Source: Clostridia bacterium (GTDB taxonomy: Bacteria > Bacillota > Clostridia > Oscillospirales > Acutalibacteraceae). From it: a DNA stretch of 64,000 nucleotides. The position numbers were made by a program, and so were the translations under genes. The notes beneath the pieces are model-generated. The model saw only the letters and a list, made by a program, of their open reading frames with translations, had not been told where the DNA came from and did not search any database. The stretch is taken from positions 6,306 to 70,305 of the forward strand of contig JAFQIG010000056.1 of the NCBI GenBank assembly GCA_017397655.1. The letters are read 5' to 3'. Below, in pieces: positions 1-64,000 of the stretch (its first letter is position 1; the number at the start of each line of letters is the position of its first letter).

Positions 1-2016
1 AGCATCGTAATAGTTCTGATCGGGTGTTGTAACAAGACGCTCATCAACGGGAAGCGGCTCCAGAAGCTGTGCCGGCTCGTTCCACTCCGCCTGCTCGGTA
101 TCCCATACAAGATCCTTGCGCTTTGAGTTGTAAAGCGGATAATTGATAAGGTCAAGCGGCAACTGCTGAAGATGCTCGATACCTGCTTCTATATCGCTTA
201 CACGACCTGTGAATACATAGTGAATAAAGTTAAACAGCGGATGGCGCTCGATTCTTTCATACTGCCAATGATCCTCAAGTCCGCAAAGATAAAGCGAACG
301 AAGTGCAGGATCATTCTCAAGACGAAGCAGAGTAACCGTAGAGAGGAATCCGAGATTATCGTCAATGTGGCAAAGATGGGCATTTCTGATCTTGTGCTGA
401 ACGACATTGAGTGCAAAGTGATGCTTTTTAATCAGTTCAAGATACAGATCGTTATACTTTTCTTCGCCCGATACATAATAGGCACTCTTGAGATAAGAAA
501 GAAGCTCAAGCGAGTTAATGCCTCTTTCGTCAATCCATTTGTCACAGTTGTTAAGAAGAACGGGATCCCACAACGCCCATGTTGTAGGCTTGTTATCATA
601 GTCGATGAGGCGGTAGTTGTTGTTAATAATGTGGTCAGTCATACCGCAAAGTGCTTTTTTAATAAGCTCTTTTTCCTGCTCATCCGCACAGATATCGTAA
701 TAAAGCGTAAGCGCAAAGAAATGACCTGTGATCTCGTCGCTGGAGGTCTCACCCTTCCATTCAAGGTCAGGCTCCGACGCTGTACGCCACTCTACATGGC
801 CGTTGCCGTAGCCGGGTTCACCCTTGTAACGGATGGCTCTTGCCGTAAATCCGGGAATACCCGAAACCTCACACAGATACAAAAGCGCCTTAAGACTCTT
901 GCGTGCTTTTTCAAGGGCAACCTCATCACCCGTTGCACCGTAGCGAAGAGCCTCTGCAGCAACATACCACGATGTCCAGAGTCCGTCATTATCGGAAATC
1001 TCGGGATAGCCCGATTCAATCGTAAAACCTTTGAGTACACGGCATCCTACGTGTCCGTGACGTGTATGATACTTTTCAATAAGCTTTTCGTAATACTCGG
1101 CTTTTTCGGTAAAGGTCATAGAGGTTGTAGTGATACGCGAGATACCCTTTTCGGTTGCAACAAATATGACAGAACCGTCATCCGAAACCGTGATGTCCTT
1201 GATAACCGTATCGGGAACCCAGCGGCAAGCCGGAAGATATTTGAGTGCGCCGTTTTTCTGACAGATAAGTCCGACATCGGAGGCGAAGTAACGTCCGCCC
1301 TGTTTGTCCGTAACAATCTTGTATACCGCATTTTTGGGCAATGTTGTGATTTTGTCACTCGTAAGCCAAAGATTCATATTGTCGTGAATCGCAAGACCAT
1401 CCGAAAAGCCTACCCAGAGATGTCCGACCGTGTCAAATGAAAGACAGGTTACGGGACTGTCGGGAAGTGCCGTAATACCGGGAAGAATCGACTTCCACTC
1501 ACGTCTTTTACCTACAAGAGAATGAATGCCTGTCTCGTTGGAAACATAGACCAATTCATCATTAGCGGCTACGTGCTGACCGTTTCCGCCCTCGTAGCGC
1601 TTTTTGAGCATAACCGAAGCATCGGAAAGTGCGAGCTGATAGAAAACCGAGCCTGCAAGAACATAAACGGAATCGGATGTTTCCGCTATCTCACATACAG
1701 GCTGCTCGGCCTCAAAGAAAAGTCTGATGCTGTCTCCGTTTACAAAATAGATCTTGTTTCCCGAACAGACAGCAACATTGCCGTCTGCAAGAAGCTTCAT
1801 AAACCGGACGCCGTCTGAAAAAGTCTTTCCCCCGAATGCGACAAAAGTGTCATTTTCAAGAACTGAAAGACCCTTTTCGGTGCCGGCAAAAAGTCTGCCG
1901 CAAGAATCAAGAACTACCGAGCAAACATTATCGACAGGAAGGCCTTGTGCCGTTGTAAAAAAAGTACGTACTCTCTGCGGAAAGCTGCCGCACATAAAAA
2001 CATTTTTATTATTCAT
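1..2016 (-). CDS. Hypothetical protein with N-terminal beta-propeller-like repeats and a C-terminal helical (glycosidase-like) region; 3' end runs off the window
   Basis: Absent from the ORF track because it has no stop in the window. My reverse-complement translation from the ATG at 2016 (MNNKNVFMCGSFPQRV...) stays open for 672 codons to position 1. The listed + ORF 172..1440 is its antisense shadow. Confidence 0.6.
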   Translation of the reverse strand, partial: MNNKNVFMCGSFPQRVRTFFTTAQGLPVDNVCSVVLDSCGRLFAGTEKGLSVLENDTFVAFGGKTFSDGVRFMKLLADGNVAVCSGNKIYFVNGDSIRLFFEAEQPVCEIAETSDSVYVLAGSVFYQLALSDASVMLKKRYEGGNGQHVAANDELVYVSNETGIHSLVGKRREWKSILPGITALPDSPVTCLSFDTVGHLWVGFSDGLAIHDNMNLWLTSDKITTLPKNAVYKIVTDKQGGRYFASDVGLICQKNGALKYLPACRWVPDTVIKDITVSDDGSVIFVATEKGISRITTTSMTFTEKAEYYEKLIEKYHTRHGHVGCRVLKGFTIESGYPEISDNDGLWTSWYVAAEALRYGATGDEVALEKARKSLKALLYLCEVSGIPGFTARAIRYKGEPGYGNGHVEWRTASEPDLEWKGETSSDEITGHFFALTLYYDICADEQEKELIKKALCGMTDHIINNNYRLIDYDNKPTTWALWDPVLLNNCDKWIDERGINSLELLSYLKSAYYVSGEEKYNDLYLELIKKHHFALNVVQHKIRNAHLCHIDDNLGFLSTVTLLRLENDPALRSLYLCGLEDHWQYERIERHPLFNFIHYVFTGRVSDIEAGIEHLQQLPLDLINYPLYNSKRKDLVWDTEQAEWNEPAQLLEPLPVDERLVTTPDQNYYDA

Positions 2017-2140
2017 TCAAAAAACTGCCTTTCTTCCACCGATTAAACAATTAAATAAATTATAATATGAAATGGATGCAATTGCAAGAAAAAAAGCAAA
2101 TATTATCATATCTTAACAAAATTGTAATCTTTCAGACCGT

Positions 2141-2194
2141 CAAAAATAAAAAAGATTCTTCTGCTTCGTACTGTCATGCACAAAGCGAAGAACC
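2141..2194 (-). terminator. Putative intrinsic terminator after the acyl-CoA synthetase gene
   Basis: Minus strand reads GGTTCTTCGCTT...GAAGCAGAAGAATC (imperfect hairpin) followed by TTTTTTATTTTT. Confidence 0.5.
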
Positions 2195-2211
2195 TTTTGT
2201 TTTTGTATTTA

Positions 2212-3915
2212 TCAGTGCTTCTGATTCGCGTAATACTTATCGTAGTCGCGCTGACGGATTTCCACTCTGCGGATCTTGTTGCTGATCGTCTTGGGAAGCG
2301 AGTCAACGTACTCGATCTTTCTGGGATACTTATACGGAGCCGTGTTTACCTTGACATAAGTCTGAAGCTCTTTTGTAAGCTCATCGGAAGGCTCGTAACC
2401 GTCACGAAGAATGATCGTTGCCTTTACGATTGTGCCTCTTGTCTCATCGGGATAAGCCGTGATTGCACACTCGTAAACTGCAGGATGCTTGACAAGAACA
2501 CTCTCTACCTCAAACGGACCGATTCTGTAGCCCGATGATTTGATAACATCGTCATTTCTGCCTACATACTTGACTCTGCCGTGCTCGTCCATATAAGCAG
2601 TATCGCCCGTGTGATAGAATCCGTCGTGGAATGCCTCTGCATTCTCATCAGGATTGTTATGATACTCGCAAAGCGTTCCTCTGGGACGCTCTTTCTTTGA
2701 CGGATATCTGATACAGATTTCGCCTGTTTCACCGGGAGCACATTCCTCATTGTCAGCGTTAAGGAGTCTGACATCGTATCCGGGAGTGGAGATACCGATT
2801 GTACCGGGAATAGGCTTCATAAACGGCGCTATCGTGCTTATACAAAGAGTTGTCTCTGTCTGTCCGAAGCCCTCGTATATCTCAAGACCCGTATATGCTT
2901 TCCAGTCGTCAAAGACCTTGGGGTTGAGTGCCTCGCCTGCGGTACAGCAATGAGTCAAAGAAGAAAGATCATATTTTGAAAGATCGTTCTGAAGTAACAT
3001 TCTGTACATTGTAGGAGGTACGCAGAAGGTTGTGACTTTATATTTTTCAAGCTTTGACAGTATGTCCGCACCGTCAAATTTATCAAAATCGTAAATAAGA
3101 ACGGCAGATTCACCGAACCACTGACCGTACATTTTTCCCCAAAGTGACTTGAGCCAGCCTGTATCGGAAATTGTGAAATGAAGTCCGCCGTCAATGACAC
3201 GGTGCCAGAAAACGCCTGTCATTATGTGTCCGAGCGGATATGTAAAGTCATGAATAACCATCTTGGGATAGCCTGTTGTTCCCGATGAGAACGACATCAG
3301 CATCGTATCGGTAGACATAACCGCATCCTTACCTGTGGGACGTGTCCACTCGTCGCTTGCGTTTTCAAGACCTTCTTCAAAGTCGAGCCAGCCGTCAACC
3401 TTTTTATGCTTTGTAACGAATTTGCAGGTTACTGTCTCGTACTGACCCTCACCGAGATCAAAATTATCGGTACAGGCACCGTCAGCCGTTACAACTACAC
3501 CCTTGATCTTGCCTGCGTTACAACGGTACACATAGTCCTTTTCCGTAAGCATATCAGTTGCCTGAACTGCTATACCGCCGATCTTGTGCAGACCCATCAT
3601 ACAGAACCAGAAAAGATAGCTTCTTTTAAGTACCAGAAGCACGGGATCACCTTTACCGATTCCGTTCTGCGTAAAGTAGTTTGCAGCCTTGTTGGAATAA
3701 AGCATTACATCACGGAATGTGAATCTCTTTTCTTCACCGGTTGACGAAACCCAAAGCATTGCAAGCTTATCGGGTTTTTCCGTACCGAGAACATCGACAA
3801 CGTCATAAGCAAAGTTAAAATCCTTGTTCCAGCTTATTTTAAAATTCTCATTTACGTCTTCATATGATGTAAAGCTGTCTCTGTCCCTGCCGATAAATCT
3901 TTCGTATATTGCCAT
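2212..3915 (-). CDS. AMP-forming acyl-CoA synthetase (medium-chain/short branched-chain type)
   Basis: 567 aa. AMP-binding signature SSGTTGYPKMV; YHTGDTAYMDEHGRVKYVGRNDDVIKSSGYRIGPFEVES adenylate-forming C-terminal motifs. Confidence 0.85.
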   Translation of the reverse strand: MAIYERFIGRDRDSFTSYEDVNENFKISWNKDFNFAYDVVDVLGTEKPDKLAMLWVSSTGEEKRFTFRDVMLYSNKAANYFTQNGIGKGDPVLLVLKRSYLFWFCMMGLHKIGGIAVQATDMLTEKDYVYRCNAGKIKGVVVTADGACTDNFDLGEGQYETVTCKFVTKHKKVDGWLDFEEGLENASDEWTRPTGKDAVMSTDTMLMSFSSGTTGYPKMVIHDFTYPLGHIMTGVFWHRVIDGGLHFTISDTGWLKSLWGKMYGQWFGESAVLIYDFDKFDGADILSKLEKYKVTTFCVPPTMYRMLLQNDLSKYDLSSLTHCCTAGEALNPKVFDDWKAYTGLEIYEGFGQTETTLCISTIAPFMKPIPGTIGISTPGYDVRLLNADNEECAPGETGEICIRYPSKKERPRGTLCEYHNNPDENAEAFHDGFYHTGDTAYMDEHGRVKYVGRNDDVIKSSGYRIGPFEVESVLVKHPAVYECAITAYPDETRGTIVKATIILRDGYEPSDELTKELQTYVKVNTAPYKYPRKIEYVDSLPKTISNKIRRVEIRQRDYDKYYANQKH

Positions 3916-3927
3916 AAATCGCTCTCC

Positions 3928-4479
3928 TTACTTCATTACAACAGCTATAAACTGTGTAAGCTCATCCTCGACAGTCTGCACTGTGTGAGGTATTCCCGAA
4001 TCAAAATAAATACTGTCACCCTCTTCAAGCTCGTAAGAAATAGAGCCGATGTAGAATGTCATTTTGCCGGAAAGCACATAGTTGAACTCCTGTCCCTCGT
4101 GTGCGTGGAAGGTAGGAACTGTATCTGTTTTTTCTACGGTAACAAGAAACGGCTCTGCCTTCTTGTCCTTGAATGTATAAGCAAGGTTGCTGTAATCGTA
4201 TGCTTCGTTGCGCTTAACGGAAAAACCTCTGCCCTTTTTGACAACTGCACAGGTAGAAAGCTTTGCGGATTCTCCTCGCATAATTTCAAGAACATCAACA
4301 CCTAAAATGGAGGCACAGTTGTACATTACGCTGAACGAAAAATCCTTTGTTCCGTTTTCATACTGAACATATTCTTCTTCGCTGATACCGAGCTTTTCTG
4401 CCATCTCGGTAATAGTGTATTCACAGATATTGCGAAGTCCTGCAAGTCTCTGGCCGATCTCTTTAAGTTGATCTAACAT
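3928..4479 (-). CDS. XRE-family HTH plus cupin-domain transcriptional regulator
   Basis: 183 aa. N-terminal HTH (ITEMAEKLGISEEEYVQYENG); C-terminal cupin-like HAHEGQEFNYVLSGKMTFY...GDSIYFDSGIPH. Confidence 0.8.
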   Translation of the reverse strand: MLDQLKEIGQRLAGLRNICEYTITEMAEKLGISEEEYVQYENGTKDFSFSVMYNCASILGVDVLEIMRGESAKLSTCAVVKKGRGFSVKRNEAYDYSNLAYTFKDKKAEPFLVTVEKTDTVPTFHAHEGQEFNYVLSGKMTFYIGSISYELEEGDSIYFDSGIPHTVQTVEDELTQFIAVVMK

Positions 4480-4497
4480 AGCGATCTCCTTTCAGCA

Positions 4498-5034
4498 TTA
4501 AAAATTGTAACCGAGTTCGATTGCCTTTTCGTTGATTTCGATAAGATTTTTACGCTTTGCGGGAACAAGCTTTTCCATAACCTTTGAAACATTTTCATAA
4601 GGCATAAGGTCGGTATTCTTAAGAACGTTTCCGAGAAGAATCATATTTGCGGAACCCGAAAGCTTTTCATCGGAAGCGATCTGAGTTGCGGGTATGTAAT
4701 AAACGTCAACGTCATCTCTCTCTACCTTGCGTTCGATAAGCGAAGAGTCAATAAAGATCTTTCCGCCGGGAACTACGGCATCCTCGAACTTGTCAAGTGA
4801 CGGAAGATTCATTGCGATAAGGATGTCGGGATTCATAACGATGGGAGATCCGATAGGATCATCGCTGACGATAACGCTGCAGTTTGATGTACCGCCACGT
4901 GCCTCGGGACCGTATGACGGAAGCCAGCTGACCTCACGCTCTTCAAAAAGTCCGTTGTATGCGATAAATTTTCCTGTAAATAATACACCCTGACCGCCGA
5001 AGCCTGCGATCAAAACCTGTTTTGAAAAGCTCAT
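4498..5034 (-). CDS. 2-oxoacid:ferredoxin oxidoreductase, gamma subunit
   Basis: 178 aa, QVLIAGFGGQGVLFTGK motif. 4-nt overlap with the beta subunit gene. Confidence 0.85.
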   Translation of the reverse strand: MSFSKQVLIAGFGGQGVLFTGKFIAYNGLFEEREVSWLPSYGPEARGGTSNCSVIVSDDPIGSPIVMNPDILIAMNLPSLDKFEDAVVPGGKIFIDSSLIERKVERDDVDVYYIPATQIASDEKLSGSANMILLGNVLKNTDLMPYENVSKVMEKLVPAKRKNLIEINEKAIELGYNF

Positions 5035-5795
5035 TTTGCTGCCTCCTCGCCTGCGTATTTATCCTTGTATACTCCGAGAGGATAGTAGGGAATCATATTT
5101 TCACCGAGCCACTCGAGTGCCTTTGCAGGAGGAAGACCCCAGTTCGTCGGACAAGTGGAAAGAACCTCTACAAGCGAGAATCCTTTGCCCTCTACCTGAT
5201 TCTTGAAAGCTTTATAAATAGCCTTTTTTGCCTTGTTGATATTGGGAACGCTGTTTACGGCGACTCTTTCAAGGTATGTTGCACCGTCAACGTTTGACAG
5301 AAGCTCACAGACCTTTACGGGAAGACCGACCTTTTCGGTATCTCTGCCGTAGGGGGATGTCTGTGTGACCATTCCCGGAAGAGATGTCGGAGCCATCTGA
5401 CCGCCTGTCATACCGTAGATTGCATTGTTTACGAAAATAACGGTAATGTTTTCGCCTCTTGCTGCTGCGTGAACCGTCTCTGCGGTACCGATAGCCGCAA
5501 GGTCACCGTCGCCCTGATATGTGAATACGATGTTGTTGGGATCGGAACGCTTGATTCCCGTTGCAACGGCAGGTGCTCTTCCGTGAGCTGCCTGTGCCAT
5601 ATCAACATCAAAGAAATTATATGCCATAACGGAACATCCTACAGGTGCTACACCTATTGTTGTTCCCTGAATTCCAAGCTCGTCAATAGCTTCTGCGACA
5701 AGACGTGTGATTATTCCGTGAGTACATCCGGGGCAGAATGAAAGCTCTGCATTCGTGAGAGAATCGGGTTTCTTGAATACTACCATTTTCATCAA
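5031..5795 (-). CDS. 2-oxoacid:ferredoxin oxidoreductase, beta (TPP-binding) subunit
   Basis: 254 aa. FCPGCTHG, GDGD...A.G TPP-binding region. Overlaps the alpha stop. Confidence 0.9.
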   Translation of the reverse strand: MMKMVVFKKPDSLTNAELSFCPGCTHGIITRLVAEAIDELGIQGTTIGVAPVGCSVMAYNFFDVDMAQAAHGRAPAVATGIKRSDPNNIVFTYQGDGDLAAIGTAETVHAAARGENITVIFVNNAIYGMTGGQMAPTSLPGMVTQTSPYGRDTEKVGLPVKVCELLSNVDGATYLERVAVNSVPNINKAKKAIYKAFKNQVEGKGFSLVEVLSTCPTNWGLPPAKALEWLGENMIPYYPLGVYKDKYAGEEAAK

Positions 5796-6853
5796 CCTCC
5801 AATTTTAACTGCTTCTTCTACTGCGTTCATAACATCCTGCGGTGTGGGAATCATACCGCCTACACGGTTACAAAGCAGTACGGGCTTCTTGCAACGGATC
5901 GAAAGCTCAATGTCATCAATCATCTGACCCATTGAAAGCTCTACGCTGACAAAAGCCTTGCACTTGTCTGCTGCTTTAAGAAGCGCATCCTTCGGGAACG
6001 GCCAGAGTGTGATGGGGCGGATAAGACCGACCTTGATGCCCTTCTTTCTTGCTTCGTTGATAACGTTTTTGGAAACACGTGAAGCAATACCGAAAGCTAC
6101 AACACAGTATTCTGCGTCGTCCATCATATATTCTTCATACATTACTTCGTTCTTTTCGATCTGAGCATATCTGTCATAACGTTCAAAGTTCGTCTGTTCA
6201 AGCTCTTCGGGCTTTAAGAAAAGAGAGTTGACGATGTTCGGCTTTCTCTGACGACCTGTTCCCGTAAGTGCCCAAGACTTGTCATACTGTGTAACCTCGC
6301 CCATATCAAGGCTGACAGGCTCCATCATCTGTCCGATGGTGCCGTCTGCAAGAAGCATGGACGTCATGCGGTACTTGTCGGCAAGATCAAAGCCCTTGAA
6401 TGTAAGGCTGACCATTTCCTGTACGGATGCAGGAGCTAAAACGATTCTGCGGAAGTCACCGTGACCCGATGCCTTTGTTGCCTGCCAATAGTCCGACTGT
6501 GACGGCTGAATACCGCCGAGTCCGGGGCCGCCTCTTTGTACATTGACTACAAGTGCGGGAAGATCGCATCCTGCAAGATATGAAAGTCCCTCGCTCTTGA
6601 GTGAGATTCCGGGGCTTGAGCTGGATGTCATAACTCTTTTGCCTGTTGCTGCAACACCGATAACCATGTTGATTGCAGCGATTTCGCTTTCTGCCTGAAG
6701 AAATACACCGTCAATTTTGGGCATACGCTTTGCCATATATGCGGCGATCTCTGTCTGAGGTGTAATGGGATATCCGAAGTAGTGACGGCAACCTGCCATG
6801 ATAGCTGCCTCTGCAATTGCTTCGTTTCCCTTCATCAATACTTTTTCGGACAT
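5792..6853 (-). CDS. 2-oxoacid:ferredoxin oxidoreductase, alpha subunit
   Basis: The track ORF begins at TTG 6877. An ATG at 6853 (MSEKVLMKGNEA...) sits 5 nt after AAGGAGGAG and downstream of the delta stop, so it is the preferred start. FGYPITPQTEI motif. Confidence 0.9.
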   Translation of the reverse strand: MSEKVLMKGNEAIAEAAIMAGCRHYFGYPITPQTEIAAYMAKRMPKIDGVFLQAESEIAAINMVIGVAATGKRVMTSSSSPGISLKSEGLSYLAGCDLPALVVNVQRGGPGLGGIQPSQSDYWQATKASGHGDFRRIVLAPASVQEMVSLTFKGFDLADKYRMTSMLLADGTIGQMMEPVSLDMGEVTQYDKSWALTGTGRQRKPNIVNSLFLKPEELEQTNFERYDRYAQIEKNEVMYEEYMMDDAEYCVVAFGIASRVSKNVINEARKKGIKVGLIRPITLWPFPKDALLKAADKCKAFVSVELSMGQMIDDIELSIRCKKPVLLCNRVGGMIPTPQDVMNAVEEAVKIGG

Positions 6854-6866
6854 TTCATTCTCCTCC

Positions 6867-7073
6867 TTATTTTTCAACGGTAATTACACAATCGGGACAC
6901 ATCTTTGCACACGATGCACAACCGATACAGGCTGCCTCATCCGTAAGCTCTGCAGGGTGATATCCCTTGACATTAATCTTGTCCTGTGAAAGTGCTACAA
7001 TCTTTTTGGGACAAGCGACTACACAAAGTCCGCATCCCTTACATCTGTCTGTTAAAAATGTAACCTTTGCCAT
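6867..7073 (-). CDS. 2-oxoacid:ferredoxin oxidoreductase, delta subunit (2x[4Fe-4S] ferredoxin)
   Basis: 68 aa with two CxxCxxCxxxCP motifs (CKGCGLCVVACP, CIGCASCAKMCP). Confidence 0.9.
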   Translation of the reverse strand: MAKVTFLTDRCKGCGLCVVACPKKIVALSQDKINVKGYHPAELTDEAACIGCASCAKMCPDCVITVEK

Positions 7074-7085
7074 ATCTGTTCCTCC

Positions 7086-7760
7086 TTATACAGTTGACCA
7101 TGTCTGATAAACATGAAGTTTTAACTTGAATAAATTTTCGATCTTTCCCGTGAGTGACGGTGCAAGATCCTCTTTGACGGTCGTATAACGAACATCAAGT
7201 CCCGTCAGTTCCGCTACTTCTTCAGCATACTTTTGCGATTCCAGAACATCCTCTGCCGTGGTCAGATGACCGAGATTTGAATTGTTGATGATTGCGGTAA
7301 ACGGTAATTTTGCCGCATATTCAATCTCACGAAGCACCTGAACAGTCTCCTGTGCGGTACCTGTCAGAGGTCTGAACTTATTGATAACAAAAAACATATC
7401 GTAGTCGTTCTCTTCAAGTATGTACGGAACATATCTGCCGAGTGCCACGGCACCTGCATCATCACCGCCGACGTCAATGACTGCCGAACGGCTCTTGTCC
7501 TGTACAACGGCATATGCCTCCGCCGGAAGTGCGGGAATGTCAAGATTTGTATTGGCAAACTGCGACGAAATGATGCGTATGCCCTCTTTTTCCAGAACAT
7601 CGCTGCTGTCCTTTGTTCTGAAATAAGGATTGACCATATCAAGGTCGGCTACCGTTACCTCTTTGCCGAAGCTTCTGAGATATAAAGCATAGTTGACGGC
7701 AATATTCGTCTTGCCGCTGCCGTAATGACCCGAAAACAGCGCAACTCTTTTAAAATCCAT
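7086..7760 (-). CDS. P-loop NTPase of the MinD/ParA/CooC-like type, function unknown
   Basis: Walker A GHYGSGKTN. The start was moved to the ATG at 7760 (MDFKRVALFSG) preceded by AGGTGA. The longer track ORF (to 7859) would read through the T-box terminator. Confidence 0.7.
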   Translation of the reverse strand: MDFKRVALFSGHYGSGKTNIAVNYALYLRSFGKEVTVADLDMVNPYFRTKDSSDVLEKEGIRIISSQFANTNLDIPALPAEAYAVVQDKSRSAVIDVGGDDAGAVALGRYVPYILEENDYDMFFVINKFRPLTGTAQETVQVLREIEYAAKLPFTAIINNSNLGHLTTAEDVLESQKYAEEVAELTGLDVRYTTVKEDLAPSLTGKIENLFKLKLHVYQTWSTV

Positions 7761-8044
7761 TTCATCACCTGCCCTACAAAAAAAATAAACGTCCCTGAGA
7801 AAACTCAGGGACGATAATAAACCGTGGTACCACCCTATTTGCCGCAAAAATGCGACCACTCTAAAGGCTCTATCAAGCCTCTGCCCTGATAACGGTGCAT
7901 GCCGTAGCCCCCTACTGCTGTTTCAGAAGCTCTGCTCGGGAATGATTAAGCTGAAAACCTATACACCGTTTCGCACCACACAACGGCTCTCTGAAGTAAT
8001 CGGTAAACGCCCGTTTCCGTCATAGCATTTAACTTTGTTGATTT
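7761..8044 (-). promoter_or_regulatory. T-box riboswitch leader (tRNA-sensing transcription attenuator)
   Basis: Minus strand shows K-turn-like UGC-UAU-GA...GA-GCA, an AGAGAG bulge, a distal loop GUGUGGUGCGA, the T-box motif AAAUAGGGUGGUACCACGG (7822-7840), then a terminator. AGGG of the T-box can pair with CCCU of the terminator 5' arm to form the antiterminator. Confidence 0.8.
7775..7813 (-). terminator. Intrinsic terminator of the T-box leader
   Basis: CGUCCCUGAG-UUUU-CUCAGGGACG (10 bp perfect stem) followed by UUUAUUUUUUUU. Confidence 0.8.
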
Positions 8045-8050
8045 TTGAAG

Positions 8051-8079
8051 ATTATACACCCTTAAAACCGATTTGTCAA
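8051..8079 (-). promoter_or_regulatory. Sigma-A type promoter of the T-box operon
   Basis: Minus strand TTGACA (8074-8079), 17 nt, TATAAT (8051-8056), with a TG at the extended -10 position. Confidence 0.7.
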
Positions 8080-8108
8080 GAAAAATTTTTAACAATCACA
8101 AAAAAGCT

Positions 8109-9077
8109 TTATCTCAGCGATTCGCCTGTTGCCTCGGGGTATCCTTCTTTAATAGTATGGTCATATTCTGCTTCTTCCTGTGTCATAAGGAAATAATATT
8201 CGTCAAAGCCGCCCACACCGTCTGCCCATGTAACGTCCACGTGGTATGTCGAGCCGTCCTCCAGCTTTACCATATTCCATTCATGATTCCCACCGCTTAC
8301 TGTTATATTCCAAAGACCTGCTCTGTGACAAAGATACTGATATGCCTGTGCATACGCCTGACAAAGACCTTTTCCCTTAAGTAAGATGCCGTTCATATAC
8401 GAGTACGAGAAATCATAATTAACTCTCAACAGATAATCCTTTTCGTCGTTATCGGTATATGTCGTCTTACGCGCAATTTCTCTTGCAAGGTATTCATACT
8501 TTTCTGCATTTGTACCGTCGGGCATACGTGCTATTATGCTGTCACAAACCAGATTGATTGCGTTCATTGTCATTTCCATCTGTCGGGGTGAAAAATACTG
8601 CCACATACGCCATAAATAACCGCAACGCACTTCACAACAAACAGCCTTATTCATCTCACAATCATATTCATAATATAAAGTCATATACATCCTCGTTTCC
8701 GGATAATCCATATGTATTGCCCTTGTCGCTTTCCAGAACTGATCTTCCGTAAAATCGCTCTTTCCGAAATCAAAGAAAGTGTCCTTGTATCCGACAAGAT
8801 TCCGAAGAACCTCATCATAGATTCTCTGACATGTCGTGTCAAGGCAGCTTCGCCAATAGTTCAGCTCCATATCCCTTGCAAAGCGACCGTATTCCTTTTT
8901 TGTGTATTCCTCGGCAGGCTCTTCGGTGTCGAGCGTGAGTTCAATCGGCTCTTGTTCAAAGCCCGATGTTACCACTTCTTCAAATGTCGGAATACGTATG
9001 TCCTTTTCGAAATATATGTTGAACGTACCCATAAATGTTGTGTAGAGCGACAGAATAAATGCTATTAATTTTCCCAT
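8109..9077 (-). CDS. Membrane-anchored transglutaminase-like (Cys-His-Asp) superfamily protein
   Basis: GKGLCQAYAQAY ... GGNHEWNMV ... HVDVTW triad-like spacing; N-terminal TM. The ATG at 9077 has a GAGG RBS, whereas the ATG at 9119 has none. Confidence 0.65.
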   Translation of the reverse strand: MGKLIAFILSLYTTFMGTFNIYFEKDIRIPTFEEVVTSGFEQEPIELTLDTEEPAEEYTKKEYGRFARDMELNYWRSCLDTTCQRIYDEVLRNLVGYKDTFFDFGKSDFTEDQFWKATRAIHMDYPETRMYMTLYYEYDCEMNKAVCCEVRCGYLWRMWQYFSPRQMEMTMNAINLVCDSIIARMPDGTNAEKYEYLAREIARKTTYTDNDEKDYLLRVNYDFSYSYMNGILLKGKGLCQAYAQAYQYLCHRAGLWNITVSGGNHEWNMVKLEDGSTYHVDVTWADGVGGFDEYYFLMTQEEAEYDHTIKEGYPEATGESLR

Positions 9078-9175
9078 ATTTTTTACCTCTTTTTCTTTAT
9101 TATTTTTGTCCTTCGACATATTAATAATAACATATTTTTCGTTTTGTAATTACTTTATGTAATTTTCGATGCATT

Positions 9176-10267
9176 TTATGTAATAAAATCATTTGTTTTG
9201 CCCGATGTGTTGATTATAAACACGCCTGCAGTCAGAAGCATCGCCGCGGATACGGGCGCAGATACCGAAAACGAGTGTACAAAAAGACCCTCTCTTGCCA
9301 TAAGCGTGCTTTGTTCTATCGGAAAAAAATGCAGAATCGCCTTGCAATACAACGCAGAAAGTGCGCCGCTGACAATACGCGATACTATAAAATGCGACGC
9401 TTTCACATCACATTCTTCTATACAGCTCCACACCTGACAATGCACCGAAAGACCTGCAAAGGATAGTATTGCCGATATGACGGGAATCGATATCCCCGCT
9501 TCGATTGCCGCTTTCGTGCCGTTTGTAACCTCCAACACCGAGCAAAGCGGCAGTCTTATGCCATCGGGTAATTCCGTCAAAGTCTTGCATATGCACGAAA
9601 ACAGAATTATCCATGCGCTGACGGATAGCATTGCCCCACCTGCCGTTGTTACCGCTTCGCAAAGACTGCTTGTTATCGGCCTGAAAGACGGCAGCTTTGT
9701 CGGTATATCCTCTTCGTTTGCCGTAAAGCGAAGCAGAAATCCGACCGTCAGCGTTGACAGACACGATGACAGAAACAGTACCCGACCGATCCTCACATCA
9801 GACATCATCACCGTGCCTACGGTACCGATCAAAAACGCAGGACCTGCCGAAAGACAAAACAGACACATTCTGTTTGCATCATTTTGTGAAATGCTGTTTT
9901 CTCTGTACAGCTGTCCCGTCATTTTAATTCCTGTCGGATAGCCTCCGACCATTCCCATTATCACCGCTGACGATGCGCTTCCCGGCAGTTTAAACACTTT
10001 TTTCATAAACGGATGCATAAATCTGCCGAGTGCCTCGGAAATTCCCGATACAGCCAGAAACGTACAAAGCACCGTCATCGGAAACAGCGTCGGTATCACC
10101 GATTCGGCACAAACGCAAAGTCCCTCTCTCGCTCCCTGTGCCGTCAAAGACGGATACTTTATCAGCATCAGCGAAAATATCACGGCTACCGTTATTTTAA
10201 TGACTGCCGAAACACACTTTACACCTTTATTCTTTGCATATACAATCTTCACGCTTACACACCTCAC
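9176..10267 (-). CDS. ylbJ: Polytopic membrane protein, YlbJ-like sporulation integral membrane protein (nucleoside-recognition domains)
   Basis: 363 aa with multiple TM segments. The family call is by recollection of YlbJ-type sequence and by context next to yqfC/yqfD. Confidence 0.55.
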   Translation of the reverse strand: MRCVSVKIVYAKNKGVKCVSAVIKITVAVIFSLMLIKYPSLTAQGAREGLCVCAESVIPTLFPMTVLCTFLAVSGISEALGRFMHPFMKKVFKLPGSASSAVIMGMVGGYPTGIKMTGQLYRENSISQNDANRMCLFCLSAGPAFLIGTVGTVMMSDVRIGRVLFLSSCLSTLTVGFLLRFTANEEDIPTKLPSFRPITSSLCEAVTTAGGAMLSVSAWIILFSCICKTLTELPDGIRLPLCSVLEVTNGTKAAIEAGISIPVISAILSFAGLSVHCQVWSCIEECDVKASHFIVSRIVSGALSALYCKAILHFFPIEQSTLMAREGLFVHSFSVSAPVSAAMLLTAGVFIINTSGKTNDFIT

Positions 10268-10360
10268 CTTTATATATGTTGATGAAGCCGTTTTATGTAC
10301 TTTTTATCCTCGTTGATGCATAAAAATTTACAGCAAGTGATATTTTTCAGGAGATTGAAC

Positions 10361-10660
10361 ATGAACAAAAGCTTCCGAAAACAAAAAGAAAAGCTTCTCT
10401 CTCTGACAGAAAAGCTGACAGATACCCTTGACCTTCCCGACACTGCCGTTCCCGGTACGGCACACATTGAGCTTTCGGGCAACAAGGAGGCCGTTGTTGA
10501 CGGCTGTAAGGGGGTTTTGCAATATGATGAGGACATCATCAGACTTAATACAGGCAGATTGACGGTGTGCTTTCGCGGAAGCGATCTGTGCATACGGTCA
10601 ATGCAGGCTGAACAGGTATTCGTCTGCGGTCACATAATAACAATCGAATTTTTACAGTGA
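10361..10660 (+). CDS. yqfC: Sporulation protein YqfC (YabP family)
   Basis: ATG at 10361 follows an AGGAG RBS. YabP-like core ELSGNKEAVVDGCKGVLQYDEDIIRLNTG. Sits directly upstream of yqfD, as in Bacillus. Confidence 0.7.
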   Translation: MNKSFRKQKEKLLSLTEKLTDTLDLPDTAVPGTAHIELSGNKEAVVDGCKGVLQYDEDIIRLNTGRLTVCFRGSDLCIRSMQAEQVFVCGHIITIEFLQ

Positions 10661-10667
10661 GGAAACT

Positions 10668-11840
10668 ATGCTGATTATACGACTGATTAACTGTTTGTAC
10701 GGTTATATTCTTTTTACCGCTTCGGGCGGCTTCCCCGAAAGATTTGTGAATCTTCTCAGCAGAATGAGCATAAAGGCATGGGACATACGTCCGCACAAAG
10801 GCGTCATTCACGGAAAATGCCGTGCCCGTGATTATAAAAAGCTTTGCAGAGCCGCAAAAAAGTCGGGTATGAGCATTCAGATCAAAAAGAAAAAAGGACT
10901 GCCGTTTTTTATAAAAAAGTACCGTAAAAGACTGGGATTTTTTCTTTCCGTACCGATGTTTCTGATCTTTATTTTTGTTATGTCAGGTCGGATATGGTCA
11001 ATTAACTTTTCGGGCAATGAGCGTCTGAGCGAAGAATATCTGCGACAGCTTCTGCGTGAAAACGGCATCAGCGAGGGTATAAAGCAAAGTGATATCACCG
11101 CTTCCGATACCGAATCCGCCATTCTTTCATCCTGTGATGAGCTGTCATGGATCGCGCTTAATATTGACGGCTCCGTACTGAATGTAGAGGTTCGTGAAAG
11201 CATAGAAAGTCTTGATCCGCTTGATTATACACATCCGTGTCATATTGTCGCATCAAAGGACGGCTTTTTAAAAACTCTTGAAACCTACGAGGGTACCAAA
11301 ATCGCAAAAATAAATTCTGCCGTAACAAAAGGGCAGCTGCTAATCAGCGGAGTTATCGAAGCTAAAGACAAATCCATAACATTCTGCCACGCAAAGGGCT
11401 ATGCCGCTGCAGAAACAACCGATCAGCTTTCCTTTGAAGTCAAAAAAAGAAGGAACCTGCTCTTCATAAGCGACTACGAATTCAGAGCAAGTCCCGAAAT
11501 ATTCAATATAATTATCCCTTTGGGATTGTTACCGTCCGACGAAAACGTCGTAATCAGCAACAGCGAATACCGACTGACCGTAAACGGCAGACGGCTTCCC
11601 GTCGCCTGTCACAAAACAAGTCTTATCTCCTTCCAAAAAAGATCAGTCACTCTTTCTGACAAAGAAGCTCTGCTTCTTCTTATGTCAGCTATGCACGAGA
11701 AGCTTTATTCTTTGTCAAAAAGCTGTGAAATTCTTGACTGTCGGACTGTTTTAAGCAACACAAAAGATTCATTCAAAGCCACAGTAAACCTGAAGCTTGT
11801 TGAAAGCATCGGTATCGAATCAGAGATTCTTACCGATTAA
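10668..11840 (+). CDS. yqfD: Sporulation protein YqfD (stage IV)
   Basis: 390 aa. N-terminus MLIIRLINCLYGYILFTASGGFPERFVNLL typical of YqfD, with a single central TM. Confidence 0.75.
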   Translation: MLIIRLINCLYGYILFTASGGFPERFVNLLSRMSIKAWDIRPHKGVIHGKCRARDYKKLCRAAKKSGMSIQIKKKKGLPFFIKKYRKRLGFFLSVPMFLIFIFVMSGRIWSINFSGNERLSEEYLRQLLRENGISEGIKQSDITASDTESAILSSCDELSWIALNIDGSVLNVEVRESIESLDPLDYTHPCHIVASKDGFLKTLETYEGTKIAKINSAVTKGQLLISGVIEAKDKSITFCHAKGYAAAETTDQLSFEVKKRRNLLFISDYEFRASPEIFNIIIPLGLLPSDENVVISNSEYRLTVNGRRLPVACHKTSLISFQKRSVTLSDKEALLLLMSAMHEKLYSLSKSCEILDCRTVLSNTKDSFKATVNLKLVESIGIESEILTD

Positions 11841-13022
11841 TCAATCGTTGCTCTCGCCTGCAAGCTGTTCCGAAAACCACGGAGCACCGCCCTCACTCAT
11901 AAAGTGAACGGGCGTAAAGGGATCCTGACAATTCCATGCCCTTTCGGGTACGGTATCGCCGACATTATCCTTTATTATAACCTGATCACCGTGACCGCCT
12001 CTGTCCTCTATCAGCTCTTTAACGGCACCGGGCAGCATCGTATTGTTCGCTATAACGCAATGTGAGCATTGCTCGATAATTATTCCCTTATGCGGTGATA
12101 TGCGACCGTTTCTGCCGTCGTCCTTCCATACGTTAAAGGTATTTCCGACTATCGCAATACCTGCGGCTCTTTTCATAAAGATATGGCAGTCACCATCGCT
12201 TCCGTCCTCTGCCGTTTTTCCGCTTCTGACAATCGTATTGCCCGTAACGGTGATTGCATACGGCATTACCGTATGCGTTTTGTGCAGACGCTTATGATAG
12301 TTTTCCGCATCCTCGATTATAATTGCAGGTCCGAAAGAACGGTCAATGTAATTGCCCGTGATATTGTATCTCATTCCGCCCGAAAGACGGATTCCGCATT
12401 CACCGTTCCATTCCACACGGTTAGATGTAAAGTTTACGGCAGAGTTCCACGTATCACCGCCAAAGCCTGCCTTTTTGTTGCCCGAAAACCAGTTATCAAC
12501 AATAAACGCATCCGTTCCGTCAAGATATAATCCGTAGCCTCCGTTATGACAGCTGTGCGAATGACGTACGCTGACTGCCCACGCTCCGATCAGATTCAGT
12601 CCGTTACCCGAGAACTCACGAATCTGACAGGTGTCAATACGGACAGCGTGCTCCTCATCTCTTCTGCGTTCACGGTCCATACTGATTCCGTGCATATTGC
12701 TTCCCATACCGTTTCCGCAAATACAAAGTCCGCTGATCGTCGCTCCCGATGCTCCCGACACATCAAAAATACAGTTCTGCTCTTCCTTTGCAGGAATCAG
12801 TACCGTTCTGCCCTTTGTTCTGAATGCCCATGTGGGCTCTGACTTTATACAGACCGCCTGCGGTACATCAATAACATCTGTACGGTATGTTCCGAAAGAA
12901 AATTTCACAACACCCGAGCCTTCCGATGCCTTCTGTATCGCTGCACGGATAGCCTCGGTATCATCGTGTATACCGTCACCGATCGCTCCGAAATCCTTTG
13001 GATTTATAAAATAATCGTTCAT
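11841..13022 (-). CDS. Right-handed parallel beta-helix protein (pectate-lyase-3/GH28-related fold), no signal peptide
   Basis: N-terminus FINPKDFGAIGDGIHDDTEAIRAAIQ is the pectate_lyase_3 hallmark, followed by repeated beta-helix rungs (..ISGLCICGNG.., ..ITGNYIDRS.., ..IVGNTFNV..). Confidence 0.75.
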   Translation of the reverse strand: MNDYFINPKDFGAIGDGIHDDTEAIRAAIQKASEGSGVVKFSFGTYRTDVIDVPQAVCIKSEPTWAFRTKGRTVLIPAKEEQNCIFDVSGASGATISGLCICGNGMGSNMHGISMDRERRRDEEHAVRIDTCQIREFSGNGLNLIGAWAVSVRHSHSCHNGGYGLYLDGTDAFIVDNWFSGNKKAGFGGDTWNSAVNFTSNRVEWNGECGIRLSGGMRYNITGNYIDRSFGPAIIIEDAENYHKRLHKTHTVMPYAITVTGNTIVRSGKTAEDGSDGDCHIFMKRAAGIAIVGNTFNVWKDDGRNGRISPHKGIIIEQCSHCVIANNTMLPGAVKELIEDRGGHGDQVIIKDNVGDTVPERAWNCQDPFTPVHFMSEGGAPWFSEQLAGESND

Positions 13023-13035
13023 AGCGTCTCCTCAG

Positions 13036-13067
13036 ATAAAAACAGGGGCAACGATTAACGCTGCCCC
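13036..13067 (-). terminator. Intrinsic terminator after ftsZ
   Basis: GGGGCAGCG-UUAAU-CGUUGCCCC followed by UGUUUUUAU. Confidence 0.65.
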
Positions 13068-13076
13068 GAAATTCAA

Positions 13077-14291
13077 TTATTTATCGTTCTTTTTGATGAT
13101 ATCCTTAAGGTATACATAGAAATCGTCATCATCTACGCTTTCGCTTGCTGCAGGTGCGTCGTTATGAGATGCGGCAGCCGCAGTTTCCTTTGACTTTGCG
13201 AATACGGGAGGCTCTACGGGAGCCTGATCAAATGACGGAACCTCTACGGGAGCGTTGGAAGCGGGAGCAGTTTCCTTGGAAGCCTGCTGAACCTGAGTCA
13301 TAAAGCTCTCAACTGCTGCAGAAGCACTTGCACGGTCAGATGCAAAGCCTGTTGCAACAACGGTAATAACCATTTCATCCTCAAGCTCGGGATCGAATGC
13401 AACACCCCAAATGATGTTTGCATCTGCATGAGCCTGAGCTGTGATTGTGCTTGCTGCATCCTCTACATCCTCAAGGTCGATATCCTCTGACGATGTGATG
13501 CTGATGATAACACCCTTTGCACCTGCAATGGTTGTTTCAAGCAGCGGACTGGAAGCTGCTGCAGTAGCGGCAAGCTCTGCCTTATCCTTGCCCGAAGCTC
13601 TGCCGACACCCATATGTGCGTAGCCTGCATCCTTCATAATGCTTGTAACGTCTGCAAAGTCGAGGTTGATAAAGCCGGGAACTGCGATAAGCTCGGATAT
13701 GCTTCTGACGCCGTGAAGGAGAACCTCATCAGCCATCAGGAAAGCCTGAGCAAGGCTCAACTTCTGATCAGAGATATAACGAAGTCTGTCGTTGGGAATA
13801 ACGATAAGGCTGTCAACGTGCTCTGCAAGCTTTGCGATACCGCTCTGAGCCTGATTCATACGCATTTTACCTTCAAACTTGAAGGGCTTTGTAACAACAC
13901 CTATAGTAAGGATACCCATTTCCTTTGCAGTCTGAGCAATGATGGGAGCCGCACCTGTACCTGTACCGCCGCCCATGCCTGCTGTGATAAATACCATATC
14001 GGTTCCCTTGAGAGCATCAGCGATAAGATCCTTGCTCTCTTCGGCAGCTTTTGCGCCGACCTCGGGACGTCCGCCTGCGCCCTGTCCTCTGGTAGCTTTT
14101 TCACCGATCTGAATCTTGTGAGTAGCTCTGGAGTGAGTCAGAATCTGCTTGTCCGTGTTGATAGCAATGAATTCTGCGCCGAGAACGCCGGACTCAACCA
14201 TTCTGTTGACAGCATTTCCGCCACCGCCGCCTACACCGATAACCTTTATCTGCACGGCACTTTCAAATTCATTATCAAGTTCTATAGCCAT
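13077..14291 (-). CDS. ftsZ: Cell division GTPase FtsZ
   Basis: [11 protein letters not shown] and [12 protein letters not shown] tubulin signature; acidic/Ala-Pro-rich C-terminal linker. Confidence 0.97.
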
Positions 14292-14421
14292 AATTGATCC
14301 TCCTATTTATTTACACACCATTTTCCTATTATAAACATAAGAATATCATACTTTTCAAAAAATTACAAGAACATTTTGTAAATTAATTGTATCAAATATG
14401 CATATTTTTCAAAAATTTAAT

Positions 14422-15576
14422 TTAATTTTCTTCAGGTTCGGTAGTTTCTTCCGTCTGTGTTACCTCTTCAAACGTATCCATTACGAATGCGGAGCCGACT
14501 ATTGACAGGTCAATAGCGCCTGTACGTGTTTTCTGACTGTCACTTTCTGCGGCAATCGCTCCTGCGCCCGTCTGAAGCTTTGTTTCAAGCCTTGACTCGT
14601 TGCCGAGGTGGAGAGTCAGTCTGTTTTCGTACATCAGCGTAAGCGCTCTTTCGTCACGGATATCTATCAGCGTTATACCGTCAAGCAAGCCTGCCGCTTC
14701 CGCCGCTTTTCTGATATCTCCGAAAAGTCGTATCATCTCTGTTTCAGCATTCGTTTCCTGACCCTTTTCAAGCTTTGATTTGTCTCCGATGTAATGACCG
14801 ATTTCGGGAGTGATCTCAACGGACGTACGAAGTGTGGGAACTGCCTCGGGGGTCATCTGTGTATACTCCAGCATTTTGCCGTTTTCGTCAATCAGAATAT
14901 ATCCCGCTCCGTGTACCAATGCCGCAGAAACCGATGTTGATATTACCGTAATCTTCAGCGATGAAGGAAAATCCTTTTCAACATATGCTTCGCCGATATA
15001 CGGAAGTCGTTGCTCTATATTCTTTTCAATCTTTTCAAGATCACAGCTGAACAGATTCTGTGTACCCGATACAATACCTGTTTCGGTTGATATCTGCTCT
15101 GTCGTATAGCTGACCTCGCTCGGATTTGTTACAACGATATTATCAATTTTGAAAAGCACCGTTCTCGACAAAATAAGCATTATAAGCAATACCGCCACTA
15201 CCGCCGAACCGATATAAAGCTGTTTTTTCATTTTCGGAAGCTGTCTGACAACAAGCTTTATCAGCACTTTTCGGTTATTTACCGCAGGACGTTTTTGGTT
15301 GTTCGCTCTTGCCTGATTGGATCTTTGTTGTACGGGTCTTTGTTGTACGGGTCTTTGTTGTACGGGTCTTCTTTGTGCCGGTTTTTTCTGTTCCGCCCTT
15401 TTCTGTACCGGTCTTTGCGCCGGTGCAGGCGTCCTTTGTGTGTTGACCGAATGCTTGGGTACCGCTTTTTTATCCTTACCCTCGGCTACCTTTAATATCA
15501 TCAGCGCCGCTTTCTGTACAACTGTTTTTTTCTTTTTTGTGTTAGCCCTTCTCGGTGCATTACCGTTAGAATTCAT
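14422..15576 (-). CDS. ftsQ: FtsQ/DivIB-type cell division protein with a long basic N-terminal tail
   Basis: Single TM followed by a POTRA-like region (FKIDNIVVTNPSEVSYTTEQI). The start was moved to the ATG at 15576 (MNSNGNAPRR) with an AGGGGAAG RBS, which avoids overlap with the murA 3' end. Confidence 0.7.
   Translation of the reverse strand: MNSNGNAPRRANTKKKKTVVQKAALMILKVAEGKDKKAVPKHSVNTQRTPAPAQRPVQKRAEQKKPAQRRPVQQRPVQQRPVQQRSNQARANNQKRPAVNNRKVLIKLVVRQLPKMKKQLYIGSAVVAVLLIMLILSRTVLFKIDNIVVTNPSEVSYTTEQISTETGIVSGTQNLFSCDLEKIEKNIEQRLPYIGEAYVEKDFPSSLKITVISTSVSAALVHGAGYILIDENGKMLEYTQMTPEAVPTLRTSVEITPEIGHYIGDKSKLEKGQETNAETEMIRLFGDIRKAAEAAGLLDGITLIDIRDERALTLMYENRLTLHLGNESRLETKLQTGAGAIAAESDSQKTRTGAIDLSIVGSAFVMDTFEEVTQTEETTEPEEN
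15322..15366 (-). repeat. 15-bp tandem repeat x3 (plus one degenerate copy) encoding (RPVQQ)n in the FtsQ tail
   Basis: Plus strand tctttgttgtacggg repeated at 15322, 15337 and 15352. Confidence 0.9.
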
Positions 15577-15596
15577 TTCTCTTCCCCTTGCTGTGT

Positions 15597-16901
15597 TCAG
15601 TCCTCCCCGGACTGTTTTTGAGTATCCTTCTCTCTTTTGACTTTCCCTCCGAGTTGTGTCAGCATATCCTCTAATCTTTCGCATCCTCGGTCGATGTGAC
15701 GGATGTTTCTGACTGACGTTTTACCCTCTGCCGCCAATGCCGCCGTTACAAGTGCGGCACCTCCGCGAAGATCGGTCGCCTGTGTTACTGCCGAATGAAG
15801 CGCGCTGACGCCCTCCACTACGGCAACCGTGTTTTGTACCGTTATTTTCGCTCCCATCCTGATGAGCTCAGGTACATGCTTGTATCTGCTTTCAAAAATA
15901 TTTTCTATTATCACGCTGGTTCCGCCTGCGCAGGTTGCCATCGCCATAATTCCCGCCTGAGAATCGGTCGGGAATCCCGGATACGGCATAGTTCTGATAA
16001 GTCCCGGTGACAACAGCCTTCTCGGTGCTTTTATTCTTAATGTATCCTTATTTGTAAAAAGTACGCATCCCGATTTTTCAAAATACGGCAGAACAGGCAT
16101 CAGATGCTCTGTGTTGACCGAATTCAGCGTTATATCGCCGCCTGTAACAGCCGCCGAAACCAGTAATGTAGATGCAATTATCCGATCCGGAATAATTGTA
16201 TGCTCATAATCGAAAAAGTCCTGCTTGCCCTCTATGACGACAGTTCCGCCGCCTGCACCCTTGATGTCGGCACCGCATCCGTTGAGAAAATCGGCAAGAT
16301 CCGAAATCTCAGGCTCACGCGCGGCATTTATTACCGTAGTAGTTCCCTTTGCCGCCACAGCCGCAAGAATTATGTTCTCTGTTGCTCCGACTGACGGAAA
16401 TGACAGCGTAATCTTTGCACCGTGCAAACCGTCGGGCGCATCACAGTATATTCTGCCGTCGGATTCAGTCGTTCTGACACCGAGCGCCTGAAGCGATGAC
16501 AGATGCAGATCTATCGGACGAAGTCCTATCTCACATCCGCCCGGTGATGACATCTCTGCCTTTTTGAATCTGCTGAGAATCGCTCCGAGAAAAACGATCG
16601 ACGAACGCATTTCTCTCATTAAAAAATCAGGAATATCATATCTTTTCAGATCCCCTGAATCGGTTATTACCGTATGACCTGCACGGACAGCCTTGCATCC
16701 GAGATAATTTAGTATACGGATAGCCGCCGAAGTATCACAAAGAACGGGACAATTATGTAAAATACAGCTTTTTCCCGTCACAACGGTCGCCGCAAGAATC
16801 GGTAAAGAGCTGTTTTTTGATCCCTGTACTTTTATATCGCCTTCAAGTCGCCGCATTCCCTCAATAACCAGTTTTTCCAACCCTGTACACCCCTTATGCA
16901 A
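15597..16901 (-). CDS. murA: UDP-N-acetylglucosamine 1-carboxyvinyltransferase MurA
   Basis: LVIEG..L.G.I.V.GSKNSSLPILAA N-terminus with full-length similarity pattern. A TTG at 16880 (LEKLVIEG) is an alternative start. Confidence 0.93.
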   Translation of the reverse strand: MHKGCTGLEKLVIEGMRRLEGDIKVQGSKNSSLPILAATVVTGKSCILHNCPVLCDTSAAIRILNYLGCKAVRAGHTVITDSGDLKRYDIPDFLMREMRSSIVFLGAILSRFKKAEMSSPGGCEIGLRPIDLHLSSLQALGVRTTESDGRIYCDAPDGLHGAKITLSFPSVGATENIILAAVAAKGTTTVINAAREPEISDLADFLNGCGADIKGAGGGTVVIEGKQDFFDYEHTIIPDRIIASTLLVSAAVTGGDITLNSVNTEHLMPVLPYFEKSGCVLFTNKDTLRIKAPRRLLSPGLIRTMPYPGFPTDSQAGIMAMATCAGGTSVIIENIFESRYKHVPELIRMGAKITVQNTVAVVEGVSALHSAVTQATDLRGGAALVTAALAAEGKTSVRNIRHIDRGCERLEDMLTQLGGKVKREKDTQKQSGED

Positions 16902-16949
16902 AATGGATTCGTTCCATAATATGCAGGCGTGTACATTTCAGTTACGACG

Positions 16950-18080
16950 TTATTTGCAGGCAATTTCAGATATGATCGAAGTAATTCTCTCGAGTGTATC
17001 GGGAATCGCCATCTTTTTGGCATTTTCTCCGATTTCCGTGAGTCGTTTTTTGTCCGATATGAGATTTCTGACTTCAAGAGCAAGTCTTTCCCCTGTCAGA
17101 TCCTTCTCTTCTATTATAACAGCAGCGCCGTTATTTACAAGTGCCATTGCGTTGTGGAACTGATGATTTTCCGCAACGTTGGGCGAGGGAATCAGTATGG
17201 ACGGCTTGCCGACTGCTTCAAACTCGGAAAGGCTTGACGCACCTGCACGACAGATAACAAGATCTGCCGCCGCCAGACAGCAATGCATATTGTCAATGTA
17301 TTCCCTGATTGTGAGGTTTTTGTGTGATTCTATGTCAATTCCCAGCTCACGAAGCTTGTCCGGGAACCATTTTCCGTACTGTCCGTATGCGTGATGGAAG
17401 TGTATATCGTTATCAGGAACAAGCTTTGCCATCATTTCCGCAACGGCATCGTTGATCGCTCTGGCTCCGAGGCTTCCGCCCATTGACAGTACCATCGGTC
17501 TGTCGTCAAGCTTCAGTTCTGCTCTGGCGAAGTCTCTGTCCTGAGAAACAATCTCGCTTCTGACGGGAAGTCCCGTATGGATGCACGGATTTTTTGATTC
17601 AAGATACTTTTCGGCATCCTTGACCGTCAGCATAACTGCCTCGGCTCTTTTTGCAAGTGCCTTATTGGTAACTCCCGGATATGCATTCTGCTCGTGAATC
17701 GCTATGGGAATACCCATCTTTGATGCCGTACGAAGCACAGGTCCGCTGACGTATCCGCCGAAGCCTACCACCACATCGGGTGAGAATTCTTTTATAATCC
17801 TCTTTGACTGTCCCGTTACAAAAAGCAATTTTTTTAAAGTACCGAGATTTCTTTTGATATTATTGAGTGAAAACGAACGCTGGAATCCGCTGATATCTAT
17901 TGTTCTGAAGTCAAAACCTGCATTCGGAACAAGCTTTGCTTCCATCTTTTCTGCCGTACCGACAAAAAGAATCTTTGCATCGGGATAATTATCCCTTATA
18001 TAACCTGCAACGGCAAGCGCAGGATTGATGTGTCCGCCTGTGCCTCCTGTAGCAAAAAGTATACGTTTTCCGTTAAGCAT
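16950..18080 (-). CDS. murG: Lipid II glycosyltransferase MurG
   Basis: GGTGGHINPALAV motif; 376 aa. Confidence 0.93.
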   Translation of the reverse strand: MLNGKRILFATGGTGGHINPALAVAGYIRDNYPDAKILFVGTAEKMEAKLVPNAGFDFRTIDISGFQRSFSLNNIKRNLGTLKKLLFVTGQSKRIIKEFSPDVVVGFGGYVSGPVLRTASKMGIPIAIHEQNAYPGVTNKALAKRAEAVMLTVKDAEKYLESKNPCIHTGLPVRSEIVSQDRDFARAELKLDDRPMVLSMGGSLGARAINDAVAEMMAKLVPDNDIHFHHAYGQYGKWFPDKLRELGIDIESHKNLTIREYIDNMHCCLAAADLVICRAGASSLSEFEAVGKPSILIPSPNVAENHQFHNAMALVNNGAAVIIEEKDLTGERLALEVRNLISDKKRLTEIGENAKKMAIPDTLERITSIISEIACK

Positions 18081-18093
18081 ACTTTCATAACCT

Positions 18094-19272
18094 CTACTTT
18101 CTGTTGCTTGAATTTCTTGATACCGACAGCACTACTCCCATTTCTCCGAGTAACATCATAAGTGCCGTTCCTCCGTAGCTGAAAAACGGCAGAGATATTC
18201 CCGTGTTGGGTATGGCATCAGTAACGACAAGAATGTTGAGTATCGTCTGTATTCCGACATGAGCGACTATTCCCATTACAAGAAAAGCGCTGAATTTATC
18301 TGAAGTTCTGAGTGCAATGACAAAGCCACGCCATATAAGCACGGCAAAAAGAAGAATAATTACCACGGCACCGATAAAACCGAGCTCTTCACATATTATC
18401 GCAAAGATAAAGTCGTTCTGCGGTTCGGGCATATACAGATGCTTCTGCTTTGAGTTGCCGAGTCCGAGTCCGAAAAGACCGCCCGAGCCTATGGCGTAAA
18501 GTGACTGATTGGTCTGCCATCTTTCGCTGAGTGATGCCGAATCCTTGTCAAGCCACGAAATAATTCTATCGGCAACACGGCCGCTCGGCAAGATCTCCAG
18601 AATCTGATCCTTGAATACAAATATAAGAACCAGGCAAAGTGCCGCACCTAAAAGTCCTACCGTGATAAGTCCACGGTTAAGCCCTCCGAGTATCATCATA
18701 ACAACAACTATGCCAAAAATCAAGATTATACACGAAAGATGCTTTTCAAAAACGATCAATCCGCACATCGTAAGTCCTGCCGCAAGACATATCGGCAACG
18801 ACATATCTCTGCCCTTGATCGTAATCTTGTTCTTGAGCGATAATATTTTTGAGCAGAATACTATTATCGCAAACTTTGCAATCTCTGACGGCTGAAAGGA
18901 AAAGCTGCCGAAACCGAGCCATCGTTTGAATTCCTCTTTACCGGGAAGCTGATAAGGGAATATAAGAACAAGTATCAGCAAGCCGATACTGACTATCAGC
19001 AAGGGATAAGCCATTTTCTTAAAGATTTTAACATTTATACGTGACATAATCAGCATTGCCACGATACCGGCGACGGCAAACAATGCCTGTCTTTTAAAGT
19101 AATAATACGGATTGCCCGTTGAATAATTTGCGTTGACGTAGCTTGCCGAAAACATCATGACGATTCCTACCGACAAAAGTATCATGACTATGGCAAAAAA
19201 ACCGATGTCAAGGCTTCCCCTGACAATCAGCGGATCTTTATTCCGGTCATTTCCTTTTGACGAAGTTCTCAT
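18094..19272 (-). CDS. ftsW: SEDS-family peptidoglycan polymerase FtsW/SpoVE
   Basis: About 10 TM segments; QPSEIAKF and SYGGTALM motifs. Confidence 0.9.
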   Translation of the reverse strand: MRTSSKGNDRNKDPLIVRGSLDIGFFAIVMILLSVGIVMMFSASYVNANYSTGNPYYYFKRQALFAVAGIVAMLIMSRINVKIFKKMAYPLLIVSIGLLILVLIFPYQLPGKEEFKRWLGFGSFSFQPSEIAKFAIIVFCSKILSLKNKITIKGRDMSLPICLAAGLTMCGLIVFEKHLSCIILIFGIVVVMMILGGLNRGLITVGLLGAALCLVLIFVFKDQILEILPSGRVADRIISWLDKDSASLSERWQTNQSLYAIGSGGLFGLGLGNSKQKHLYMPEPQNDFIFAIICEELGFIGAVVIILLFAVLIWRGFVIALRTSDKFSAFLVMGIVAHVGIQTILNILVVTDAIPNTGISLPFFSYGGTALMMLLGEMGVVLSVSRNSSNRK

Positions 19273-19289
19273 CAGAATACCTCCGAAAA

Positions 19290-20321
19290 TTATTTAGCTG
19301 CAAAATACATTATCAGTATACCTGCTGTGCTGCCGATTATGTTGACTGCCGAAAAGACCGTAACGATCTTTTTTTCGCTCCAACCCGACATTTCAAAGTG
19401 ATGATGTATCGGAGCCATTTTAAAAATACGCTTACCGTGAGTCAATTTGAAATATCCGATCTGGATAACGTCCGACAGACCTTCAATTACATAAATAATG
19501 CCTACGCAAAGAAGGATCAGAGGACAGTTGATTGCATATGCAAGCGCTACGACAAGTCCGCCGAGGAACATATATCCCGTATCGCCCATAAAGACCTTGG
19601 CAGGGTTGCGGTTCCACACAAGGAAGCCTGCACAGCCGCCTGCCAATGCCGATGCAACAACACCTACTCCCGACAGCTTGCAGATAACGGAAATCACAAC
19701 AAAAGCTACCGCCGCCGTCAAGGTAACGCTCGAACAAAGTCCGTCAATACCGTCCGTAAAGTTAACCGCATTGATCGTTGCATAAATTACCGCCGCACCG
19801 AGTATCCAGAAAAAGATACCCATCTCTACATTGCCGATAAACGGAATGTACATATACGGCTGTTTGCCCATACTCATATAAAGAGAGACAAGATATGCGG
19901 CAATGATAAAAACCTGCGCAACCGTCTTTTGCATTATTGACAGACCGAGGTTACGCTTTTTGACAACCTTGATATAGTCATCGGCAAAGCCGACAATTCC
20001 GAATGCAAATGCCATCAGAAGTCCCGAAATAAGCTTTGATCTGATCTCAAGCGGAAGAAGATACTCTCCTGCCAGAATGTCGCCACCCATCAGCTTATCC
20101 GTAACAACGGTTATAATAACCGCGATGACCGTTCCTGCCATAAACATTATACCGCCCATTGTGGGAGTACCCTGCTTTTGCTTGTGCCAGTTAGGTCCGA
20201 TGTCAAGTATCGTCTGTCCGAACTTCAGCTTGTGCAACCACGGAATAACAACTATTCCGAGAAGTGCCGTTACCGCAAATGCCACAACTGCCGATAAAAT
20301 AAATGCCGCTATCGTATTCAT
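19290..20321 (-). CDS. mraY: Phospho-N-acetylmuramoyl-pentapeptide transferase MraY
   Basis: KQGTPTMGG, NAVNFTDGIDGL and HHHFE motifs. Confidence 0.95.
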   Translation of the reverse strand: MNTIAAFILSAVVAFAVTALLGIVVIPWLHKLKFGQTILDIGPNWHKQKQGTPTMGGIMFMAGTVIAVIITVVTDKLMGGDILAGEYLLPLEIRSKLISGLLMAFAFGIVGFADDYIKVVKKRNLGLSIMQKTVAQVFIIAAYLVSLYMSMGKQPYMYIPFIGNVEMGIFFWILGAAVIYATINAVNFTDGIDGLCSSVTLTAAVAFVVISVICKLSGVGVVASALAGGCAGFLVWNRNPAKVFMGDTGYMFLGGLVVALAYAINCPLILLCVGIIYVIEGLSDVIQIGYFKLTHGKRIFKMAPIHHHFEMSGWSEKKIVTVFSAVNIIGSTAGILIMYFAAK

Positions 20322-21673
20322 GCTTCCAACTCCTCATATATGCTGTTTATAACTTCTTCAAGCTTCATACCTCTGCTTGCTTTGAAAAGTACAGCATCGT
20401 TTTCTTTTAATATATCCTTTAAAGCATCCGCAAGCTCTGACTTTGAATTGAAGCTGCGTACTGCCTTAACACCGCTTTTTATTGCAGTCTCTGCCGTCAG
20501 TTCTGATCTTTCACCGTAAGTGTACAGGATATCAATGCCTGCTTCACCTGCGATTCTGCCCGATTTGCGATGTGCCTCTTCTGACATTTCACCGAGCTCC
20601 AGCATATCTCCGAGCACGGCAATACGACGAGATGCATTAACTCCCGACAACGTGTTTATCGCCGCCTTGACCGAATCGGGACTTGCATTATAGCAATCCT
20701 CGATAAAGCAGATATCCTTCACCGTGCGGAAGCGCTGTCTCATACCGCTCGGTACATACCGAGAAAGCGCCCTTGCCGCCTGTTCGGGATCGACCGAAAC
20801 CAAAAATCCTGCCGTGAACGCCGCCAATGCATTATAAATATTGTGTATTCCCGGTGCAGGAAGCTCTACTCTCTGCTCACCGCATCCGAAGTCAACCGTG
20901 AAAGCACTCTTGTCACCGAGGTTTTCAATATCATATGCCTTGAAGCGGCAATATTTATTTCTGATTCCGTAATAATAAACGGGTCTGTCGGTCACCTTTG
21001 CATTATAAAGCAGCTCATCGTCACCGTTGAGAATCAGCGGTGCATCGGGCTTCATACCCTCGGTAATTTCCAGCTTTGCCTTGAGTATGTTCTCTCTTGA
21101 TCCGAGATTTTCGATATGCGAAATACCGATATTACCGATAATCGAAAGTGTCGGCGATGCCGCACGTGTCAGGCGTGCTATCTCGCCCGAATGATTCATT
21201 CCCATTTCGATTACCGCCGCTTCGTATGTGCCGTCAAGTCGGAACAGCGTCTTCGGCAAGCCTATTTCATTATTTAGATTTCCCTCGGTCTTGAGCGTTT
21301 TATATTTTTGCGAAAGGACATCGCAGGTCATCTCTTTTACCGTTGTTTTTCCGACACTTCCCGTGACACCTGCAACGGTTATCGGGAACTTATTTCTGTA
21401 ATAGCCCGAAAGACGCAAAAGCGCCTCTCTGGTGCCGTTTGTCACGATCTGTCTGTCAAGTCCGAGATCCCTTTCAGACAGCACAGCGACCGCACCCTTT
21501 TCGAGTGCGGCTTGCGCAAATGTATGTCCGTCAAAATTTTCGCCTGCTATGCAGACAAAAAGACTGCCTTTTTCTATCGTTCTGGTATCGGTACTGACCG
21601 ATAAAATATCATCATCAAAGCTTACGGAAACGCCTAAAGCTTCTGCTGTCTCACGTACAGAAAGTTTATCCAC
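20318..21673 (-). CDS. murF: UDP-MurNAc-tripeptide--D-Ala-D-Ala ligase MurF
   Basis: GVTGSVGKTT P-loop; Mur ligase architecture; ATGA overlap with mraY. Confidence 0.9.
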   Translation of the reverse strand: MDKLSVRETAEALGVSVSFDDDILSVSTDTRTIEKGSLFVCIAGENFDGHTFAQAALEKGAVAVLSERDLGLDRQIVTNGTREALLRLSGYYRNKFPITVAGVTGSVGKTTVKEMTCDVLSQKYKTLKTEGNLNNEIGLPKTLFRLDGTYEAAVIEMGMNHSGEIARLTRAASPTLSIIGNIGISHIENLGSRENILKAKLEITEGMKPDAPLILNGDDELLYNAKVTDRPVYYYGIRNKYCRFKAYDIENLGDKSAFTVDFGCGEQRVELPAPGIHNIYNALAAFTAGFLVSVDPEQAARALSRYVPSGMRQRFRTVKDICFIEDCYNASPDSVKAAINTLSGVNASRRIAVLGDMLELGEMSEEAHRKSGRIAGEAGIDILYTYGERSELTAETAIKSGVKAVRSFNSKSELADALKDILKENDAVLFKASRGMKLEEVINSIYEELEA

Positions 21674-21685
21674 AAAAACACCTCT

Positions 21686-23128
21686 TTATTTCTTGCCGTT
21701 CAATATTCCAGCTACAATTTCCCTCTCGTCCATATGATGCTTTTCGTGTCCTATTATCTGATACGTTTCCTGTCCTTTACCTGCAAGAAGTATAAAATCG
21801 CCCGACTTTGCTTTTTTCATAGCCCTCTCAATGGCTTCACGTCTGTCGGCTATTCTGTATACGGGAACCTTCGCCTTCTGTGTTCCCGCCATAATATCGT
21901 CAATGATCTTTTCGGGATCCTCCGTTCTCGGATTATCCGATGTTACAATTACCATATCGGCATTCTCTGCCGCTATTTTTCCCATAATGGGTCGCTTGGT
22001 GCTGTCACGGTCTCCTCCGCATCCGAATACCACAATCGTCTTTCCTGCCGTTATCTTCTGCAATGTTTTTATAACATTCTCAAGTGCATCGGGTGTATGT
22101 GCATAGTCAATGATTACCGTATAATCGGTATCGGTCGGAACAACCTCCATTCGTCCCGGTACGGAATTAAACAATGCTACCGCCTCGACGATTTCGTCAA
22201 TCGGAAGTCCCATACGTGCAAGGCAGACAACAGCTCCCATTGAGTTGTAAACAGAAAATTCTCCCGGAACCTTGAAGCGGATACGCTTGATAAAATTCTT
22301 GCTGACAAGCTCATACTCGGCACCCGTGCTTTTTATGTTGGGATTCTTTGCCGCAAAATCCGCTTTGTCATTCTTTATTGAAAAACTGACTACGGGACAG
22401 CTGACACCTTCGATCATCTTGTTTGCCGCCGCATCGTCAAGATTTATAACGGCGAGATCGGTGTTTTCAAACAGCATATGCTTTGCGGCAATGTAATTTT
22501 CAAAGCTTCCGTGGTAGTCAAGGTGATCCTGTGTAAGATTTGTAAAGATTGCCGAGCTGAAGCGGACACCCTGAAGCCTACGCTGTGCCAGAGCCTGCGA
22601 CGATGCTTCCATAACGCAATACTCACAGCCTGCATCAACCATTTTTCTGAAGTATTCGTAAAGCTGAATAGGATCGGGCGTTGTGAGCGTTGCTTCGATC
22701 TCTTCATCACCGATAACCGTCTTTACCGTACCGATAAGACCGCAGCTGTAGCCCATTCTTGTCAGAATGTCGTGTATAAGGAAGCAAGTCGTTGTCTTGC
22801 CGTTTGTTCCCGTTACACCGATAATCTTAAGTTGTCTTTCGGGATTGCCGAAAAGCGATGAGCACATAAGCGCATAAGCCGCCCTTGTGTTATCTGTCAC
22901 TATCTGATTATCAATACCAAGATCACGCTCGGTGACAACCGCAACTGCTCCCTGTGACAGCGCCTGTGCCGCCTTTGTGTGACCGTCAAAGTTGTTTCCC
23001 TGTATGCATACAAACACACTGCCGACCGTAACCTTTCTTGAATCATCGGTTACCGTGCTGACCTGCGATTGCATTTGTGCGGTGTTTGATATAATATTTA
23101 CATTTTCAAGAAGCTGTGAAAGCTGCAT
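21686..23128 (-). CDS. murE: UDP-MurNAc-L-Ala-D-Glu--2,6-diaminopimelate (or Lys) ligase MurE
   Basis: GVTGTNGKTT P-loop. The start was moved to the ATG at 23128 (MQLSQLLENV) after a GGAGG RBS, because the track start overlaps the PBP gene. Confidence 0.92.
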   Translation of the reverse strand: MQLSQLLENVNIISNTAQMQSQVSTVTDDSRKVTVGSVFVCIQGNNFDGHTKAAQALSQGAVAVVTERDLGIDNQIVTDNTRAAYALMCSSLFGNPERQLKIIGVTGTNGKTTTCFLIHDILTRMGYSCGLIGTVKTVIGDEEIEATLTTPDPIQLYEYFRKMVDAGCEYCVMEASSQALAQRRLQGVRFSSAIFTNLTQDHLDYHGSFENYIAAKHMLFENTDLAVINLDDAAANKMIEGVSCPVVSFSIKNDKADFAAKNPNIKSTGAEYELVSKNFIKRIRFKVPGEFSVYNSMGAVVCLARMGLPIDEIVEAVALFNSVPGRMEVVPTDTDYTVIIDYAHTPDALENVIKTLQKITAGKTIVVFGCGGDRDSTKRPIMGKIAAENADMVIVTSDNPRTEDPEKIIDDIMAGTQKAKVPVYRIADRREAIERAMKKAKSGDFILLAGKGQETYQIIGHEKHHMDEREIVAGILNGKK

Positions 23129-23141
23129 AATTCTGCCTCCG

Positions 23142-25427
23142 TTATCCTTCGTCATCGGATATTCCCGTATTTGATTTAAATGAGACGGTAACAACCGTTC
23201 CGTATTCTACCTGTGTTCCTTTTGCAATGCTTTGCTTGTATGAAACAAGCTCGCTTGTAAGAAGTGAGTTACCCGATATCTTTATATTGATTCCTGCCGC
23301 CAAAGCCTTGTTTGTCGCTTCGTTTACGGACAGTCCCGTAAGATCGGGCATCTCAAGTGTTTCGTTCTTTGCTTCTGCAGATGTGTACAGTATGACAACA
23401 CCGTTTTTCGGTACACTCTGACCTGCTGACGGTATCTGTGCAATAACTGTTTCTCCGTCGCCCCTTACCTTTACATTGACGGAATCCGCCGACAGAATAC
23501 TTCTCGCTTCCGACACGCTCTTGCCTACAACATCCTTTGCCGATATTTCAAATTTTTCAAGCTCTTCCTGAGTGTATTGCGGTTCAACATTAAGATACTG
23601 CATTACATCCTCAATTATTCCCGATGCAACGGGAGCCGCTACGGCACCGCCGCCGTGTGCACCGCGTGGATTGTCGATAACAAGAAGCATCGTAATCTCG
23701 GGATCATTTGCAGGTGCAAAGCACGCAAAGGATGCCCAATATTCTTTTGTTACACCGTTTTCGTTGGTGTTAAGGTTTTCGGATGTACCTGTTTTACCTG
23801 CCACACGATAGCCGGCCACATACGCATTTTTACCTGTTCCTTCCTTGACAACAAGCTCAAGCATCTCCCGCATTGTCGCACTTGTCTTTTCGGAAATGAC
23901 CTGTCTTTTGACTGTAGGCTCTGTCACCTTGATAACATTGCCCTCGTTATCAAGCTGTTTTGACACGATGTAAGGAACCAACAGCTTGCCGCCGTTTGCA
24001 ACGGCATTGACAGCCGTAATCATCTGAATGGGAGTTACCTCGAACGTCTGACCGAACGATGCGCTGGCAACATTGGCAAGAATCATATCGTCGATGTCAA
24101 AGTAAACCGATGTTCGCTCGCCCGGAAGATCAATTCCCGTTTTGTCAAGGAATCCGAAGGCTTCAAAATATCTGTTGAAGCCCGGAATTTCCAGTCTCAG
24201 ACCTCTTGTTATAAAAAACGGATTGCACGAATTCATCAAAGCCTTGGTAAGGTTCTGTGTTCCGTGGCCCTCGTGCTTGTGACAGTTATATGACGAGCCT
24301 GCCGCCTTGACATTTCCCGTACAGGTAAAGGTCTCGTCAAGAGTTATAAGGTTTTCTTCAAGCAATGCCGATGCCGTGAAAATCTTGAATACCGATCCCG
24401 GCTCATACGTGTCGCTGATACAGATGTTTCGCCATTGCTCGTATCTTTCGTTTTCGATAGCCTTCTTTCGGTCCTCTTCGTCCTCGATTGCTTCAAGCTT
24501 AGCCAGCATATTTTTATCAGCAATGGAGTAATAATCGGACAGATCGAAGTTACCTGCGCCTCTGCTCGCCATACCGAGTATTGCACCCGTATCCGTATCC
24601 ATAATGATTCCGAGTACAGAGTCGCATCCCGTATCAACAAATGCCTGTGAAAGCGCATTTTCAAGGTAGCTTTGAATATATTCGTCAATCGTCAGTACAA
24701 GCGAGTTGCCTTGCTTTGCATCGTACACACTCTTGTATTCGATCGGCATACTGTTGCTTTTTGTACCGCCGTTCTTTGCCGTAATTATTCTGCCCGGAAC
24801 ACCCGTCAGAACGGAATTATACTCCTGCTCAAGTCCGTAAAATCCCACATTGTCGGCACCGACATAGCCGAGTACCGATGATGCAAGATACGGTTTTGAA
24901 TAATATCTTTTTACGTCAGGCGTGATGCCGATATAATAACTGTATTTTTTTGTTACCGTATTGCCTTTTTCATCCTTGAAGCTGATTTTTTCCTCAAGAA
25001 ATTCGGAAACCTTGTTTGCCGTCTCAATATCAACTTCGCCTTTTATTGTAATGTTATTATAACCTGTTCTGCTGCATTTTTCTTTTATTGTTTCTTTATC
25101 AACACCGAGTAATTCGGACAATCGCTCCGATATTCTGTCAATGACAAGATTGTTATTATCAATTGCAGACGGATTGACATAAATCTTTTTAGCTCCCGTG
25201 CTTTCGGCAAGCGGCGTCATATTCGCATCGTAAATAATCCCTCTTTCTGCCGCCACAACCGTGTCCTGAAGCTGATTCTGTGCAGCCTTTTCGCGGTATT
25301 CGCCGCCCTTTACAAGCTGAACATAAGCCAGAGACACTATACAAGCACCAAGCCCCACTATACACAAAAGAGCCAGAACAAATATTGCCCGGCTTGCGAA
25401 TTTCTGTTTTGAGGTTTTCAGCGCCAT
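23142..25427 (-). CDS. Class B penicillin-binding protein (FtsI/PBP2B/SpoVD type) with two C-terminal PASTA domains
   Basis: N-terminal TM; SVFK (SxxK), SCN (SxN) and KTGT motifs; duplicated PASTA-like C-terminus. Confidence 0.92.
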   Translation of the reverse strand: MALKTSKQKFASRAIFVLALLCIVGLGACIVSLAYVQLVKGGEYREKAAQNQLQDTVVAAERGIIYDANMTPLAESTGAKKIYVNPSAIDNNNLVIDRISERLSELLGVDKETIKEKCSRTGYNNITIKGEVDIETANKVSEFLEEKISFKDEKGNTVTKKYSYYIGITPDVKRYYSKPYLASSVLGYVGADNVGFYGLEQEYNSVLTGVPGRIITAKNGGTKSNSMPIEYKSVYDAKQGNSLVLTIDEYIQSYLENALSQAFVDTGCDSVLGIIMDTDTGAILGMASRGAGNFDLSDYYSIADKNMLAKLEAIEDEEDRKKAIENERYEQWRNICISDTYEPGSVFKIFTASALLEENLITLDETFTCTGNVKAAGSSYNCHKHEGHGTQNLTKALMNSCNPFFITRGLRLEIPGFNRYFEAFGFLDKTGIDLPGERTSVYFDIDDMILANVASASFGQTFEVTPIQMITAVNAVANGGKLLVPYIVSKQLDNEGNVIKVTEPTVKRQVISEKTSATMREMLELVVKEGTGKNAYVAGYRVAGKTGTSENLNTNENGVTKEYWASFACFAPANDPEITMLLVIDNPRGAHGGGAVAAPVASGIIEDVMQYLNVEPQYTQEELEKFEISAKDVVGKSVSEARSILSADSVNVKVRGDGETVIAQIPSAGQSVPKNGVVILYTSAEAKNETLEMPDLTGLSVNEATNKALAAGINIKISGNSLLTSELVSYKQSIAKGTQVEYGTVVTVSFKSNTGISDDEG

Positions 25428-25541
25428 TTCTGTCCCCTTTCTAAAAAAGAAGCCTCAGCCAAGATACTTTTATTCCGTACCCCTCTGAGGCTCATATTAT
25501 TTCAGCCTTCGACAGTTAAATATATGACGTGATTTCAAAAA

Positions 25542-26030
25542 TCATTCATTGATATGACCGTCATAAATGACAACCTCGTCCTCGCTGTCGTTTGTAAAAA
25601 AGCGTACCTGATATTTTTGTCTTTTTACCATACCAAGCTCTTCTTCGGCGTACTTTTCGATGCTGTCGATTGAAAACAGGCTGTTGAATTCAGATTCAAG
25701 TCGTACCGTTTCGCTTTTTGCATCGCTTATTCGCTGTTCGATTTTCGCCGCTTCCGTATTAAGCTTTAAAAGCTGAACTCTTTCAAAAACGAGCGTACTG
25801 AACATAGCAAGAAGAAGCACGGATAAAACAATTATCTTTGTTGCACTCTTTGCGGATTCCCTGACCTGTGCCGAGCTTGTATTCTCGCTCACGAGCTTCT
25901 GAGGCACAAGATGAGGCGTTGCCACAACGTGCTTTGTCGTTGACGGCGGCGTTATTGCGTGCTTGGGTGCAGCTGTCTGTCTGCGCTGTACATTAATATC
26001 AAGTGCCGCATTTGCATTGTACGCTCTCAT
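25542..26030 (-). CDS. ftsL: FtsL-like septation protein (TM plus coiled coil)
   Basis: Position between rsmH and the PBP; single TM (IIVLSVLLLAMFSTLVF) followed by a coiled-coil region. Confidence 0.55.
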   Translation of the reverse strand: MRAYNANAALDINVQRRQTAAPKHAITPPSTTKHVVATPHLVPQKLVSENTSSAQVRESAKSATKIIVLSVLLLAMFSTLVFERVQLLKLNTEAAKIEQRISDAKSETVRLESEFNSLFSIDSIEKYAEEELGMVKRQKYQVRFFTNDSEDEVVIYDGHINE

Positions 26031-26052
26031 TTTTGTTCCCCTCTTTCGGTTT

Positions 26053-26973
26053 TTAAAGCTTTTCTATTACACGAAGCTTTGCGCTTCTGCTTCTGCTGTT
26101 TTCGGATAATTCCTTTTTGCTCGCTCCCGATGCCTTGACAGGTATTCTGCCCTGCGGCTTTTTGCCGCACACACACACGGGAAAATCAGGCGGACACGTG
26201 CATCCCGAACAAAGTGATGCAAATCGTTTTTTAACAATTCTGTCCTCAAGCGAATGGAATGTGATTATCGCGAGTCTGCCCGAAGGCTTAAGACTGTAAA
26301 ACAAGTCACAAACCGCATTGTCAAGCATTTCAAGCTCTCCGTTGACCTCGATACGAATTGCCTGAAAGGTCTTTCGTGCAGGATGTCCGTCTCTGCGTAC
26401 TGCCGCAGGTACCGCCGATCTGACAATATCGGCAAGCTGCAGAGTTGTTGTTATCGGAGCAATCTGCCGTTCCCTGACGATCGCCGCTGCTATTGACGGC
26501 GCAAACTTCTCTTCGCCGTAGTTGTACAGGATTCTCTGTAATTCGTTTTTGTCGTATGTATTAACGATATCTGCCGCACTCGTTCCCTGCATACTCATCC
26601 GCATATCAAGCGGTGCATCGTTGTGGAACGAAAAACCTCTTTCTGCCGTATCAAGCTGATGCGAGCTGACTCCGAGATCTGCAAGGATACCGTCTGCCCC
26701 GTCAATGCCGAGCTCCGACAAAATATCCTTTATGTTGAAAAAATTGTTGTTTACTATTTTTACGTTGTTTCTGCCCGAAAACCTGTTATGAAGATTTTCA
26801 ATTGCCTGCGGATCACGATCTATATCAATAAGCAATCCGTCAGTCAGTCTGTCAAGAATCAGCGATGAATGTCCGCCGCCGCCTGCCGTACAGTCAACAT
26901 ATATTCCGTTTTCACGTATGTTGAGCGCTTCGATACTTTCGGATGCCAGAACAGGTATGTGAGAAAATTCCAT
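26053..26973 (-). CDS. rsmH: 16S rRNA (cytosine1402-N4)-methyltransferase RsmH
   Basis: HIPVL...YVDCT.GGGGHS, DLGVSS and FHSLEDR motifs. Confidence 0.95.
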   Translation of the reverse strand: MEFSHIPVLASESIEALNIRENGIYVDCTAGGGGHSSLILDRLTDGLLIDIDRDPQAIENLHNRFSGRNNVKIVNNNFFNIKDILSELGIDGADGILADLGVSSHQLDTAERGFSFHNDAPLDMRMSMQGTSAADIVNTYDKNELQRILYNYGEEKFAPSIAAAIVRERQIAPITTTLQLADIVRSAVPAAVRRDGHPARKTFQAIRIEVNGELEMLDNAVCDLFYSLKPSGRLAIITFHSLEDRIVKKRFASLCSGCTCPPDFPVCVCGKKPQGRIPVKASGASKKELSENSRSRSAKLRVIEKL

Positions 26974-26985
26974 CGTCGCCCTCCG

Positions 26986-27417
26986 TTAAAATGCCAGCTC
27001 GAAGCCCTGATCCGCTGTATCGGATTCGTACTTGGCTTCCATCTGAGCCCACTCTTCGGGATCCCAGAATTCCACTCTGCGTCCTACGCCGAGAACGATA
27101 ACCTCTTTTTTAAATCCTGCTTTTTCCATAAATGCCGTAGGTACAGTGAATCGTCCCTGCTTGTCCACATCGGCGCTGTCCGTATTTTTGTAAATAAATC
27201 TTTGTCTGAGAGCAAGCTCTCTTGACGGTGCCTGATCATTGAACTTGTCCATCGCACACTGCCAATCCTCGTGAGTGTAGCCGTAAATACATTTGTCCCC
27301 GTTTTGCGGAAAATATAAAACAAAGCTGTCCCCGAGAATGTCACGCATCTTTGAAGGCACGAATAAACGGTTACGCTGGTCGAGAGTATGGGTGTACATT
27401 CCGAAGAGTCCTGCCAA
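26986..27417 (-). CDS. mraZ: Transcriptional regulator MraZ
   Basis: Two SpoVT/AbrB-like halves (DQRNRLFVPSKMR; DKQGRFTVPTAF). An ATG at 27399 (MYTHTLD) is an alternative start. Confidence 0.9.
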   Translation of the reverse strand: MAGLFGMYTHTLDQRNRLFVPSKMRDILGDSFVLYFPQNGDKCIYGYTHEDWQCAMDKFNDQAPSRELALRQRFIYKNTDSADVDKQGRFTVPTAFMEKAGFKKEVIVLGVGRRVEFWDPEEWAQMEAKYESDTADQGFELAF

Positions 27418-27492
27418 AATAACCGCCTGCCTTTCTGATATAATATAGTGTAAAATCGCTCCATTTTGTCCCTTTTTCCACCTATTGAGTTA

Positions 27493-27521
27493 ATTATATA
27501 GTATCAATTTCAATAAATCAA
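27493..27521 (-). promoter_or_regulatory. Candidate dcw (mraZ) promoter
   Basis: Minus strand TTGATT (27516-27521), 17 nt, TATAAT (27493-27498). Flanked by two AAATTGATAC direct repeats. Confidence 0.45.
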
Positions 27522-27589
27522 GTATTTGTATCAATTTTGTTATAATTATTTTCAGAAAATAGTTCACAATCAAAGCGTCGGCACAAGAT

Positions 27590-27636
27590 GTTGAAAAAAC
27601 AAAAAACCGCCGCCAGACTTTTTCAGCCTGCGGCGA
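27590..27636 (-). terminator. Intrinsic terminator after the SASP gene
   Basis: CGCCGCAGGC..GUCUGGCGGCG imperfect hairpin followed by GUUUUUUGUUUUUU. Confidence 0.55.
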
Positions 27637-27657
27637 TTAAAACTATAGAATCAAAGC

Positions 27658-27855
27658 TTATTTCATACCCTTTTCGTATGCTTCGATCATCTTCTTGACC
27701 ATCTGGCCACCGACACTACCTGCTTCCTTGGAAGTAAGGTTGCCGTTGTAACCCTGCTTAAGGTTAACGCCTACCTCGCTTGCAGCCTCCATCTTGAAAC
27801 GATCGAGAGCCTCACGTGCTTCAGGTACTACGCTGTTGTTACCACTTCTTGACAT
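27658..27855 (-). CDS. Alpha/beta-type small acid-soluble spore protein
   Basis: 65 aa. EALDRFKMEAASEVGV...SKEAGSVGGQMVKKMIE matches the two conserved SASP blocks. Confidence 0.9.
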   Translation of the reverse strand: MSRSGNNSVVPEAREALDRFKMEAASEVGVNLKQGYNGNLTSKEAGSVGGQMVKKMIEAYEKGMK

Positions 27856-27950
27856 TATTCTTTACACCCCTTTACTCGTGTAATTGCGTTTGCCCTATTA
27901 TTATTGAACAGGCTTCGGCAATTATTAAAGTAAAGTTTTGTCAAAAATAA

Positions 27951-27982
27951 TACTTTTTGAAAAGTATACTTTTTGAAAAGTA
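27951..27982. repeat. Two tandem copies of a 16-bp palindrome TACTTTTTGAAAAGTA
   Basis: Exact copies at 27951-27966 and 27967-27982, in the intergenic region between the agrB 3' end and the SASP gene 5' end. Confidence 0.85.
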
Positions 27983-27986
27983 TAAT

Positions 27987-28020
27987 GCATAACAGCAAAA
28001 CTTTCATTCTGCTGTTATGC
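27987..28020 (-). terminator. Hairpin after agrB (weak terminator candidate)
   Basis: GCAUAACAGCA-12 nt-UGCUGUUAUGC, an 11-bp perfect stem; the downstream U-tract is poor. Confidence 0.4.
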
Positions 28021-28070
28021 ACAAGTACACCGGACGGACAACATCGGGGTAAATGTATGCCGTTCGGGAC

Positions 28071-28634
28071 TTAACCGGATTTTTGTAACCGTTTGTTCTT
28101 TATCATTCCGAGAACCAACAGCACAGCCTGAACAGTCATTGCCGCAGTCAATGCACCTGTTACATTACGGTTACCATATACAATTATTATAGTCAATTCG
28201 ATAATTGATACAATAATCGCCTTACACTTGTTTATTCTTTTTCGTTTATCCGACAGCGGCTTTTCGGGTGCCGCTACAGGAGCCAGAAGAGCGATTATCG
28301 GAAATGAAGTCAAAGAAAATATCAGCCTCAGACTCAGCATCTCAAACGGAATCAGCTTCACGCCGATCAGCACGGCAACTATCATTAATGTTGACATTAC
28401 CGTACATCTCATTTCCGTTGATGCGTGCACTCCGCCGGAATATCTTCGCAGGAGGTTAAAGGCAAGAAAGAACGCCAAGGCAGCCGTCATACTTTTCAGT
28501 ATGCAGCCGCAAAGGACACAAACGGTAAGATAATACGCTTGTGATACGAGATTAAAGAGGACATATTCCATAACATCCTCTTCAATCCCGTTCAGTTTAA
28601 TTTTCCCCGATAGAAACCGAGCTATACGACTCAT
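28071..28634 (-). CDS. agrB: AgrB-family autoinducer-processing membrane peptidase (full length)
   Basis: Start at MSRIARFLSGK (28634). NLLRRYSGGVHAST motif (R..GG.HA); four or more TM segments. Confidence 0.85.
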   Translation of the reverse strand: MSRIARFLSGKIKLNGIEEDVMEYVLFNLVSQAYYLTVCVLCGCILKSMTAALAFFLAFNLLRRYSGGVHASTEMRCTVMSTLMIVAVLIGVKLIPFEMLSLRLIFSLTSFPIIALLAPVAAPEKPLSDKRKRINKCKAIIVSIIELTIIIVYGNRNVTGALTAAMTVQAVLLVLGMIKNKRLQKSG

Positions 28635-28644
28635 TCGTCTCTCA
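28276..28644. repeat. Direct repeat copy 1 (agrB 5' region; partner at 34394-34766)
   Basis: Near-identical DNA to 34394-34766. The encoded proteins differ by one 3-bp indel and two substitutions. Identity ends at ...tcattcgtctctca on one side and near ...acaggagcc on the other. Confidence 0.9.
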
Positions 28645-28752
28645 CACCATAACAAAATTCAGTCCAACACATCCTGACAGATGCTGACCGATTTCTTCGA
28701 TTTTTAACGCCGTTGCGGCGTAAAGCTTCCTTTCAAAACCATATTAATTGCC

Positions 28753-29820
28753 TTATCTATATTTTACAGGAATACCATTTTCTTTTGCAGCAATATCCGC
28801 AAAGGAGCCTTCTTCTGTTGTGATTGTAAGGTTGTTACATCCTGAAAAGGCACCGTGATCTATGCGTGTTACACTTGCAGGGATGTATATGTTTTCAAGC
28901 CTTTTGCAGTTACGGAATGCGAATCTTCCGATACTCGTCACCCCGTCGGGAATATTAACAGCTATCAACCGATTACATTCTGCAAAGGCAAGATCACGAA
29001 TCTGCTCGATTGTGCTCGGAAGAATGATCTCTGTAAGGTTTTTGCATCCATAATAACAACTTTCACCTATCCATTCTGTACCTTCCGGAAGATTTGCAGA
29101 CTCGATTTTTACACAGTTTTCAAAAAACGAGGTTGTTTGTATTTTTGCCTCTTCACACAAAAACTCAATACCCAAAAGGTTGCGACACCCCGAAAACATA
29201 CTTCCACTTATTTCTTTCAGCTCTTTCGGCAATTTGATTTCTTTCAAACCCGAACAACCATTAAAAGCCGATTCAATATATCTCAGGCTGTCGGGCAATT
29301 CAATTGATTCCAATGAATTGCAATTGCGGAAACCGCCTTTCAGAACCTTAAGATTTTCCGACAGAACAACATCATCAAGCAAGCGACAATTGATAAAAGC
29401 GTATGTATCAATAATCTGTACGGTATCGGGAACGATTACGCTTTTAATCCAGAGCTTGCTGTCAAAACAGTTTTTCGCAAGCATAAAAACGTAATAACCG
29501 TTGATCTTAAAAGGAATGTCTATATAGGCATCTTTTCCCACATATTCTTCAATAACGGCTGTTCCGTTCTCGTAACCGCTGTATGAAAAGCTGTTACAGA
29601 TACCTCTTATAACAGGCTCGTTCTCTTCGTAATAGCAATAATATCCCTTACCGTCTGATGTGATGGATTCATAAACGAGATTGCAGTATTGAATTGCCTG
29701 TCCGTATTCATAGGCAGATTTTGACACCGTGTCAGAGCAAGCTCCCAATCCCAGAACCGACATAACTGTCAGAACAACCGTTACAAGTAAATTTAACAAT
29801 TTTCCTGTTACGTTTTTCAT
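28753..29820 (-). CDS. BspA-type leucine-rich-repeat lipoprotein; candidate immunity or partner of the RHS toxin
   Basis: The ATG at 29820 overlaps the RHS stop (ATGA). Signal peptide with lipobox LGLGAC. Repeated ..I.IP..V..I...AF..C..L.. LRR_5-like units. Confidence 0.75.
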   Translation of the reverse strand: MKNVTGKLLNLLVTVVLTVMSVLGLGACSDTVSKSAYEYGQAIQYCNLVYESITSDGKGYYCYYEENEPVIRGICNSFSYSGYENGTAVIEEYVGKDAYIDIPFKINGYYVFMLAKNCFDSKLWIKSVIVPDTVQIIDTYAFINCRLLDDVVLSENLKVLKGGFRNCNSLESIELPDSLRYIESAFNGCSGLKEIKLPKELKEISGSMFSGCRNLLGIEFLCEEAKIQTTSFFENCVKIESANLPEGTEWIGESCYYGCKNLTEIILPSTIEQIRDLAFAECNRLIAVNIPDGVTSIGRFAFRNCKRLENIYIPASVTRIDHGAFSGCNNLTITTEEGSFADIAAKENGIPVKYR

Positions 29821-32800
29821 ATTAAATCCCCCCATGGATAGTATTGTCCGATATATGTTTGATCATATTCTTCCTCCGGAGTAGGCATCCATAAAATGTG
29901 AACCACCGAATCGTTTGGTGCAACAACATAGTGATAATATCCGTCAGTTCGATTCCCATCTATATTAGTCACAAATTTATTTGCCAATTCTGTAGTTTTA
30001 AAATCAATCCGTGCAGCCATAATAAGATTAGGTTTTACAAACGGCAACCAATAATATGGATTGGGAGAATATAAAAATCCAGTAAGCCACCAATGACCAT
30101 CTTCATTTGTACTAATATCAAAAAGTTTATCAACGCTGATTTTCCCTTCTGATGTTTTGCCAGATTCGATTAAAAGCGAAAAATTCATAACGAACAATTC
30201 ATCTTCTAAACAATCATATTTGGTAAAAAAAATTAAAAACTTGCTCTTATTTTTATAGAAACCAATTTCTCCACCAAAAGAAATGCCATACGCGCCTTTC
30301 CACAATTCAATTCTCCAATCTTCGCCAGAATAGCTAAACTCGCTAATAAGACAATCAATTCTAATATTAAGCAGTATAGCTGTATCATCAAAAATATCTG
30401 AATATCCAAACGCTTTTTGCCAAGGATCTAAAACAGTTGACCACGGTGTCAGAAACCAATGAATAATATTGTTAGATGGATGATAAAATCCTAAAATACC
30501 TTTTCCGTTTATGTCTGACAATTGACCAGTCTTATCAGTATACAAAATCGGATTATTTTCACAATAAGCAAAAACATTAGATCCGTTTATTCCATTTTGC
30601 TTATCAATAAAAACATCAGTATTCAAAAATCTTCCCCACTGAGGATTATAATACCTACTACCAGTATAATACAGACCAGTCTCTAAATCATAGTAATAAC
30701 CTCTATATGTCGCAGGATTAAAATTAATTGCCAGTATACTTGCAGGAGAGCACTCTTCGGAATATAGATCAAACGACATATTGCCCCAAGCATCATATAA
30801 ATATGAAACCAAAGGCGTACCCTCAGAATTTACTATTTTTATTACGTCTCCTAAAAGGTTTTTTATGTAATAATAGTTTTCATTCAAAAAATTAAAACCA
30901 ATTATGCTACCCGTTTCATCATACATTAAAGAAACAACATATTCTTCATCACCTATTTGAATACTATACCTTAACAATTCACCATCGTCCGACCAAGAGT
31001 ATTTATAAACCCAATCATTTTCATTATCAAAATTAACCTGTTTCATTATACGATAACCATCTTCATTATAACGAAAATCAATATTTTTTTCATTTTCTAC
31101 ATCTCTATAATTCCACAATTCTCGCCCATACCACTCTAAATTTACTGTGCTCTGCATTTGCGCATTATTAAATGTTATTGGATTACCGATAGCATCGTAA
31201 ACAATAGGAGTATTATCAAAGTTTATCAACTTGTCTCGCCAAGCATCATCGTATACATAAAGCGTTGTTTTAATCTCGTTATCAAGTGATTCTGTCGAGA
31301 AAGGAAACTCTGTTTTTGATGCAATATTGCCACCCTTATCATATTGATAAACAATACTTTTCAATAAAAGCACGTTATCTTCTCGAACCAATTGATTTGC
31401 TTCATCATATCTATATCTTGCTAATAATTGTTCTATTTGCTGAGACGTATCATAAATTTCAGTAATATCTCCTCGATTATTATATACGTATCTGTAGGAT
31501 TCAGTCGCTAGAGTTGAATTGCCATTTGAAATTGATGTTGAATATGACTCTACATAAGTACCTGCTGTATTCTCCGTATCATTAAACCCATTTTCTGTTA
31601 TATGTTGAACTATCAAATTGTTATCCTTATCATAAAACGATACTCCTTTTTGTGTTATCCTGTTAAATGGATCTACAACAGCATATCTTTCCGTTTTTCC
31701 ATCAGAATAAATAGTGGTTGTAGATCCCTTTGTTTCACCCGTAACAAAATCATACTCTTCCTCATTACTCGTTGTTATATATGTTTTTCCATAAAGAACA
31801 TCCGTAATAGCACCGCTATCGGGATCCACAGCATATGACTGAATTGTTCCTGATTGATTAGAGAGAACATAGCCGTTTTCTGTATAAGTTTTTGTTTCAC
31901 CCGTTAATACATCTGTTTTTGAAATAATATTGCCCTCTTCATCTCTTAAGTATGTATGCATAGGAGAATAAGTGCCATTTTCATCTTGATATTTAATTTC
32001 TGTTTTCTGTCCATTTATGTCATAACAGAAAACAATCTTGTCACCGTTACCGTAACAAACTTCATCAATATTATCATCTTGATTATAATAGTATTTTACT
32101 AAAGTATAGTCTTCAACTAAATGTTCCTTAGTATTCTCTTCCTCGTCATATAAAATTGAATATAAAGTATCGTTTCTTTCTATAGCATATACCGTACCAT
32201 CTTCTTCACAATAGTATCGTACTTCCATTAGATCATCATTGGTTAAATTTGACACACAAATCTCTTGTTTGGATAAGTTATCATAGCTATCATAAGAAAA
32301 CAACATATATGAATCTTCATATGCAGGATCGTCAGATTCTACATATAAATACGATACCAAATTATTTGAGTAATATGAGCAATCTATAGTATTTCCGTTT
32401 GTATCTGTAAATTCAAGAGGAAACGCTTCTCCGTTGTAAACATACGATTCCGTCATACATTTTGTACCGTCAGATATTGAATAAGAAACCAATGATCCAT
32501 TTTCATCTTCCACCTTGTTTTCTGTTCTTTTGCAAGCAACACAAGCACACACATCTTCACTCTCGCACAAACACTGACAATCTGGACCGTATGCACAATT
32601 TAGCTTGCCACAACCGCAGTAGTTACGATTATCGCACTCAACGCAATCGCACTCGTCTTCAGAAACACAGCTACATGGACAATCCGCTCCAAACATACAG
32701 TTATATCCACAAACACAAAGTGTACTTTTATAATATATTTTCAACACAGAACTGTTTATAGGAGTGTCTTCCATTGAACGTATAATGGATCTTCTCATAA

Positions 32801-34226
32801 TGCTTTCATCCGACAACGATAACATGAAACCATTATTATCATTACCGCTATACCAGCCTTTGATCAAATTATATAAATCAAAAGTATATATTATATCGTT
32901 TTCCTTAACAAACGGCTGACTGTCTTCAATAGGCATCAAAGTATATGCATTAACTTCCTGAGATACTGGTTGATTGTTCCAAGATATTGTTGATGGATTC
33001 CAACTAGAGAAATTTGATAAATCATAAACATTAAGAGAGGTATTTTGTGATGAAAAGAAGTTATAATATCTCTTCTGATAAATTTGAAATTCTGCCCCAG
33101 TTATCTCAAATTCATCCGAAAGTGTCGGAAGCAAAATCTTATAGTATCCTCTTGAACGACTATCCAGATTCTTTCCAACACCCACCTCGTCACTTGTTGA
33201 AAAATTTTGATTTTCCCATAAAGAATCGACCTCAACATCTTGAATTGATGCACTAGATACAGACAGACTAAATGTAGGATTGATAATTACCGGAAACTCT
33301 CTATTATTATCATTTATCCAATTCAGATTCGCTTGTACTTTTAGTAAACTATAATTATCCTCTTCAAGAAAAGTCATAACAACATCACTGCTATATTCGC
33401 CACTCGCATCAAACATATACGGAGAATCTATACTAAACACCATTTCTTTATTCTTCTTTGATAACAAATGGACAGACCCATCCTTTTGCGGCATAGCATA
33501 AAGACCATCCATTTTTAAAATAAATTCAAAGTTATAGCATTCTTTGCGTTCAGAAATAACTATGTATTCTTTAAGCGCTTTCGGTGTTATCATATATTCT
33601 AGATCGGTAGCATAAAAGGCATTATTATACACAACAGCGGATGTTTTATTGCTAACATAGTCCACCGATTTTTTGCTTTTCCATTCTTCAATCTTTTCTT
33701 CAACAAAAGAAAAAGGGGTTGATTTACTTCTATATTTCATTCTATATGATTGTAAATCTTCAATTTCACTTAACCTTGCATTGCTGTAAGAATCACTTTT
33801 ACCGTTGTTACTAACAGCAATGGAAATACTATATTCGTTATGTTTTAACTCAATGGGATTTTTTTGATTTAAGCATTTAGGTATAAGCACTTTTAAAGAA
33901 TTCGACTTATTCATCCAATTTTCTTGAGAATCAACAGATGATACGCTCTTTACCGGTATAAGAGTGTTATCAATCTCTTCCCATTTACCTTGTTTCATAT
34001 AGTGAACTGGTTCACTATATACTTCTGCAACATAAGAACCGTCTTCACAACGAAATTGTTTTACATACTCATCTCTAAAATCAAAAACTTCTCTCACCAA
34101 TTTTTTTGATTTATTTGATGATAAACTTTCTGCAAAAATAGACAAACCAGAAATATTAATCAAAACACAGCACAACAGAACAAAAGCCAGCACTCTTTTT
34201 ATTGCTATATTCAACTTAATTTTCAT
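29817..34226 (-). CDS. Sec-secreted RHS/YD-repeat polymorphic toxin (WapA-like) with a variable C-terminal domain
   Basis: 1469 aa with an N-terminal signal peptide and a DNRLRE-like region (..STISWNNQP..). Many YD repeats, an RHS core end ..YYTGSRYYNPQWGRFLNTD...NNPILYTDKTGQL, then a distinct tail of about 235 aa. GGAGG RBS. Confidence 0.9.
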   Translation of the reverse strand: MKIKLNIAIKRVLAFVLLCCVLINISGLSIFAESLSSNKSKKLVREVFDFRDEYVKQFRCEDGSYVAEVYSEPVHYMKQGKWEEIDNTLIPVKSVSSVDSQENWMNKSNSLKVLIPKCLNQKNPIELKHNEYSISIAVSNNGKSDSYSNARLSEIEDLQSYRMKYRSKSTPFSFVEEKIEEWKSKKSVDYVSNKTSAVVYNNAFYATDLEYMITPKALKEYIVISERKECYNFEFILKMDGLYAMPQKDGSVHLLSKKNKEMVFSIDSPYMFDASGEYSSDVVMTFLEEDNYSLLKVQANLNWINDNNREFPVIINPTFSLSVSSASIQDVEVDSLWENQNFSTSDEVGVGKNLDSRSRGYYKILLPTLSDEFEITGAEFQIYQKRYYNFFSSQNTSLNVYDLSNFSSWNPSTISWNNQPVSQEVNAYTLMPIEDSQPFVKENDIIYTFDLYNLIKGWYSGNDNNGFMLSLSDESIMRRSIIRSMEDTPINSSVLKIYYKSTLCVCGYNCMFGADCPCSCVSEDECDCVECDNRNYCGCGKLNCAYGPDCQCLCESEDVCACVACKRTENKVEDENGSLVSYSISDGTKCMTESYVYNGEAFPLEFTDTNGNTIDCSYYSNNLVSYLYVESDDPAYEDSYMLFSYDSYDNLSKQEICVSNLTNDDLMEVRYYCEEDGTVYAIERNDTLYSILYDEEENTKEHLVEDYTLVKYYYNQDDNIDEVCYGNGDKIVFCYDINGQKTEIKYQDENGTYSPMHTYLRDEEGNIISKTDVLTGETKTYTENGYVLSNQSGTIQSYAVDPDSGAITDVLYGKTYITTSNEEEYDFVTGETKGSTTTIYSDGKTERYAVVDPFNRITQKGVSFYDKDNNLIVQHITENGFNDTENTAGTYVESYSTSISNGNSTLATESYRYVYNNRGDITEIYDTSQQIEQLLARYRYDEANQLVREDNVLLLKSIVYQYDKGGNIASKTEFPFSTESLDNEIKTTLYVYDDAWRDKLINFDNTPIVYDAIGNPITFNNAQMQSTVNLEWYGRELWNYRDVENEKNIDFRYNEDGYRIMKQVNFDNENDWVYKYSWSDDGELLRYSIQIGDEEYVVSLMYDETGSIIGFNFLNENYYYIKNLLGDVIKIVNSEGTPLVSYLYDAWGNMSFDLYSEECSPASILAINFNPATYRGYYYDLETGLYYTGSRYYNPQWGRFLNTDVFIDKQNGINGSNVFAYCENNPILYTDKTGQLSDINGKGILGFYHPSNNIIHWFLTPWSTVLDPWQKAFGYSDIFDDTAILLNIRIDCLISEFSYSGEDWRIELWKGAYGISFGGEIGFYKNKSKFLIFFTKYDCLEDELFVMNFSLLIESGKTSEGKISVDKLFDISTNEDGHWWLTGFLYSPNPYYWLPFVKPNLIMAARIDFKTTELANKFVTNIDGNRTDGYYHYVVAPNDSVVHILWMPTPEEEYDQTYIGQYYPWGDLI

Positions 34227-34333
34227 ACCATTACCTCCTAAAAGTTTTCTTTTATCATCATTCGAAAGTCAAAACGTTCTTAGATATTCTTAAACAGGCA
34301 ATCTTTTTTCATTACAAACACAATTCTTAAAAA

Positions 34334-34756
34334 TCAGTTTTTAGCATTGCTCACAAAGCATAATAAAAACAAACAAAATCCGCTACCATATACCACAGGA
34401 GCCAGAAGAGCGATTACCGGAAATGAAGTCAAAGAAAATATCAGCCTCAGACTCAGCAGCTCAAACGGAATCAGTTTCACGCCGATCAGCACGGCAACTA
34501 TCATTAATGTTGACATCACCGTACATCTCATTTCCGTTGATGCGTGCACTCCGCCGGAATATCTTCGCAGGAGGTTGAAGGCGAGAAAGAACGCCAAGGC
34601 AGCCGTCATACTTTTCAGTATGCAGCCGCAAAGGACACAAACGGTAAGATAATACGCTTGTGATACGAGATTAAAGAGGACAACATATTCCATAACATCC
34701 TCTTCAATCCCGTTCAGTTTAATTTTCCCCGATAGAAACCGAGCTATACGACTCAT
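34334..34756 (-). pseudogene. agrB: 3'-truncated agrB copy (first ~123 aa conserved, then unrelated 17-aa tail)
   Basis: 140-aa ORF identical to the full-length AgrB up to ..LLAPV except for one inserted Val and two substitutions. It lacks the C-terminal TM segments. Confidence 0.75.
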
Positions 34757-34766
34757 TCGTCTCTCA
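34394..34766. repeat. Direct repeat copy 2 (agrB 5' region; partner at 28276-28644)
   Basis: See copy 1. Confidence 0.9.
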
Positions 34767-34878
34767 TGCTGCGGGGCATCTCGGGCTGATACATCCAGAT
34801 AGATGTTGCCGAGTTAATCTGGCTCTTTGACAAAAGATTCAATGCAGCCTTAAGTGCCTTAATAATCAAGCCGATCAT
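34753..34878 (-). CDS. agrD: AgrD-like autoinducing peptide precursor (41 aa, Cys-free)
   Basis: Not in the track because it is under 60 aa. Translation by eye gives MIGLIIKALKAALNLLSKSQINSATSIWMYQPEMPRSMRDE. GAGGAG RBS 6 nt upstream; stop overlaps the agrB ATG (ATGA). Amphipathic N-terminus plus a QPE.P.S.RDE tail as in clostridial AgrD. Confidence 0.75.
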   Translation of the reverse strand: MIGLIIKALKAALNLLSKSQINSATSIWMYQPEMPRSMRDE

Positions 34879-34940
34879 ACTTTCACTCCTCTCTTTTTTT
34901 CGTCACGATACACCACTTTTACAAAAAAATCAATGCAGAA

Positions 34941-34969
34941 TGCAAAATCGTTCGAAAAACGTGCAAAAT
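34941..34969. promoter_or_regulatory. Candidate LytTR-regulator binding repeats upstream of agrD
   Basis: TGCAAAAT at 34941 and again at 34962 (21-bp periodicity), immediately upstream of a possible TTGATT-17-TATCGT promoter for agrD. Confidence 0.3.
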
Positions 34970-35100
34970 TGTACTTTTTCCCAATTACAATTAATTTTTT
35001 CTAAAAAATATTGATAATTCCAAATTTCATTGATATAATAAATTGAATTTTGTTCTAAAGCGATTTTTGAAATGTTACCATTAATAGGGGGTAATTAATT

Positions 35101-35439
35101 TTGTATGAAAAAAGCAATGCAGTTGTTATCGGTCTTCGGATAATGCAACGAAGAAAGGCGCTGGGAATAACGCAGGCTGAGCTTGCCGAAACCATCGGCG
35201 TATGTGACAATCAGATATCAAATATCGAAAACGGAAAATGTTTTTTGCGTATGAGCAGCTTTCTGAAAATATGCGATGCACTGGACTGCACCACAGACTA
35301 TCTCTGCTCCGGCATGGTCAAAGATGATCTGCAGGATAACCTTGTCGATCTTTTATCTTTATTATCTGCCGAGGAGCAAAAAACCGTATGGAAATTGCTT
35401 GACGCTTATATTCACCGTGAGGATAACACTCTTGTATAA
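35101..35439 (+). CDS. XRE-family HTH transcriptional regulator
   Basis: IGLRIMQRRKALGITQAELAETIGVCDNQISNIENGK classic HTH_3. TTG start; an ATG at 35143 is the alternative. Confidence 0.75.
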   Translation: MYEKSNAVVIGLRIMQRRKALGITQAELAETIGVCDNQISNIENGKCFLRMSSFLKICDALDCTTDYLCSGMVKDDLQDNLVDLLSLLSAEEQKTVWKLLDAYIHREDNTLV

Positions 35440-35471
35440 CTGATTTATAATTTGTTTCATTTTTTATTCGG

Positions 35472-36176
35472 GTGATCAATTTGAAAATTCTGATTTGTGA
35501 TGACGAAAAAGTATACGTTGATACCATCAGCACAAATATATACTATTATTTTGACAACAAACAAATCCCATATTCCGTAAGCACTTTCACAGACAGTTCC
35601 GAGATCTTCAGAAACAACGAAAAATATGACATAGCTTTTCTGGATATTGAAATGAAGCCGAAAAACGGTATTGAGATAGCGAGTGAATTAAAAAGAATCA
35701 ATCCGCATACGATCATCTTTATCATCACTTCACACAACAAATATCTGGACGACGCTATGGATCTTCAGGTTTTCCGCTATATTCAAAAGCCGATTAACAT
35801 AGGTCGGATGTTTGCAGGTCTTGACAAAGCGCTTGAAAGGCTGAAAAATACATCTGTTCAGTTTTATCTTTCGGAAAAACCGTCATATGTCCGCGTTTGT
35901 TCCGATGACATAATCTATATAGAGATCGTCAACCGCAAAACAAATGTTGTTACCTTTGACAACACATATGTTTCTGCACTTTCTATCAAGGAATGGATGG
36001 AAAAGCTTCCGAAGGGCTCTTTTTATCCCGTTCATACCAGCTTTATTGTCAATCTCAAACACATAACGGCATATTCCCGCGAATCGGTTGTTATGGACAA
36101 TCGGTTTACCATACCGATTTCTAATAAAAATAAAACTGAATTCAGAACATTCTTTTTACATTTCAACAGAAAATAA
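35472..36176 (+). CDS. LytTR-family response regulator (AgrA-like)
   Basis: Receiver domain (KILICDDE...DIAFLDIEM) plus a C-terminal LytTR DNA-binding domain (..IIYIEIVNRKTNVVT...HTSFIVNLKHI). Confidence 0.88.
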   Translation: MINLKILICDDEKVYVDTISTNIYYYFDNKQIPYSVSTFTDSSEIFRNNEKYDIAFLDIEMKPKNGIEIASELKRINPHTIIFIITSHNKYLDDAMDLQVFRYIQKPINIGRMFAGLDKALERLKNTSVQFYLSEKPSYVRVCSDDIIYIEIVNRKTNVVTFDNTYVSALSIKEWMEKLPKGSFYPVHTSFIVNLKHITAYSRESVVMDNRFTIPISNKNKTEFRTFFLHFNRK

Positions 36177-36219
36177 AATACAATAACCGAAACTTCTTTT
36201 GAAAGACGTGATATGATCA

Positions 36220-37506
36220 ATGACTCAACATCTGGTTTCTGTCGGTGCATTTATTGTTGAATGGTGGATCGTCTTTTTATACTTTAACAACATTTTTGAG
36301 AACAAAAGGCCGAAACACACAACAGCGCTTGCCGGTCTCGGATTATACGCTGTCCCGACAATAGTATTCATTCTTTTCGGAATACCGGTTGTCAACACCT
36401 TATTGCTTATTGTTATAAACTGTATTTATGCATTCTGCTTTTACAAAGCTTCGCTGATAAAAAGCATTGTTGCATCCGCTACATACATAGCGCTGATGAT
36501 GGCATCCGAGTTTATTGTAATGATTCTTCTGTCACTGATTACAAACGGCGACATCAACCAATACATCTCATCGGAACCCGTCTATGCGCTTTCCACTACA
36601 ATATCAAAAACGTTGCTTTTGTTCCTGAGTATTTTTGTTGCACGGTTTCTTTTCTCACGCAAAAGCGCATCTACGGACAAAACTCCTGCGTTTCTTTTTA
36701 TCTTTCCGCTGTCAGCCATATTTATTGACCTATCGTTCTGGAGAATCGCTTCGACAATCGAGCTTGAATCCGAAACAAAGATCATCATAAGTGCCGGAAG
36801 CGTGGTTCTTCTTATATCCGTCCTTTTCACCTATGTGTTCTACGGCAATGCCATGCGCAAAAACAGCGAGCTTTTTCAGCTGCAGAGCGCTTTTGAAAGA
36901 AGCGAAACCGAGAGGAAATACTATTCCATCCTTGACAAGCAGAACGAAGAACTGCGTTCGTTTATACACGATGAAAAAAATCATCTGACTGCAATCAAGG
37001 TAATGTCTGACGATCCTGAGATACATAATTATATTGACAGCATCATAGGTGATCTGAACCGGTCCACACCTCTCGGAAATACAAAGAACAAAACGCTTGA
37101 TCTGATTATCGGGAAGTACAACTATCTGTGTAACATAAAACAAATCAACTTTACATATTCAACACCCACTGCAAATCTTTTGTTTATAAACGACAGTGAC
37201 CTCGTCTCTATGATGAGTAATATTCTCGACAATGCTGTTGAAGCATCGGAAAATGCCGACGATAAATGGATTGATATGTATATAGAGCGTGTCGGCGGTG
37301 TCACTCTGTTCACCTGCGATAATTCGTGTGCCACAGCTCCGATAATCCTTAACGGCACTCTCAAATCCTCAAAAGAAAACAAAAAGCTTCACGGTATCGG
37401 AATGAAAAGTATTGCCCGTACCTGTGAAAAGTACAATGCTCAGCTTGAATGGAATTACAATGAAGACAACAAAGTTTTCTCCGTCAATATTCTGTTCAGA
37501 GAATAA
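36220..37506 (+). CDS. AgrC-like (HPK10) membrane sensor histidine kinase
   Basis: About six N-terminal TM segments; H-box FIHDEKNHLTAIK; GHKL ATPase N-box ILDNAVEAS and G-box HGIGMKSI. Confidence 0.8.
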   Translation: MTQHLVSVGAFIVEWWIVFLYFNNIFENKRPKHTTALAGLGLYAVPTIVFILFGIPVVNTLLLIVINCIYAFCFYKASLIKSIVASATYIALMMASEFIVMILLSLITNGDINQYISSEPVYALSTTISKTLLLFLSIFVARFLFSRKSASTDKTPAFLFIFPLSAIFIDLSFWRIASTIELESETKIIISAGSVVLLISVLFTYVFYGNAMRKNSELFQLQSAFERSETERKYYSILDKQNEELRSFIHDEKNHLTAIKVMSDDPEIHNYIDSIIGDLNRSTPLGNTKNKTLDLIIGKYNYLCNIKQINFTYSTPTANLLFINDSDLVSMMSNILDNAVEASENADDKWIDMYIERVGGVTLFTCDNSCATAPIILNGTLKSSKENKKLHGIGMKSIARTCEKYNAQLEWNYNEDNKVFSVNILFRE

Positions 37507-37522
37507 GGCTGTATATAAAATG

Positions 37523-37552
37523 AACCACCTTCGCCAAAAAACGAAGGTGGTT
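37523..37552 (+). terminator. Intrinsic terminator after the kinase gene
   Basis: AACCACCUUCG-8 nt-CGAAGGUGGUU followed by UUGCUUG. Confidence 0.7.
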
Positions 37553-37689
37553 TTGCTTGTCGAAAAAATATTTTTTCGGCAAGCAGGGAGACTTCGAGAA
37601 AGGTGACGGGATGGCGTGTTCTTTGCCCCGAAGCTGTACAAAGGTACTGCGAGAGGGCAAAAACACGACAAACGCACATTAATAATTAC

Positions 37690-37800
37690 CAAAAGATTCT
37701 TCTTCCTTCGCCTCAGAATGACACGATCGGTTTTCCTCTTACAAATTCCGATTGCTTTTTTATAACAATGTGCGTGTTCCCGGTGCATTTATCGACAGTC
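37690..37800 (-). repeat. Interspersed non-coding element of ~110 nt, copy A (partner 48811-48925 on +)
   Basis: Minus strand GATAAATGCACCGGGAACACGCACATTGTTATAAA...TGTCATTCTGAGGCGAAGGAAGAAGAATCTT, compared with plus strand GATAAAGGCAACGGGAACACGCACATTATTACAAA...TGTCATCCTGAAGCGAAGAATCTT. Confidence 0.7.
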
Positions 37801-37802
37801 TG

Positions 37803-37831
37803 AACCACCTTCGCCAAAAGCGAAGGTGGTT
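37803..37831 (-). terminator. Hairpin/terminator after hsdR, a near-duplicate of the 37523 hairpin
   Basis: Same 11-bp arms AACCACCTTCG/CGAAGGTGGTT with a 7-nt loop, 6 nt after the hsdR stop. Confidence 0.65.
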
Positions 37832-37836
37832 CTGTT

Positions 37837-40800
37837 TCAGATCAGACCCGAATACTTCTCAAAGAATTTCTGCAATCTTTCAAGAACAGCTTTCTTTTTC
37901 TGTGCGCGGTTATTTCCGGCACCACCGAAAAGTGACATGGCAGGAAGAATTTTATCAATATCTGTTCCTGTCGTTTTTATTCCACCGTCACAAAAAGCAT
38001 TTTCAATAAACACTTTTGTTTCTTCCGGCTTTAATCTGTGTTCCGCGATAACCTCGTCAATCTCTTTTTCTTTTTGTTCACCGACAAACTTTTTCCAGTC
38101 ATTCCTGACATCGGTATTGACATTGACGGTATCAATAAAAGCTTCGATAAGCTCTTTCTTGGAACGAAGCTCAATGCTCGAACGGATAGCCTTGTCAATG
38201 GAACCGATGATCTCTTTATCCGTACAGTTTGAGTCATGATACTTTGCAACAAGCATAAGGATGTAATCGATATTAACCTCAACCTGCTTTACAAGTTCAA
38301 GTTCAAAAACAACATCATCACGTATACTCTCTTTTTCAACTTTGATTGTAAAATCATCCTTGATATCAAGATACAGGCTTGTATAATCCTGAACATCAAA
38401 GGGAGAAAGAATCTCGTTACCGATAAACTTGTCAAAAACCGAAAGGATATTGCGAAGCCTCAAGATATTACCGAAAAGAACAACGAAGTCCTTCTGGTTT
38501 TTCTCACCGCATATTTCCCTGCCGAGAGGATATTTCTGCAAAAGCTCGGCAATTCTTTCTTCATAGCCCTTTACGTGTTTGCCGTTTTCATCATAGCCGA
38601 AGTAATAATCCTCAAAGGATTTGAGAAGCACCAGACCGCTTGCATTTTTATCACCGAACAAAGAAACGGCTTCGTTGGTTTCCTGTTCAAGGTCACGGAA
38701 GCATACGATGTTACCGAACGACTTGACGGCATTCAGAATTCTGTTGGTACGGGAGAACGCCTGAATAAGACCGTGCTGTCTGAGATTTTTATCGACCCAG
38801 AGGGTATTAAGCGTTGTTGCATCAAAGCCTGTCAGGAACATATTTACAACGATCAGAATATCAACTTCACGCTCTTTGACCTTCAGTGACAAGTCTTTAT
38901 AATAGTCCTGAAAGCCTTTTGAGGATGTGTCGTAATTCGTTTTAAACAGCTTGTTATAGTCATCAATAGCGTTATCGAGGAACTCACGAGAGGTGACATC
39001 AAGCATATCGGTGTCAAAGCTTTCATCGGCAAGCAAACCGTTGGTGCCGTCCTCTTCGTTTGCACCGTAGGAGAATATTGTTGCGATTTTCAAGTCACGC
39101 TGTTTTTCTTCAAGCTGTTTTTTGAACTCATAATAATACTTTTTGGCTACAGGAATAGAACTGACGGCAAAGATCGAGTTAAAGCCGTTAAGACGCTTAC
39201 CCTTTGCCATATAGAACTGATTACGTTTTGTATGGCGGTCAAAGTTGTCAATGATATAGCTTACAATACCCTTGATGCGTTCAGGTGACTGCATGGCTTC
39301 TTCCGTGTCGATCGCATTGACCTGTCTGTCCCTTATGCCGTCTTTTCTTTTGAGTGTATCAACAAAGTCGATTCTGAACGGCAGAACATTTTTATCATTG
39401 ATAGCATCGACTATGGTATATGTATGGAGCTTTTGTCCGAAAGCCTGCTCGGTTGTTTTGAGATCAGGTATACCGCCCGATGAGGCATTTTCCGAAAAAA
39501 TCGGTGTGCCCGTAAAACCGAAGATGTGATAATTCTTAAAAAACTTATTAAACTTAATTACCTTTTCACCCTTTTTAACGGTACCTCCGACAATCCTTGT
39601 ATGCATTTCGCCGAATTGGCTGCGGTGGCATTCGTCAAAAATAAGTACAACGTGCTTATCTCTGATCGGGTGATCAGGATTCTTTGTAATAAAAATATCA
39701 AGCTTCTGAATTGTTGTAACGATAATTCTTGCCGAATCATCTTCAAGCTGCTTCTGAAGAACAGCAGTGTTTCTGTTACCGTTTGCAGCACCTTTCTCAA
39801 AGCGGTCATATTCTTTGATCGTCTGATAGTCAAGGTCTTTACGGTCAACGACAAACAGAACCTTGTCGATAAACGGAAGTGCCGTTGCAAGCTGAGCAGT
39901 CTTGAACGATGTGAGCGTTTTGCCCGAGCCCGTTGTGTGCCAGATGTAACCGCCTGCATCAATAGTGCCGGTCTGTTTGTAGTTGGTTGACGTGATTATC
40001 TTGCTGATGATCTTCTCCGTTGCAACGATCTGATACGGACGCATTACAAGTAAAAGACTCTCGCTTGTGAACACACAGTATTTTGTCAGGATACTGAGAA
40101 TCGTATGCTTTGCAAAGAATGTTTTTGTAAAGTCAACAAGATCGGGAATTGTTCTGTTATCGGCATCTGCCCAGAAGGATGTAAACTCAAACGAGTTGCT
40201 TGTTTTCTTTTTGTTGCGGGAAGATGTTCTTTCTTTTACGTGCAGATCACGTGTGGTGTTGGAGTAATATTTTGTGTGCGTACCGTTGGAAATGACGAAA
40301 AGCTGAATATATTCATAAAGTCCGCAGCCTGCCCAGAAGGACTCACGCTGATAGCGGTCAATCTGATTGAACGCTTCTCTGAGTGGTCTGCCACGGCGTT
40401 TAAGTTCAACATGAATAAGCGGCAGACCGTTGACAAGAATTGTCACATCATAACGGTTGTCGTGAGTGCCGCTGTCTTCGGTATATTGATTGATAACCTG
40501 TAAAAAGTTGTTGTGAATATTCTTTTTGTCAATCAGATAAATATTTTTTGAAGTGCCGTCATCACGCTTTAAAACCTGAATGTAATCTTCCTGAATCCTG
40601 CGTGTTTTCTCAACAATATGTTCATTGGGATTGGCGATCTGATTCTCAAAAAAGTATTTCCACTCTTTATCGGAAAACTTATAGTTGTTAAGCTTTTCAA
40701 TCTGAACACGAAGGTTTTCAATCAAAGCAGACTGACAGCTTATATCAAGATACTGATAGCCTTGCTCTGTCAGCATTTTTATAAACGCTTTTTCAAGCTC

Positions 40801-40902
40801 GGCTTCGCTCTGATACGCATCGGAACGGGCGCTCTGAGGCTCATATTTACTGACAACAGTAGCCTCGCTTGTGGATAAAACCATGTTGTACTGACTCATC
40901 AC
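37837..40902 (-). CDS. hsdR: Type I restriction enzyme R subunit HsdR
   Basis: 1021 aa. SF2 helicase motifs (TGSGKT, DECHRS) and an N-terminal PD-(D/E)xK-type region (DVTILVNGLPLIHVELK). Confidence 0.93.
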   Translation of the reverse strand: MMSQYNMVLSTSEATVVSKYEPQSARSDAYQSEAELEKAFIKMLTEQGYQYLDISCQSALIENLRVQIEKLNNYKFSDKEWKYFFENQIANPNEHIVEKTRRIQEDYIQVLKRDDGTSKNIYLIDKKNIHNNFLQVINQYTEDSGTHDNRYDVTILVNGLPLIHVELKRRGRPLREAFNQIDRYQRESFWAGCGLYEYIQLFVISNGTHTKYYSNTTRDLHVKERTSSRNKKKTSNSFEFTSFWADADNRTIPDLVDFTKTFFAKHTILSILTKYCVFTSESLLLVMRPYQIVATEKIISKIITSTNYKQTGTIDAGGYIWHTTGSGKTLTSFKTAQLATALPFIDKVLFVVDRKDLDYQTIKEYDRFEKGAANGNRNTAVLQKQLEDDSARIIVTTIQKLDIFITKNPDHPIRDKHVVLIFDECHRSQFGEMHTRIVGGTVKKGEKVIKFNKFFKNYHIFGFTGTPIFSENASSGGIPDLKTTEQAFGQKLHTYTIVDAINDKNVLPFRIDFVDTLKRKDGIRDRQVNAIDTEEAMQSPERIKGIVSYIIDNFDRHTKRNQFYMAKGKRLNGFNSIFAVSSIPVAKKYYYEFKKQLEEKQRDLKIATIFSYGANEEDGTNGLLADESFDTDMLDVTSREFLDNAIDDYNKLFKTNYDTSSKGFQDYYKDLSLKVKEREVDILIVVNMFLTGFDATTLNTLWVDKNLRQHGLIQAFSRTNRILNAVKSFGNIVCFRDLEQETNEAVSLFGDKNASGLVLLKSFEDYYFGYDENGKHVKGYEERIAELLQKYPLGREICGEKNQKDFVVLFGNILRLRNILSVFDKFIGNEILSPFDVQDYTSLYLDIKDDFTIKVEKESIRDDVVFELELVKQVEVNIDYILMLVAKYHDSNCTDKEIIGSIDKAIRSSIELRSKKELIEAFIDTVNVNTDVRNDWKKFVGEQKEKEIDEVIAEHRLKPEETKVFIENAFCDGGIKTTGTDIDKILPAMSLFGGAGNNRAQKKKAVLERLQKFFEKYSGLI

Positions 40903-40912
40903 TTCGCTCCTC

Positions 40913-41467
40913 CTATCTTTTCATATTGCTTCCCAAATCTTTTCTCATCTCTGTATAAAGGGCTGCTATATGTTGTTTGAAAATTTCAGTGCTCGGGATA
41001 TTTTCTCTTTTGAAGTTTTCCACACGACTCTCAAAACATAAAATATCCATATCAGTTACATGGCAAATCTCATATTCCTCGCCGTACTCATTAAACTCAG
41101 TCTCAAAAAAACCCGGATTATTCTGCGGATCGTTCTTGATGTAAAAGCTTCTATATTCCTCATAGTTTTTAATTACAAATTCGTAGAAAGCCTTGAAAGC
41201 CTCTTCTGTTTTAGTCGAAGAGAGAAGCTTCATTTTGGGTTTAAAATCCAGTAAAACTTGTATGTAGCTACTATCGTATGTTTTAAACCTATCATGCAGT
41301 AAATGTTCTGCTTCATCATAAAACTTAAAATACAACTCTGCCCTTTTTTCCAAAACAAGCTTTTTGACTTCGTTTTTATGTGTTATCGATAAAGTTATAA
41401 GTGCTGTAATAATTGATGTAATAATTGACACCACACCAGTTAGTATAATAATATAAAAATCGTTCAT
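40913..41467 (-). CDS. Hypothetical single-pass membrane protein embedded between hsdS and hsdR
   Basis: 184 aa with an N-terminal TM (IIILTGVVSIITSIITALITLSI). ATGA overlap with the hsdS stop. No family recognised. Confidence 0.6.
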   Translation of the reverse strand: MNDFYIIILTGVVSIITSIITALITLSITHKNEVKKLVLEKRAELYFKFYDEAEHLLHDRFKTYDSSYIQVLLDFKPKMKLLSSTKTEEAFKAFYEFVIKNYEEYRSFYIKNDPQNNPGFFETEFNEYGEEYEICHVTDMDILCFESRVENFKRENIPSTEIFKQHIAALYTEMRKDLGSNMKR

Positions 41468-42672
41468 ACGTTTGTCACCCCAAATGTCAACAACATATTC
41501 CTATAATGCTCATACTGCTTCTGCCTTGCTTCGATTTCGGCAGGAAGACCGATATTAAGATCGGAACAGATAGCATCAAAATTATCAAGAACTTCTACAA
41601 GACGATCCTGAACATCACGAGGTGGTAAAGGAATTTCAATACTCTCTATTGATGGGACATTTGAATGAACAACCTTGCTTTTAACTTTTCCTTTGCTCTT
41701 TTGCTGTCTTGCCAAAGAAGTTGACAAAACATAAGAGAGATACTTGGGGTTCTGATTATGTTTCAGAACAACTATATCACCACCGGCAAGACATTTTTCG
41801 TTGCCTACATAAGCAGTTGACTTCGCAATATCTTCAACGCTTTCACCGGTGATTGCAAAAAGAATATCTCCATACTCAAAATATTTGGGACTGTTCACAT
41901 ATTCGAGTTTGGTGTGTGAATAGCATTTGTCAAACCATATTCCGTATTTGGTATAAATTTCACCGTATCTGACACAAGGAATCCCTTCTTCGGTTACTTC
42001 ATCTCTCTTAATTCCTGCACCACGATAAATATCGGTTGCTATATCACCAAGTTTAACTCTGTGTATTTCTCCGATTCTGTCAAACGAAAGTAAATCATCA
42101 CGATAATACTCATACTGCTTTTTACGAGCTGTAAGCTCTGCTGTGAGCTCTGCTGTGAGCTCTGCTGTGAGCTCTGTAAAATTGTCCAGAATACGGACAA
42201 TTTCATTCTGCACCTCCATGGGCGGTACAGGGATTAAAAAGTCTTCTGTAACATGCAGAGAAATCTGTGGAAGAGAACCCATTCCTGAGGCAGCATCTCG
42301 GAATATTTGAATATTATTCTTCAAAACATAGTACAAAAATTTAACGGAGACTTTATCATCTGTTGTATAAGCCCACATTTCATTTTTAAATGTAAAAGGC
42401 TTGTCGTAATATACAACATCTATCACTCCACGCGACTGAACTAAAACAGCAGGGACTCTTGTAATATTAGCGTTTGGAATATCATCTTCAAAAGCATTAA
42501 TAACAGTTTTTCCACCGGCAAATACTTTTATATCACCATCAGGGTTATCAATCTCTTTCATTTTTCCTGCAGTAATAGGAGTTCCTTTTAATCGAGTGTA
42601 GACATCTTTTACCTTTCTATACTCTACACCATTGGGACAAAGTTCCTCTATCAGTTGTTCAAGTTTTGTCAT
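41464..42672 (-). CDS. hsdS: Type I R-M specificity subunit HsdS (type IC-like central region)
   Basis: Two TRDs separated by ...FTELTAELTAELTAELTARKKQYEYYRDDLL, with C-terminal ...EIEARQKQYEHYRNMLLTF. The start is taken at [18 protein letters not shown]. Confidence 0.9.
   Translation of the reverse strand: MTKLEQLIEELCPNGVEYRKVKDVYTRLKGTPITAGKMKEIDNPDGDIKVFAGGKTVINAFEDDIPNANITRVPAVLVQSRGVIDVVYYDKPFTFKNEMWAYTTDDKVSVKFLYYVLKNNIQIFRDAASGMGSLPQISLHVTEDFLIPVPPMEVQNEIVRILDNFTELTAELTAELTAELTARKKQYEYYRDDLLSFDRIGEIHRVKLGDIATDIYRGAGIKRDEVTEEGIPCVRYGEIYTKYGIWFDKCYSHTKLEYVNSPKYFEYGDILFAITGESVEDIAKSTAYVGNEKCLAGGDIVVLKHNQNPKYLSYVLSTSLARQQKSKGKVKSKVVHSNVPSIESIEIPLPPRDVQDRLVEVLDNFDAICSDLNIGLPAEIEARQKQYEHYRNMLLTFGVTNV
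42128..42175 (-). repeat. 12-bp tandem repeat x4 inside hsdS encoding (TAEL)4
   Basis: Plus strand gctgtaagctct, then gctgtgagctct three times (42128-42175). Confidence 0.95.
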
Positions 42673-43525
42673 TGATTCTATCCCTCGCACATTTTAATGC
42701 TTCAAAACTCTTATTGGAAAATAAAAGCCGAGAACAGTTTTTGATTATTTCCTTATTGTATGAAGCAATATTCTTGATCTGATATATATCAAAAAACGCT
42801 AAGTCATTTTTCAAAATATCTTTGTGAAATATTTCAACTGCAACAGTAGGTGAAAGCGGTACAAAATATGTCACTTCCGGTGATACTGCTGAAATGGGTT
42901 CATTTGTTTTTTTACTATGGTCAATTTTTATCACAGGATTGTCGGATGTAATAAACGGAAGTTCTGTATGATTAATTATGAAAATCCAATGCCAATCACT
43001 AAATAGATTTGCATAGAAATTGCTCATACCAAAATCTAAAATTTCAGATGTGTGGATGCGCTGAAAATCCGTTTTTGAATATTGCGGTATATCCGCATAA
43101 GGAAAACCATCTTTTATCTGTTGATAAATATCTTTATAATAATTTCTAAATGCCTCTGTTCTTGTTATTAACAGTGCAAATTGAGCAGAAAGTTGCTCTT
43201 TTTCTATCTGTAGAGAAGAGCAATCTCGATGCTGAGGATCAATAATTATCGTGTCAAGCAAAACACGTAATAATGTGGCAAGTTCTCCCTCTATTTTATT
43301 TCCAAAAAATTTTTCAATAATTTTCTTTTGTTCGCCAAGTTCTTCGATATCATAAAAACGTTTGATTACTGGAAACTTTCCCACTTTTGAGCTGTCACAT
43401 TTATTTTCCTGCACATTGTAGAAATAAAGCATTGAATCACGACCTTTATTCCCTTCAATGCCGAAATTTGCCAAATAGGCTACCGGAACAGTATGCGAAT
43501 GTTCTACTGTGTTTTTATTTCCCAT
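42659..43525 (-). CDS. Hypothetical protein, DUF4238-like, embedded between hsdM and hsdS
   Basis: About 288 aa. N-terminal [13 protein letters not shown] resembles the H..VPQFYL..F start of DUF4238, recalled from memory and not searched. Overlaps both neighbours. Confidence 0.5.
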
Positions 43526-45083
43526 TTTCGATCTCCGCAATTATTTTTGCAATCTCGTCACGGAGCGCCTGCTCACGTGCTACGATTTCTTCGATCTCTG
43601 CATTCAGCTTTACGATGTCGACCTTTTCTCTTATATCCTCTGCTTCGACGTAGGTTGAAACCGAAAGATTATAATCATTCTCTTTGATTTCATCGTATGA
43701 AACAAGTCGGGCAAAGTGAGGAGCATCCTCACGGCTTGTAAATTCCGATACGATCTTTTCGATATTTGCATCGGTGAGCTTGTTGTTGTTTGTGACTTTG
43801 ACAAATTCGGCTGATGCATCAATAAACAGCGTTTTATTATCCGCCTTTGACTTTTTAAGCACCATGATGCACGTTGCTATTGATGTGCCGTAGAAAAGAT
43901 TTGACGGCAGCTGAATAATACAGTCAATAAAGTTGTTGTCAATAAGATATTTGCGGATTTTCTGCTCTGCTCCGCCACGGTACATAATTCCGGGGAAGCA
44001 GACAATTGATGCCACGCCGTTTGTCGCAAGCCAGGAAAGCGAATGCATTATAAATGCCATGTCCGCTTTTGACTTCGGTGCCAACACGCCTGCCGGGGCA
44101 AACCGAGGGTCATTGATAAGCACGGGGTTATCCTCGCCCTCCCATTTGATTGAGTAGGGCGGATTTGAAACGATTACCTCAAACGGCTCGTCATCCCAAT
44201 GCTGCGGTGACAAAAGCGTATCCTCGTTTGCTATATCAAATTTATCATAGCCGATATCGTGAAGAAACATATTGATTCGGCAAAGGTTATATGTAGTGAT
44301 GTTGATCTCCTGTCCGTAAAAGCCCTGTCGCACCTTATCTTTTCCGAGTATCTTTGATGCCTTAAGCAGTAACGAGCCCGATCCGCATGCAGGGTCATAT
44401 ATCTTATTAATTTCTGTTTTGCCGACTATTGCAAGCTTTGTCAGAAGTTCGGAAACCTCCTGCGGAGTAAAGAACTCTCCGCCGCTTTTGCCTGCGTTTC
44501 CTGCATACATTCCCATAAGATATTCGTATGCATCACCAAAGGCATCTATCGTGTTATCCTGATAGTTGCCGAGATTCATATTGCCGATACCGTCAAGAAG
44601 CTTGACAAGCTTTTCGTTGCGCTTGCCGACCGTTGCACCAAGCTTATTGGAGTTGACATCAATATCATCAAACAAGCCTGCAAAGTCATCCTCGCTGAAA
44701 CTGCCCTTTGCAGATTCTTCTATATGTCGGAACACGTTCTCAAGTGTTTCATTGAGGTTTTCATCGCGAGAAGCTCTTTTTCTGACATTGCAGAAAAGCT
44801 CTGACGGCAATATGAAAAAGCCCTTTGATTCAACAAGTGTTTCTCTTGCCGTTTCCGCATATTCATCCGACATAAGTGCATATTCAAAACCGATATTGCC
44901 TGCATCATGCTCCAGCTTATTAATATAGTTTGTCAGATTCTCCGATATGTAACGATAAAACATTATTCCGAGTACATAACTTTTAAAATCCCATCCGTCT
45001 ACACTTCCGCGCAGTTCATCAGCAATGCCCCAAATCGTTCTGTGAAGCTCGTCTCTCTCCTGCTCCCTTTTGATATCCGCCAT
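43515..45083 (-). CDS. hsdM: Type I R-M N6-adenine DNA methyltransferase HsdM
   Basis: HsdM N-terminal domain; [10 protein letters not shown] (motif I); NPPYS (motif IV). Confidence 0.95.
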
Positions 45084-45146
45084 ATCTCTTCTCCTTCTTT
45101 ATGGTGAGTTAAGTGTATCACCTTTGTTGTACGATATACCGTACAA

Positions 45147-46547
45147 TTATTCCTCAAGCATTTTTTTGAATTTTATTTTTAATCGGACAAGCGGCTCCCA
45201 TCCGCTGTATTCGTTTACGATATCGGGGCGATCTTTCCACTCATATTCCTTGCCGAGCTCGTAATTCAACCATTCCCTTACAACCTTTACAAAGTAGAAG
45301 TCCTTACTCTTTACATATCCGTAGGTACCCGTTTCCTGATCGTAGCCGTATACCGTTATCAGCTTTGCATTACTAAGCAGGCTCTCTTCAAAGTATTTTC
45401 TGCACGTTTCCTCATCGTCATAATGTGCATATCCCTCGGCGTTGGCATACTCGTTTCTGCCGCGCTTTGCAAGCTGAAGATACAGCTCATAAAGGTCATA
45501 CGGACACGTTTTCGGACTCATCGTCCAGCCGGGTGTGCAATACTCGTTGATACACACATCAACCGGAGGTCTTGTTGTACTGTACTCCCCTGTATGCGAT
45601 GACAGCGACACTATGTGCGATATGATCTTGTGTCTTTCTATACCTGCATCATAAAACAGCTTGCACGTAAACTTTATGTAATCGGCAATTACCGAGTACA
45701 GCAGCTTTTTGGTATAATCCCTTACCGACATTCTGTTTTTTGCCGCTTCCTTCCTGAGCGACTTTTCGGTATATCCCATATTGTGAAGTGCGTGGTATCC
45801 GTACTGCGCCTTTTCAAAATCCTCTAAAGATGCATAATCCTTATCGCTGTAATCGGGAATCTGCGTCTCCCATCCCGTGTTTATTCCCGCAAAAAGGTAT
45901 GCTTTGTTCTCCTCTTTGAGTCTTGTATAATTCTCTGTAAGCGGCTCTATAAATCCTTTTGTTACCTGATTTTTATACCATTCAAGATATTTTTCTGAAT
46001 TGAAGCACGGGAAGCCTCCCGCCGTTGCAAAAGGTACTCCGCTCCAATCGCAATGCCATCTCGGCAACATTCCGTATGACTCTCCGCCCCATTTTTCGCC
46101 CTCCTTCGGAAAGGCTATCCATTCGCACATTTCGGGATCGTTATAAAACTTGTTGCCGTCTTTTGTAACTGCTCCGTCACCGAAATAGTCCGTGTAATTG
46201 GTACAGTCATCCATCTGGAAATATACCGGAACATTATACTTTTCGGCAAGAGCGAAAACATGATTGACCTCTTCTCTCATCTGCTCCACAGACTGTGTCA
46301 GACACATAGGTCCTACCACTCCGAAGGCATACATTCGCTTTGAATCTGCATCAATCTCTCCGTGAAGCTCCACCATCTGACTGACATACGGTTCAAGATT
46401 CATATAATGAACATTGGTTACCATAAATACTACGTATTGCGGATCATCCTCACCCGTTATATCCGGCGTTATATCCGTGCCGAACAACGTCAATAATGCT
46501 GTTATCAGCGCAATAATAAAGCTGATTATTCTCTTTTTCAGTGACAT
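45147..46547 (-). CDS. Hypothetical membrane-anchored/secreted protein
   Basis: The start at MSLKKRIISFIIALITALLTLFG gives a signal/anchor sequence. No family recognised. Confidence 0.55.
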   Translation of the reverse strand: MSLKKRIISFIIALITALLTLFGTDITPDITGEDDPQYVVFMVTNVHYMNLEPYVSQMVELHGEIDADSKRMYAFGVVGPMCLTQSVEQMREEVNHVFALAEKYNVPVYFQMDDCTNYTDYFGDGAVTKDGNKFYNDPEMCEWIAFPKEGEKWGGESYGMLPRWHCDWSGVPFATAGGFPCFNSEKYLEWYKNQVTKGFIEPLTENYTRLKEENKAYLFAGINTGWETQIPDYSDKDYASLEDFEKAQYGYHALHNMGYTEKSLRKEAAKNRMSVRDYTKKLLYSVIADYIKFTCKLFYDAGIERHKIISHIVSLSSHTGEYSTTRPPVDVCINEYCTPGWTMSPKTCPYDLYELYLQLAKRGRNEYANAEGYAHYDDEETCRKYFEESLLSNAKLITVYGYDQETGTYGYVKSKDFYFVKVVREWLNYELGKEYEWKDRPDIVNEYSGWEPLVRLKIKFKKMLEE

Positions 46548-46670
46548 ATAAACACCCCTTTTGTATAAATATATCACAAAATTTTTGTTTAATCAATAAT
46601 GTTTCTTTTTCCGCTTTTTCTTGACTTTTGTTTTATTTGCAAATAAAATAGTATCAAGGAGTGATTTTGA

Positions 46671-47573
46671 ATGAAGACAAGAATTATTGCTTTTCTGATG
46701 GGAATTGTTTTGTCGTTCTGCAATCTGTTCGGTATAGATTATAAGGGTACGGTTGTTGCCGAAACCTTTACAAATTACATATATCAGGATGCCTCTTACG
46801 GTGATCACGAACGTCAGAAGCTTGATCTGTATATCCCGAAATTACGTGGCGATGAGTTGGGACTTGTCCTTTACATTCACGGTGGAGGCTGGGTTGCAGG
46901 CGATAAGGAAGGTTACCGAAACGATATCCGTGAGATGGCAAAAATGGGCTATGCTGCCGCCTGCATCAATTATCGCTACCTCTCGTACGATGTTTCTTTT
47001 GATGATATTCTGAATGACATTGAAGCTGCTCTTTCGTTTATCAGAACTACAGGCAAAGAGAAAAACATCTCAATTGACAAGGTTCTTCTTACAGGCTATT
47101 CCGCAGGCGGTCATCTCTCTATGCTTTACGCATACGCAAGAAAGGATTCTTCACCCGTTGAGCCTGTTGCGGTTGTTGATTACTGCGGTCCTACTGATCT
47201 TTACGATCCGTCTTTTTATAACGAATCGTCTACCGATGAACTGAAAAATCTTTTCCTGATGTTCGCATCATACTCTTACGGTCAGGAGCTGACACTTGAC
47301 AACGCTTATCTTGCCGAGCAAGTTCTGAAAAAAGCTTCTCCGATTTATTATGTTGATGAAAATACCGTTCCTACTGTCAAAAATCACGGCATGGCTGATA
47401 CGCTGGTTCCCTACTCAAATGCTTTATCTCTTGAAGAAGCTTTTGTAAGTCACGGTGTAACTCATATTCTGAACACTTTCCCGAACTCGGGTCACGGTCT
47501 CGAAAATGATCCGTATCACAAAAAGCTCTCCGATCAATACTTTGAGGATTATGTAAAAACATATCTCGGCTGA
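46671..47573 (+). CDS. Secreted alpha/beta-hydrolase (esterase/lipase family)
   Basis: HGGGW oxyanion motif, GYSAGGH nucleophile elbow, C-terminal ..GHG.. His region, and a signal peptide. Confidence 0.8.
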   Translation: MKTRIIAFLMGIVLSFCNLFGIDYKGTVVAETFTNYIYQDASYGDHERQKLDLYIPKLRGDELGLVLYIHGGGWVAGDKEGYRNDIREMAKMGYAAACINYRYLSYDVSFDDILNDIEAALSFIRTTGKEKNISIDKVLLTGYSAGGHLSMLYAYARKDSSPVEPVAVVDYCGPTDLYDPSFYNESSTDELKNLFLMFASYSYGQELTLDNAYLAEQVLKKASPIYYVDENTVPTVKNHGMADTLVPYSNALSLEEAFVSHGVTHILNTFPNSGHGLENDPYHKKLSDQYFEDYVKTYLG

Positions 47574-47605
47574 TCAATATTCATTTAGAATTGGAGCTGT
47601 AATTT

Positions 47606-48472
47606 ATGAAAAAAACATTTTCAAAAGCGCTCGATAAGTTTAATAGTTTGAATAACTTTTGTAAATCCATGATTATTCTATCAATTATTGTTGTATCAGG
47701 CATAATCGTTTCTACATGTATGATTTTATCGAGAAACAACGTATACATTAAAGCAGAAGAACGCGAAACCGATGTTGCGCAGTCTGACGTTTCCGTTCTT
47801 GAAACGATGCCCACAGATATAGAAAAGATCGCCGAGACAACAGAAACAACCCATATAACAGAATTAACTGAACATCCTGTCATCGATGATCAAACAACTT
47901 CAAATTCTTGGAAAAGAACCTACAAAGAATACCTTTTGAACATATGTTCAAGTGATCCTCGTGCCTCTTATCTCAACTTTATTCTGCGTTATATCGATAA
48001 CGATGATATTCCTGAACTTTTGATAAGTAGTGGTGATTTTCATAATTCTACAGTCACAATCGTTACCTACTCAAACGGGGAGCTTAATGAATATGACGGA
48101 TTGGGATCATATGGCGAACTCTACTTTGAAGAACGATCGAATCAATTTTTCGCAACATATTCGGGTATGGGCGTTTTTGATTTAACTTGTTATTATATCA
48201 ACAACGGTACTATTGTAAAGGATTTTCAACTTTCATATAGCGATCCCGAGGTTGTAGACTTAGATCTTGAAAAAATCTTTCACTATAATAATAAACTAAT
48301 TTCAGAAAGCGACTTTGTTCGTATTTATAATGAAAAAATCCCCGATTGGTATGCAACAATTGAAGTCTATAATGATGCGTGGGGCGTCCAACCTTTGGAT
48401 AATAACACTTTTACTACCTACACAAAATTAACCGAAGAAAACGTTAGAATTATTTTGGATCCCCTTAAATAA
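47606..48472 (+). CDS. Hypothetical membrane-anchored protein
   Basis: 288 aa with a TM at residues ~22-42. No family recognised. Confidence 0.5.
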   Translation: MKKTFSKALDKFNSLNNFCKSMIILSIIVVSGIIVSTCMILSRNNVYIKAEERETDVAQSDVSVLETMPTDIEKIAETTETTHITELTEHPVIDDQTTSNSWKRTYKEYLLNICSSDPRASYLNFILRYIDNDDIPELLISSGDFHNSTVTIVTYSNGELNEYDGLGSYGELYFEERSNQFFATYSGMGVFDLTCYYINNGTIVKDFQLSYSDPEVVDLDLEKIFHYNNKLISESDFVRIYNEKIPDWYATIEVYNDAWGVQPLDNNTFTTYTKLTEENVRIILDPLK

Positions 48473-48590
48473 ATCAAGGCTGATCAAAAAATACAAATAT
48501 TCAATCAAAAATTACAACTTTACCTCTTTCTCTGTGTGATGTGCTATTGTATGGATGTCAACAAAACACAGACGAAAGAGGTAATTTATT

Positions 48591-48773
48591 ATGAAAAAAG
48601 TTTTTATCTTCCTTACAATTTCGCTCATTCTTACATCCTTTACAAATAAGTACGAAGAAAAAAAGACAGAGAACTTTACACAGACAACAACATCCTGCAC
48701 AACAATTGATCTTACCTCCTCCGAATATGATCAATTTTTTGAAGATTACGAAAACAGTCTTGTTGCCGAATAA
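48591..48773 (+). CDS. Small hypothetical secreted protein
   Basis: 60 aa with an AAGAGG RBS and a signal-like N-terminus. Confidence 0.35.
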   Translation: MKKVFIFLTISLILTSFTNKYEEKKTENFTQTTTSCTTIDLTSSEYDQFFEDYENSLVAE

Positions 48774-48810
48774 AAAACTGACTCCGTTTTCACGAAGTCA
48801 GCAAACTGTT

Positions 48811-48925
48811 GATAAAGGCAACGGGAACACGCACATTATTACAAAGAGCCTTCGGATAACACGGGGGTTTTGAGATAATCAAGCCTAAGCTGTCATCCTG
48901 AAGCGAAGAATCTTAATAATAGTTT
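48811..48925 (+). repeat. Interspersed non-coding element, copy B (partner 37690-37800 on -)
   Basis: See copy A. Confidence 0.7.
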
Positions 48926-48929
48926 TTGT

Positions 48930-49937
48930 TCAGTTGAGTAACGATTTCATTATGGTGAGGTCGGTGGAATTGACGATTCCGTCACCGTTGAGGTCGGCGG
49001 CTTTTTTGTTTATGTCGGAGTATTCGGAGTCGCTGCCTGTGATGATGTCACGCATTGCAGAAAAGTCCTCGGCAGAGACAGCCGCACCGTCTCCGTTTAT
49101 GTCACCGTCAATTATTACGGTGTAGGTGTTATCGATAAGTCCGTATTCTCTGTTGATAAGCTCGATTGTCGTACCTGTCGTGATAACATCGTCACTTATC
49201 TCCATAATCGCATCACCGTCTACCGATACATAATCCCTTACCGTCTCTTTCGTCAGTCCCGACGGCAAGCCTCTGACATTCAACTCCTCATCAATCGTTG
49301 CCGTCTTTGATGTCAAGTGCGATTCGTCGATAAAATGAATGTCTGTGTATCCCTCGTAAAAGTCATTCCATTTGAGCAAATACTTATGGATTTCGGAATT
49401 CTCATAGCAATAAACATTTTCACATATTTGTGAGTTAATAATCGTGCCAACAAATGTCGTTACATTTTTTCCTATTACAATATTTTCGACATCATAAATG
49501 CCCCATTTTTCTATGTTTTCTACATTATTGCCAATAATGAGGGTTTTTAGTTCTACTTCGTGCCACGGACCGTGAGTGTCAAGTTCAAAAGCACTTTTAG
49601 CAATTGTTGTAACAGGTACACCGTCTATTTCATCGGGAATACGTAAAACTTCTTTATTGCAACTAAACAAATAGCCATAGTTAAAGATATAATCATACAC
49701 CTTGAAGCCGGTAATAACGATTTCCGTTCCGTCATTAATGTAGTGACCGGAAAAGTCATCACTCGGAATGCTGTTTCTCTCGGCAAGCACTTTCTGGACA
49801 TATATCATATCTTCTGCCGTTCCGCTTGCAGAAACACCCTGTTCCGTATCATTATCGGTTATAATCGAAGTGGGAATACCTATGCTGATAAAAAAACTCA
49901 TTATGAGGGACAGTATCTTTTGAAAAAGCTTTATCAT
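48930..49937 (-). CDS. Secreted LRR(BspA-like)-dockerin protein
   Basis: ATG at 49937 after a GGGAGG RBS; signal peptide; IPDEIDGVPVTTIAKSAFE LRR_5-like unit. The C-terminus is a type I dockerin (DGDINGDG...DLNGDGIVNSTDLTIMKSLL). Confidence 0.85.
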   Translation of the reverse strand: MIKLFQKILSLIMSFFISIGIPTSIITDNDTEQGVSASGTAEDMIYVQKVLAERNSIPSDDFSGHYINDGTEIVITGFKVYDYIFNYGYLFSCNKEVLRIPDEIDGVPVTTIAKSAFELDTHGPWHEVELKTLIIGNNVENIEKWGIYDVENIVIGKNVTTFVGTIINSQICENVYCYENSEIHKYLLKWNDFYEGYTDIHFIDESHLTSKTATIDEELNVRGLPSGLTKETVRDYVSVDGDAIMEISDDVITTGTTIELINREYGLIDNTYTVIIDGDINGDGAAVSAEDFSAMRDIITGSDSEYSDINKKAADLNGDGIVNSTDLTIMKSLLN

Positions 49938-50038
49938 TGTCAAAACCTCCCATTTATTTCTGTTTTTATTGTAACATAAATATTTCTTTTTTACAATAGT
50001 AAATCGCCCTTGCTATGTGGTACAGCAAGGGCGATTGT

Positions 50039-51244
50039 TCAGTTAAGTAACGATTTCATTATGGTGAGGTCGGTGGAATTTACGATACCGTCACCGTTGA
50101 GGTCGGCGGCTTTTTTGTTAATGTCGGAGTACTCGGAGTCGCTGCCTGTGATGATGTCACGCATTGCGGTGAAGTCCTCGGCAGAGACAGCCGCACCGTC
50201 TCCGTTTATGTCACCGTCTACGACCGCCGTATATGTTTTGTATACAAATTCGGGATCGGCGTTGACAAGTTCTATTTTTGTACCGGTTTTTACAACTTCG
50301 TCCGAAACTCTGATTTCTGCTTCTCCTTCAACTTTGAGATATGATTTTAAATCATTTTCAGTCAGTCCGCCTTGAAGTCCCGATATTACATAATCCTCAC
50401 TTATGTCAACCGTTTCCGAAGTCAGATATGCGTTCTCGATCAGGTGATATTCGTTATTGATCTCTCCGCTTTTAAGCTTTTGATGTATTGTGGAGTTTTC
50501 ATAACAGTAGACGATACATTCCGAATTTATTATATTTTCTTCTCCAAAATTCAATTCGGCACTTAAAACAACAAGTTTTTTTGCGTTTACGATATTTCCA
50601 CCCCAAAACTTCAACCCTTTCGGGATAACGAATGTATTCGTGTTTCTGATTCCTCCGAAACAATACGAATCTATATACTCGATTGATTCTGGCATTTGAG
50701 GTATATATGTACTATTAAAATAATCACCGAACGCCAAAGACGAACCTTTTATAACACGCAAATTATTATTCAACTCGATCTCGTTCAAAAAATAACAACA
50801 TTCAAATGCACCTTGTTCTATAATCTCGACATTCTTACCTAACTCTATACTTTCAATATGACTGTCAAGGAAAGCACAACGTCCTATATATCGAACATTG
50901 TCACCGATTTTAACAGACTTTATAAAATCAAGAGAGTTGGAACCGCCTTCATTAAAGAACGCCGTATCGCAGATTGTTGTTACAGGATAGCCGTTAATTT
51001 CATCAGGTATCATGATGTGTTCAACTTTACTGTATCCGCTTTCTTCAGAAAATTTTAATCCTTTTACGAATACTTCCGAATTTGATGAACCGCCGATAAA
51101 AACATCCAAATACTCATGGTCTACCAGTGTTTCAGAAGATATACCGACAGTAGGTGTCTCGATAATTGAATCATTACAAATCGTTGCATTTGGCATAAGC
51201 AGAACAAGAAAATATAAAAGAATTTTCTTAATAAACGCAAACAT
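50039..51244 (-). CDS. Secreted LRR(BspA-like)-dockerin protein
   Basis: ATG at 51244 (MFAFIKKILLYFLVLLMPNA) after an AGGTGA RBS. Several LRR_5 units and the same dockerin module. Confidence 0.85.
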   Translation of the reverse strand: MFAFIKKILLYFLVLLMPNATICNDSIIETPTVGISSETLVDHEYLDVFIGGSSNSEVFVKGLKFSEESGYSKVEHIMIPDEINGYPVTTICDTAFFNEGGSNSLDFIKSVKIGDNVRYIGRCAFLDSHIESIELGKNVEIIEQGAFECCYFLNEIELNNNLRVIKGSSLAFGDYFNSTYIPQMPESIEYIDSYCFGGIRNTNTFVIPKGLKFWGGNIVNAKKLVVLSAELNFGEENIINSECIVYCYENSTIHQKLKSGEINNEYHLIENAYLTSETVDISEDYVISGLQGGLTENDLKSYLKVEGEAEIRVSDEVVKTGTKIELVNADPEFVYKTYTAVVDGDINGDGAAVSAEDFTAMRDIITGSDSEYSDINKKAADLNGDGIVNSTDLTIMKSLLN

Positions 51245-51341
51245 AATATCACCTGATAATGTTAAAATATTATTATAATTATAGTATAAACAAATACTAT
51301 AAGTCAAGTAATACTTTTAAACTCCATACACATACATACTT

Positions 51342-53270
51342 TTAAACTCCATACCCATATTCTTCAGTTTTTTTATAGTGGGCATCGTGATAATCTGTAA
51401 AATAAATATTGTTGTAAGAAACAAATCTGTTTTTTGATGCAAGAGCATTTGTAGCACTTATTACGTCTTCTGAATTGACCTCACCATCCCAAGCCGGATC
51501 TGTAATCGTTGCCTCACTATCCCAATTTTGCATTATTTTAGAATTTCTCAAAACAAACCTAAAACCTACGAACATACATTTTTTTACAGTGCAAAAGATA
51601 TGAGAACCGCCTTCTGTATAATATTCATTCATAATAGCAGAATTGATTGTATATGGAGCATTGTTAATAAAGTTACAATTTCTAAATGACCAATGCATAT
51701 AAATTCTACGATTACTTCCAAATGAAAAAAACACGCCGTTTCTATATATATCTCTCAACTCATCAATCTCTGAAGCACTGTTGGGTATAGGGGAGAATAT
51801 AAAATCGCAAAAAGCAAACTCAACAAAACTAAGAACGCCTTTTGTGTGCGCAGGTAATGCTTCGTACGTTTTCGCTTTTGTATAGTCAATAACGATGTCA
51901 TTTATTTTAAATGTACAATCCTTAATCAACATATTATCGTTTTCAACATTTCTACTATTGCCAACAGTAAAAAACTTATGATGAAAATCGAAGTGGCAAT
52001 TCTTGATAACCAGATCGTTAACATAGTAGTTTGGTGAACCGCTCTTGTTTGATGGGATATTAAAAGCACCGCCGGCACTTGTATAATCGGGATGTCCGGA
52101 AAAACTGCAGTTTGTCACTACGACATTTTTTACACCTGCAAAAACAAGTCCGCAATATCTGACGTTGGTTGCGATTATATTCTCTATAACACAATTGTGC
52201 GTATTGTGACCGACATTAACTGCACAATAACAGTTGTCTATAATAATGTTTTTGATGACGAGAGAATCACTTTCCCTGATATCGTCGGTAGCTTCATCCG
52301 CCCAGTTTCTTTGTATTGCAGTACCCTCACCTGCATTAAGAAGTGTGAGATTTTCAAACGTGTAGTTGTTAATTGATCTTGAGGCATATATACAATGATT
52401 ACCGTGTCCTTCGTTATAAATATTCCAATCACAGGAGATGTATGAATCAACAAGATATCCACCGGTAACAAAGGAATACTCAATACCGGTAATCACTTTT
52501 TCGATATGGAGATTTTCCAGTCGGATATTTGCATTTGACGATGTAATATCCATGCCGTAGTTTGCGTTTTCCATTGTAACGTCGTGAATATGAATGTTGT
52601 TACAATCTGCAATATAAAAACACTTGTTATAAGTACTGTTGTTTCCTGTCGTAAGACAATGATACAGTCTGATATCCTTTACCTCAATATCGGAAACACC
52701 ACTCATATAGATCAAAGTGCTTTCATCTGTACCATTAGCAAGTGTCTGCAACGGCATAAGCATGGCGCCGCAACCGTTGAGCACTTTTCCCGATGGTATA
52801 TTAATCTTAGCGGAGATGCAATAACATTTACCGTGTGTCAGGCGAACCTCTTTGACATCTTCATGACTTAAAGCATCATCAATAATGCCTATTCTTGTAA
52901 TAATATTATTATCACGTATTGTACTATTATTATCTGTCTTGCCCGAGTTTGCGGCGACAAGTGAAGTGCCGTAATCGTGAACTTTTTTGATGGGTGGCTC
53001 TACCGGTGTGTTATGCGATTCCAAATACTCCTCAAATGTTATCGGAAACGCACCGTCACCTTTAGCGCCGAGCTGATCGATGTTGACTGTACCGTTTTCG
53101 ATAATCATAACGGCTTTGAGCTGCTTATCTGCTGTATTGACAAGCGTGTGCTCGAAATGAGAGCTCTCATCAGCGAGACCCTGTTCCACCTTGAAACGTG
53201 CACCGCCGCCGTCATCGACAGCGTAATATCCGAGCGTTACAATCTCATCGCCAACGTTGAAGTGTTTCTT
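51342..53270 (-). pseudogene. 5'-truncated paralog of the beta-helix genes (may still be expressed from GTG 53189)
   Basis: The frame is open to 53270 (..KKHFNVGDEIVTLGYYAVDDGGGARFKVEQ..) and is homologous to residues ~23 onward of the two upstream paralogs. It has no ATG or RBS, and the missing 5' end is replaced by the terminator of the dockerin gene. Confidence 0.55.
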
Positions 53271-53276
53271 TTACTT

Positions 53277-53328
53277 TACAAAAAATCCTTCGCTTTCACG
53301 GTAGTGTTCCGAGCATAGCGAAGGATTT
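53277..53328 (-). terminator. Intrinsic terminator of the dockerin gene 53333-54370
   Basis: AAAUCCUUCGCU-22 nt-AGCGAAGGAUUU followed by UUUUG. Confidence 0.65.
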
Positions 53329-53332
53329 TCAT

Positions 53333-54370
53333 TTAGTTGAGTAACGATTTCATTATGGTGAGGTCGGTGGAGTTTACGATACCGTCACCGTTGAGGTCGG
53401 CGGCTTTTTTGTTAATGTCGGAGTATTCGGAATCGCTTCCCGTGATGATGTCACGCATTGCGGAAAAGTCCTCGGCTTCGCCTGTCAACCCGTCTCCGTT
53501 TATGTCTCCGTCAATTATTACGGTGTAGGTGTTGTCGATAAGTTCGTACTCTCTGTTGATAAGCTCGATCGTTGTACCTGTTGTAATGACATCGTCACTT
53601 ATCTCCATGATCGCATCACCGTCTACGGAAACATAGTCCTTTACCGTCTCTTTCGTCAGTCCCGACGGCAAGCCTCTGACATTCAACTCATCATCAATTG
53701 TTGCCGTGTTTGATGTCAGATGTGATTCGTCGATGATAAATATTTCTGCATTTTCATAGTTTTGTTTTATCGAAAAGTTGTATATTTCGGAGTCTTTATA
53801 GCAAAACAGCTTCTGTCCCATTTTCCAACCGAAATTCGGTTGCTCCTCATCTATATACATCAGCTCATCATTCAGATGAAAAGGAGATACATTTTTGCCT
53901 GCTATAACATTGGGTATGTCCACAACGCCCAAATACTCTATTGTTTTAATATTGTTACCCAAAACAATAGTGTGCGGTTTAATATCGGTAGCAATCGTTC
54001 CCGCAAACCCCCATTCAAAGGCGCTTTCAGCAATTGTCGTAACAGGAATACCATCTATTTCGTCAGGAATCCTAATATTATAGTTTTTGTTAAAAAATTC
54101 ATAACCGTCATACCCATTTGCATCATATGACTCTGCGCGGAAACCTCTGATTACAATTTCTGTACCGTCATTTATATAATAGCCACCAAATTCATCACTT
54201 GGAATCTGATTCCAATAATCAAGCATTTGTTGCTCATATATTATCCCCGGATCAATATCCGGATCATAGTAGATCATATTATTCTCTGTTTCTATTACAC
54301 TTGCAGAAATATTAACACTCATAAAAATACTCATTATGAGGGACAGTATCTTTTGAAAAAGCTTTATCAT
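53333..54370 (-). CDS. Secreted LRR(BspA-like)-dockerin protein (paralog of 48930-49937)
   Basis: Same signal peptide (MIKLFQKILSLIMS) and near-identical C-terminal ~115 aa including the dockerin. Has its own TTGTAA-17-TATAAT promoter at ~54395-54425. Confidence 0.85.
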   Translation of the reverse strand: MIKLFQKILSLIMSIFMSVNISASVIETENNMIYYDPDIDPGIIYEQQMLDYWNQIPSDEFGGYYINDGTEIVIRGFRAESYDANGYDGYEFFNKNYNIRIPDEIDGIPVTTIAESAFEWGFAGTIATDIKPHTIVLGNNIKTIEYLGVVDIPNVIAGKNVSPFHLNDELMYIDEEQPNFGWKMGQKLFCYKDSEIYNFSIKQNYENAEIFIIDESHLTSNTATIDDELNVRGLPSGLTKETVKDYVSVDGDAIMEISDDVITTGTTIELINREYELIDNTYTVIIDGDINGDGLTGEAEDFSAMRDIITGSDSEYSDINKKAADLNGDGIVNSTDLTIMKSLLN

Positions 54371-54435
54371 TGTCAAAACCTCCCATAATTTATATTTTTA
54401 TTATAACATAAATATTTCTTTTTTACAATAGTTTC

Positions 54436-54472
54436 GGGTCGGATATTTACGACTATCGGAAATATCCGACCC
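54436..54472 (-). terminator. Hairpin/terminator after the beta-helix gene 54480-56435
   Basis: GGGUCGGAUAUUU-11 nt-AAAUAUCCGACCC, a 13-bp perfect stem; weak U-tract. Confidence 0.55.
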
Positions 54473-54479
54473 TGTCAAA

Positions 54480-56435
54480 TCAGATGCCGAAATCGACACC
54501 CTTTACATAGTGGGTGGTGTTGAATCCGTCAATAATTTCGTTATATTGATGAATGTTATTGATTGCTATGAAGCGCTGTTTGTTATTCATAGCATTAACA
54601 GCAGTATCGACAGACACATTATTACCGGCTCCCGGCGGATAAAAACACGGGTTGGTATCACTGCTTTTGTCATCACCTGTAGTTGAAACACGTATAGTCC
54701 AACGAAAATTGACAAGAGTACAGTTTTTCATTGTACAGTGAACTTTCTTAGTAACAACATTATTATACATTTCATCGGACATCGAATTGCTTAGAACAGG
54801 ACTGTTAACCGTTACACTACCGTTATTAATGAATTTACAACGATCAAATGTCCAATGCATCTCTTTATTACGGTCACTGGTAAAATAGAAAAAAACACCG
54901 TTTTGACTGTGACTGTCATTAAAAAAGCGTTCTGCTTCAAACACACATTTAATAAAGGTTACGTTTGAAACAATTCCCTTAACCAGCGCAGGTGTTGAAG
55001 CTTGTGCCATCTGAGGCGAGAATATATGGAAATAACAGTTCTTTACTATTAAACTATCACCGAATAAAATTCTGCTACTTCCAATCGAAATAAATTTACG
55101 GTTAAAATCAAATTTGCAATTATCAACAATAACATTTTTAATATAATCCAATTCTTTAGAGTCACTCGGAACGGATATTCCACAAGCGGCTTCGTCCATG
55201 CTTTTGAAAGAACAGTTGGTGATAAGTACATCTTCCGCACCGCAAAGTGCAATACCTGATTCCATGACGTTGGTTGCAATGATATTTTTAAAGACACTAT
55301 TACGTGTTCTTTTACCGACATGAACAGCACAGTCACAGTTGTCAATAATAATATTGCTAAACAACAGGTTTTCTCCGAAATAATCAAATGAATCAAGTGC
55401 CTCGTTGCGGTTTATAGCATTACCTTTACCGGCATTACGCAATGTAAGATTTTTGAATACACAATCCTTCATTGCTCCGCCGGCGTAAATGCAATGCTTG
55501 CCGTTTGCTTTATCCGCAGAGAGAAGAAGATTGTAATCACATGAAATATATGAATCGCTTATCAAGCTGTTCATTATATCTCCGATCTCCAAGCCTGTGT
55601 AAACATCTAATATATGCACATTACGGATTGAAACGGTGTTGTAATCAGTACCTTTTTTGCTTGCTGTAGATTTAATTCCTACATGAGAACGTTCGATAGT
55701 AACATCGTGAATATCAACGTTTCTGCAATGCTGAATATAGATTGCTCTGTACGTATAGTCATCGCTGATAAATGCGTTATGGATAAGTCGTACATTCATA
55801 ATTTCGATATTCTCATTAAATGCAGTACCGCTGTTGCGACAATTAATGAGATAGTGTAACCCTGATAGTGGAGTTGTGTTAATATACATTATTGTGGCAC
55901 TGTTTCCGTCAAGAACCTTGTTGCTCTGCATATTGATGGTCGATTTTGTTCCGTAGATTTTGCCTGCGGTAAGACGAATGCAATGCACCTCCGAATTTGA
56001 AATCGCTTCATTGAAAAACTTTGCATTATCTGTTGCTGTAATAGCAACCTCGTTTTCATCCAGATACTCGGAACTGCCGTTATTGATATTAAGCGTTTTT
56101 ATGGTTCTCATATCACAGCTTTCCGGATTGCTATACGAATCATTAAATGATAACGGCAGAACCGCATCACCTTTAGCACCGAGCTGATCAATATTGACCG
56201 TGCCGTCCTCGATGATCATAACGGCTTTGATCTGCTTATCTGCTGTATTGACAAGCGTGTACTCGAAATGAGAGCTCTCAGCAGCGAGATCCTGTTTCAC
56301 TCTGAAGCGTGCACCGCCACCATCTCCGCTGCTGTAATAGCCGTGTGTAACAATTTCATCACCCGGCTTGATGTCGGTTATTGTCTGTGAAATTGTACCT
56401 AAATCGGCAGTTGCAGCTATTGTATAAACTGACAT
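54480..56435 (-). CDS. Right-handed beta-helix protein (pectate-lyase-3-like), no signal peptide
   Basis: 651 aa with an AAGGAGG RBS. N-terminal GDEIVTHGYYSSGDGGGARF...VNIDQLGAKGD, then many beta-helix rungs (..VFKNIIATNV.., ..VLITNCSF.., ..VIVDNCKF..). Confidence 0.8.
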   Translation of the reverse strand: MSVYTIAATADLGTISQTITDIKPGDEIVTHGYYSSGDGGGARFRVKQDLAAESSHFEYTLVNTADKQIKAVMIIEDGTVNIDQLGAKGDAVLPLSFNDSYSNPESCDMRTIKTLNINNGSSEYLDENEVAITATDNAKFFNEAISNSEVHCIRLTAGKIYGTKSTINMQSNKVLDGNSATIMYINTTPLSGLHYLINCRNSGTAFNENIEIMNVRLIHNAFISDDYTYRAIYIQHCRNVDIHDVTIERSHVGIKSTASKKGTDYNTVSIRNVHILDVYTGLEIGDIMNSLISDSYISCDYNLLLSADKANGKHCIYAGGAMKDCVFKNLTLRNAGKGNAINRNEALDSFDYFGENLLFSNIIIDNCDCAVHVGKRTRNSVFKNIIATNVMESGIALCGAEDVLITNCSFKSMDEAACGISVPSDSKELDYIKNVIVDNCKFDFNRKFISIGSSRILFGDSLIVKNCYFHIFSPQMAQASTPALVKGIVSNVTFIKCVFEAERFFNDSHSQNGVFFYFTSDRNKEMHWTFDRCKFINNGSVTVNSPVLSNSMSDEMYNNVVTKKVHCTMKNCTLVNFRWTIRVSTTGDDKSSDTNPCFYPPGAGNNVSVDTAVNAMNNKQRFIAINNIHQYNEIIDGFNTTHYVKGVDFGI

Positions 56436-56495
56436 TAATTTTTCCTCCTTTACTTTTTATGCGGTGAGTGACCTTTCGGACACCCACCGTTTTTA

Positions 56496-58367
56496 TTATG
56501 ACTGTTCGGATTCCTCGTTATTTGATAATCCGTACTCCTCTGCCTTCTTGTAATGCGTAGTATTAACTCCGGTTGTGAGAGTATCGAAAAGATATAGGTT
56601 GTTATATGCCAGATATCTTTTCTTATCCGTGAATAGCGTTTCTGATGCCTCGATAATATCTGCATCCGGATAGCCACCGAACGCAGGATTGATTTTTACA
56701 ACACCTGTCTGAGGAACGATATTACCTTCCTCATCCTTGCACGGAACGGCAGACGTCTCTGTCGATGTGCAAATGCGCGTAATCCAACGGAAGCCTTTGA
56801 AAGAACTATTTCTTACAGAAACAGTTGTACTGTCAGCATTCTGTAAATCAACCCAAATGGGAGAATTAAGCGTGACAATGTTTCCGTTTGAATCTTTTGT
56901 ATTGTTGAAAAATCTGCAATTATCAAAAGACCAGTTCAAATCCTTACCGTTCTCAAACGGCGCAAAGTAAAACAGAGCTGCAACAGAATCGCTGTTACTT
57001 TCGTTGAGGGGATATCCGTTCACTTCAAACAGACAATTATCAAAAGCTGCATTGAGGGTTTCTCTCGGATAAATCATCGACGGGGATACTGTGGCTGGGT
57101 CCATATCGGTGAGCCTGAAAATACAATCGTTGAAGAAAAACATATTAAAAGCCTGTGTGTTATCAGCGGGTTTTGCGTAAACCCAATTAGATTTGCTTTC
57201 AAACAAACAATTGTTAAAAGCTATGCTTTCGCTTCGCAGGGAGTACATATAAACATTTGTTTCCTGCGTATCTTTAAATACACAGTTGTTGAAATGTATA
57301 TCTCCTGCGATTCCGAAAGAAAGGGAAGTGTTTACATTATTCACAAAAACTCTGTCGAATTGAGTTTTTTCGCCCGACAAACTCATGGCTAAATCACAAT
57401 TCATTATTGATATATCCTCAAAGCGATTATTGTCAACGATGCTTGAAGATGAAATACCTGTTCCTGTTCGAGCGGTGTCAATATTACCGGAGATAGAGCA
57501 GTTTGCAAAATAGTTATTCATATTGCCATCGCCCAAAGAGATACCTCGGTTTAACCCTGCATTTGAGGGAGCAATAGAGATACCTGAAAACACAGAACCA
57601 GAAAGATTTGAACAGCGTATTCCATAGGATTTAGCAAAAATTTGTACATAGCGAATATCCGCAGTACAATACTTCACTGACGTATCGTAAAATTTGATGC
57701 CGTCACATAAAGACTTGATTACCAGATCACGCATCCTTACCGATTCTGCATCAACAAAGCCTATAGCGCTGTTTCCGGAGAATTTGTAGAACTTAAGGCT
57801 CTCAATATTTACAGTCGCACTTGATGTAAACTTCATAATGTCTGTTGAAATATTTGCAATCTCTAAAAGAGATGCGGGCTCGGCAGCAGAACTGCAAATC
57901 TTTTTTGCGATACTTCCCGAATAATTGATTGTGCTCTTTACACCGTAGATTTTTCCGGGAGAAAGCATAACAACGCAGATATCCTCTCTGTTTAACGCTG
58001 CAGTAATAATGGGTGAATTATCTTTAGCACCTGTGTTAGCACTAAATGTATTCTGCCTGTATGTGCTGTTATAGACAGTTTCCTCAGGCAGAACCGCATC
58101 ACCTTTAGCACCGAGCTGATCGATATTGACCGTACCGTTTTCGATAATCATAACGGCTTTGAACTGCTTTTCTTCCGTATTGACAAGCGTGTACTCGAAA
58201 CAGGAACCTTCAGCAGCGATACCCTGTTCTACTCGGAAGCGTGCACCTGCACCATCATCAATATGGTAATACCCTTGAGTGATAATTTCGTCTCCAACGT
58301 CTACACCGTTGAAAACTTCTGTGCCCATATTAAACAAATCTGTTATGGGTAATTTGTAAATTGACAT
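56496..58367 (-). CDS. Right-handed beta-helix protein (pectate-lyase-3-like), no signal peptide
   Basis: 623 aa with an AAGGAG RBS. The N-terminal ~95 aa are conserved with 54480-56435 and 51342-53270, and the remainder is divergent. Confidence 0.8.
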   Translation of the reverse strand: MSIYKLPITDLFNMGTEVFNGVDVGDEIITQGYYHIDDGAGARFRVEQGIAAEGSCFEYTLVNTEEKQFKAVMIIENGTVNIDQLGAKGDAVLPEETVYNSTYRQNTFSANTGAKDNSPIITAALNREDICVVMLSPGKIYGVKSTINYSGSIAKKICSSAAEPASLLEIANISTDIMKFTSSATVNIESLKFYKFSGNSAIGFVDAESVRMRDLVIKSLCDGIKFYDTSVKYCTADIRYVQIFAKSYGIRCSNLSGSVFSGISIAPSNAGLNRGISLGDGNMNNYFANCSISGNIDTARTGTGISSSSIVDNNRFEDISIMNCDLAMSLSGEKTQFDRVFVNNVNTSLSFGIAGDIHFNNCVFKDTQETNVYMYSLRSESIAFNNCLFESKSNWVYAKPADNTQAFNMFFFNDCIFRLTDMDPATVSPSMIYPRETLNAAFDNCLFEVNGYPLNESNSDSVAALFYFAPFENGKDLNWSFDNCRFFNNTKDSNGNIVTLNSPIWVDLQNADSTTVSVRNSSFKGFRWITRICTSTETSAVPCKDEEGNIVPQTGVVKINPAFGGYPDADIIEASETLFTDKKRYLAYNNLYLFDTLTTGVNTTHYKKAEEYGLSNNEESEQS

Positions 58368-58426
58368 TAAATTTTTCTCCTTAATAATTTTTAATAGTTA
58401 CGAATAAGAGAAAAATCTGCTACAAC

Positions 58427-58466
58427 ATAAAAAACACCTCCTGCAAGAAATTACACTTGCAGAAGG
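58427..58466 (-). terminator. Intrinsic terminator inside the 5' leader of the beta-helix array (attenuator candidate)
   Basis: CCUUCUGCAAG-UGUAAUUU-CUUGCAGGAGG (11 bp, all paired including one G-U) followed by UGUUUUUUAU. It lies ~60 nt upstream of the start codon. Confidence 0.6.
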
Positions 58467-58573
58467 CCCGATTTTGCGGTATAATAAAACTACCGCACGA
58501 GCCTTTGCTTGTGTGGGGATCGGTGGCAGGCTGCTGTAACTTTGGTCGGGAACTGCGGCCTGCTTACCAAACA

Positions 58574-58587
58574 GAACAAATGTTCTA
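58574..58587. promoter_or_regulatory. LexA (Cheo-box)-like palindrome AGAACAAATGTTCT
   Basis: Matches GAAC-N4-GTTC and extends to a 14-bp palindrome. It lies 7 nt downstream of the -10 box, overlapping the predicted transcription start. Confidence 0.4.
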
Positions 58588-58594
58588 TAATTTA

Positions 58595-58623
58595 TTATAT
58601 ATATCTTTTTTCTGTTTGTCAAT
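58595..58623 (-). promoter_or_regulatory. Consensus sigma-A promoter driving the beta-helix array
   Basis: Minus strand TTGACA (58618-58623), 17 nt, TATAAT (58595-58600). Confidence 0.65.
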
Positions 58624-58761
58624 AGCTTTAATATGAATTTTTTGTAAATACCCTCGAAGCTGTCATTTTTCGTCAGCTTCGGGGGATTATGTTTTTCTGA
58701 TTCTTATTGCATATTTTTGTCTTATGAAGTATAATTATAAAAAACTCGGGAGGTAACAGGG

Positions 58762-60513
58762 ATGAAAAAGACATTCAGGGTACTGCTTATTACGGCGGTA
58801 GTGTTATCCGTTATTATTCAGTCTGTTTCACTTGCGTTTGCAGGGGACAAAAATCCGTTGTCAATATATGTTGCATCGGACGTTCACTTCAGACCCGATA
58901 CAGTTCTGCCGCCTATCGGTGAGGTGCAGAGTCTGCCCGGTGATCCGATTTTTTCTCATTGCAACACAAAGGGCATGATGACCTATGAAGCAGGCGCCAT
59001 TGTTGATGAGTTTTTGTCGCGCTTTGAACAGTCCGACAGCGAGATTCTGCTCATTCCCGGAGATATCAGCGAGGACGGTTTTTTTGAAGAACATCTTGCT
59101 ATTGCCGAAAAGCTTCTGCAATTCAAACAGCGTACGGGCAAGCGCATCTTTGTAATTCCCGGTAATCACGATATCAGAACGTCAAAGTCAAAAAACCGAC
59201 TTGATCTTGAGGATTTTATGGATATCTATGCCGAGATCGGTTACGATGAGGCGATAGAGATTCACGATACATCAGCATCCTTTACTGCTGATCTTGACAG
59301 CAACTACAGGCTTATCGGCATTGATGCTTGTGTGTACCGTGAGGACAATGCAGTTATCAGCGAAAGTCTTTATTCATGGATTGAAAAGCAGGTGCAATCT
59401 GCCAAAGCTGACGGTAAAAAAATGATTGCCATGGTGCATCACAATGTTCTTGAGCATTTTGCGATAGAGGGACTTGCAATGGGTCTTCTTTGTGTAGAGG
59501 ATCATCGGACATTTTCGTCTGCACTTGCAGATTGGGGTATCAAATATGTCTTTACAGGTCACGGTCACGCCAATGATATATCGGCTGCCGTATCGGCAAA
59601 GGGCAACAGAATCTATGATATCGAAACAGGCAGTCTTATCACATATCCCAACGCATACAGAAAAGTTACATTTTCCGATGAATGTGTTGATGTTAAAACG
59701 GAGTACATCCGCAACATTGATATTTCTCTTTTGCCCGACGGTTACACCGAAGAACAGCTTGACATGATACAAAACGATTTTGTCGGATACAGTTTAGGCA
59801 GTATGCGTTCGGGAATGAGAAGCTTTACAACAACGATTCCCGACCTTATTGAGGATCTGTCAGAATCTCTTAAAATTAAGGAAGGCACAGCTTCTTACGC
59901 TGTGCTTGAAGAGCTTCTTGAAACTTTAAAGAATACGGTTGAGCTTCCTCTCTACGATAAAGAAAACACCAAAGAGATTGACAGCGTAAGTGAGATTGCA
60001 GCCTTTGCGGGAATAGAGCTTCCCGAAAGCGATTATGTTGATCTGGTTGATATAGGAGCAGGGATTTATGCAGGCTTTTATGCCGGTGACGAAGCACTCA
60101 GCTTGCACGGGTCAACAGAACTCAAGCTTTTGAGTAACGCACTTAATGCCATTCTTGTTTATGCTCTTGTTAACCTTCCTCTTTCTCCCGTAAACACTCT
60201 TCTGGCAGAGCTCGGAGCGTTTGATCTGTACTTTTTGCCAAGCACATCGGTCTACACACTTGCGGCAAAGATTGCGTATCTTCGCACGGCAGGCGAAAAG
60301 ATCGCTATAGAGCTTATCGCTCCCGTTGCGGGCGGTATCATCAATGATGTTTCTGATCCCGTAGACCTTGATGTTATTCTTGAATCATATTCGGAAACTT
60401 CCGATTCTTTTCAGAATGAAGTACCTCTGACATTCTTCGGTATCCTGAAAAAACTCTTTGAGGTTTTTATGGAAACTGTTTCAAATATTTTCAGATTCTT
60501 TTTAGGAAAGTGA
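58762..60513 (+). CDS. Secreted calcineurin-like metallophosphoesterase
   Basis: Signal peptide; SDVHF, GDISEDG, GNHD, VHHN and GHGH motifs. Confidence 0.8.
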   Translation: MKKTFRVLLITAVVLSVIIQSVSLAFAGDKNPLSIYVASDVHFRPDTVLPPIGEVQSLPGDPIFSHCNTKGMMTYEAGAIVDEFLSRFEQSDSEILLIPGDISEDGFFEEHLAIAEKLLQFKQRTGKRIFVIPGNHDIRTSKSKNRLDLEDFMDIYAEIGYDEAIEIHDTSASFTADLDSNYRLIGIDACVYREDNAVISESLYSWIEKQVQSAKADGKKMIAMVHHNVLEHFAIEGLAMGLLCVEDHRTFSSALADWGIKYVFTGHGHANDISAAVSAKGNRIYDIETGSLITYPNAYRKVTFSDECVDVKTEYIRNIDISLLPDGYTEEQLDMIQNDFVGYSLGSMRSGMRSFTTTIPDLIEDLSESLKIKEGTASYAVLEELLETLKNTVELPLYDKENTKEIDSVSEIAAFAGIELPESDYVDLVDIGAGIYAGFYAGDEALSLHGSTELKLLSNALNAILVYALVNLPLSPVNTLLAELGAFDLYFLPSTSVYTLAAKIAYLRTAGEKIAIELIAPVAGGIINDVSDPVDLDVILESYSETSDSFQNEVPLTFFGILKKLFEVFMETVSNIFRFFLGK

Positions 60514-60517
60514 TAAA

Positions 60518-61213
60518 ATGCGTTCCCCGTATACAAAAGGACTTATTGACGGCATAGCGATAGGATTGGGATACCTCTCCGTATCGTTCGGATTCGGAGT
60601 AATGGCTGTCAAGGCAGGATTGTCAATCCTCGCAACTGTCGGTATTTCTCTTACCAATTTAACCTCTGCAGGGCAGGCTGCAGGTGTCACCGTCATCGCT
60701 GCAGGCGGTACTCTGATCGAAATGCTTCTGACTCAGCTTGTAATCAATCTTCGTTATTCACTTATGGGATTTACGCTGTCCCAGAAGCTCGATAACACCT
60801 TTAACACTCCGAGACGTATGTTGGTATCTTTCGGAATTACCGATGAAATCTTTGCCGTTGCCTGTGCGCAAAAAGAACGGCTCACGGCAAAGTATATGTA
60901 CGGTCTCATCACTATGCCTGTTATCGGCTGGTCGCTCGGTACGCTTCTCGGTGCGGCGGCAGGTGCCGTTTTGCCGTCATACATATCGGATGTACTCGGC
61001 ATTCTTTTGTACGGAATGTTTATAGCAATAGTTGTTCCTCCCGCAAAAAAGAACAGGCATATCTTATTTGCGGTGATTCTGAGTATCGGTTTCAGTCTTT
61101 TGATAAAGTACGTATTTACATTTATTTCAAGCGGATTTGCGGTTATTATAAGTGCTGTTGCCGCATCCGTTATTACCGCTTTATTCTTCCCCGTAAAGGA
61201 GGATGAAGTATGA
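60518..61213 (+). CDS. azlC: AzlC-family branched-chain amino acid exporter component
   Basis: 231 aa polytopic membrane protein. Paired with a ~100-aa AzlD-like gene through an ATGA overlap. Confidence 0.8.
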   Translation: MRSPYTKGLIDGIAIGLGYLSVSFGFGVMAVKAGLSILATVGISLTNLTSAGQAAGVTVIAAGGTLIEMLLTQLVINLRYSLMGFTLSQKLDNTFNTPRRMLVSFGITDEIFAVACAQKERLTAKYMYGLITMPVIGWSLGTLLGAAAGAVLPSYISDVLGILLYGMFIAIVVPPAKKNRHILFAVILSIGFSLLIKYVFTFISSGFAVIISAVAASVITALFFPVKEDEV

Positions 61214-61521
61214 GTATCTTTTTGTATATTGCGGTTATGGCGATAACGACTTATCTTGTCCGTATGATACCGTTTACCGTGTTCAGAAAACAGATCAAGT
61301 CACGATTTATTAAGAGTGTTCTGTTCTATCTTCCGTATGCTGTTTTAACGGCAATGACAATTCCCGCAATTTTCTATTCAACAGGCAATATGATGACAGC
61401 CGTAGCAGGTACGGTTGTTGCAATAATTATGGCATATTTCAACCTGCCTCTTATCGTTGTTGCGGTATCGGCATCAGCTGCTGCGCTGATTGCGCATTTT
61501 ATTCTGTTATATATCGGGTGA
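61210..61521 (+). CDS. azlD: AzlD-family branched-chain amino acid transport protein
   Basis: 103 aa with 3-4 TM segments (YLVRMIPF motif). Confidence 0.8.
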   Translation: MSIFLYIAVMAITTYLVRMIPFTVFRKQIKSRFIKSVLFYLPYAVLTAMTIPAIFYSTGNMMTAVAGTVVAIIMAYFNLPLIVVAVSASAAALIAHFILLYIG

Positions 61522-61527
61522 TTAATA

Positions 61528-62250
61528 TTGATTAAAAAAATCATAATGATTTTTGCAATAACGTGTGTGCTGTTTCTTGCGTTTGCGTTTTGCTCAAAAA
61601 CAAAAGAGGATACACTTATTGTGACAGAAAAAGAAACTACATTAACAACGGAATCAATTTCTGAAACCTCAACCGAAGCGGTGATATCGGAAACATCTGT
61701 ACATTCAACAACCGTGACAACGACAGTTTCTGCGACGGTTACGACACTTCCGACAACGACAAAGCCGTCAACAACTCACACTACAACCACAGCTTCGCCG
61801 TCATCGGGAATAACATCACCTACAGCTTATACCACAACAACGCTTCCGACAACGGCAACCACAATACCGCAGTTTCCGAAACCGTATTATGACCCGAACG
61901 CGGCATCGGAGCTTTTGAAAAGGACTAACGAAGAGCGCGCCAAGCACTCGCTTGCACCGCTTACGTTATCATCATCATTGACAGATGCGGCAAAGATCCG
62001 TTCGTATGAGATAAGCCTGCGATTTTCTCACACAAGACCTAACGGAAAATCGTGTGACACCGTTTATACTCAGGATATCGGCGAAAATATTGCCTACGGA
62101 CAAACCTCTTATGACGAAGTTTTTAATGCGTGGATGAACAGCGAAGCGCATCGAAAAAACATTTTAAAAGAAGACTATACCCGGATGGGTGCGTATTGTT
62201 ATGTCGAATCAAACGGCAGAAAATACTGGGCGCAATTATTTATAATATAA
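61528..62250 (+). CDS. Secreted CAP/SCP (YkwD-like) domain protein with a Thr-rich linker
   Basis: C-terminal ..ERAKHSLAPL...HTRPNG...GENIAYG...WMNSEAHRKNIL.. CAP motifs. TTG start. Confidence 0.8.
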   Translation: MIKKIIMIFAITCVLFLAFAFCSKTKEDTLIVTEKETTLTTESISETSTEAVISETSVHSTTVTTTVSATVTTLPTTTKPSTTHTTTTASPSSGITSPTAYTTTTLPTTATTIPQFPKPYYDPNAASELLKRTNEERAKHSLAPLTLSSSLTDAAKIRSYEISLRFSHTRPNGKSCDTVYTQDIGENIAYGQTSYDEVFNAWMNSEAHRKNILKEDYTRMGAYCYVESNGRKYWAQLFII

Positions 62251-62262
62251 GGAGATATTAAC

Positions 62263-63327
62263 ATGGCAAGCGGATTATTAAGTCTTAACAAAAATGCAAA
62301 ACGTGAACCTTTACGCTTTGGAGAGGACGGAAAGTTCAGAATTTTACAGCTTACGGATATCCATATGGCTGATCCCGAAATGGACGATGAAGAGGACAGA
62401 AGCATACCTCAGAAAAAGCTTGAGGAAACGATGAATGTAATCACAACCTGTATCGAAAGAGCAAAGCCTGATCTTGTTGTTCTGACAGGCGATATCGTAA
62501 ACGGTTATTGGGAAGAGCTGACCTACGGTTATGTAGCAAAGATCATCGAACGCATCGTAGCACCGATTAAGGAAAAGAACATTCCTCTTGCGGTAGCTTT
62601 CGGTAACCACGACAGCGAGCTGAATTTTCATCGTGAGATTCAGATGTGTATGTATCTTGATTATGAGAATTGCCGTGCAAGCCTTAATGCGGAAGAGATG
62701 CACGGATGCGGAACATACAACCTTACGATCAAAAGCAGTAAATCCGATAAGGATGCTTTTAACATCTGGATGTTTGATTCAAATGATTATCCGAGAGATG
62801 AGAATGGAGACAGAATCCGTGAGGGAGGATATGACTATGTTCATCCCGATCAGATCGCATGGTACGAGCGTACGTCGAAGAAGCTTAAAGAGCAAAACGG
62901 CGGCGAACCGTTACCTTCGATACTTTTCCAGCACATTCCCGTTCAGCAGGAATACGATCTTATCGAAAGCTCGGAAACGGAGTTTGACGGCGAATATGTA
63001 GGATTTTGTGACTCGGACGGTCGTTATCACAGATTGACAAGCTGTATATCGGGCAGACTTCGTGAGTTCCCCTGTCCGCCTAAAGACGGTCACCGAGAAC
63101 AGTTTGACAGCTGGAAAAAGATGGGCGACATTGTTGCGGCATACTTTGGTCATGACCATACGAACGACTTTATAATCGATGTTGACGGAATCCTTCTTTG
63201 CCAGACCATCGGTGCAGGCTATTGGAGCTACGGCAACGAAAGAGGCGGAAGGCTGATCGTTCTTGACGAAAACGATCCTAAGAACATCTATACGGAAACT
63301 ATCGAAGTAGAAAAGCTTTATAAGTGA
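62263..63327 (+). CDS. Calcineurin-like metallophosphoesterase (cytoplasmic)
   Basis: LQLTDIHM, GDIVNG, GNHD and GHDH motifs. Confidence 0.8.
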   Translation: MASGLLSLNKNAKREPLRFGEDGKFRILQLTDIHMADPEMDDEEDRSIPQKKLEETMNVITTCIERAKPDLVVLTGDIVNGYWEELTYGYVAKIIERIVAPIKEKNIPLAVAFGNHDSELNFHREIQMCMYLDYENCRASLNAEEMHGCGTYNLTIKSSKSDKDAFNIWMFDSNDYPRDENGDRIREGGYDYVHPDQIAWYERTSKKLKEQNGGEPLPSILFQHIPVQQEYDLIESSETEFDGEYVGFCDSDGRYHRLTSCISGRLREFPCPPKDGHREQFDSWKKMGDIVAAYFGHDHTNDFIIDVDGILLCQTIGAGYWSYGNERGGRLIVLDENDPKNIYTETIEVEKLYK

Positions 63328-63364
63328 TTTCTTAAAATATCTTTTTAAGCCGGGATGTGATTTT

Positions 63365-63853
63365 GTGTTACTCAATATACTGATTGAAATACTGCTCATC
63401 GCATTACCTTTAGCAATAATCGCATTTTTAGTCTATGCACCGATACGTTTCTTCAAATTGAAGAATAAAGAAAAGAAAGACCCTTCTTCCGTCAGTGCCG
63501 AAGAGATGAAAGACGGTAAGATATTGCTGTGTATGGCATTGACTGTTTTGGGCTTTTTGTTGATGCTGTTTATTATCATTCTCATTCAGATTTTCCTCTT
63601 GGATTCTTATTGGTTTTTGACTTATGTTGTTCTGTGCTTGGGACCTGCAATATCGTTGATTTTCTTTATTCACAGTCTGGTTAAATACAAAAAAATAAAG
63701 AAAAAGACAGATATTGATCCCGATACCGTCAGCAAAGAAGAACTGAAAAGAAGAAAGCTCAATCTCACGCTTTCTTTGACTATAATAGGTGTGCTGGTGG
63801 TTTGTGCAGTTATTCTGTTTTCGTTGTACACTATGTTTATGCTCTCTATGTGA
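63365..63853 (+). CDS. Hypothetical membrane protein with an internal two-fold repeat
   Basis: GTG start. Two similar halves (K-rich loop ..KDPSSVSAEEMK.. / ..IDPDTVSKEELK.., each followed by a TM). Confidence 0.45.
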   Translation: MLLNILIEILLIALPLAIIAFLVYAPIRFFKLKNKEKKDPSSVSAEEMKDGKILLCMALTVLGFLLMLFIIILIQIFLLDSYWFLTYVVLCLGPAISLIFFIHSLVKYKKIKKKTDIDPDTVSKEELKRRKLNLTLSLTIIGVLVVCAVILFSLYTMFMLSM

Positions 63854-63861
63854 GGTGCGGT

Positions 63862-64000
63862 ATGAGCGAACGTGTATTCTCAAAAATACTTATCATTACA
63901 GTAGTAATCTGCATATTGCTGACGGTAGCCCATGTCATATATGATGTATACGCTTATCAGCACGGCTCGATAATATATTTTGTCGCAAAGGAGCTGTGGT
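63862..64000 (+). CDS. Hypothetical small membrane protein, partial (runs off the window)
   Basis: ATG at 63862 (MSERVFSKILIITVVICILLTVAHV...) is open to the window end. Confidence 0.3.
   Translation, partial: MSERVFSKILIITVVICILLTVAHVIYDVYAYQHGSIIYFVAKELW

Follow-up and report, generated by a model that had tools for sequence, protein, structure and literature searches.

A small unannotated family of beta-helix proteins derived from phage tailspikes is present in gut Clostridia of the Acutalibacteraceae type. Each protein of the family corresponds to the "delta-N" part of a tailspike depolymerase: a beta-sheet neck module leads into a right-handed beta-helix, after which comes a C-terminal part. 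There is neither a domain for virion attachment nor an export signal. The family is rare, with 23 representatives among 1.84 billion proteins. Its tree splits into types A and B, two old subtypes, in agreement with gene order: type A always precedes type B. The A-B pair was seen in seven Acutalibacteraceae-type loci, followed by a gene for a secreted LRR(-dockerin) protein wherever the downstream sequence is at hand. This synteny is observed in the window (the whole analysed stretch of 64,000 nucleotides), L005, L009, L023, L004+L010, L014 and L026, at different chromosomal sites, and the order is kept despite divergence of the proteins to 30-40% identity. Neither a lysis gene nor a holin gene was found beside the A-B module, and its neighbours include no conserved sugar transporter, kinase or regulator. 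We suggest, with about equal chances of being right and wrong, that the locus encodes a domesticated, SOS-induced tailspike pair released by lysis, with the LRR-dockerin proteins as binding partners and the additional type-B copies as silent cassettes; this function is inferred.

Tailspike-like proteins

The initial annotation of this region described three paralogous genes with a conserved N-terminus and divergent beta-helix bodies, and this description holds for the p1 and p2 genes and for the open frame of p3, all on the minus strand. Paralog 1 (p1, 56496..58367, 623 aa) is of type A and consists of the neck module (residues ~1-90), the beta-helix and the C-terminal part. Paralog 2 (p2, 54480..56435, 651 aa) is of type B; it has the Shine-Dalgarno box AGGAGG and starts 60 nt past the p1 stop codon. 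Paralog 3 (p3, 51342..53270, 642 open codons) is of type B and is truncated at the 5' end by ~22 codons. Over residues ~24-90 the three share 77-83% identity, as against 24-38% in the bodies. The alignment of p1 with p2 spans the full length (E=2e-55). Swapping of unrelated body modules was considered and rejected, as the bodies are homologous end to end. The neck-module coding block forms a direct repeat on the minus strand (D2, 53029..53263, with further copies at 56140-56374 and 58072-58306; 74-80% nucleotide identity). Judging by dN/dS (~0.15-0.2 in the neck module, 0.27 in the bodies of p2 and the fourth copy, p4), purifying selection on the tailspike-like genes is evident. Each beta-helix protein has 15-19 cysteines, and the GC content of the genes is 0.35-0.41 versus 0.44-0.48 in core genes.

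No N-terminal hydrophobic segment was found in p1, p2 or p3 (maximum 12-aa hydropathy at the N-terminus 0.6-1.1, net charge at most 0), nor an export signal in any family member. The three interleaved dockerin proteins all begin with a typical signal peptide (hydropathy 2.2-2.6, charge +2), and the previously noted difference between the two groups is thus borne out. Pfam and PHROG searches of the tailspike-like proteins yielded no family match: the PF12708 cut-off was reached by none of the three paralogs, and PF13229 had a sub-threshold match in p3 only. This corrects the pectate-lyase-3 type given in the initial annotation.

AlphaFold2 predicts a beta-helix for both p2 (pLDDT 81, pTM 0.84) and p1 (pLDDT 72, pTM 0.71). 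In Foldseek, a comparison that had been proposed earlier, these models match phage tailspikes best. The TM-scores are modest (0.2-0.5), and thus the likeness of the models to any single tailspike is at the fold level. Judging by its profile, the conserved N-terminal module (~90 aa) is a tailspike neck domain homologous to that of APK09 gp48 (PDB 8OQ0, residues 41-113, E=3.9e-8). In APK09 gp48 this N-terminal beta-sheet domain comes after the deleted particle-binding domain (PMC10219094). Thus the tailspike link of the initial annotation is retained on the strength of fold, neck profile and phage relatives, but the module as a virion adaptor is rejected.

The same neck module occurs behind N-terminal anchor regions in hundreds of phage-type tail proteins, many of them from Firmicutes phages. 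A 1081-aa relative (E=2e-36) is encoded on a contig that also has the terminase, portal and major head genes of a phage. The phage relatives have ~180 extra N-terminal residues, whereas A and B begin right at the neck module. An acidic catalytic residue kept throughout the whole family (A and B) was not found; H314/Y317 are common to type B and the phage relatives only, and E248 is confined to type B. As noted before, there are no phage structural genes in the annotated stretches of the window (about 668-64000). In tailspike depolymerases such as APK09 gp48, HK620, Sf6, Depo32 and K2-2 the neck likewise precedes a right-handed beta-helix, with a C-terminal part at the end. They, too, typically combine a conserved N-proximal part and a variable body, and have no signal peptide. 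Unlike them, the family described here has no particle-binding domain, is chromosomal and away from phage genes, and forms a fixed A-B pair with an LRR-dockerin gene and a LexA-box promoter.

Regulatory region of the A-B pair

The intact pair of the window, p1 (A) and p2 (B), lies behind a promoter on the minus strand (58594..58622, TTGACA-17-TATAAT) that matches the sigma-70 consensus at 12/12 positions and is conserved in L004 and L024. A palindrome resembling the LexA (Cheo) box, GAACAAATGTTC (58574..58585), the core of AGAACATTTGTTCT on the minus strand, starts 9 nt past the -10 box. The consensus of this box is GAAC-N4-GTTC/GTTT (PMC4234289). LexA-type boxes (GAAC-N4-GTTC) overlap the A-B promoter in five of the six loci with upstream sequence at hand. 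They precede the type-A gene also in L004, L024, L014 and L026 (two boxes in each of the latter two), and the loci sharing the box include some whose leaders otherwise do not align. No LexA box was found within the 82 nt of upstream sequence in L005. The A and B genes are probably switched on after DNA damage.

The 5' leader (58368..58590, minus strand, ~223 nt) is structured (MFE -67.7 kcal/mol, z -4.65). It contains a terminator-like hairpin with a U-run (58436-58467), followed by a Shine-Dalgarno box (GGAG) ahead of the p1 ATG. The leader is ~85-90% identical to those of L004 and L024, with five compensatory pairs, and a search of Rfam gave no family match.

Dockerin genes and start-less copies

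Dockerin protein A (53333..54376, minus strand, 345-347 aa) has a signal peptide, a short BspA-like LRR stretch, a conserved linker domain and a type I dockerin. The region separating its gene from p2 (54377..54479, minus strand) contains a strong hairpin after p2 (dG -27.3) and then a promoter-like site of the dockerin gene itself (54400-54428, TTGTAA-17-TATAAT with TG); this promoter block recurs at 49943-50000. LRR_5-dockerin protein B (50039..51307, minus strand; 401 aa from the ATG at 51244, the ORF opening at 51307) and dockerin protein C (48930..49943, minus strand, 335-337 aa), a paralog of A, have promoter-like sites of their own at 51278-51307 and 49968-49996, respectively. Dockerin_1 is significant in all three proteins. 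LRR_5 is significant in 50039-51307 only, and the other two keep a short homologous BspA-like stretch. The earlier description of interleaved LRR-dockerin cassettes is therefore accurate as to dockerins and signal peptides, and its LRR part reaches significance in one case.

The conserved 3' block of the dockerin genes is a direct repeat on the minus strand (D1, 53326..53625, with further copies at 48923-49222 and 50032-50331; 80-90% nucleotide identity). The C-terminal halves, with dS 0.2-0.36 versus at least 1 in the N-terminal half, are homogenised among the copies. In the LRR region dN/dS is 0.24-0.68, that is, below 1, and thus no signal of an arms race is visible. The candidate link between the LRR-dockerin and tailspike-like genes is one of synteny only; the two gene types do occur together in related genomes, a co-occurrence that the initial annotation had asked about. 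SIGN-LRR-Doc proteins of Ruminococcus cellulosomes and amylosomes have the same set of signal peptide, BspA-type LRR and type I dockerin, and are listed for R. flavefaciens FD-1 with no known function (PMC2930009). The proteins considered here differ from them in the synteny with tailspike-like genes and the homogenised C-terminal halves.

Contrary to the initial annotation, p3 is not a gene like the others. Position 53270 is merely the first codon past a TAA, there is no ATG, GTG or TTG before the GTG at 53189, and neither a Shine-Dalgarno sequence nor a promoter was found ahead of it. A terminator-like hairpin (53274..53332, minus strand; 14-bp stem and U6; dG -21.8, z -5.7) lies between dockerin gene A and p3 and ends ~10 nt upstream of the p3 frame. 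Since there is no start, no Shine-Dalgarno sequence and a terminator so close, p3 is a 5'-truncated copy and seems to be a silent cassette or orphan. The truncation is identical in the strain variants P0156/P0157.

The fourth copy, p4, lies just outside the window, inverted, ~8 kb beyond p1 and with the 5' ends facing. Both p3 and p4 are extra type-B copies without start codon, Shine-Dalgarno sequence and promoter, each directly behind a dockerin-gene terminator; the hairpin is part of a duplicated junction block common to them. p4 is a mosaic: its junction is 93% identical to that of p3 over 685 nt, and its body is 78% identical to that of p2 over 1295 nt. As the p3 and p4 junctions are so similar while the bodies differ, recombination occurred inside the conserved neck-coding block, the D2 repeat containing the breakpoint. 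The dS of the neck (0.4-0.8) is far below that of the bodies, which is saturated. No recombinant or inverted arrangement was seen in any assembly or cluster member; six contigs carry p2, of which three were displayed, and order and orientation are the same in every assembly read. The start-less copies were seen in this MAG lineage only, and thus may simply be decaying duplicates.

Possible function and alternatives

One possibility, which we consider unlikely, is that a tailocin, prophage or gene-transfer-agent-like particle is encoded at another place in the genome and that A and B serve as its receptor-binding spikes. They would be induced by SOS along with it and, as in dual-tailspike phages, would use the neck module or a distinct adaptor for attachment. 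The tailspike fold, neck homology, LexA-box promoter, tandem A/B pair, lack of export signals and existence of phage relatives would all agree with that. However, the ~180-aa N-terminal region of these relatives is missing, the module resides at different chromosomal sites with no phage structural gene nearby, and its constant neighbour encodes a Sec-exported dockerin protein rather than a tail protein. A decaying prophage remnant of no present function, with dockerin genes as chance neighbours, is less probable still: although two of the four copies have no start, the GC content is below that of core genes and the family is very rare, all ORFs are intact and purifying selection on them is evident, the A-B(-LRR) order persists in seven loci at different sites despite 30-40% identity, and the consensus promoter, LexA box and leader are conserved.

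The array could also generate variation by recombination, as the Campylobacter fetus sap cassettes and CDI/Rhs orphan modules do, with p1-p2 as the one expression site into which the silent p3 and p4 (the inverted arm) are swapped through the neck-coding block, so that the expressed protein changes in specificity or antigenicity. Such cassettes are start-less copies that share a homology block with the expressed gene. Here too the extra copies lack the 5' end and keep long open frames, each has a partner gene after it, the 235-nt block is 74-80% identical among copies, one copy is a mosaic placed in inverted orientation, and dS drops in the neck. On the other hand, gene order is identical in all assemblies read, chimeras with a complete N-terminus are absent from the cluster members, no recombinase is nearby, and the extra cassettes are confined to this lineage. 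There is also no toxin domain, S-layer protein or observed switching event, and the homology block encodes a folded neck domain. This possibility, too, is rather improbable. Least expected is a metabolic role in the cytoplasm, in which A and B would process glycans as hydrolase, lyase or epimerase. This is compatible with the missing export signals, the 15-19 cysteines and a fold also found in AlgE, PL6 and GH87, among other lyases and epimerases. But the closest relatives by sequence and structure are phage tail proteins, and A and B have no conserved catalytic residue in common. Of the three readings in the initial annotation, intracellular metabolic enzymes are thus disfavoured, as catabolic genes do not usually have a LexA-box promoter and sugar-metabolism neighbours are absent. 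A domesticated depolymerase set fits best, and display via the LRR-dockerin proteins is a candidate reading.

For such a domesticated pair, LexA would repress the p1-p2 promoter via the overlapping box, and A and B would be made in the cytoplasm upon DNA damage. They would leave only by lysis of the induced cell, like colicins, tailocins and phage proteins, and outside might bind or cut cell-surface polysaccharide. Colicins and tailocins are SOS-regulated and released by lysis, and the immunity protein is cytoplasmic or membrane-bound. The locus resembles colicins with their immunity genes and R/F-type tailocins, e.g. diffocin, in the LexA-type operator on the promoter, the protein without export signal and the adjoining partner gene with its own promoter; tailocins, moreover, are likewise phage-derived. 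It differs in that genes for lysis, sheath, tube and baseplate are all missing, as is any known toxin domain, and in that its partner gene encodes an LRR protein that is secreted and anchored at the surface.

The LRR-dockerin proteins, each expressed from a separate promoter and tethered to cohesin scaffolds, would be binding partners of A and B, either capturing them on kin cells or neutralising them. An analogy is provided by plant PGIP-polygalacturonase pairs, where an LRR protein inhibits a right-handed beta-helix glycanase (PMC3834070); there is no homology, and the bacterial pairing, with its dockerin-anchored partner, is known from gene order. The p3 and p4 copies, as silent cassettes or orphans, could replace the expressed type-B body by recombination. 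This gene set, a chromosomal tailspike-like A-B pair with surface-anchored repeat proteins, has not been described before.

The beta-helix proteins and their dockerin partners

The array lies on the minus strand. Paralogs 1 (56496-58367, 623 aa) and 2 (54480-56435, 651 aa) encode tailspike-like beta-helix proteins, with Shine-Dalgarno boxes GGAG and AGGAGG, respectively, ahead of the ATG codons. They are followed by the gene of dockerin protein A (53333-54376; signal peptide and Dockerin_1), by paralog 3 (51342-53270), a beta-helix open frame without a start codon, and by the genes of LRR_5-dockerin protein B (50039-51307; signal peptide, LRR_5 and Dockerin_1; 401 aa with the ATG at 51244 as the start) and dockerin protein C (48930-49943; signal peptide and Dockerin_1). 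The coordinates in the initial annotation hold for paralogs 1 and 2 but not for paralog 3, as position 53270 is the codon directly after a TAA and not a start; the earliest canonical start is the GTG at 53189.

All three paralogs are homologous along the whole length, and paralogs 1 and 2 align end to end (E=2e-55). A conserved N-terminal region had been noticed in them, and indeed residues ~24-90 are 77-83% identical, the identity of the bodies being 24-38%. The motif NIDQLGAKGD (GAKGDG-type, at the start of the helix) is unchanged in paralogs 1-3 and in a fourth copy outside the window, paralog 4. The bodies had been described as divergent and of the pectate-lyase-3 type. The divergence is real, but PF12708 (Pect-lyase_RHGA_epim, formerly Pectate_lyase_3) does not match any paralog in the window; the sole sub-threshold match is that of paralog 3 to PF13229 (17.7 bits, cut-off 25.9). 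PF12708 does score in distant proteins having the same N-terminal module. Pfam, PHROGs, NCBIfam and PADLOC assign the beta-helix proteins to no family, the family-library searches found no toxin or defence family among the array proteins, and a single-sequence PDB search with a beta-helix protein had no match. A separate 393-aa protein with Beta_helix and weak PF12708 matches, encoded at 11841-13022 (minus strand) between ftsZ and the sporulation genes yqfD/yabP, is unrelated to the array.

By simple hydropathy, paralogs 1-3 have no N-terminal hydrophobic segment and all three dockerin proteins have classical signal peptides, as initially described. The type I dockerin domain (PF00404) is present in A, B and C (33.8-40.1 bits, cut-off 22.9). 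The name LRR-dockerin was given to all three. LRR_5 (PF13306) scores 58 bits in protein B and is below the cut-off in A and C, which align to B over just a short homologous BspA-like repeat stretch.

AlphaFold2 models of paralogs 1 (pLDDT 72, pTM 0.71) and 2 (pLDDT 81, pTM 0.84) are right-handed beta-helices. As anticipated, phage tailspikes top their Foldseek lists: the best matches in PDB and BFVD are tailspike depolymerases with E between 1e-7 and 1e-10. The TM-scores are 0.2-0.5, thus the likeness is at the level of the fold. The profile of the conserved N-terminal ~90 aa matches the APK09 gp48 tailspike (PDB 8OQ0, chain A residues 41-113, E=3.9e-8). The 8OQ0 construct lacks the particle-binding domain, that is, the first 140-150 aa, and in the published domain description an N-terminal beta-sheet domain, the neck between anchor and beta-helix, comes behind it (PMC10219094). 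In the weaker profile relatives, phage-type tail fibre or spike proteins, the module occupies residues ~60-130, ~220-295 or later positions, behind typical tail-protein N-termini and ahead of PF12708 or Beta_helix regions. Both the 8OQ0 match and this position identify the module as a neck domain, and not as the virion adaptor that had been proposed.

The window proteins start at the neck module, and the N-terminal particle-binding (anchor) domain is absent. Three closer relatives (P0019, P0021, P0022) and a 1081-aa protein on the viral contig L011 carry ~180 additional N-terminal residues; the L011 gene has terminase, portal, major head and endolysin genes around it. Since the window proteins begin with the neck and their phage relatives have extra N-termini, the former correspond to the soluble "delta-N" part of a tailspike, lacking the virion-attachment domain. 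That they are phage-derived delta-N tailspikes is held with high confidence. The gene on L011 (485-3730, IMGVR_UViG_3300026179_000016) has the small terminase gene on one side and an exonuclease/endolysin/large terminase block on the other, and is not within an obvious tail module. Its ~180-aa extension has no match to a Pfam or PHROG family; a BppU_N-like identity, guessed by appearance, found no support in these libraries.

Paired subtypes and start-less copies

The family is small. Seven relatives were found among 5.8 billion clusters, and none in JGI metagenomes. In a profile search of 1.84 billion representatives, E<=1e-30 was reached by 23 proteins and E<=1e-3 by 1247; the weaker matches mostly cover positions ~20-93 only, that is, the N-terminal module. 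The family is thus rare, and as far as the contigs' sample labels tell, it seems limited to metagenomes from animal guts. In the neighbour-joining tree the phage proteins form the outgroup and the cellular members split into type A (paralog 1 and, at other loci, the leading gene of the pair) and type B (paralogs 2, 3, 4 and the second genes). H314 and Y317 (paralog 2 numbering) are common to type B and the phage relatives and absent in type A; E248 is conserved within type B only, being likewise absent in type A. No acidic residue is invariant across the whole family.

The A-then-B order is listed for the window and for the loci L005 (A, B, LRR_5-dockerin), L009 (B, LRR_5-dockerin), L023 (A, B, a signal peptide with a BspA-like start), L004+L010 from one Acutalibacteraceae MAG (A, B, a signal peptide near-identical to those of the window dockerin proteins), L014 (A, B, adjoining dnaA) and L026 (A, B). 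Wherever downstream sequence exists, an LRR(-dockerin) gene stands behind the pair, and thus the expected co-occurrence of the two gene types in related genomes is confirmed. The neighbouring genes differ at every locus, so the module is self-contained and chromosomal. The earlier statement that the window has no phage structural genes stands for its annotated part, and none were found near the copies in seven related loci; sheath, tube, baseplate and tape-measure genes are absent from the same regions.

Relative to paralogs 1 and 2, paralog 3 misses the first ~22 codons and has no Shine-Dalgarno sequence. A 14-bp hairpin followed by a U-run (dG -21.8, z -5.7) ends ~10 nt upstream of its frame. 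Read-through or coupling to a small ORF was ruled out as a way into paralog 3: the small ORF behind the dockerin stop has no conserved counterpart ahead of paralog 4. The latter lies ~8 kb past paralog 1 on the opposite strand, in the order dockerin gene, paralog 4, dockerin gene, dockerin gene (L001, the same contig beyond the window; position in L001 = window position - 56295). Its 5' end is of the paralog 3 type: a dockerin 3' end is followed by the hairpin and TAA that also precede paralog 3, and then by a start-less open frame. The two junctions are 93% identical at the DNA level over 685 nt, and the identity is lost beyond, the body of paralog 4 being 78% identical to paralog 2 over 1295 nt. 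The mosaic thus arose by recombination within the block coding for the conserved N-terminal module.

Comparisons between paralog 1, paralog 2 and either start-less copy give a dN of 0.09-0.12 and a dS of 0.5-0.8 for that block (dS 0.37 between paralogs 3 and 4), whereas dS is saturated in the bodies. Thus the block is under purifying selection and is younger than the bodies or homogenised relative to them. Strain variants of the start-less copies retain the same truncations, gene order is identical in all assemblies read, and no cluster member is a chimera of a full-length N-terminus and a paralog 3 or 4 body. A strain variant of paralog 3 (P0157, on the contig of L020) has an in-frame 4-aa deletion in a beta-helix rung (NANYGMDITSS to NANITSS), and its frame is still open despite the missing start.

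The array adjoins a type I restriction-modification system (hsdR, hsdS, hsdM; 37837-45083, minus strand). Further on is a low-GC island (28753-36176, GC 0.32-0.37) with a gene for a 1469-aa RHS/YD-shell protein with DUF4474 (29817-34226, minus strand). It overlaps by 19 nt the downstream LRR_5 gene (28753-29835), whose product has a lipoprotein-type signal, and the two are flanked by two AgrB genes and a LytTR two-component pair. As in the array, a large effector-like gene is here followed by one for a surface BspA-type LRR protein, the second such case in the window. The restriction-modification system and the RHS island make up a variable competition/defence region of lower GC.

Promoter, LexA-type box and leader

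Paralog 1 is preceded by a perfect promoter, TTGACA-17-TATAAT, at 58622-58594. Nine bases past the -10 box comes the sequence AGAACATTTGTTCT with the core GAAC-N4-GTTC (58574-58585); GAAC-N4-GTTC/GTTT is the LexA operator consensus of Bacillus and Clostridium (PMC4234289). The type-A gene also has a LexA-type box ahead of it in L004 and L024, where the leader is homologous to that of the window, and two such boxes each in L014 and L026, where the leader cannot be aligned to it; in L026 one box is within the -35/-10 spacer and the other just past the -10 box. The sole locus without a box is L005, in its 82 nt of upstream sequence. The A-B operon is therefore probably repressed by LexA, and with moderate confidence the pair would be under SOS control. 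By chance a LexA-type site is expected about once per 64 kb, that is, once per window. A second perfect core, GAACATATGTTC, occurs at 47938-47949 inside an ORF for a 288-aa membrane-anchored protein (47606-48472) and is kept in the strain contigs L018 and L019.

Behind the box is a structured leader of 223 nt (58368-58590, minus strand, z -4.65) with a terminator-like hairpin and a U-run at its end. It is 85-90% identical in three genomes (the window; L004, 9772-10000; L024, 5778-6000), whose type-A coding regions and proteins are strongly diverged, and it has five compensatory pairs. Rfam gave no match, whether the gathering threshold or E<=1 was applied, and a 20-mer of the leader had no copy in JGI metagenomes. 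These features suggest a candidate new cis-regulatory RNA or attenuator. Elsewhere in the window there is a T-box leader (7804-8032, minus strand, 115 bits, E=8e-25) at the 5' end of the ORF 7086-7859, overlapping the listed start.

A strong hairpin is situated 3' of paralog 2, and every dockerin gene has a promoter-like site to itself. Those of genes C and A lie in regions (49943-50000 and 54375-54432, respectively) that are 84% identical and contain an inverted repeat, ATTGTAA ... TTACAAT, across the -35 and -10 boxes, which could be an operator.

Possible function and relation to known systems

The single parts (tailspike fold, dockerin, LRR, LexA box) are of known kinds; a full-text literature search for tailspike together with dockerin returned nothing resembling this module. 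With phage tailspike depolymerases the paralogs share the beta-helix and the neck domain, but they have no anchor domain and no phage structural genes nearby. Unlike R/F-type tailocins, the array has no sheath, tube, baseplate or tape-measure genes. As in CDI/Rhs-type orphan cassettes, there are start-less 5'-truncated copies, a homology block and a partner gene after each copy; however, toxin domains and cognate immunity proteins are absent, and the partner is a secreted protein. Proteins A, B and C share the type I dockerin and signal peptide with dockerin proteins of cellulosomes and amylosomes, where SIGN-LRR-Doc proteins are on record without an assigned function (PMC2930009).

In the reading considered most likely, DNA damage would lead to production of the A-B pair in the cytoplasm. 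Like colicins, tailocins and phage proteins, the pair would get out only when the induced cell lyses, and it would then bind or cut a surface polysaccharide. The LRR-dockerin proteins would be Sec-exported, dock on cohesin scaffolds and bind the released pair, which they might capture on kin cells or else neutralise; an analogy for an LRR protein that binds a beta-helix enzyme is the PGIP-polygalacturonase pair of plants. Paralogs 3 and 4 would be silent cassettes or orphans. Confidence in this release route and in this role of the LRR partner is low. No holin or lysis gene was found: a 60-aa ORF (48591-48773) resembles a small secreted peptide, and a 162-aa membrane protein (63365-63853) has a sub-threshold holin match only. 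The LRR region of the dockerin paralogs shows no positive selection (dN/dS <1).

A bolder reading, which we consider unlikely, is that of a new bacteriocin-like competition system with SOS-induced depolymerases, LRR immunity and orphan cassettes. The lysis-released, tailspike-derived pair would strip related bacteria of their surface polysaccharide or pierce it. The cohesin-anchored LRR protein would be a surface-tethered inhibitor providing immunity, in the way in which plant PGIPs inhibit beta-helix polygalacturonases. The start-less type-B/LRR-dockerin cassettes would be orphans serving specificity switching and immunity retention.

Among the other explanations, a dead prophage remnant is contradicted by the conserved synteny, the intact ORFs, the purifying selection and the conserved promoter. 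That the A and B proteins are spikes of a particle encoded elsewhere is made less likely by the lack of an anchor domain and of tail genes. Cytoplasmic glycan enzymes are disfavoured, as a metabolic context is absent and genes of this kind do not usually have a LexA box. Cassette switching is supported by the mosaic structure of paralog 4, although an alternative arrangement was never seen.

If the interpretation as host-adopted delta-N tailspikes is true, the module is a clear case of a host taking over a phage receptor-binding enzyme, trimmed to its soluble enzymatic part, duplicated as two fixed subtypes and placed under SOS control. With its structured leader it adds a candidate new RNA, and it shows how cassette mosaicism occurs naturally in gut Clostridia. 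Many cellulosome-type LRR-dockerin proteins without an assigned function would gain a candidate partner, and cohesin-dockerin scaffolds, provided that the partners do bind, would serve to display or neutralise enzymes of phage origin, beyond enzymes acting on plant fibre or starch.

Follow-up and report, generated by a model that had tools for sequence, protein, structure and literature searches.

A predicted LexA-type operator and a conserved, terminator-bearing RNA leader upstream of a beta-helix/dockerin operon in an uncultured Clostridia bacterium

Analysis of a 64,000-nucleotide stretch of clostridial DNA (the window, at its full length) points to two-layer control of an operon of tailspike-like beta-helix, dockerin and LRR genes, in which an SOS-type operator would be combined with a cis-acting attenuator. 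This reading, to which we give a probability of roughly 0.6, is drawn from sequence features, their conservation and covariation, and folding energetics. The features of the promoter and leader are listed here in the direction of transcription, with coordinates given as positions in the window:

58631..58648, minus strand: A-rich upstream element TTACAAAAAATTCAYA, ~10-25 nt 5' of the -35 hexamer
58594..58622, minus strand: sigma-A-type promoter TTGACA-17-TATAAT, 12/12 consensus match
58622-58617, minus strand: -35 hexamer TTGACA
58599-58594, minus strand: -10 hexamer TATAAT
58573..58586, minus strand: predicted LexA-type operator (Cheo-box-like) AGAACATTTGTTCT, at ~+1 to +14, 7 nt past the -10
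58526..58563, minus strand: helix P1, GCAGGCCGC/GCAGCCUGC, in which 4/10 pairs change on both sides among three sequences
58554-58535, minus strand: P1 loop AGUUCCCGACCAAAGUUAC, 19-nt, essentially invariant, with one A deleted
58506..58525, minus strand: single-stranded linker CACCGAUCCCCACACAAGCA into P3, with CACAC..AGCAAAGGC kept in 3/3 leaders
58463..58505, minus strand: helix P3, AAGGCUCG/CGGGCCUU, enclosing P3a, from the RNAalifold consensus
58505-58498 with 58470-58463, minus strand: GGCUCG/CGGGCC, part of P3
58497-58491 with 58481-58475, minus strand: hairpin P3a, UGCGGUA/UACCGCA
58429..58467, minus strand: intrinsic terminator GCCUUCUGCAAG/CUUGCAGGAGGU, stem 58467-58436, 12 bp with an 8-nt loop, then G and U6
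58420..58441, minus strand: SD GGAGG (58441-58437) and 2-codon mini-ORF AUG UUG UAG (58428-58420), by direct reading
58382-58377, minus strand: RBS AAGGAG of the first beta-helix gene, whose ATG lies at 58367

The original prediction, made from the letters of the DNA, had described the promoter, a 14-bp palindrome 7 nt downstream of the -10 with a GAAC-N4-GTTC core, and the RBS, and all three are present where it placed them, the palindrome at 58586-58573. A perfect TTGACA-17-TATAAT occurs twice in the 64-kb window against 0.03 copies expected, which argues that the promoter at 58594-58622 is real and very strong; the second copy is the promoter of a T-box leader. The palindrome AGAACATTTGTTCT agrees with the Firmicute LexA consensus CGAACRNRYGTTCG at 11 of 14 positions, with a perfect core (consensus from PMC4234289). 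GAACN4GTTC is the LexA consensus of Firmicutes and has been applied to clostridia (PMC4234289), and DAP-seq in Clostridium thermocellum recovered a motif of the B. subtilis type, with three sites at lexA (PMC8457756). The window contains two GAAC-N4-GTTC sequences and 0.96 are expected, so that the box is not significant when taken alone, much as the original prediction had cautioned in allowing for about one chance match per window.

Comparison with homologous loci provides a different kind of evidence. Seven independent operon starts have usable upstream DNA (the window, L001, L002, L026, L028, L029 and L031). In the promoter alignment of these loci the -35 and -10 hexamers line up in all seven, and the GAAC-N4-GTTC core is invariant and lies 6-8 nt past the -10 in every case. 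The leader-bearing loci (the window, L001 and L002) have a single box each, and the remaining four carry one or two extra boxes each in promoter DNA that is not transcribed:

L026, n=3: CGAACAAATGTTCA 5' of the -35, CGAACAAATGTTTA in the spacer and AGAACGTTTGTTCG at +1
L028: one box 5' of the -35 and one at +1, with a degenerate third copy in the spacer
L029 and L031: one box in the spacer and one at +1, at each locus

Within 139 kb of non-redundant sequence, 12 of the 17 GAACN4GTT[CT] sites fall inside 702 bp of promoter DNA, a density of 17/kb in promoters against 0.036/kb elsewhere and an enrichment of ~470-fold. A box that never reaches the transcript cannot fold as an RNA hairpin; the palindrome is therefore best read, on these comparisons, as a conserved DNA operator with the Firmicute LexA consensus and not merely as an RNA hairpin. 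Since this is the motif of the LexA consensus in Firmicutes, clostridia included, LexA is most likely the binder of the predicted operator and the most economical candidate for that role. At the level of sequence the box behaves as a Firmicute LexA operator does, in its consensus, its position in the promoter and its conservation in orthologous promoters. The SOS operator that the original prediction had put forward with reserve is strengthened by a box that is kept at seven of seven loci and repeated two- or threefold at four of them in non-transcribed DNA. The A-rich element TTACAAAAAATTCAYA is near-identical in the window, L001 and L002 and still recognisable in L026, and it is possibly an UP element or a site for an extra factor.

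Of the seven loci, the structured leader and its terminator are confined to the window (58436-58588), L001 (5773-5924) and L002 (7779-7920); by direct reading, the short leaders of the other four contain no terminator. L001 comes from a scan of 185,579 species genomes and belongs to an Acutalibacteraceae MAG. The whole leader measures ~219 nt, of which the structured part, including the terminator, takes up ~155 nt, and the 223-nt leader folds with a z of -4.65, with 0 of 200 shuffles folding as well. Conservation among the three loci begins with TTACAAAAAATTCA, 5' of the -35, ends with ATGTTGTAGCA a little beyond the U-tract, and collapses thereafter, where the flanks cannot be aligned. Column identity in the leader is ~87% over 170 nt, the encoded proteins are 29-35% identical, and third codon positions of identical residues in the best-conserved protein block are 50-65% identical. 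The cassettes adjoin different neighbours, namely Metallophos (divergently transcribed), glutamine synthetase III and NAPRTase. Judged by these comparisons, the leader is conserved far beyond neutral expectation, which supports a cis-acting attenuator. Recent horizontal transfer was rejected as the cause of this conservation because synonymous sites and flanks are saturated. Note that the leaders of four same-species contigs are 100% identical to that of the window and add no information.

The RNAalifold structure has 97% of cells paired, against 32-46% with the register slid. Both-sided changes affect five pairs, of which P1 has four and P3 one, against 0-1 such pairs at register shifts of -3 to +3, a modest level of support from three leader sequences. 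Helix P3 shows one compensatory and two one-sided changes, P3a has G·U variants, and several variants in the leader are G·U pairs, which are compatible with a sense-strand RNA only. The linker segment CACACAAGCAAAGG is essentially invariant in the three leaders, and the linker CACCGAUCCCCACACAAGCA as a whole may be an effector-binding or junction segment. An alignment of orthologous leaders with a covariation test had been proposed at the outset; a comparison of three leaders, with a shared structure and both-sided pair changes, speaks for the helices GCAGGC/GCCUGC, GGCUCG/CGGGCC and GCGGUA/UACCGC of the original prediction, all of which are present (in P1, P3 and P3a). Their description as mutually exclusive pairings has to be narrowed; P1, P3 and the inner hairpin are compatible with one another, and only P3 competes with the base of the terminator. 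Other accounts of the conserved segment were tried and rejected. A 74-aa ORF (58398-58622) was dismissed as a coding leader: it opens within the -35, lacks any in-frame start codon past the TSS, and its frame is interrupted in L001 and L002, no reading frame being conserved. Pseudoknots of the P1 loop with UCGGG or UUUGGU are not kept in L001 and L002.

The terminator is the strongest in a 3.5-kb scan. Its stem has 12 pairs (11 without the basal G·U), six of them G-C, is followed by GUUUUUUAU (GUUUUUU), and is identical in all three leaders, with two loop bases differing in L002 only. The hairpin of 11 bp and its tail were anticipated correctly; the distance to the RBS, which had been given as about 60 nt, is about 46-54 nt. 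The terminator 5' arm GCCUUCUGCAAG opens with the five nucleotides GCCUU that end the 3' strand of P3, and the AAGGC/GCCUU pairing at the base of P3 is in competition with the bottom 5 of the terminator's 12 bp. A sharing of bases between these two elements had been noticed in the original prediction, and it extends over these 5 nt and not over a CC alone. The extended P3 is contained in the RNAalifold consensus. When P3 is intact only a short hairpin, CUGCAAG/CUUGCAG, is possible, and this 7-bp hairpin lies 5-6 nt from the U-tract and should not terminate.

Constrained folds of the terminator and antiterminator states are near-isoenergetic in the three leaders (-55.9/-55.5, -52.0/-53.5 and -48.3/-50.5 kcal/mol), and local energies make P3 with the short hairpin 2-4 kcal/mol better than P3a with the full terminator. 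Pair probabilities in the window are 0.59 for the terminator against 0.37 for the antiterminator and favour the antiterminator in L001 (0.93) and L002 (1.0), so the predicted equilibria disagree on the default state. In these models the design of the leader is bistable. The alternative fold, the 5 shared nucleotides and the similar energies of the two states are in keeping with an antiterminator/terminator switch, which had been called plausible, and support, together with the conservation and compensatory changes described above, the attenuator half of the original inference. The switch itself has no covariation support, as the terminator and the AAGGC/GCCUU overlap never vary among the three leaders.

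A perfect SD, GGAGGUG, lies inside the terminator 3' arm and is followed 8-11 nt later by AUG UUG UAG. This segment, AUGUUGUAGCA, is kept in 3/3 leaders though the length of the U-tract varies, and GCA is the last conserved stretch. It is possible that the SD and mini-ORF serve as a ribosome-binding stabiliser or as a read-out of the open conformation. A similar arrangement (SD and AUG AUU UGA) occurs in L026, and L028 is ambiguous, with AUG CUG UGA in one frame and a longer in-frame alternative in another. Separately, a candidate loop-loop contact joins GUUAC of the P1 loop with GUAAU/GUGAC of the terminator loop; both terminator-loop changes in L002 keep the pairing with GUUAC, although two substitutions prove nothing.

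From this body of evidence we infer LexA as the binder, termination, an effector and a direction for the switch, in a mechanism of the following form. In the DNA layer, a dimeric repressor, most likely LexA, would sit on AGAACATTTGTTCT, covering the transcription start and blocking the consensus sigma-A promoter. DNA damage would lead to RecA-stimulated self-cleavage of LexA and to derepression of the promoter. In the RNA layer, the first ~155 nt would fold into the 5' hairpin (the transcribed operator), P1 with its loop, and P3 with its inner hairpin. P3 would act as the antiterminator, its GCCUU strand doubling as the base of the terminator. As long as P3 holds, only the 7-bp hairpin would form, away from the U-tract, and RNA polymerase would read through; once P3 is opened, the full terminator would form and transcription would stop at 58434-58429. 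The choice of fold would probably be made by an effector (a protein, a small molecule or another RNA), for which the P1 loop AGUUCCCGACCAAAGUUAC and the linker CACACAAGCAAAGG are the best candidate sites.

The predicted operator could instead belong to a dedicated dimeric repressor (e.g. an Xre/SinR-like protein) other than LexA, with the operon outside the SOS response. The box flanks of the window clade, A...T where the consensus has C...G, would be in keeping with such a repressor, and so would the polysaccharide-depolymerase-like and dockerin products, which have no obvious link to DNA damage. We nevertheless consider it unlikely, because the box has the core and the spacing of the LexA consensus of Firmicutes and clostridia, the flanks in L026 are the canonical CGAAC, the multi-box layout resembles that of lexA promoters, and none of the seven loci has a regulator gene linked to the operon. 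The genes lexA, recA and uvrBA are themselves found neither within the window nor within the fetched homologous loci. Once transcribed, the operator would also fold into a 5'-terminal 5-bp hairpin. A role of the palindrome solely as an RNA 5' hairpin, with the LexA match due to chance, draws on the variation of the pair flanking the box among the three leaders (U·G, C-G and U-A), and on the expectation of one box per window by chance. It is contradicted by the box copies in the spacer or 5' of the -35 in L026, L028, L029 and L031, and we see very little chance that it is correct.

The leader, too, admits other readings. It might work without any effector, as a constitutive and partly efficient terminator that damps a leaky strong promoter, accompanied by RNA-stability elements (the 5' hairpin, and the strong SD and mini-ORF as a ribosome-binding stabiliser). 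Hairpins at the 5' end and STAB-SD elements stabilise Firmicute mRNAs, the 5' end of this RNA is a hairpin without a 5' overhang, its perfect SD is followed by a 2-codon ORF, and the leader clade has lost the extra operators of its relatives. Such a damper would, however, have no need of an essentially invariant 19-nt loop, a conserved linker or a balanced alternative helix, and we regard it as doubtful. Somewhat less credible again is a stand-alone gene for a trans-acting small RNA of ~155 nt, with the beta-helix genes expressed by read-through only. The strong terminator, the span of conservation from the promoter to ~10 nt past the terminator and the lack of an evident separate promoter for the genes would agree with it, and both roles could coexist; but the RNA is found only upstream of the beta-helix family, in three of three cases and in three different neighbourhoods, and no other copy came to light in one metagenome-contig scan, three viral-contig scans and the phage and plasmid searches. 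Least probable of all is membership of the leader in a riboswitch or leader family that has been described before, given the chance-level scores of both the window and the homologous loci against Rfam 15.

These scores come from a cmscan of a 461-nt region with the 4227 families of Rfam 15, run at gathering thresholds and at E<=10, which returned matches of 11-21 bits against thresholds of 40-150; the same searches gave no family match for the homologous loci. The original prediction had recognised no riboswitch class in the leader and had named this search as a check, and the two agree. Three leader patterns run on viral contigs gave chance matches in coding DNA only, a 22-base two-block pattern gave one unrelated high-GC match in JGI metagenome contigs, and a blastn search with the leader in collections of phages and plasmids recovered only generic A-rich promoter sequence in Enterococcus phages. 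A RAT element must overlap the terminator; the RAT-like candidate was set aside because the GCAGGC and GUUAC motifs stand in reversed order and neither overlaps the terminator. ANTAR-type targets have two tandem hairpins with hexanucleotide loops, the second of which overlaps the terminator, and the loops here are not hexanucleotides, measuring 9 nt in P3a (7 in L002) and 8 nt in the short hairpin.

Control by an SOS-type operator and an attenuator would apply to six co-oriented genes, which order and orientation lead us to read as one operon and which are probably co-transcribed:

48930..58367, minus strand: the six genes together
56496-58367, minus strand: beta-helix 1
54480-56435, minus strand: beta-helix 2
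53333-54376, minus strand: dockerin protein
51342-53189, minus strand: beta-helix 3, 5'-truncated
50039-51307, minus strand: LRR and dockerin protein
48930-49943, minus strand: dockerin protein

The three beta-helix paralogues, of ~620 aa, have conserved N- and C-termini and a variable middle and lack a signal peptide, and the other three genes encode secreted dockerin or LRR proteins. The first beta-helix gene has no Pfam match. Its product is a right-handed beta-helix in the AlphaFold2 model (pLDDT 85.5), in agreement with the beta-helix array that had been read from the sequence, and its best Foldseek matches in the PDB and BFVD are phage tailspike depolymerases at ~10-14% identity. The phage-like origin suggested by the original prediction holds at the level of the fold and goes no further, as tblastn against 50,697 phage genomes gave no match and no phage, prophage or lysis genes were seen near the operon in the window. 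SOS control has no prophage or lysis genes nearby that would make it an obvious expectation. The window is part of the ordinary chromosome of an uncultured gut or rumen bacterium and carries a cell-division and cell-wall synthesis (dcw) cluster, a quorum-sensing module of the agr-like kind, a type I restriction-modification system and an RHS protein. The beta-helix family is very rare. Word-indexed protein searches found one outside homologue, even with a 23-sequence profile, and it took an exhaustive HMMER search, over 1.84 billion representative proteins, to reveal the family, with 23 matches at E<1e-30 (about 23 clusters among 1.8 billion representative proteins). The contigs of these matches led to the independent operon starts compared above, six besides that of the window.

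The operator shares with the Firmicute LexA (DinR) boxes CGAACRNRYGTTCG the GAAC-N4-GTTC dyad, the position over the promoter or start and the occurrence of 1-3 tandem boxes, three being the number in the lexA promoters of B. subtilis and C. thermocellum. It differs from them in preceding tailspike-like beta-helix and dockerin genes and not DNA-repair genes, and in the pairing, within the window clade, of a single predicted operator with an RNA attenuator. The operon also resembles the SOS-controlled bacteriocin operons (colicins, pyocins and tailocins), which likewise have a strong promoter under LexA-type boxes and products that lack signal peptides, among them phage-derived or receptor-binding-like proteins with conserved ends and a variable middle. 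In contrast with those operons, this locus has no killing, immunity, lysis or tail genes and its host is Gram-positive, and a bacteriocin function of the beta-helix operon is pure speculation.

A structured 5' leader and an intrinsic terminator before the first gene are likewise found in riboswitch platforms, the T-box, protein-dependent attenuators and lambda pR'-6S RNA-tR'. As in terminator/antiterminator leaders, the predicted alternative helix draws on bases from the 5' arm of the terminator, and the default product would be a short terminated RNA. This leader stands apart in having no Rfam match, an overlap of 5 nt only and two states of nearly equal energy. The Firmicute 5' stabilisers provide a further parallel, in that the predicted 5' end is a hairpin and the untranslated leader contains a strong SD-like sequence; the aprE leader is a 5'-terminal hairpin stabiliser and cry3A has a STAB-SD. 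Here, in contrast, the operator, once transcribed, supplies the hairpin, and the SD is embedded in the terminator stem, ahead of a 2-codon ORF.

No earlier description of an SOS box together with a leader attenuator, or of tailspike-like or dockerin operons under SOS control, turned up in our literature searches. If two-layer control is correct, a non-repair operon of tailspike-like and dockerin genes would join the LexA regulon of uncultured Clostridia, and the locus would be a natural case in which an SOS operator is layered over an RNA attenuator, within a promoter-leader cassette of only about 260 bp. The leader is an undescribed structured RNA and, with its essentially invariant 19-nt loop, a candidate new riboswitch or protein-binding antiterminator. 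More tentatively, it could be a new ligand- or factor-sensing antitermination RNA that adds a second signal to SOS and gates depolymerases without signal peptides for a bacteriocin-like or biofilm-remodelling system, although we find this extension improbable. The second signal could then come from a metabolite tied to damage or lysis, for instance, or from a dedicated RNA-binding protein, and damaged Clostridia cells in the rumen or gut would release the tailspike-like proteins together with their dockerin partners. With three leaders known and a gene family this rare, the general impact would be modest unless the effector is new.

The distribution of operators and leaders suggests one more element of the history of these loci. 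Relatives that lack the leader have two or three operators and the leader clade has one together with what looks like a decayed spacer remnant, so that the attenuator may have replaced the extra operators as a second brake on leaky expression, which would make the sister loci a neat case of regulatory substitution. The spacer of the window clade, CAGAAAAAAGATAT, resembles a decayed form of the spacer box of L029 and L031, CAGAACAAATGTTT.

The conserved promoter (TTGACA-17-TATAAT, with a candidate LexA-type operator) and the structured leader of the first beta-helix gene are accompanied by several smaller elements, in the window and at the operon starts of related beta-helix loci (L026 and L028, which lack a structured leader):

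58651-58680, minus strand: terminator-like hairpin, 11/12 bp, arms CCCCCGAAGCUG...CAGCUUCGAGGG
58420-58441, minus strand: strong SD, then the two-codon mini-ORF AUG UUG UAG
58361-58388, plus strand: promoter-like site TTGACA-16-AATAAT, 11/12 match
47938-47949: second perfect GAACATATGTTC, inside ORF 47606-48472
L026, about 2665-2690: SD and mini-ORF AUG AUU UGA
L028, about 4920-4945: SD and mini-ORF, an ambiguous case
L023, 1-151: partial leader upstream of family member P0011

The terminator-like hairpin lies directly 5' of the conserved promoter, even though the adjacent gene is divergent, and a hairpin terminator is likewise found directly upstream of the promoter-leader cassette in L001 and L002, the two relatives that carry the structured leader. 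The upstream hairpin may shield the putative SOS promoter from read-through; alternatively, it may move together with the cassette. The second match to the GAAC-N4-GTTC operator motif falls in an ORF that returned no Pfam match and is most likely a chance occurrence, as expected for a window of such size.

Across the operon family, 5' leaders that have the structured RNA and those that lack it retain the SD and two-codon mini-ORF. The promoter-like site on the opposite strand covers the ATG of beta-helix gene 1 and would drive antisense transcription through the leader toward the divergent Metallophos gene (58762-60513). This site may be fortuitous, since the gene's Met-Ser codons yield TTGACA when read as their reverse complement. 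The short L023 contig begins within a leader that differs from the window's and is strongly self-complementary (GGGGCUGU...ACAGCCCC around GGUCGAGUC/GACUCGACC), and this fragment shares the 9-mer CGACCAAAG with the invariant loop that caps leader helix P1.

Features elsewhere in the window, and one counterpart beyond it, were as follows:

51342-53285, minus strand: truncated beta-helix 3 module; second example in L033, 4850-6731
7804-8079, minus strand: T-box leader (115 bits); its promoter, at 8051-8079, matches the consensus perfectly
28071-37506: agr-like module (AgrB 28071-28655, LytTR response regulator 35472-36176, GHKL kinase 36220-37506)
37837-45083, minus strand: type I restriction-modification operon

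In the window, beta-helix paralogue 3 has neither a promoter nor an RBS and lacks ~22 codons at its 5' end; its N-terminal homology starts directly 3' of the preceding dockerin gene's terminator (junction ...GGATTTTTTGTAAAGTAAAAGAAACACTTCAACGTTGGCGA...). The L033 module, again a dockerin gene plus a truncated beta-helix gene, has the same junction and is positioned ~3-4 kb past the right-hand edge of the window; the contig that holds it has the window's right-hand gene order. Both modules resemble cassettes that arose by duplication and may be silent.

The T-box leader precedes an unusual gene set (2212-7859) encoding a P-loop CbiA/ParA-like protein, three 2-oxoacid:ferredoxin oxidoreductase subunits, an HTH-cupin regulator and an AMP-binding enzyme, and including neither an aminoacyl-tRNA synthetase nor a transporter. 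Two genes are flanked by the agr-like module: one (29817-34226) encodes a 1469-aa RHS-repeat/DUF4474 protein, the other (28753-29835) a BspA-type LRR protein. In the restriction-modification operon, a 184-aa ORF without a Pfam match (40913-41467) separates hsdS and hsdR, and a DUF4238 gene (42659-43540) lies between hsdM and hsdS.
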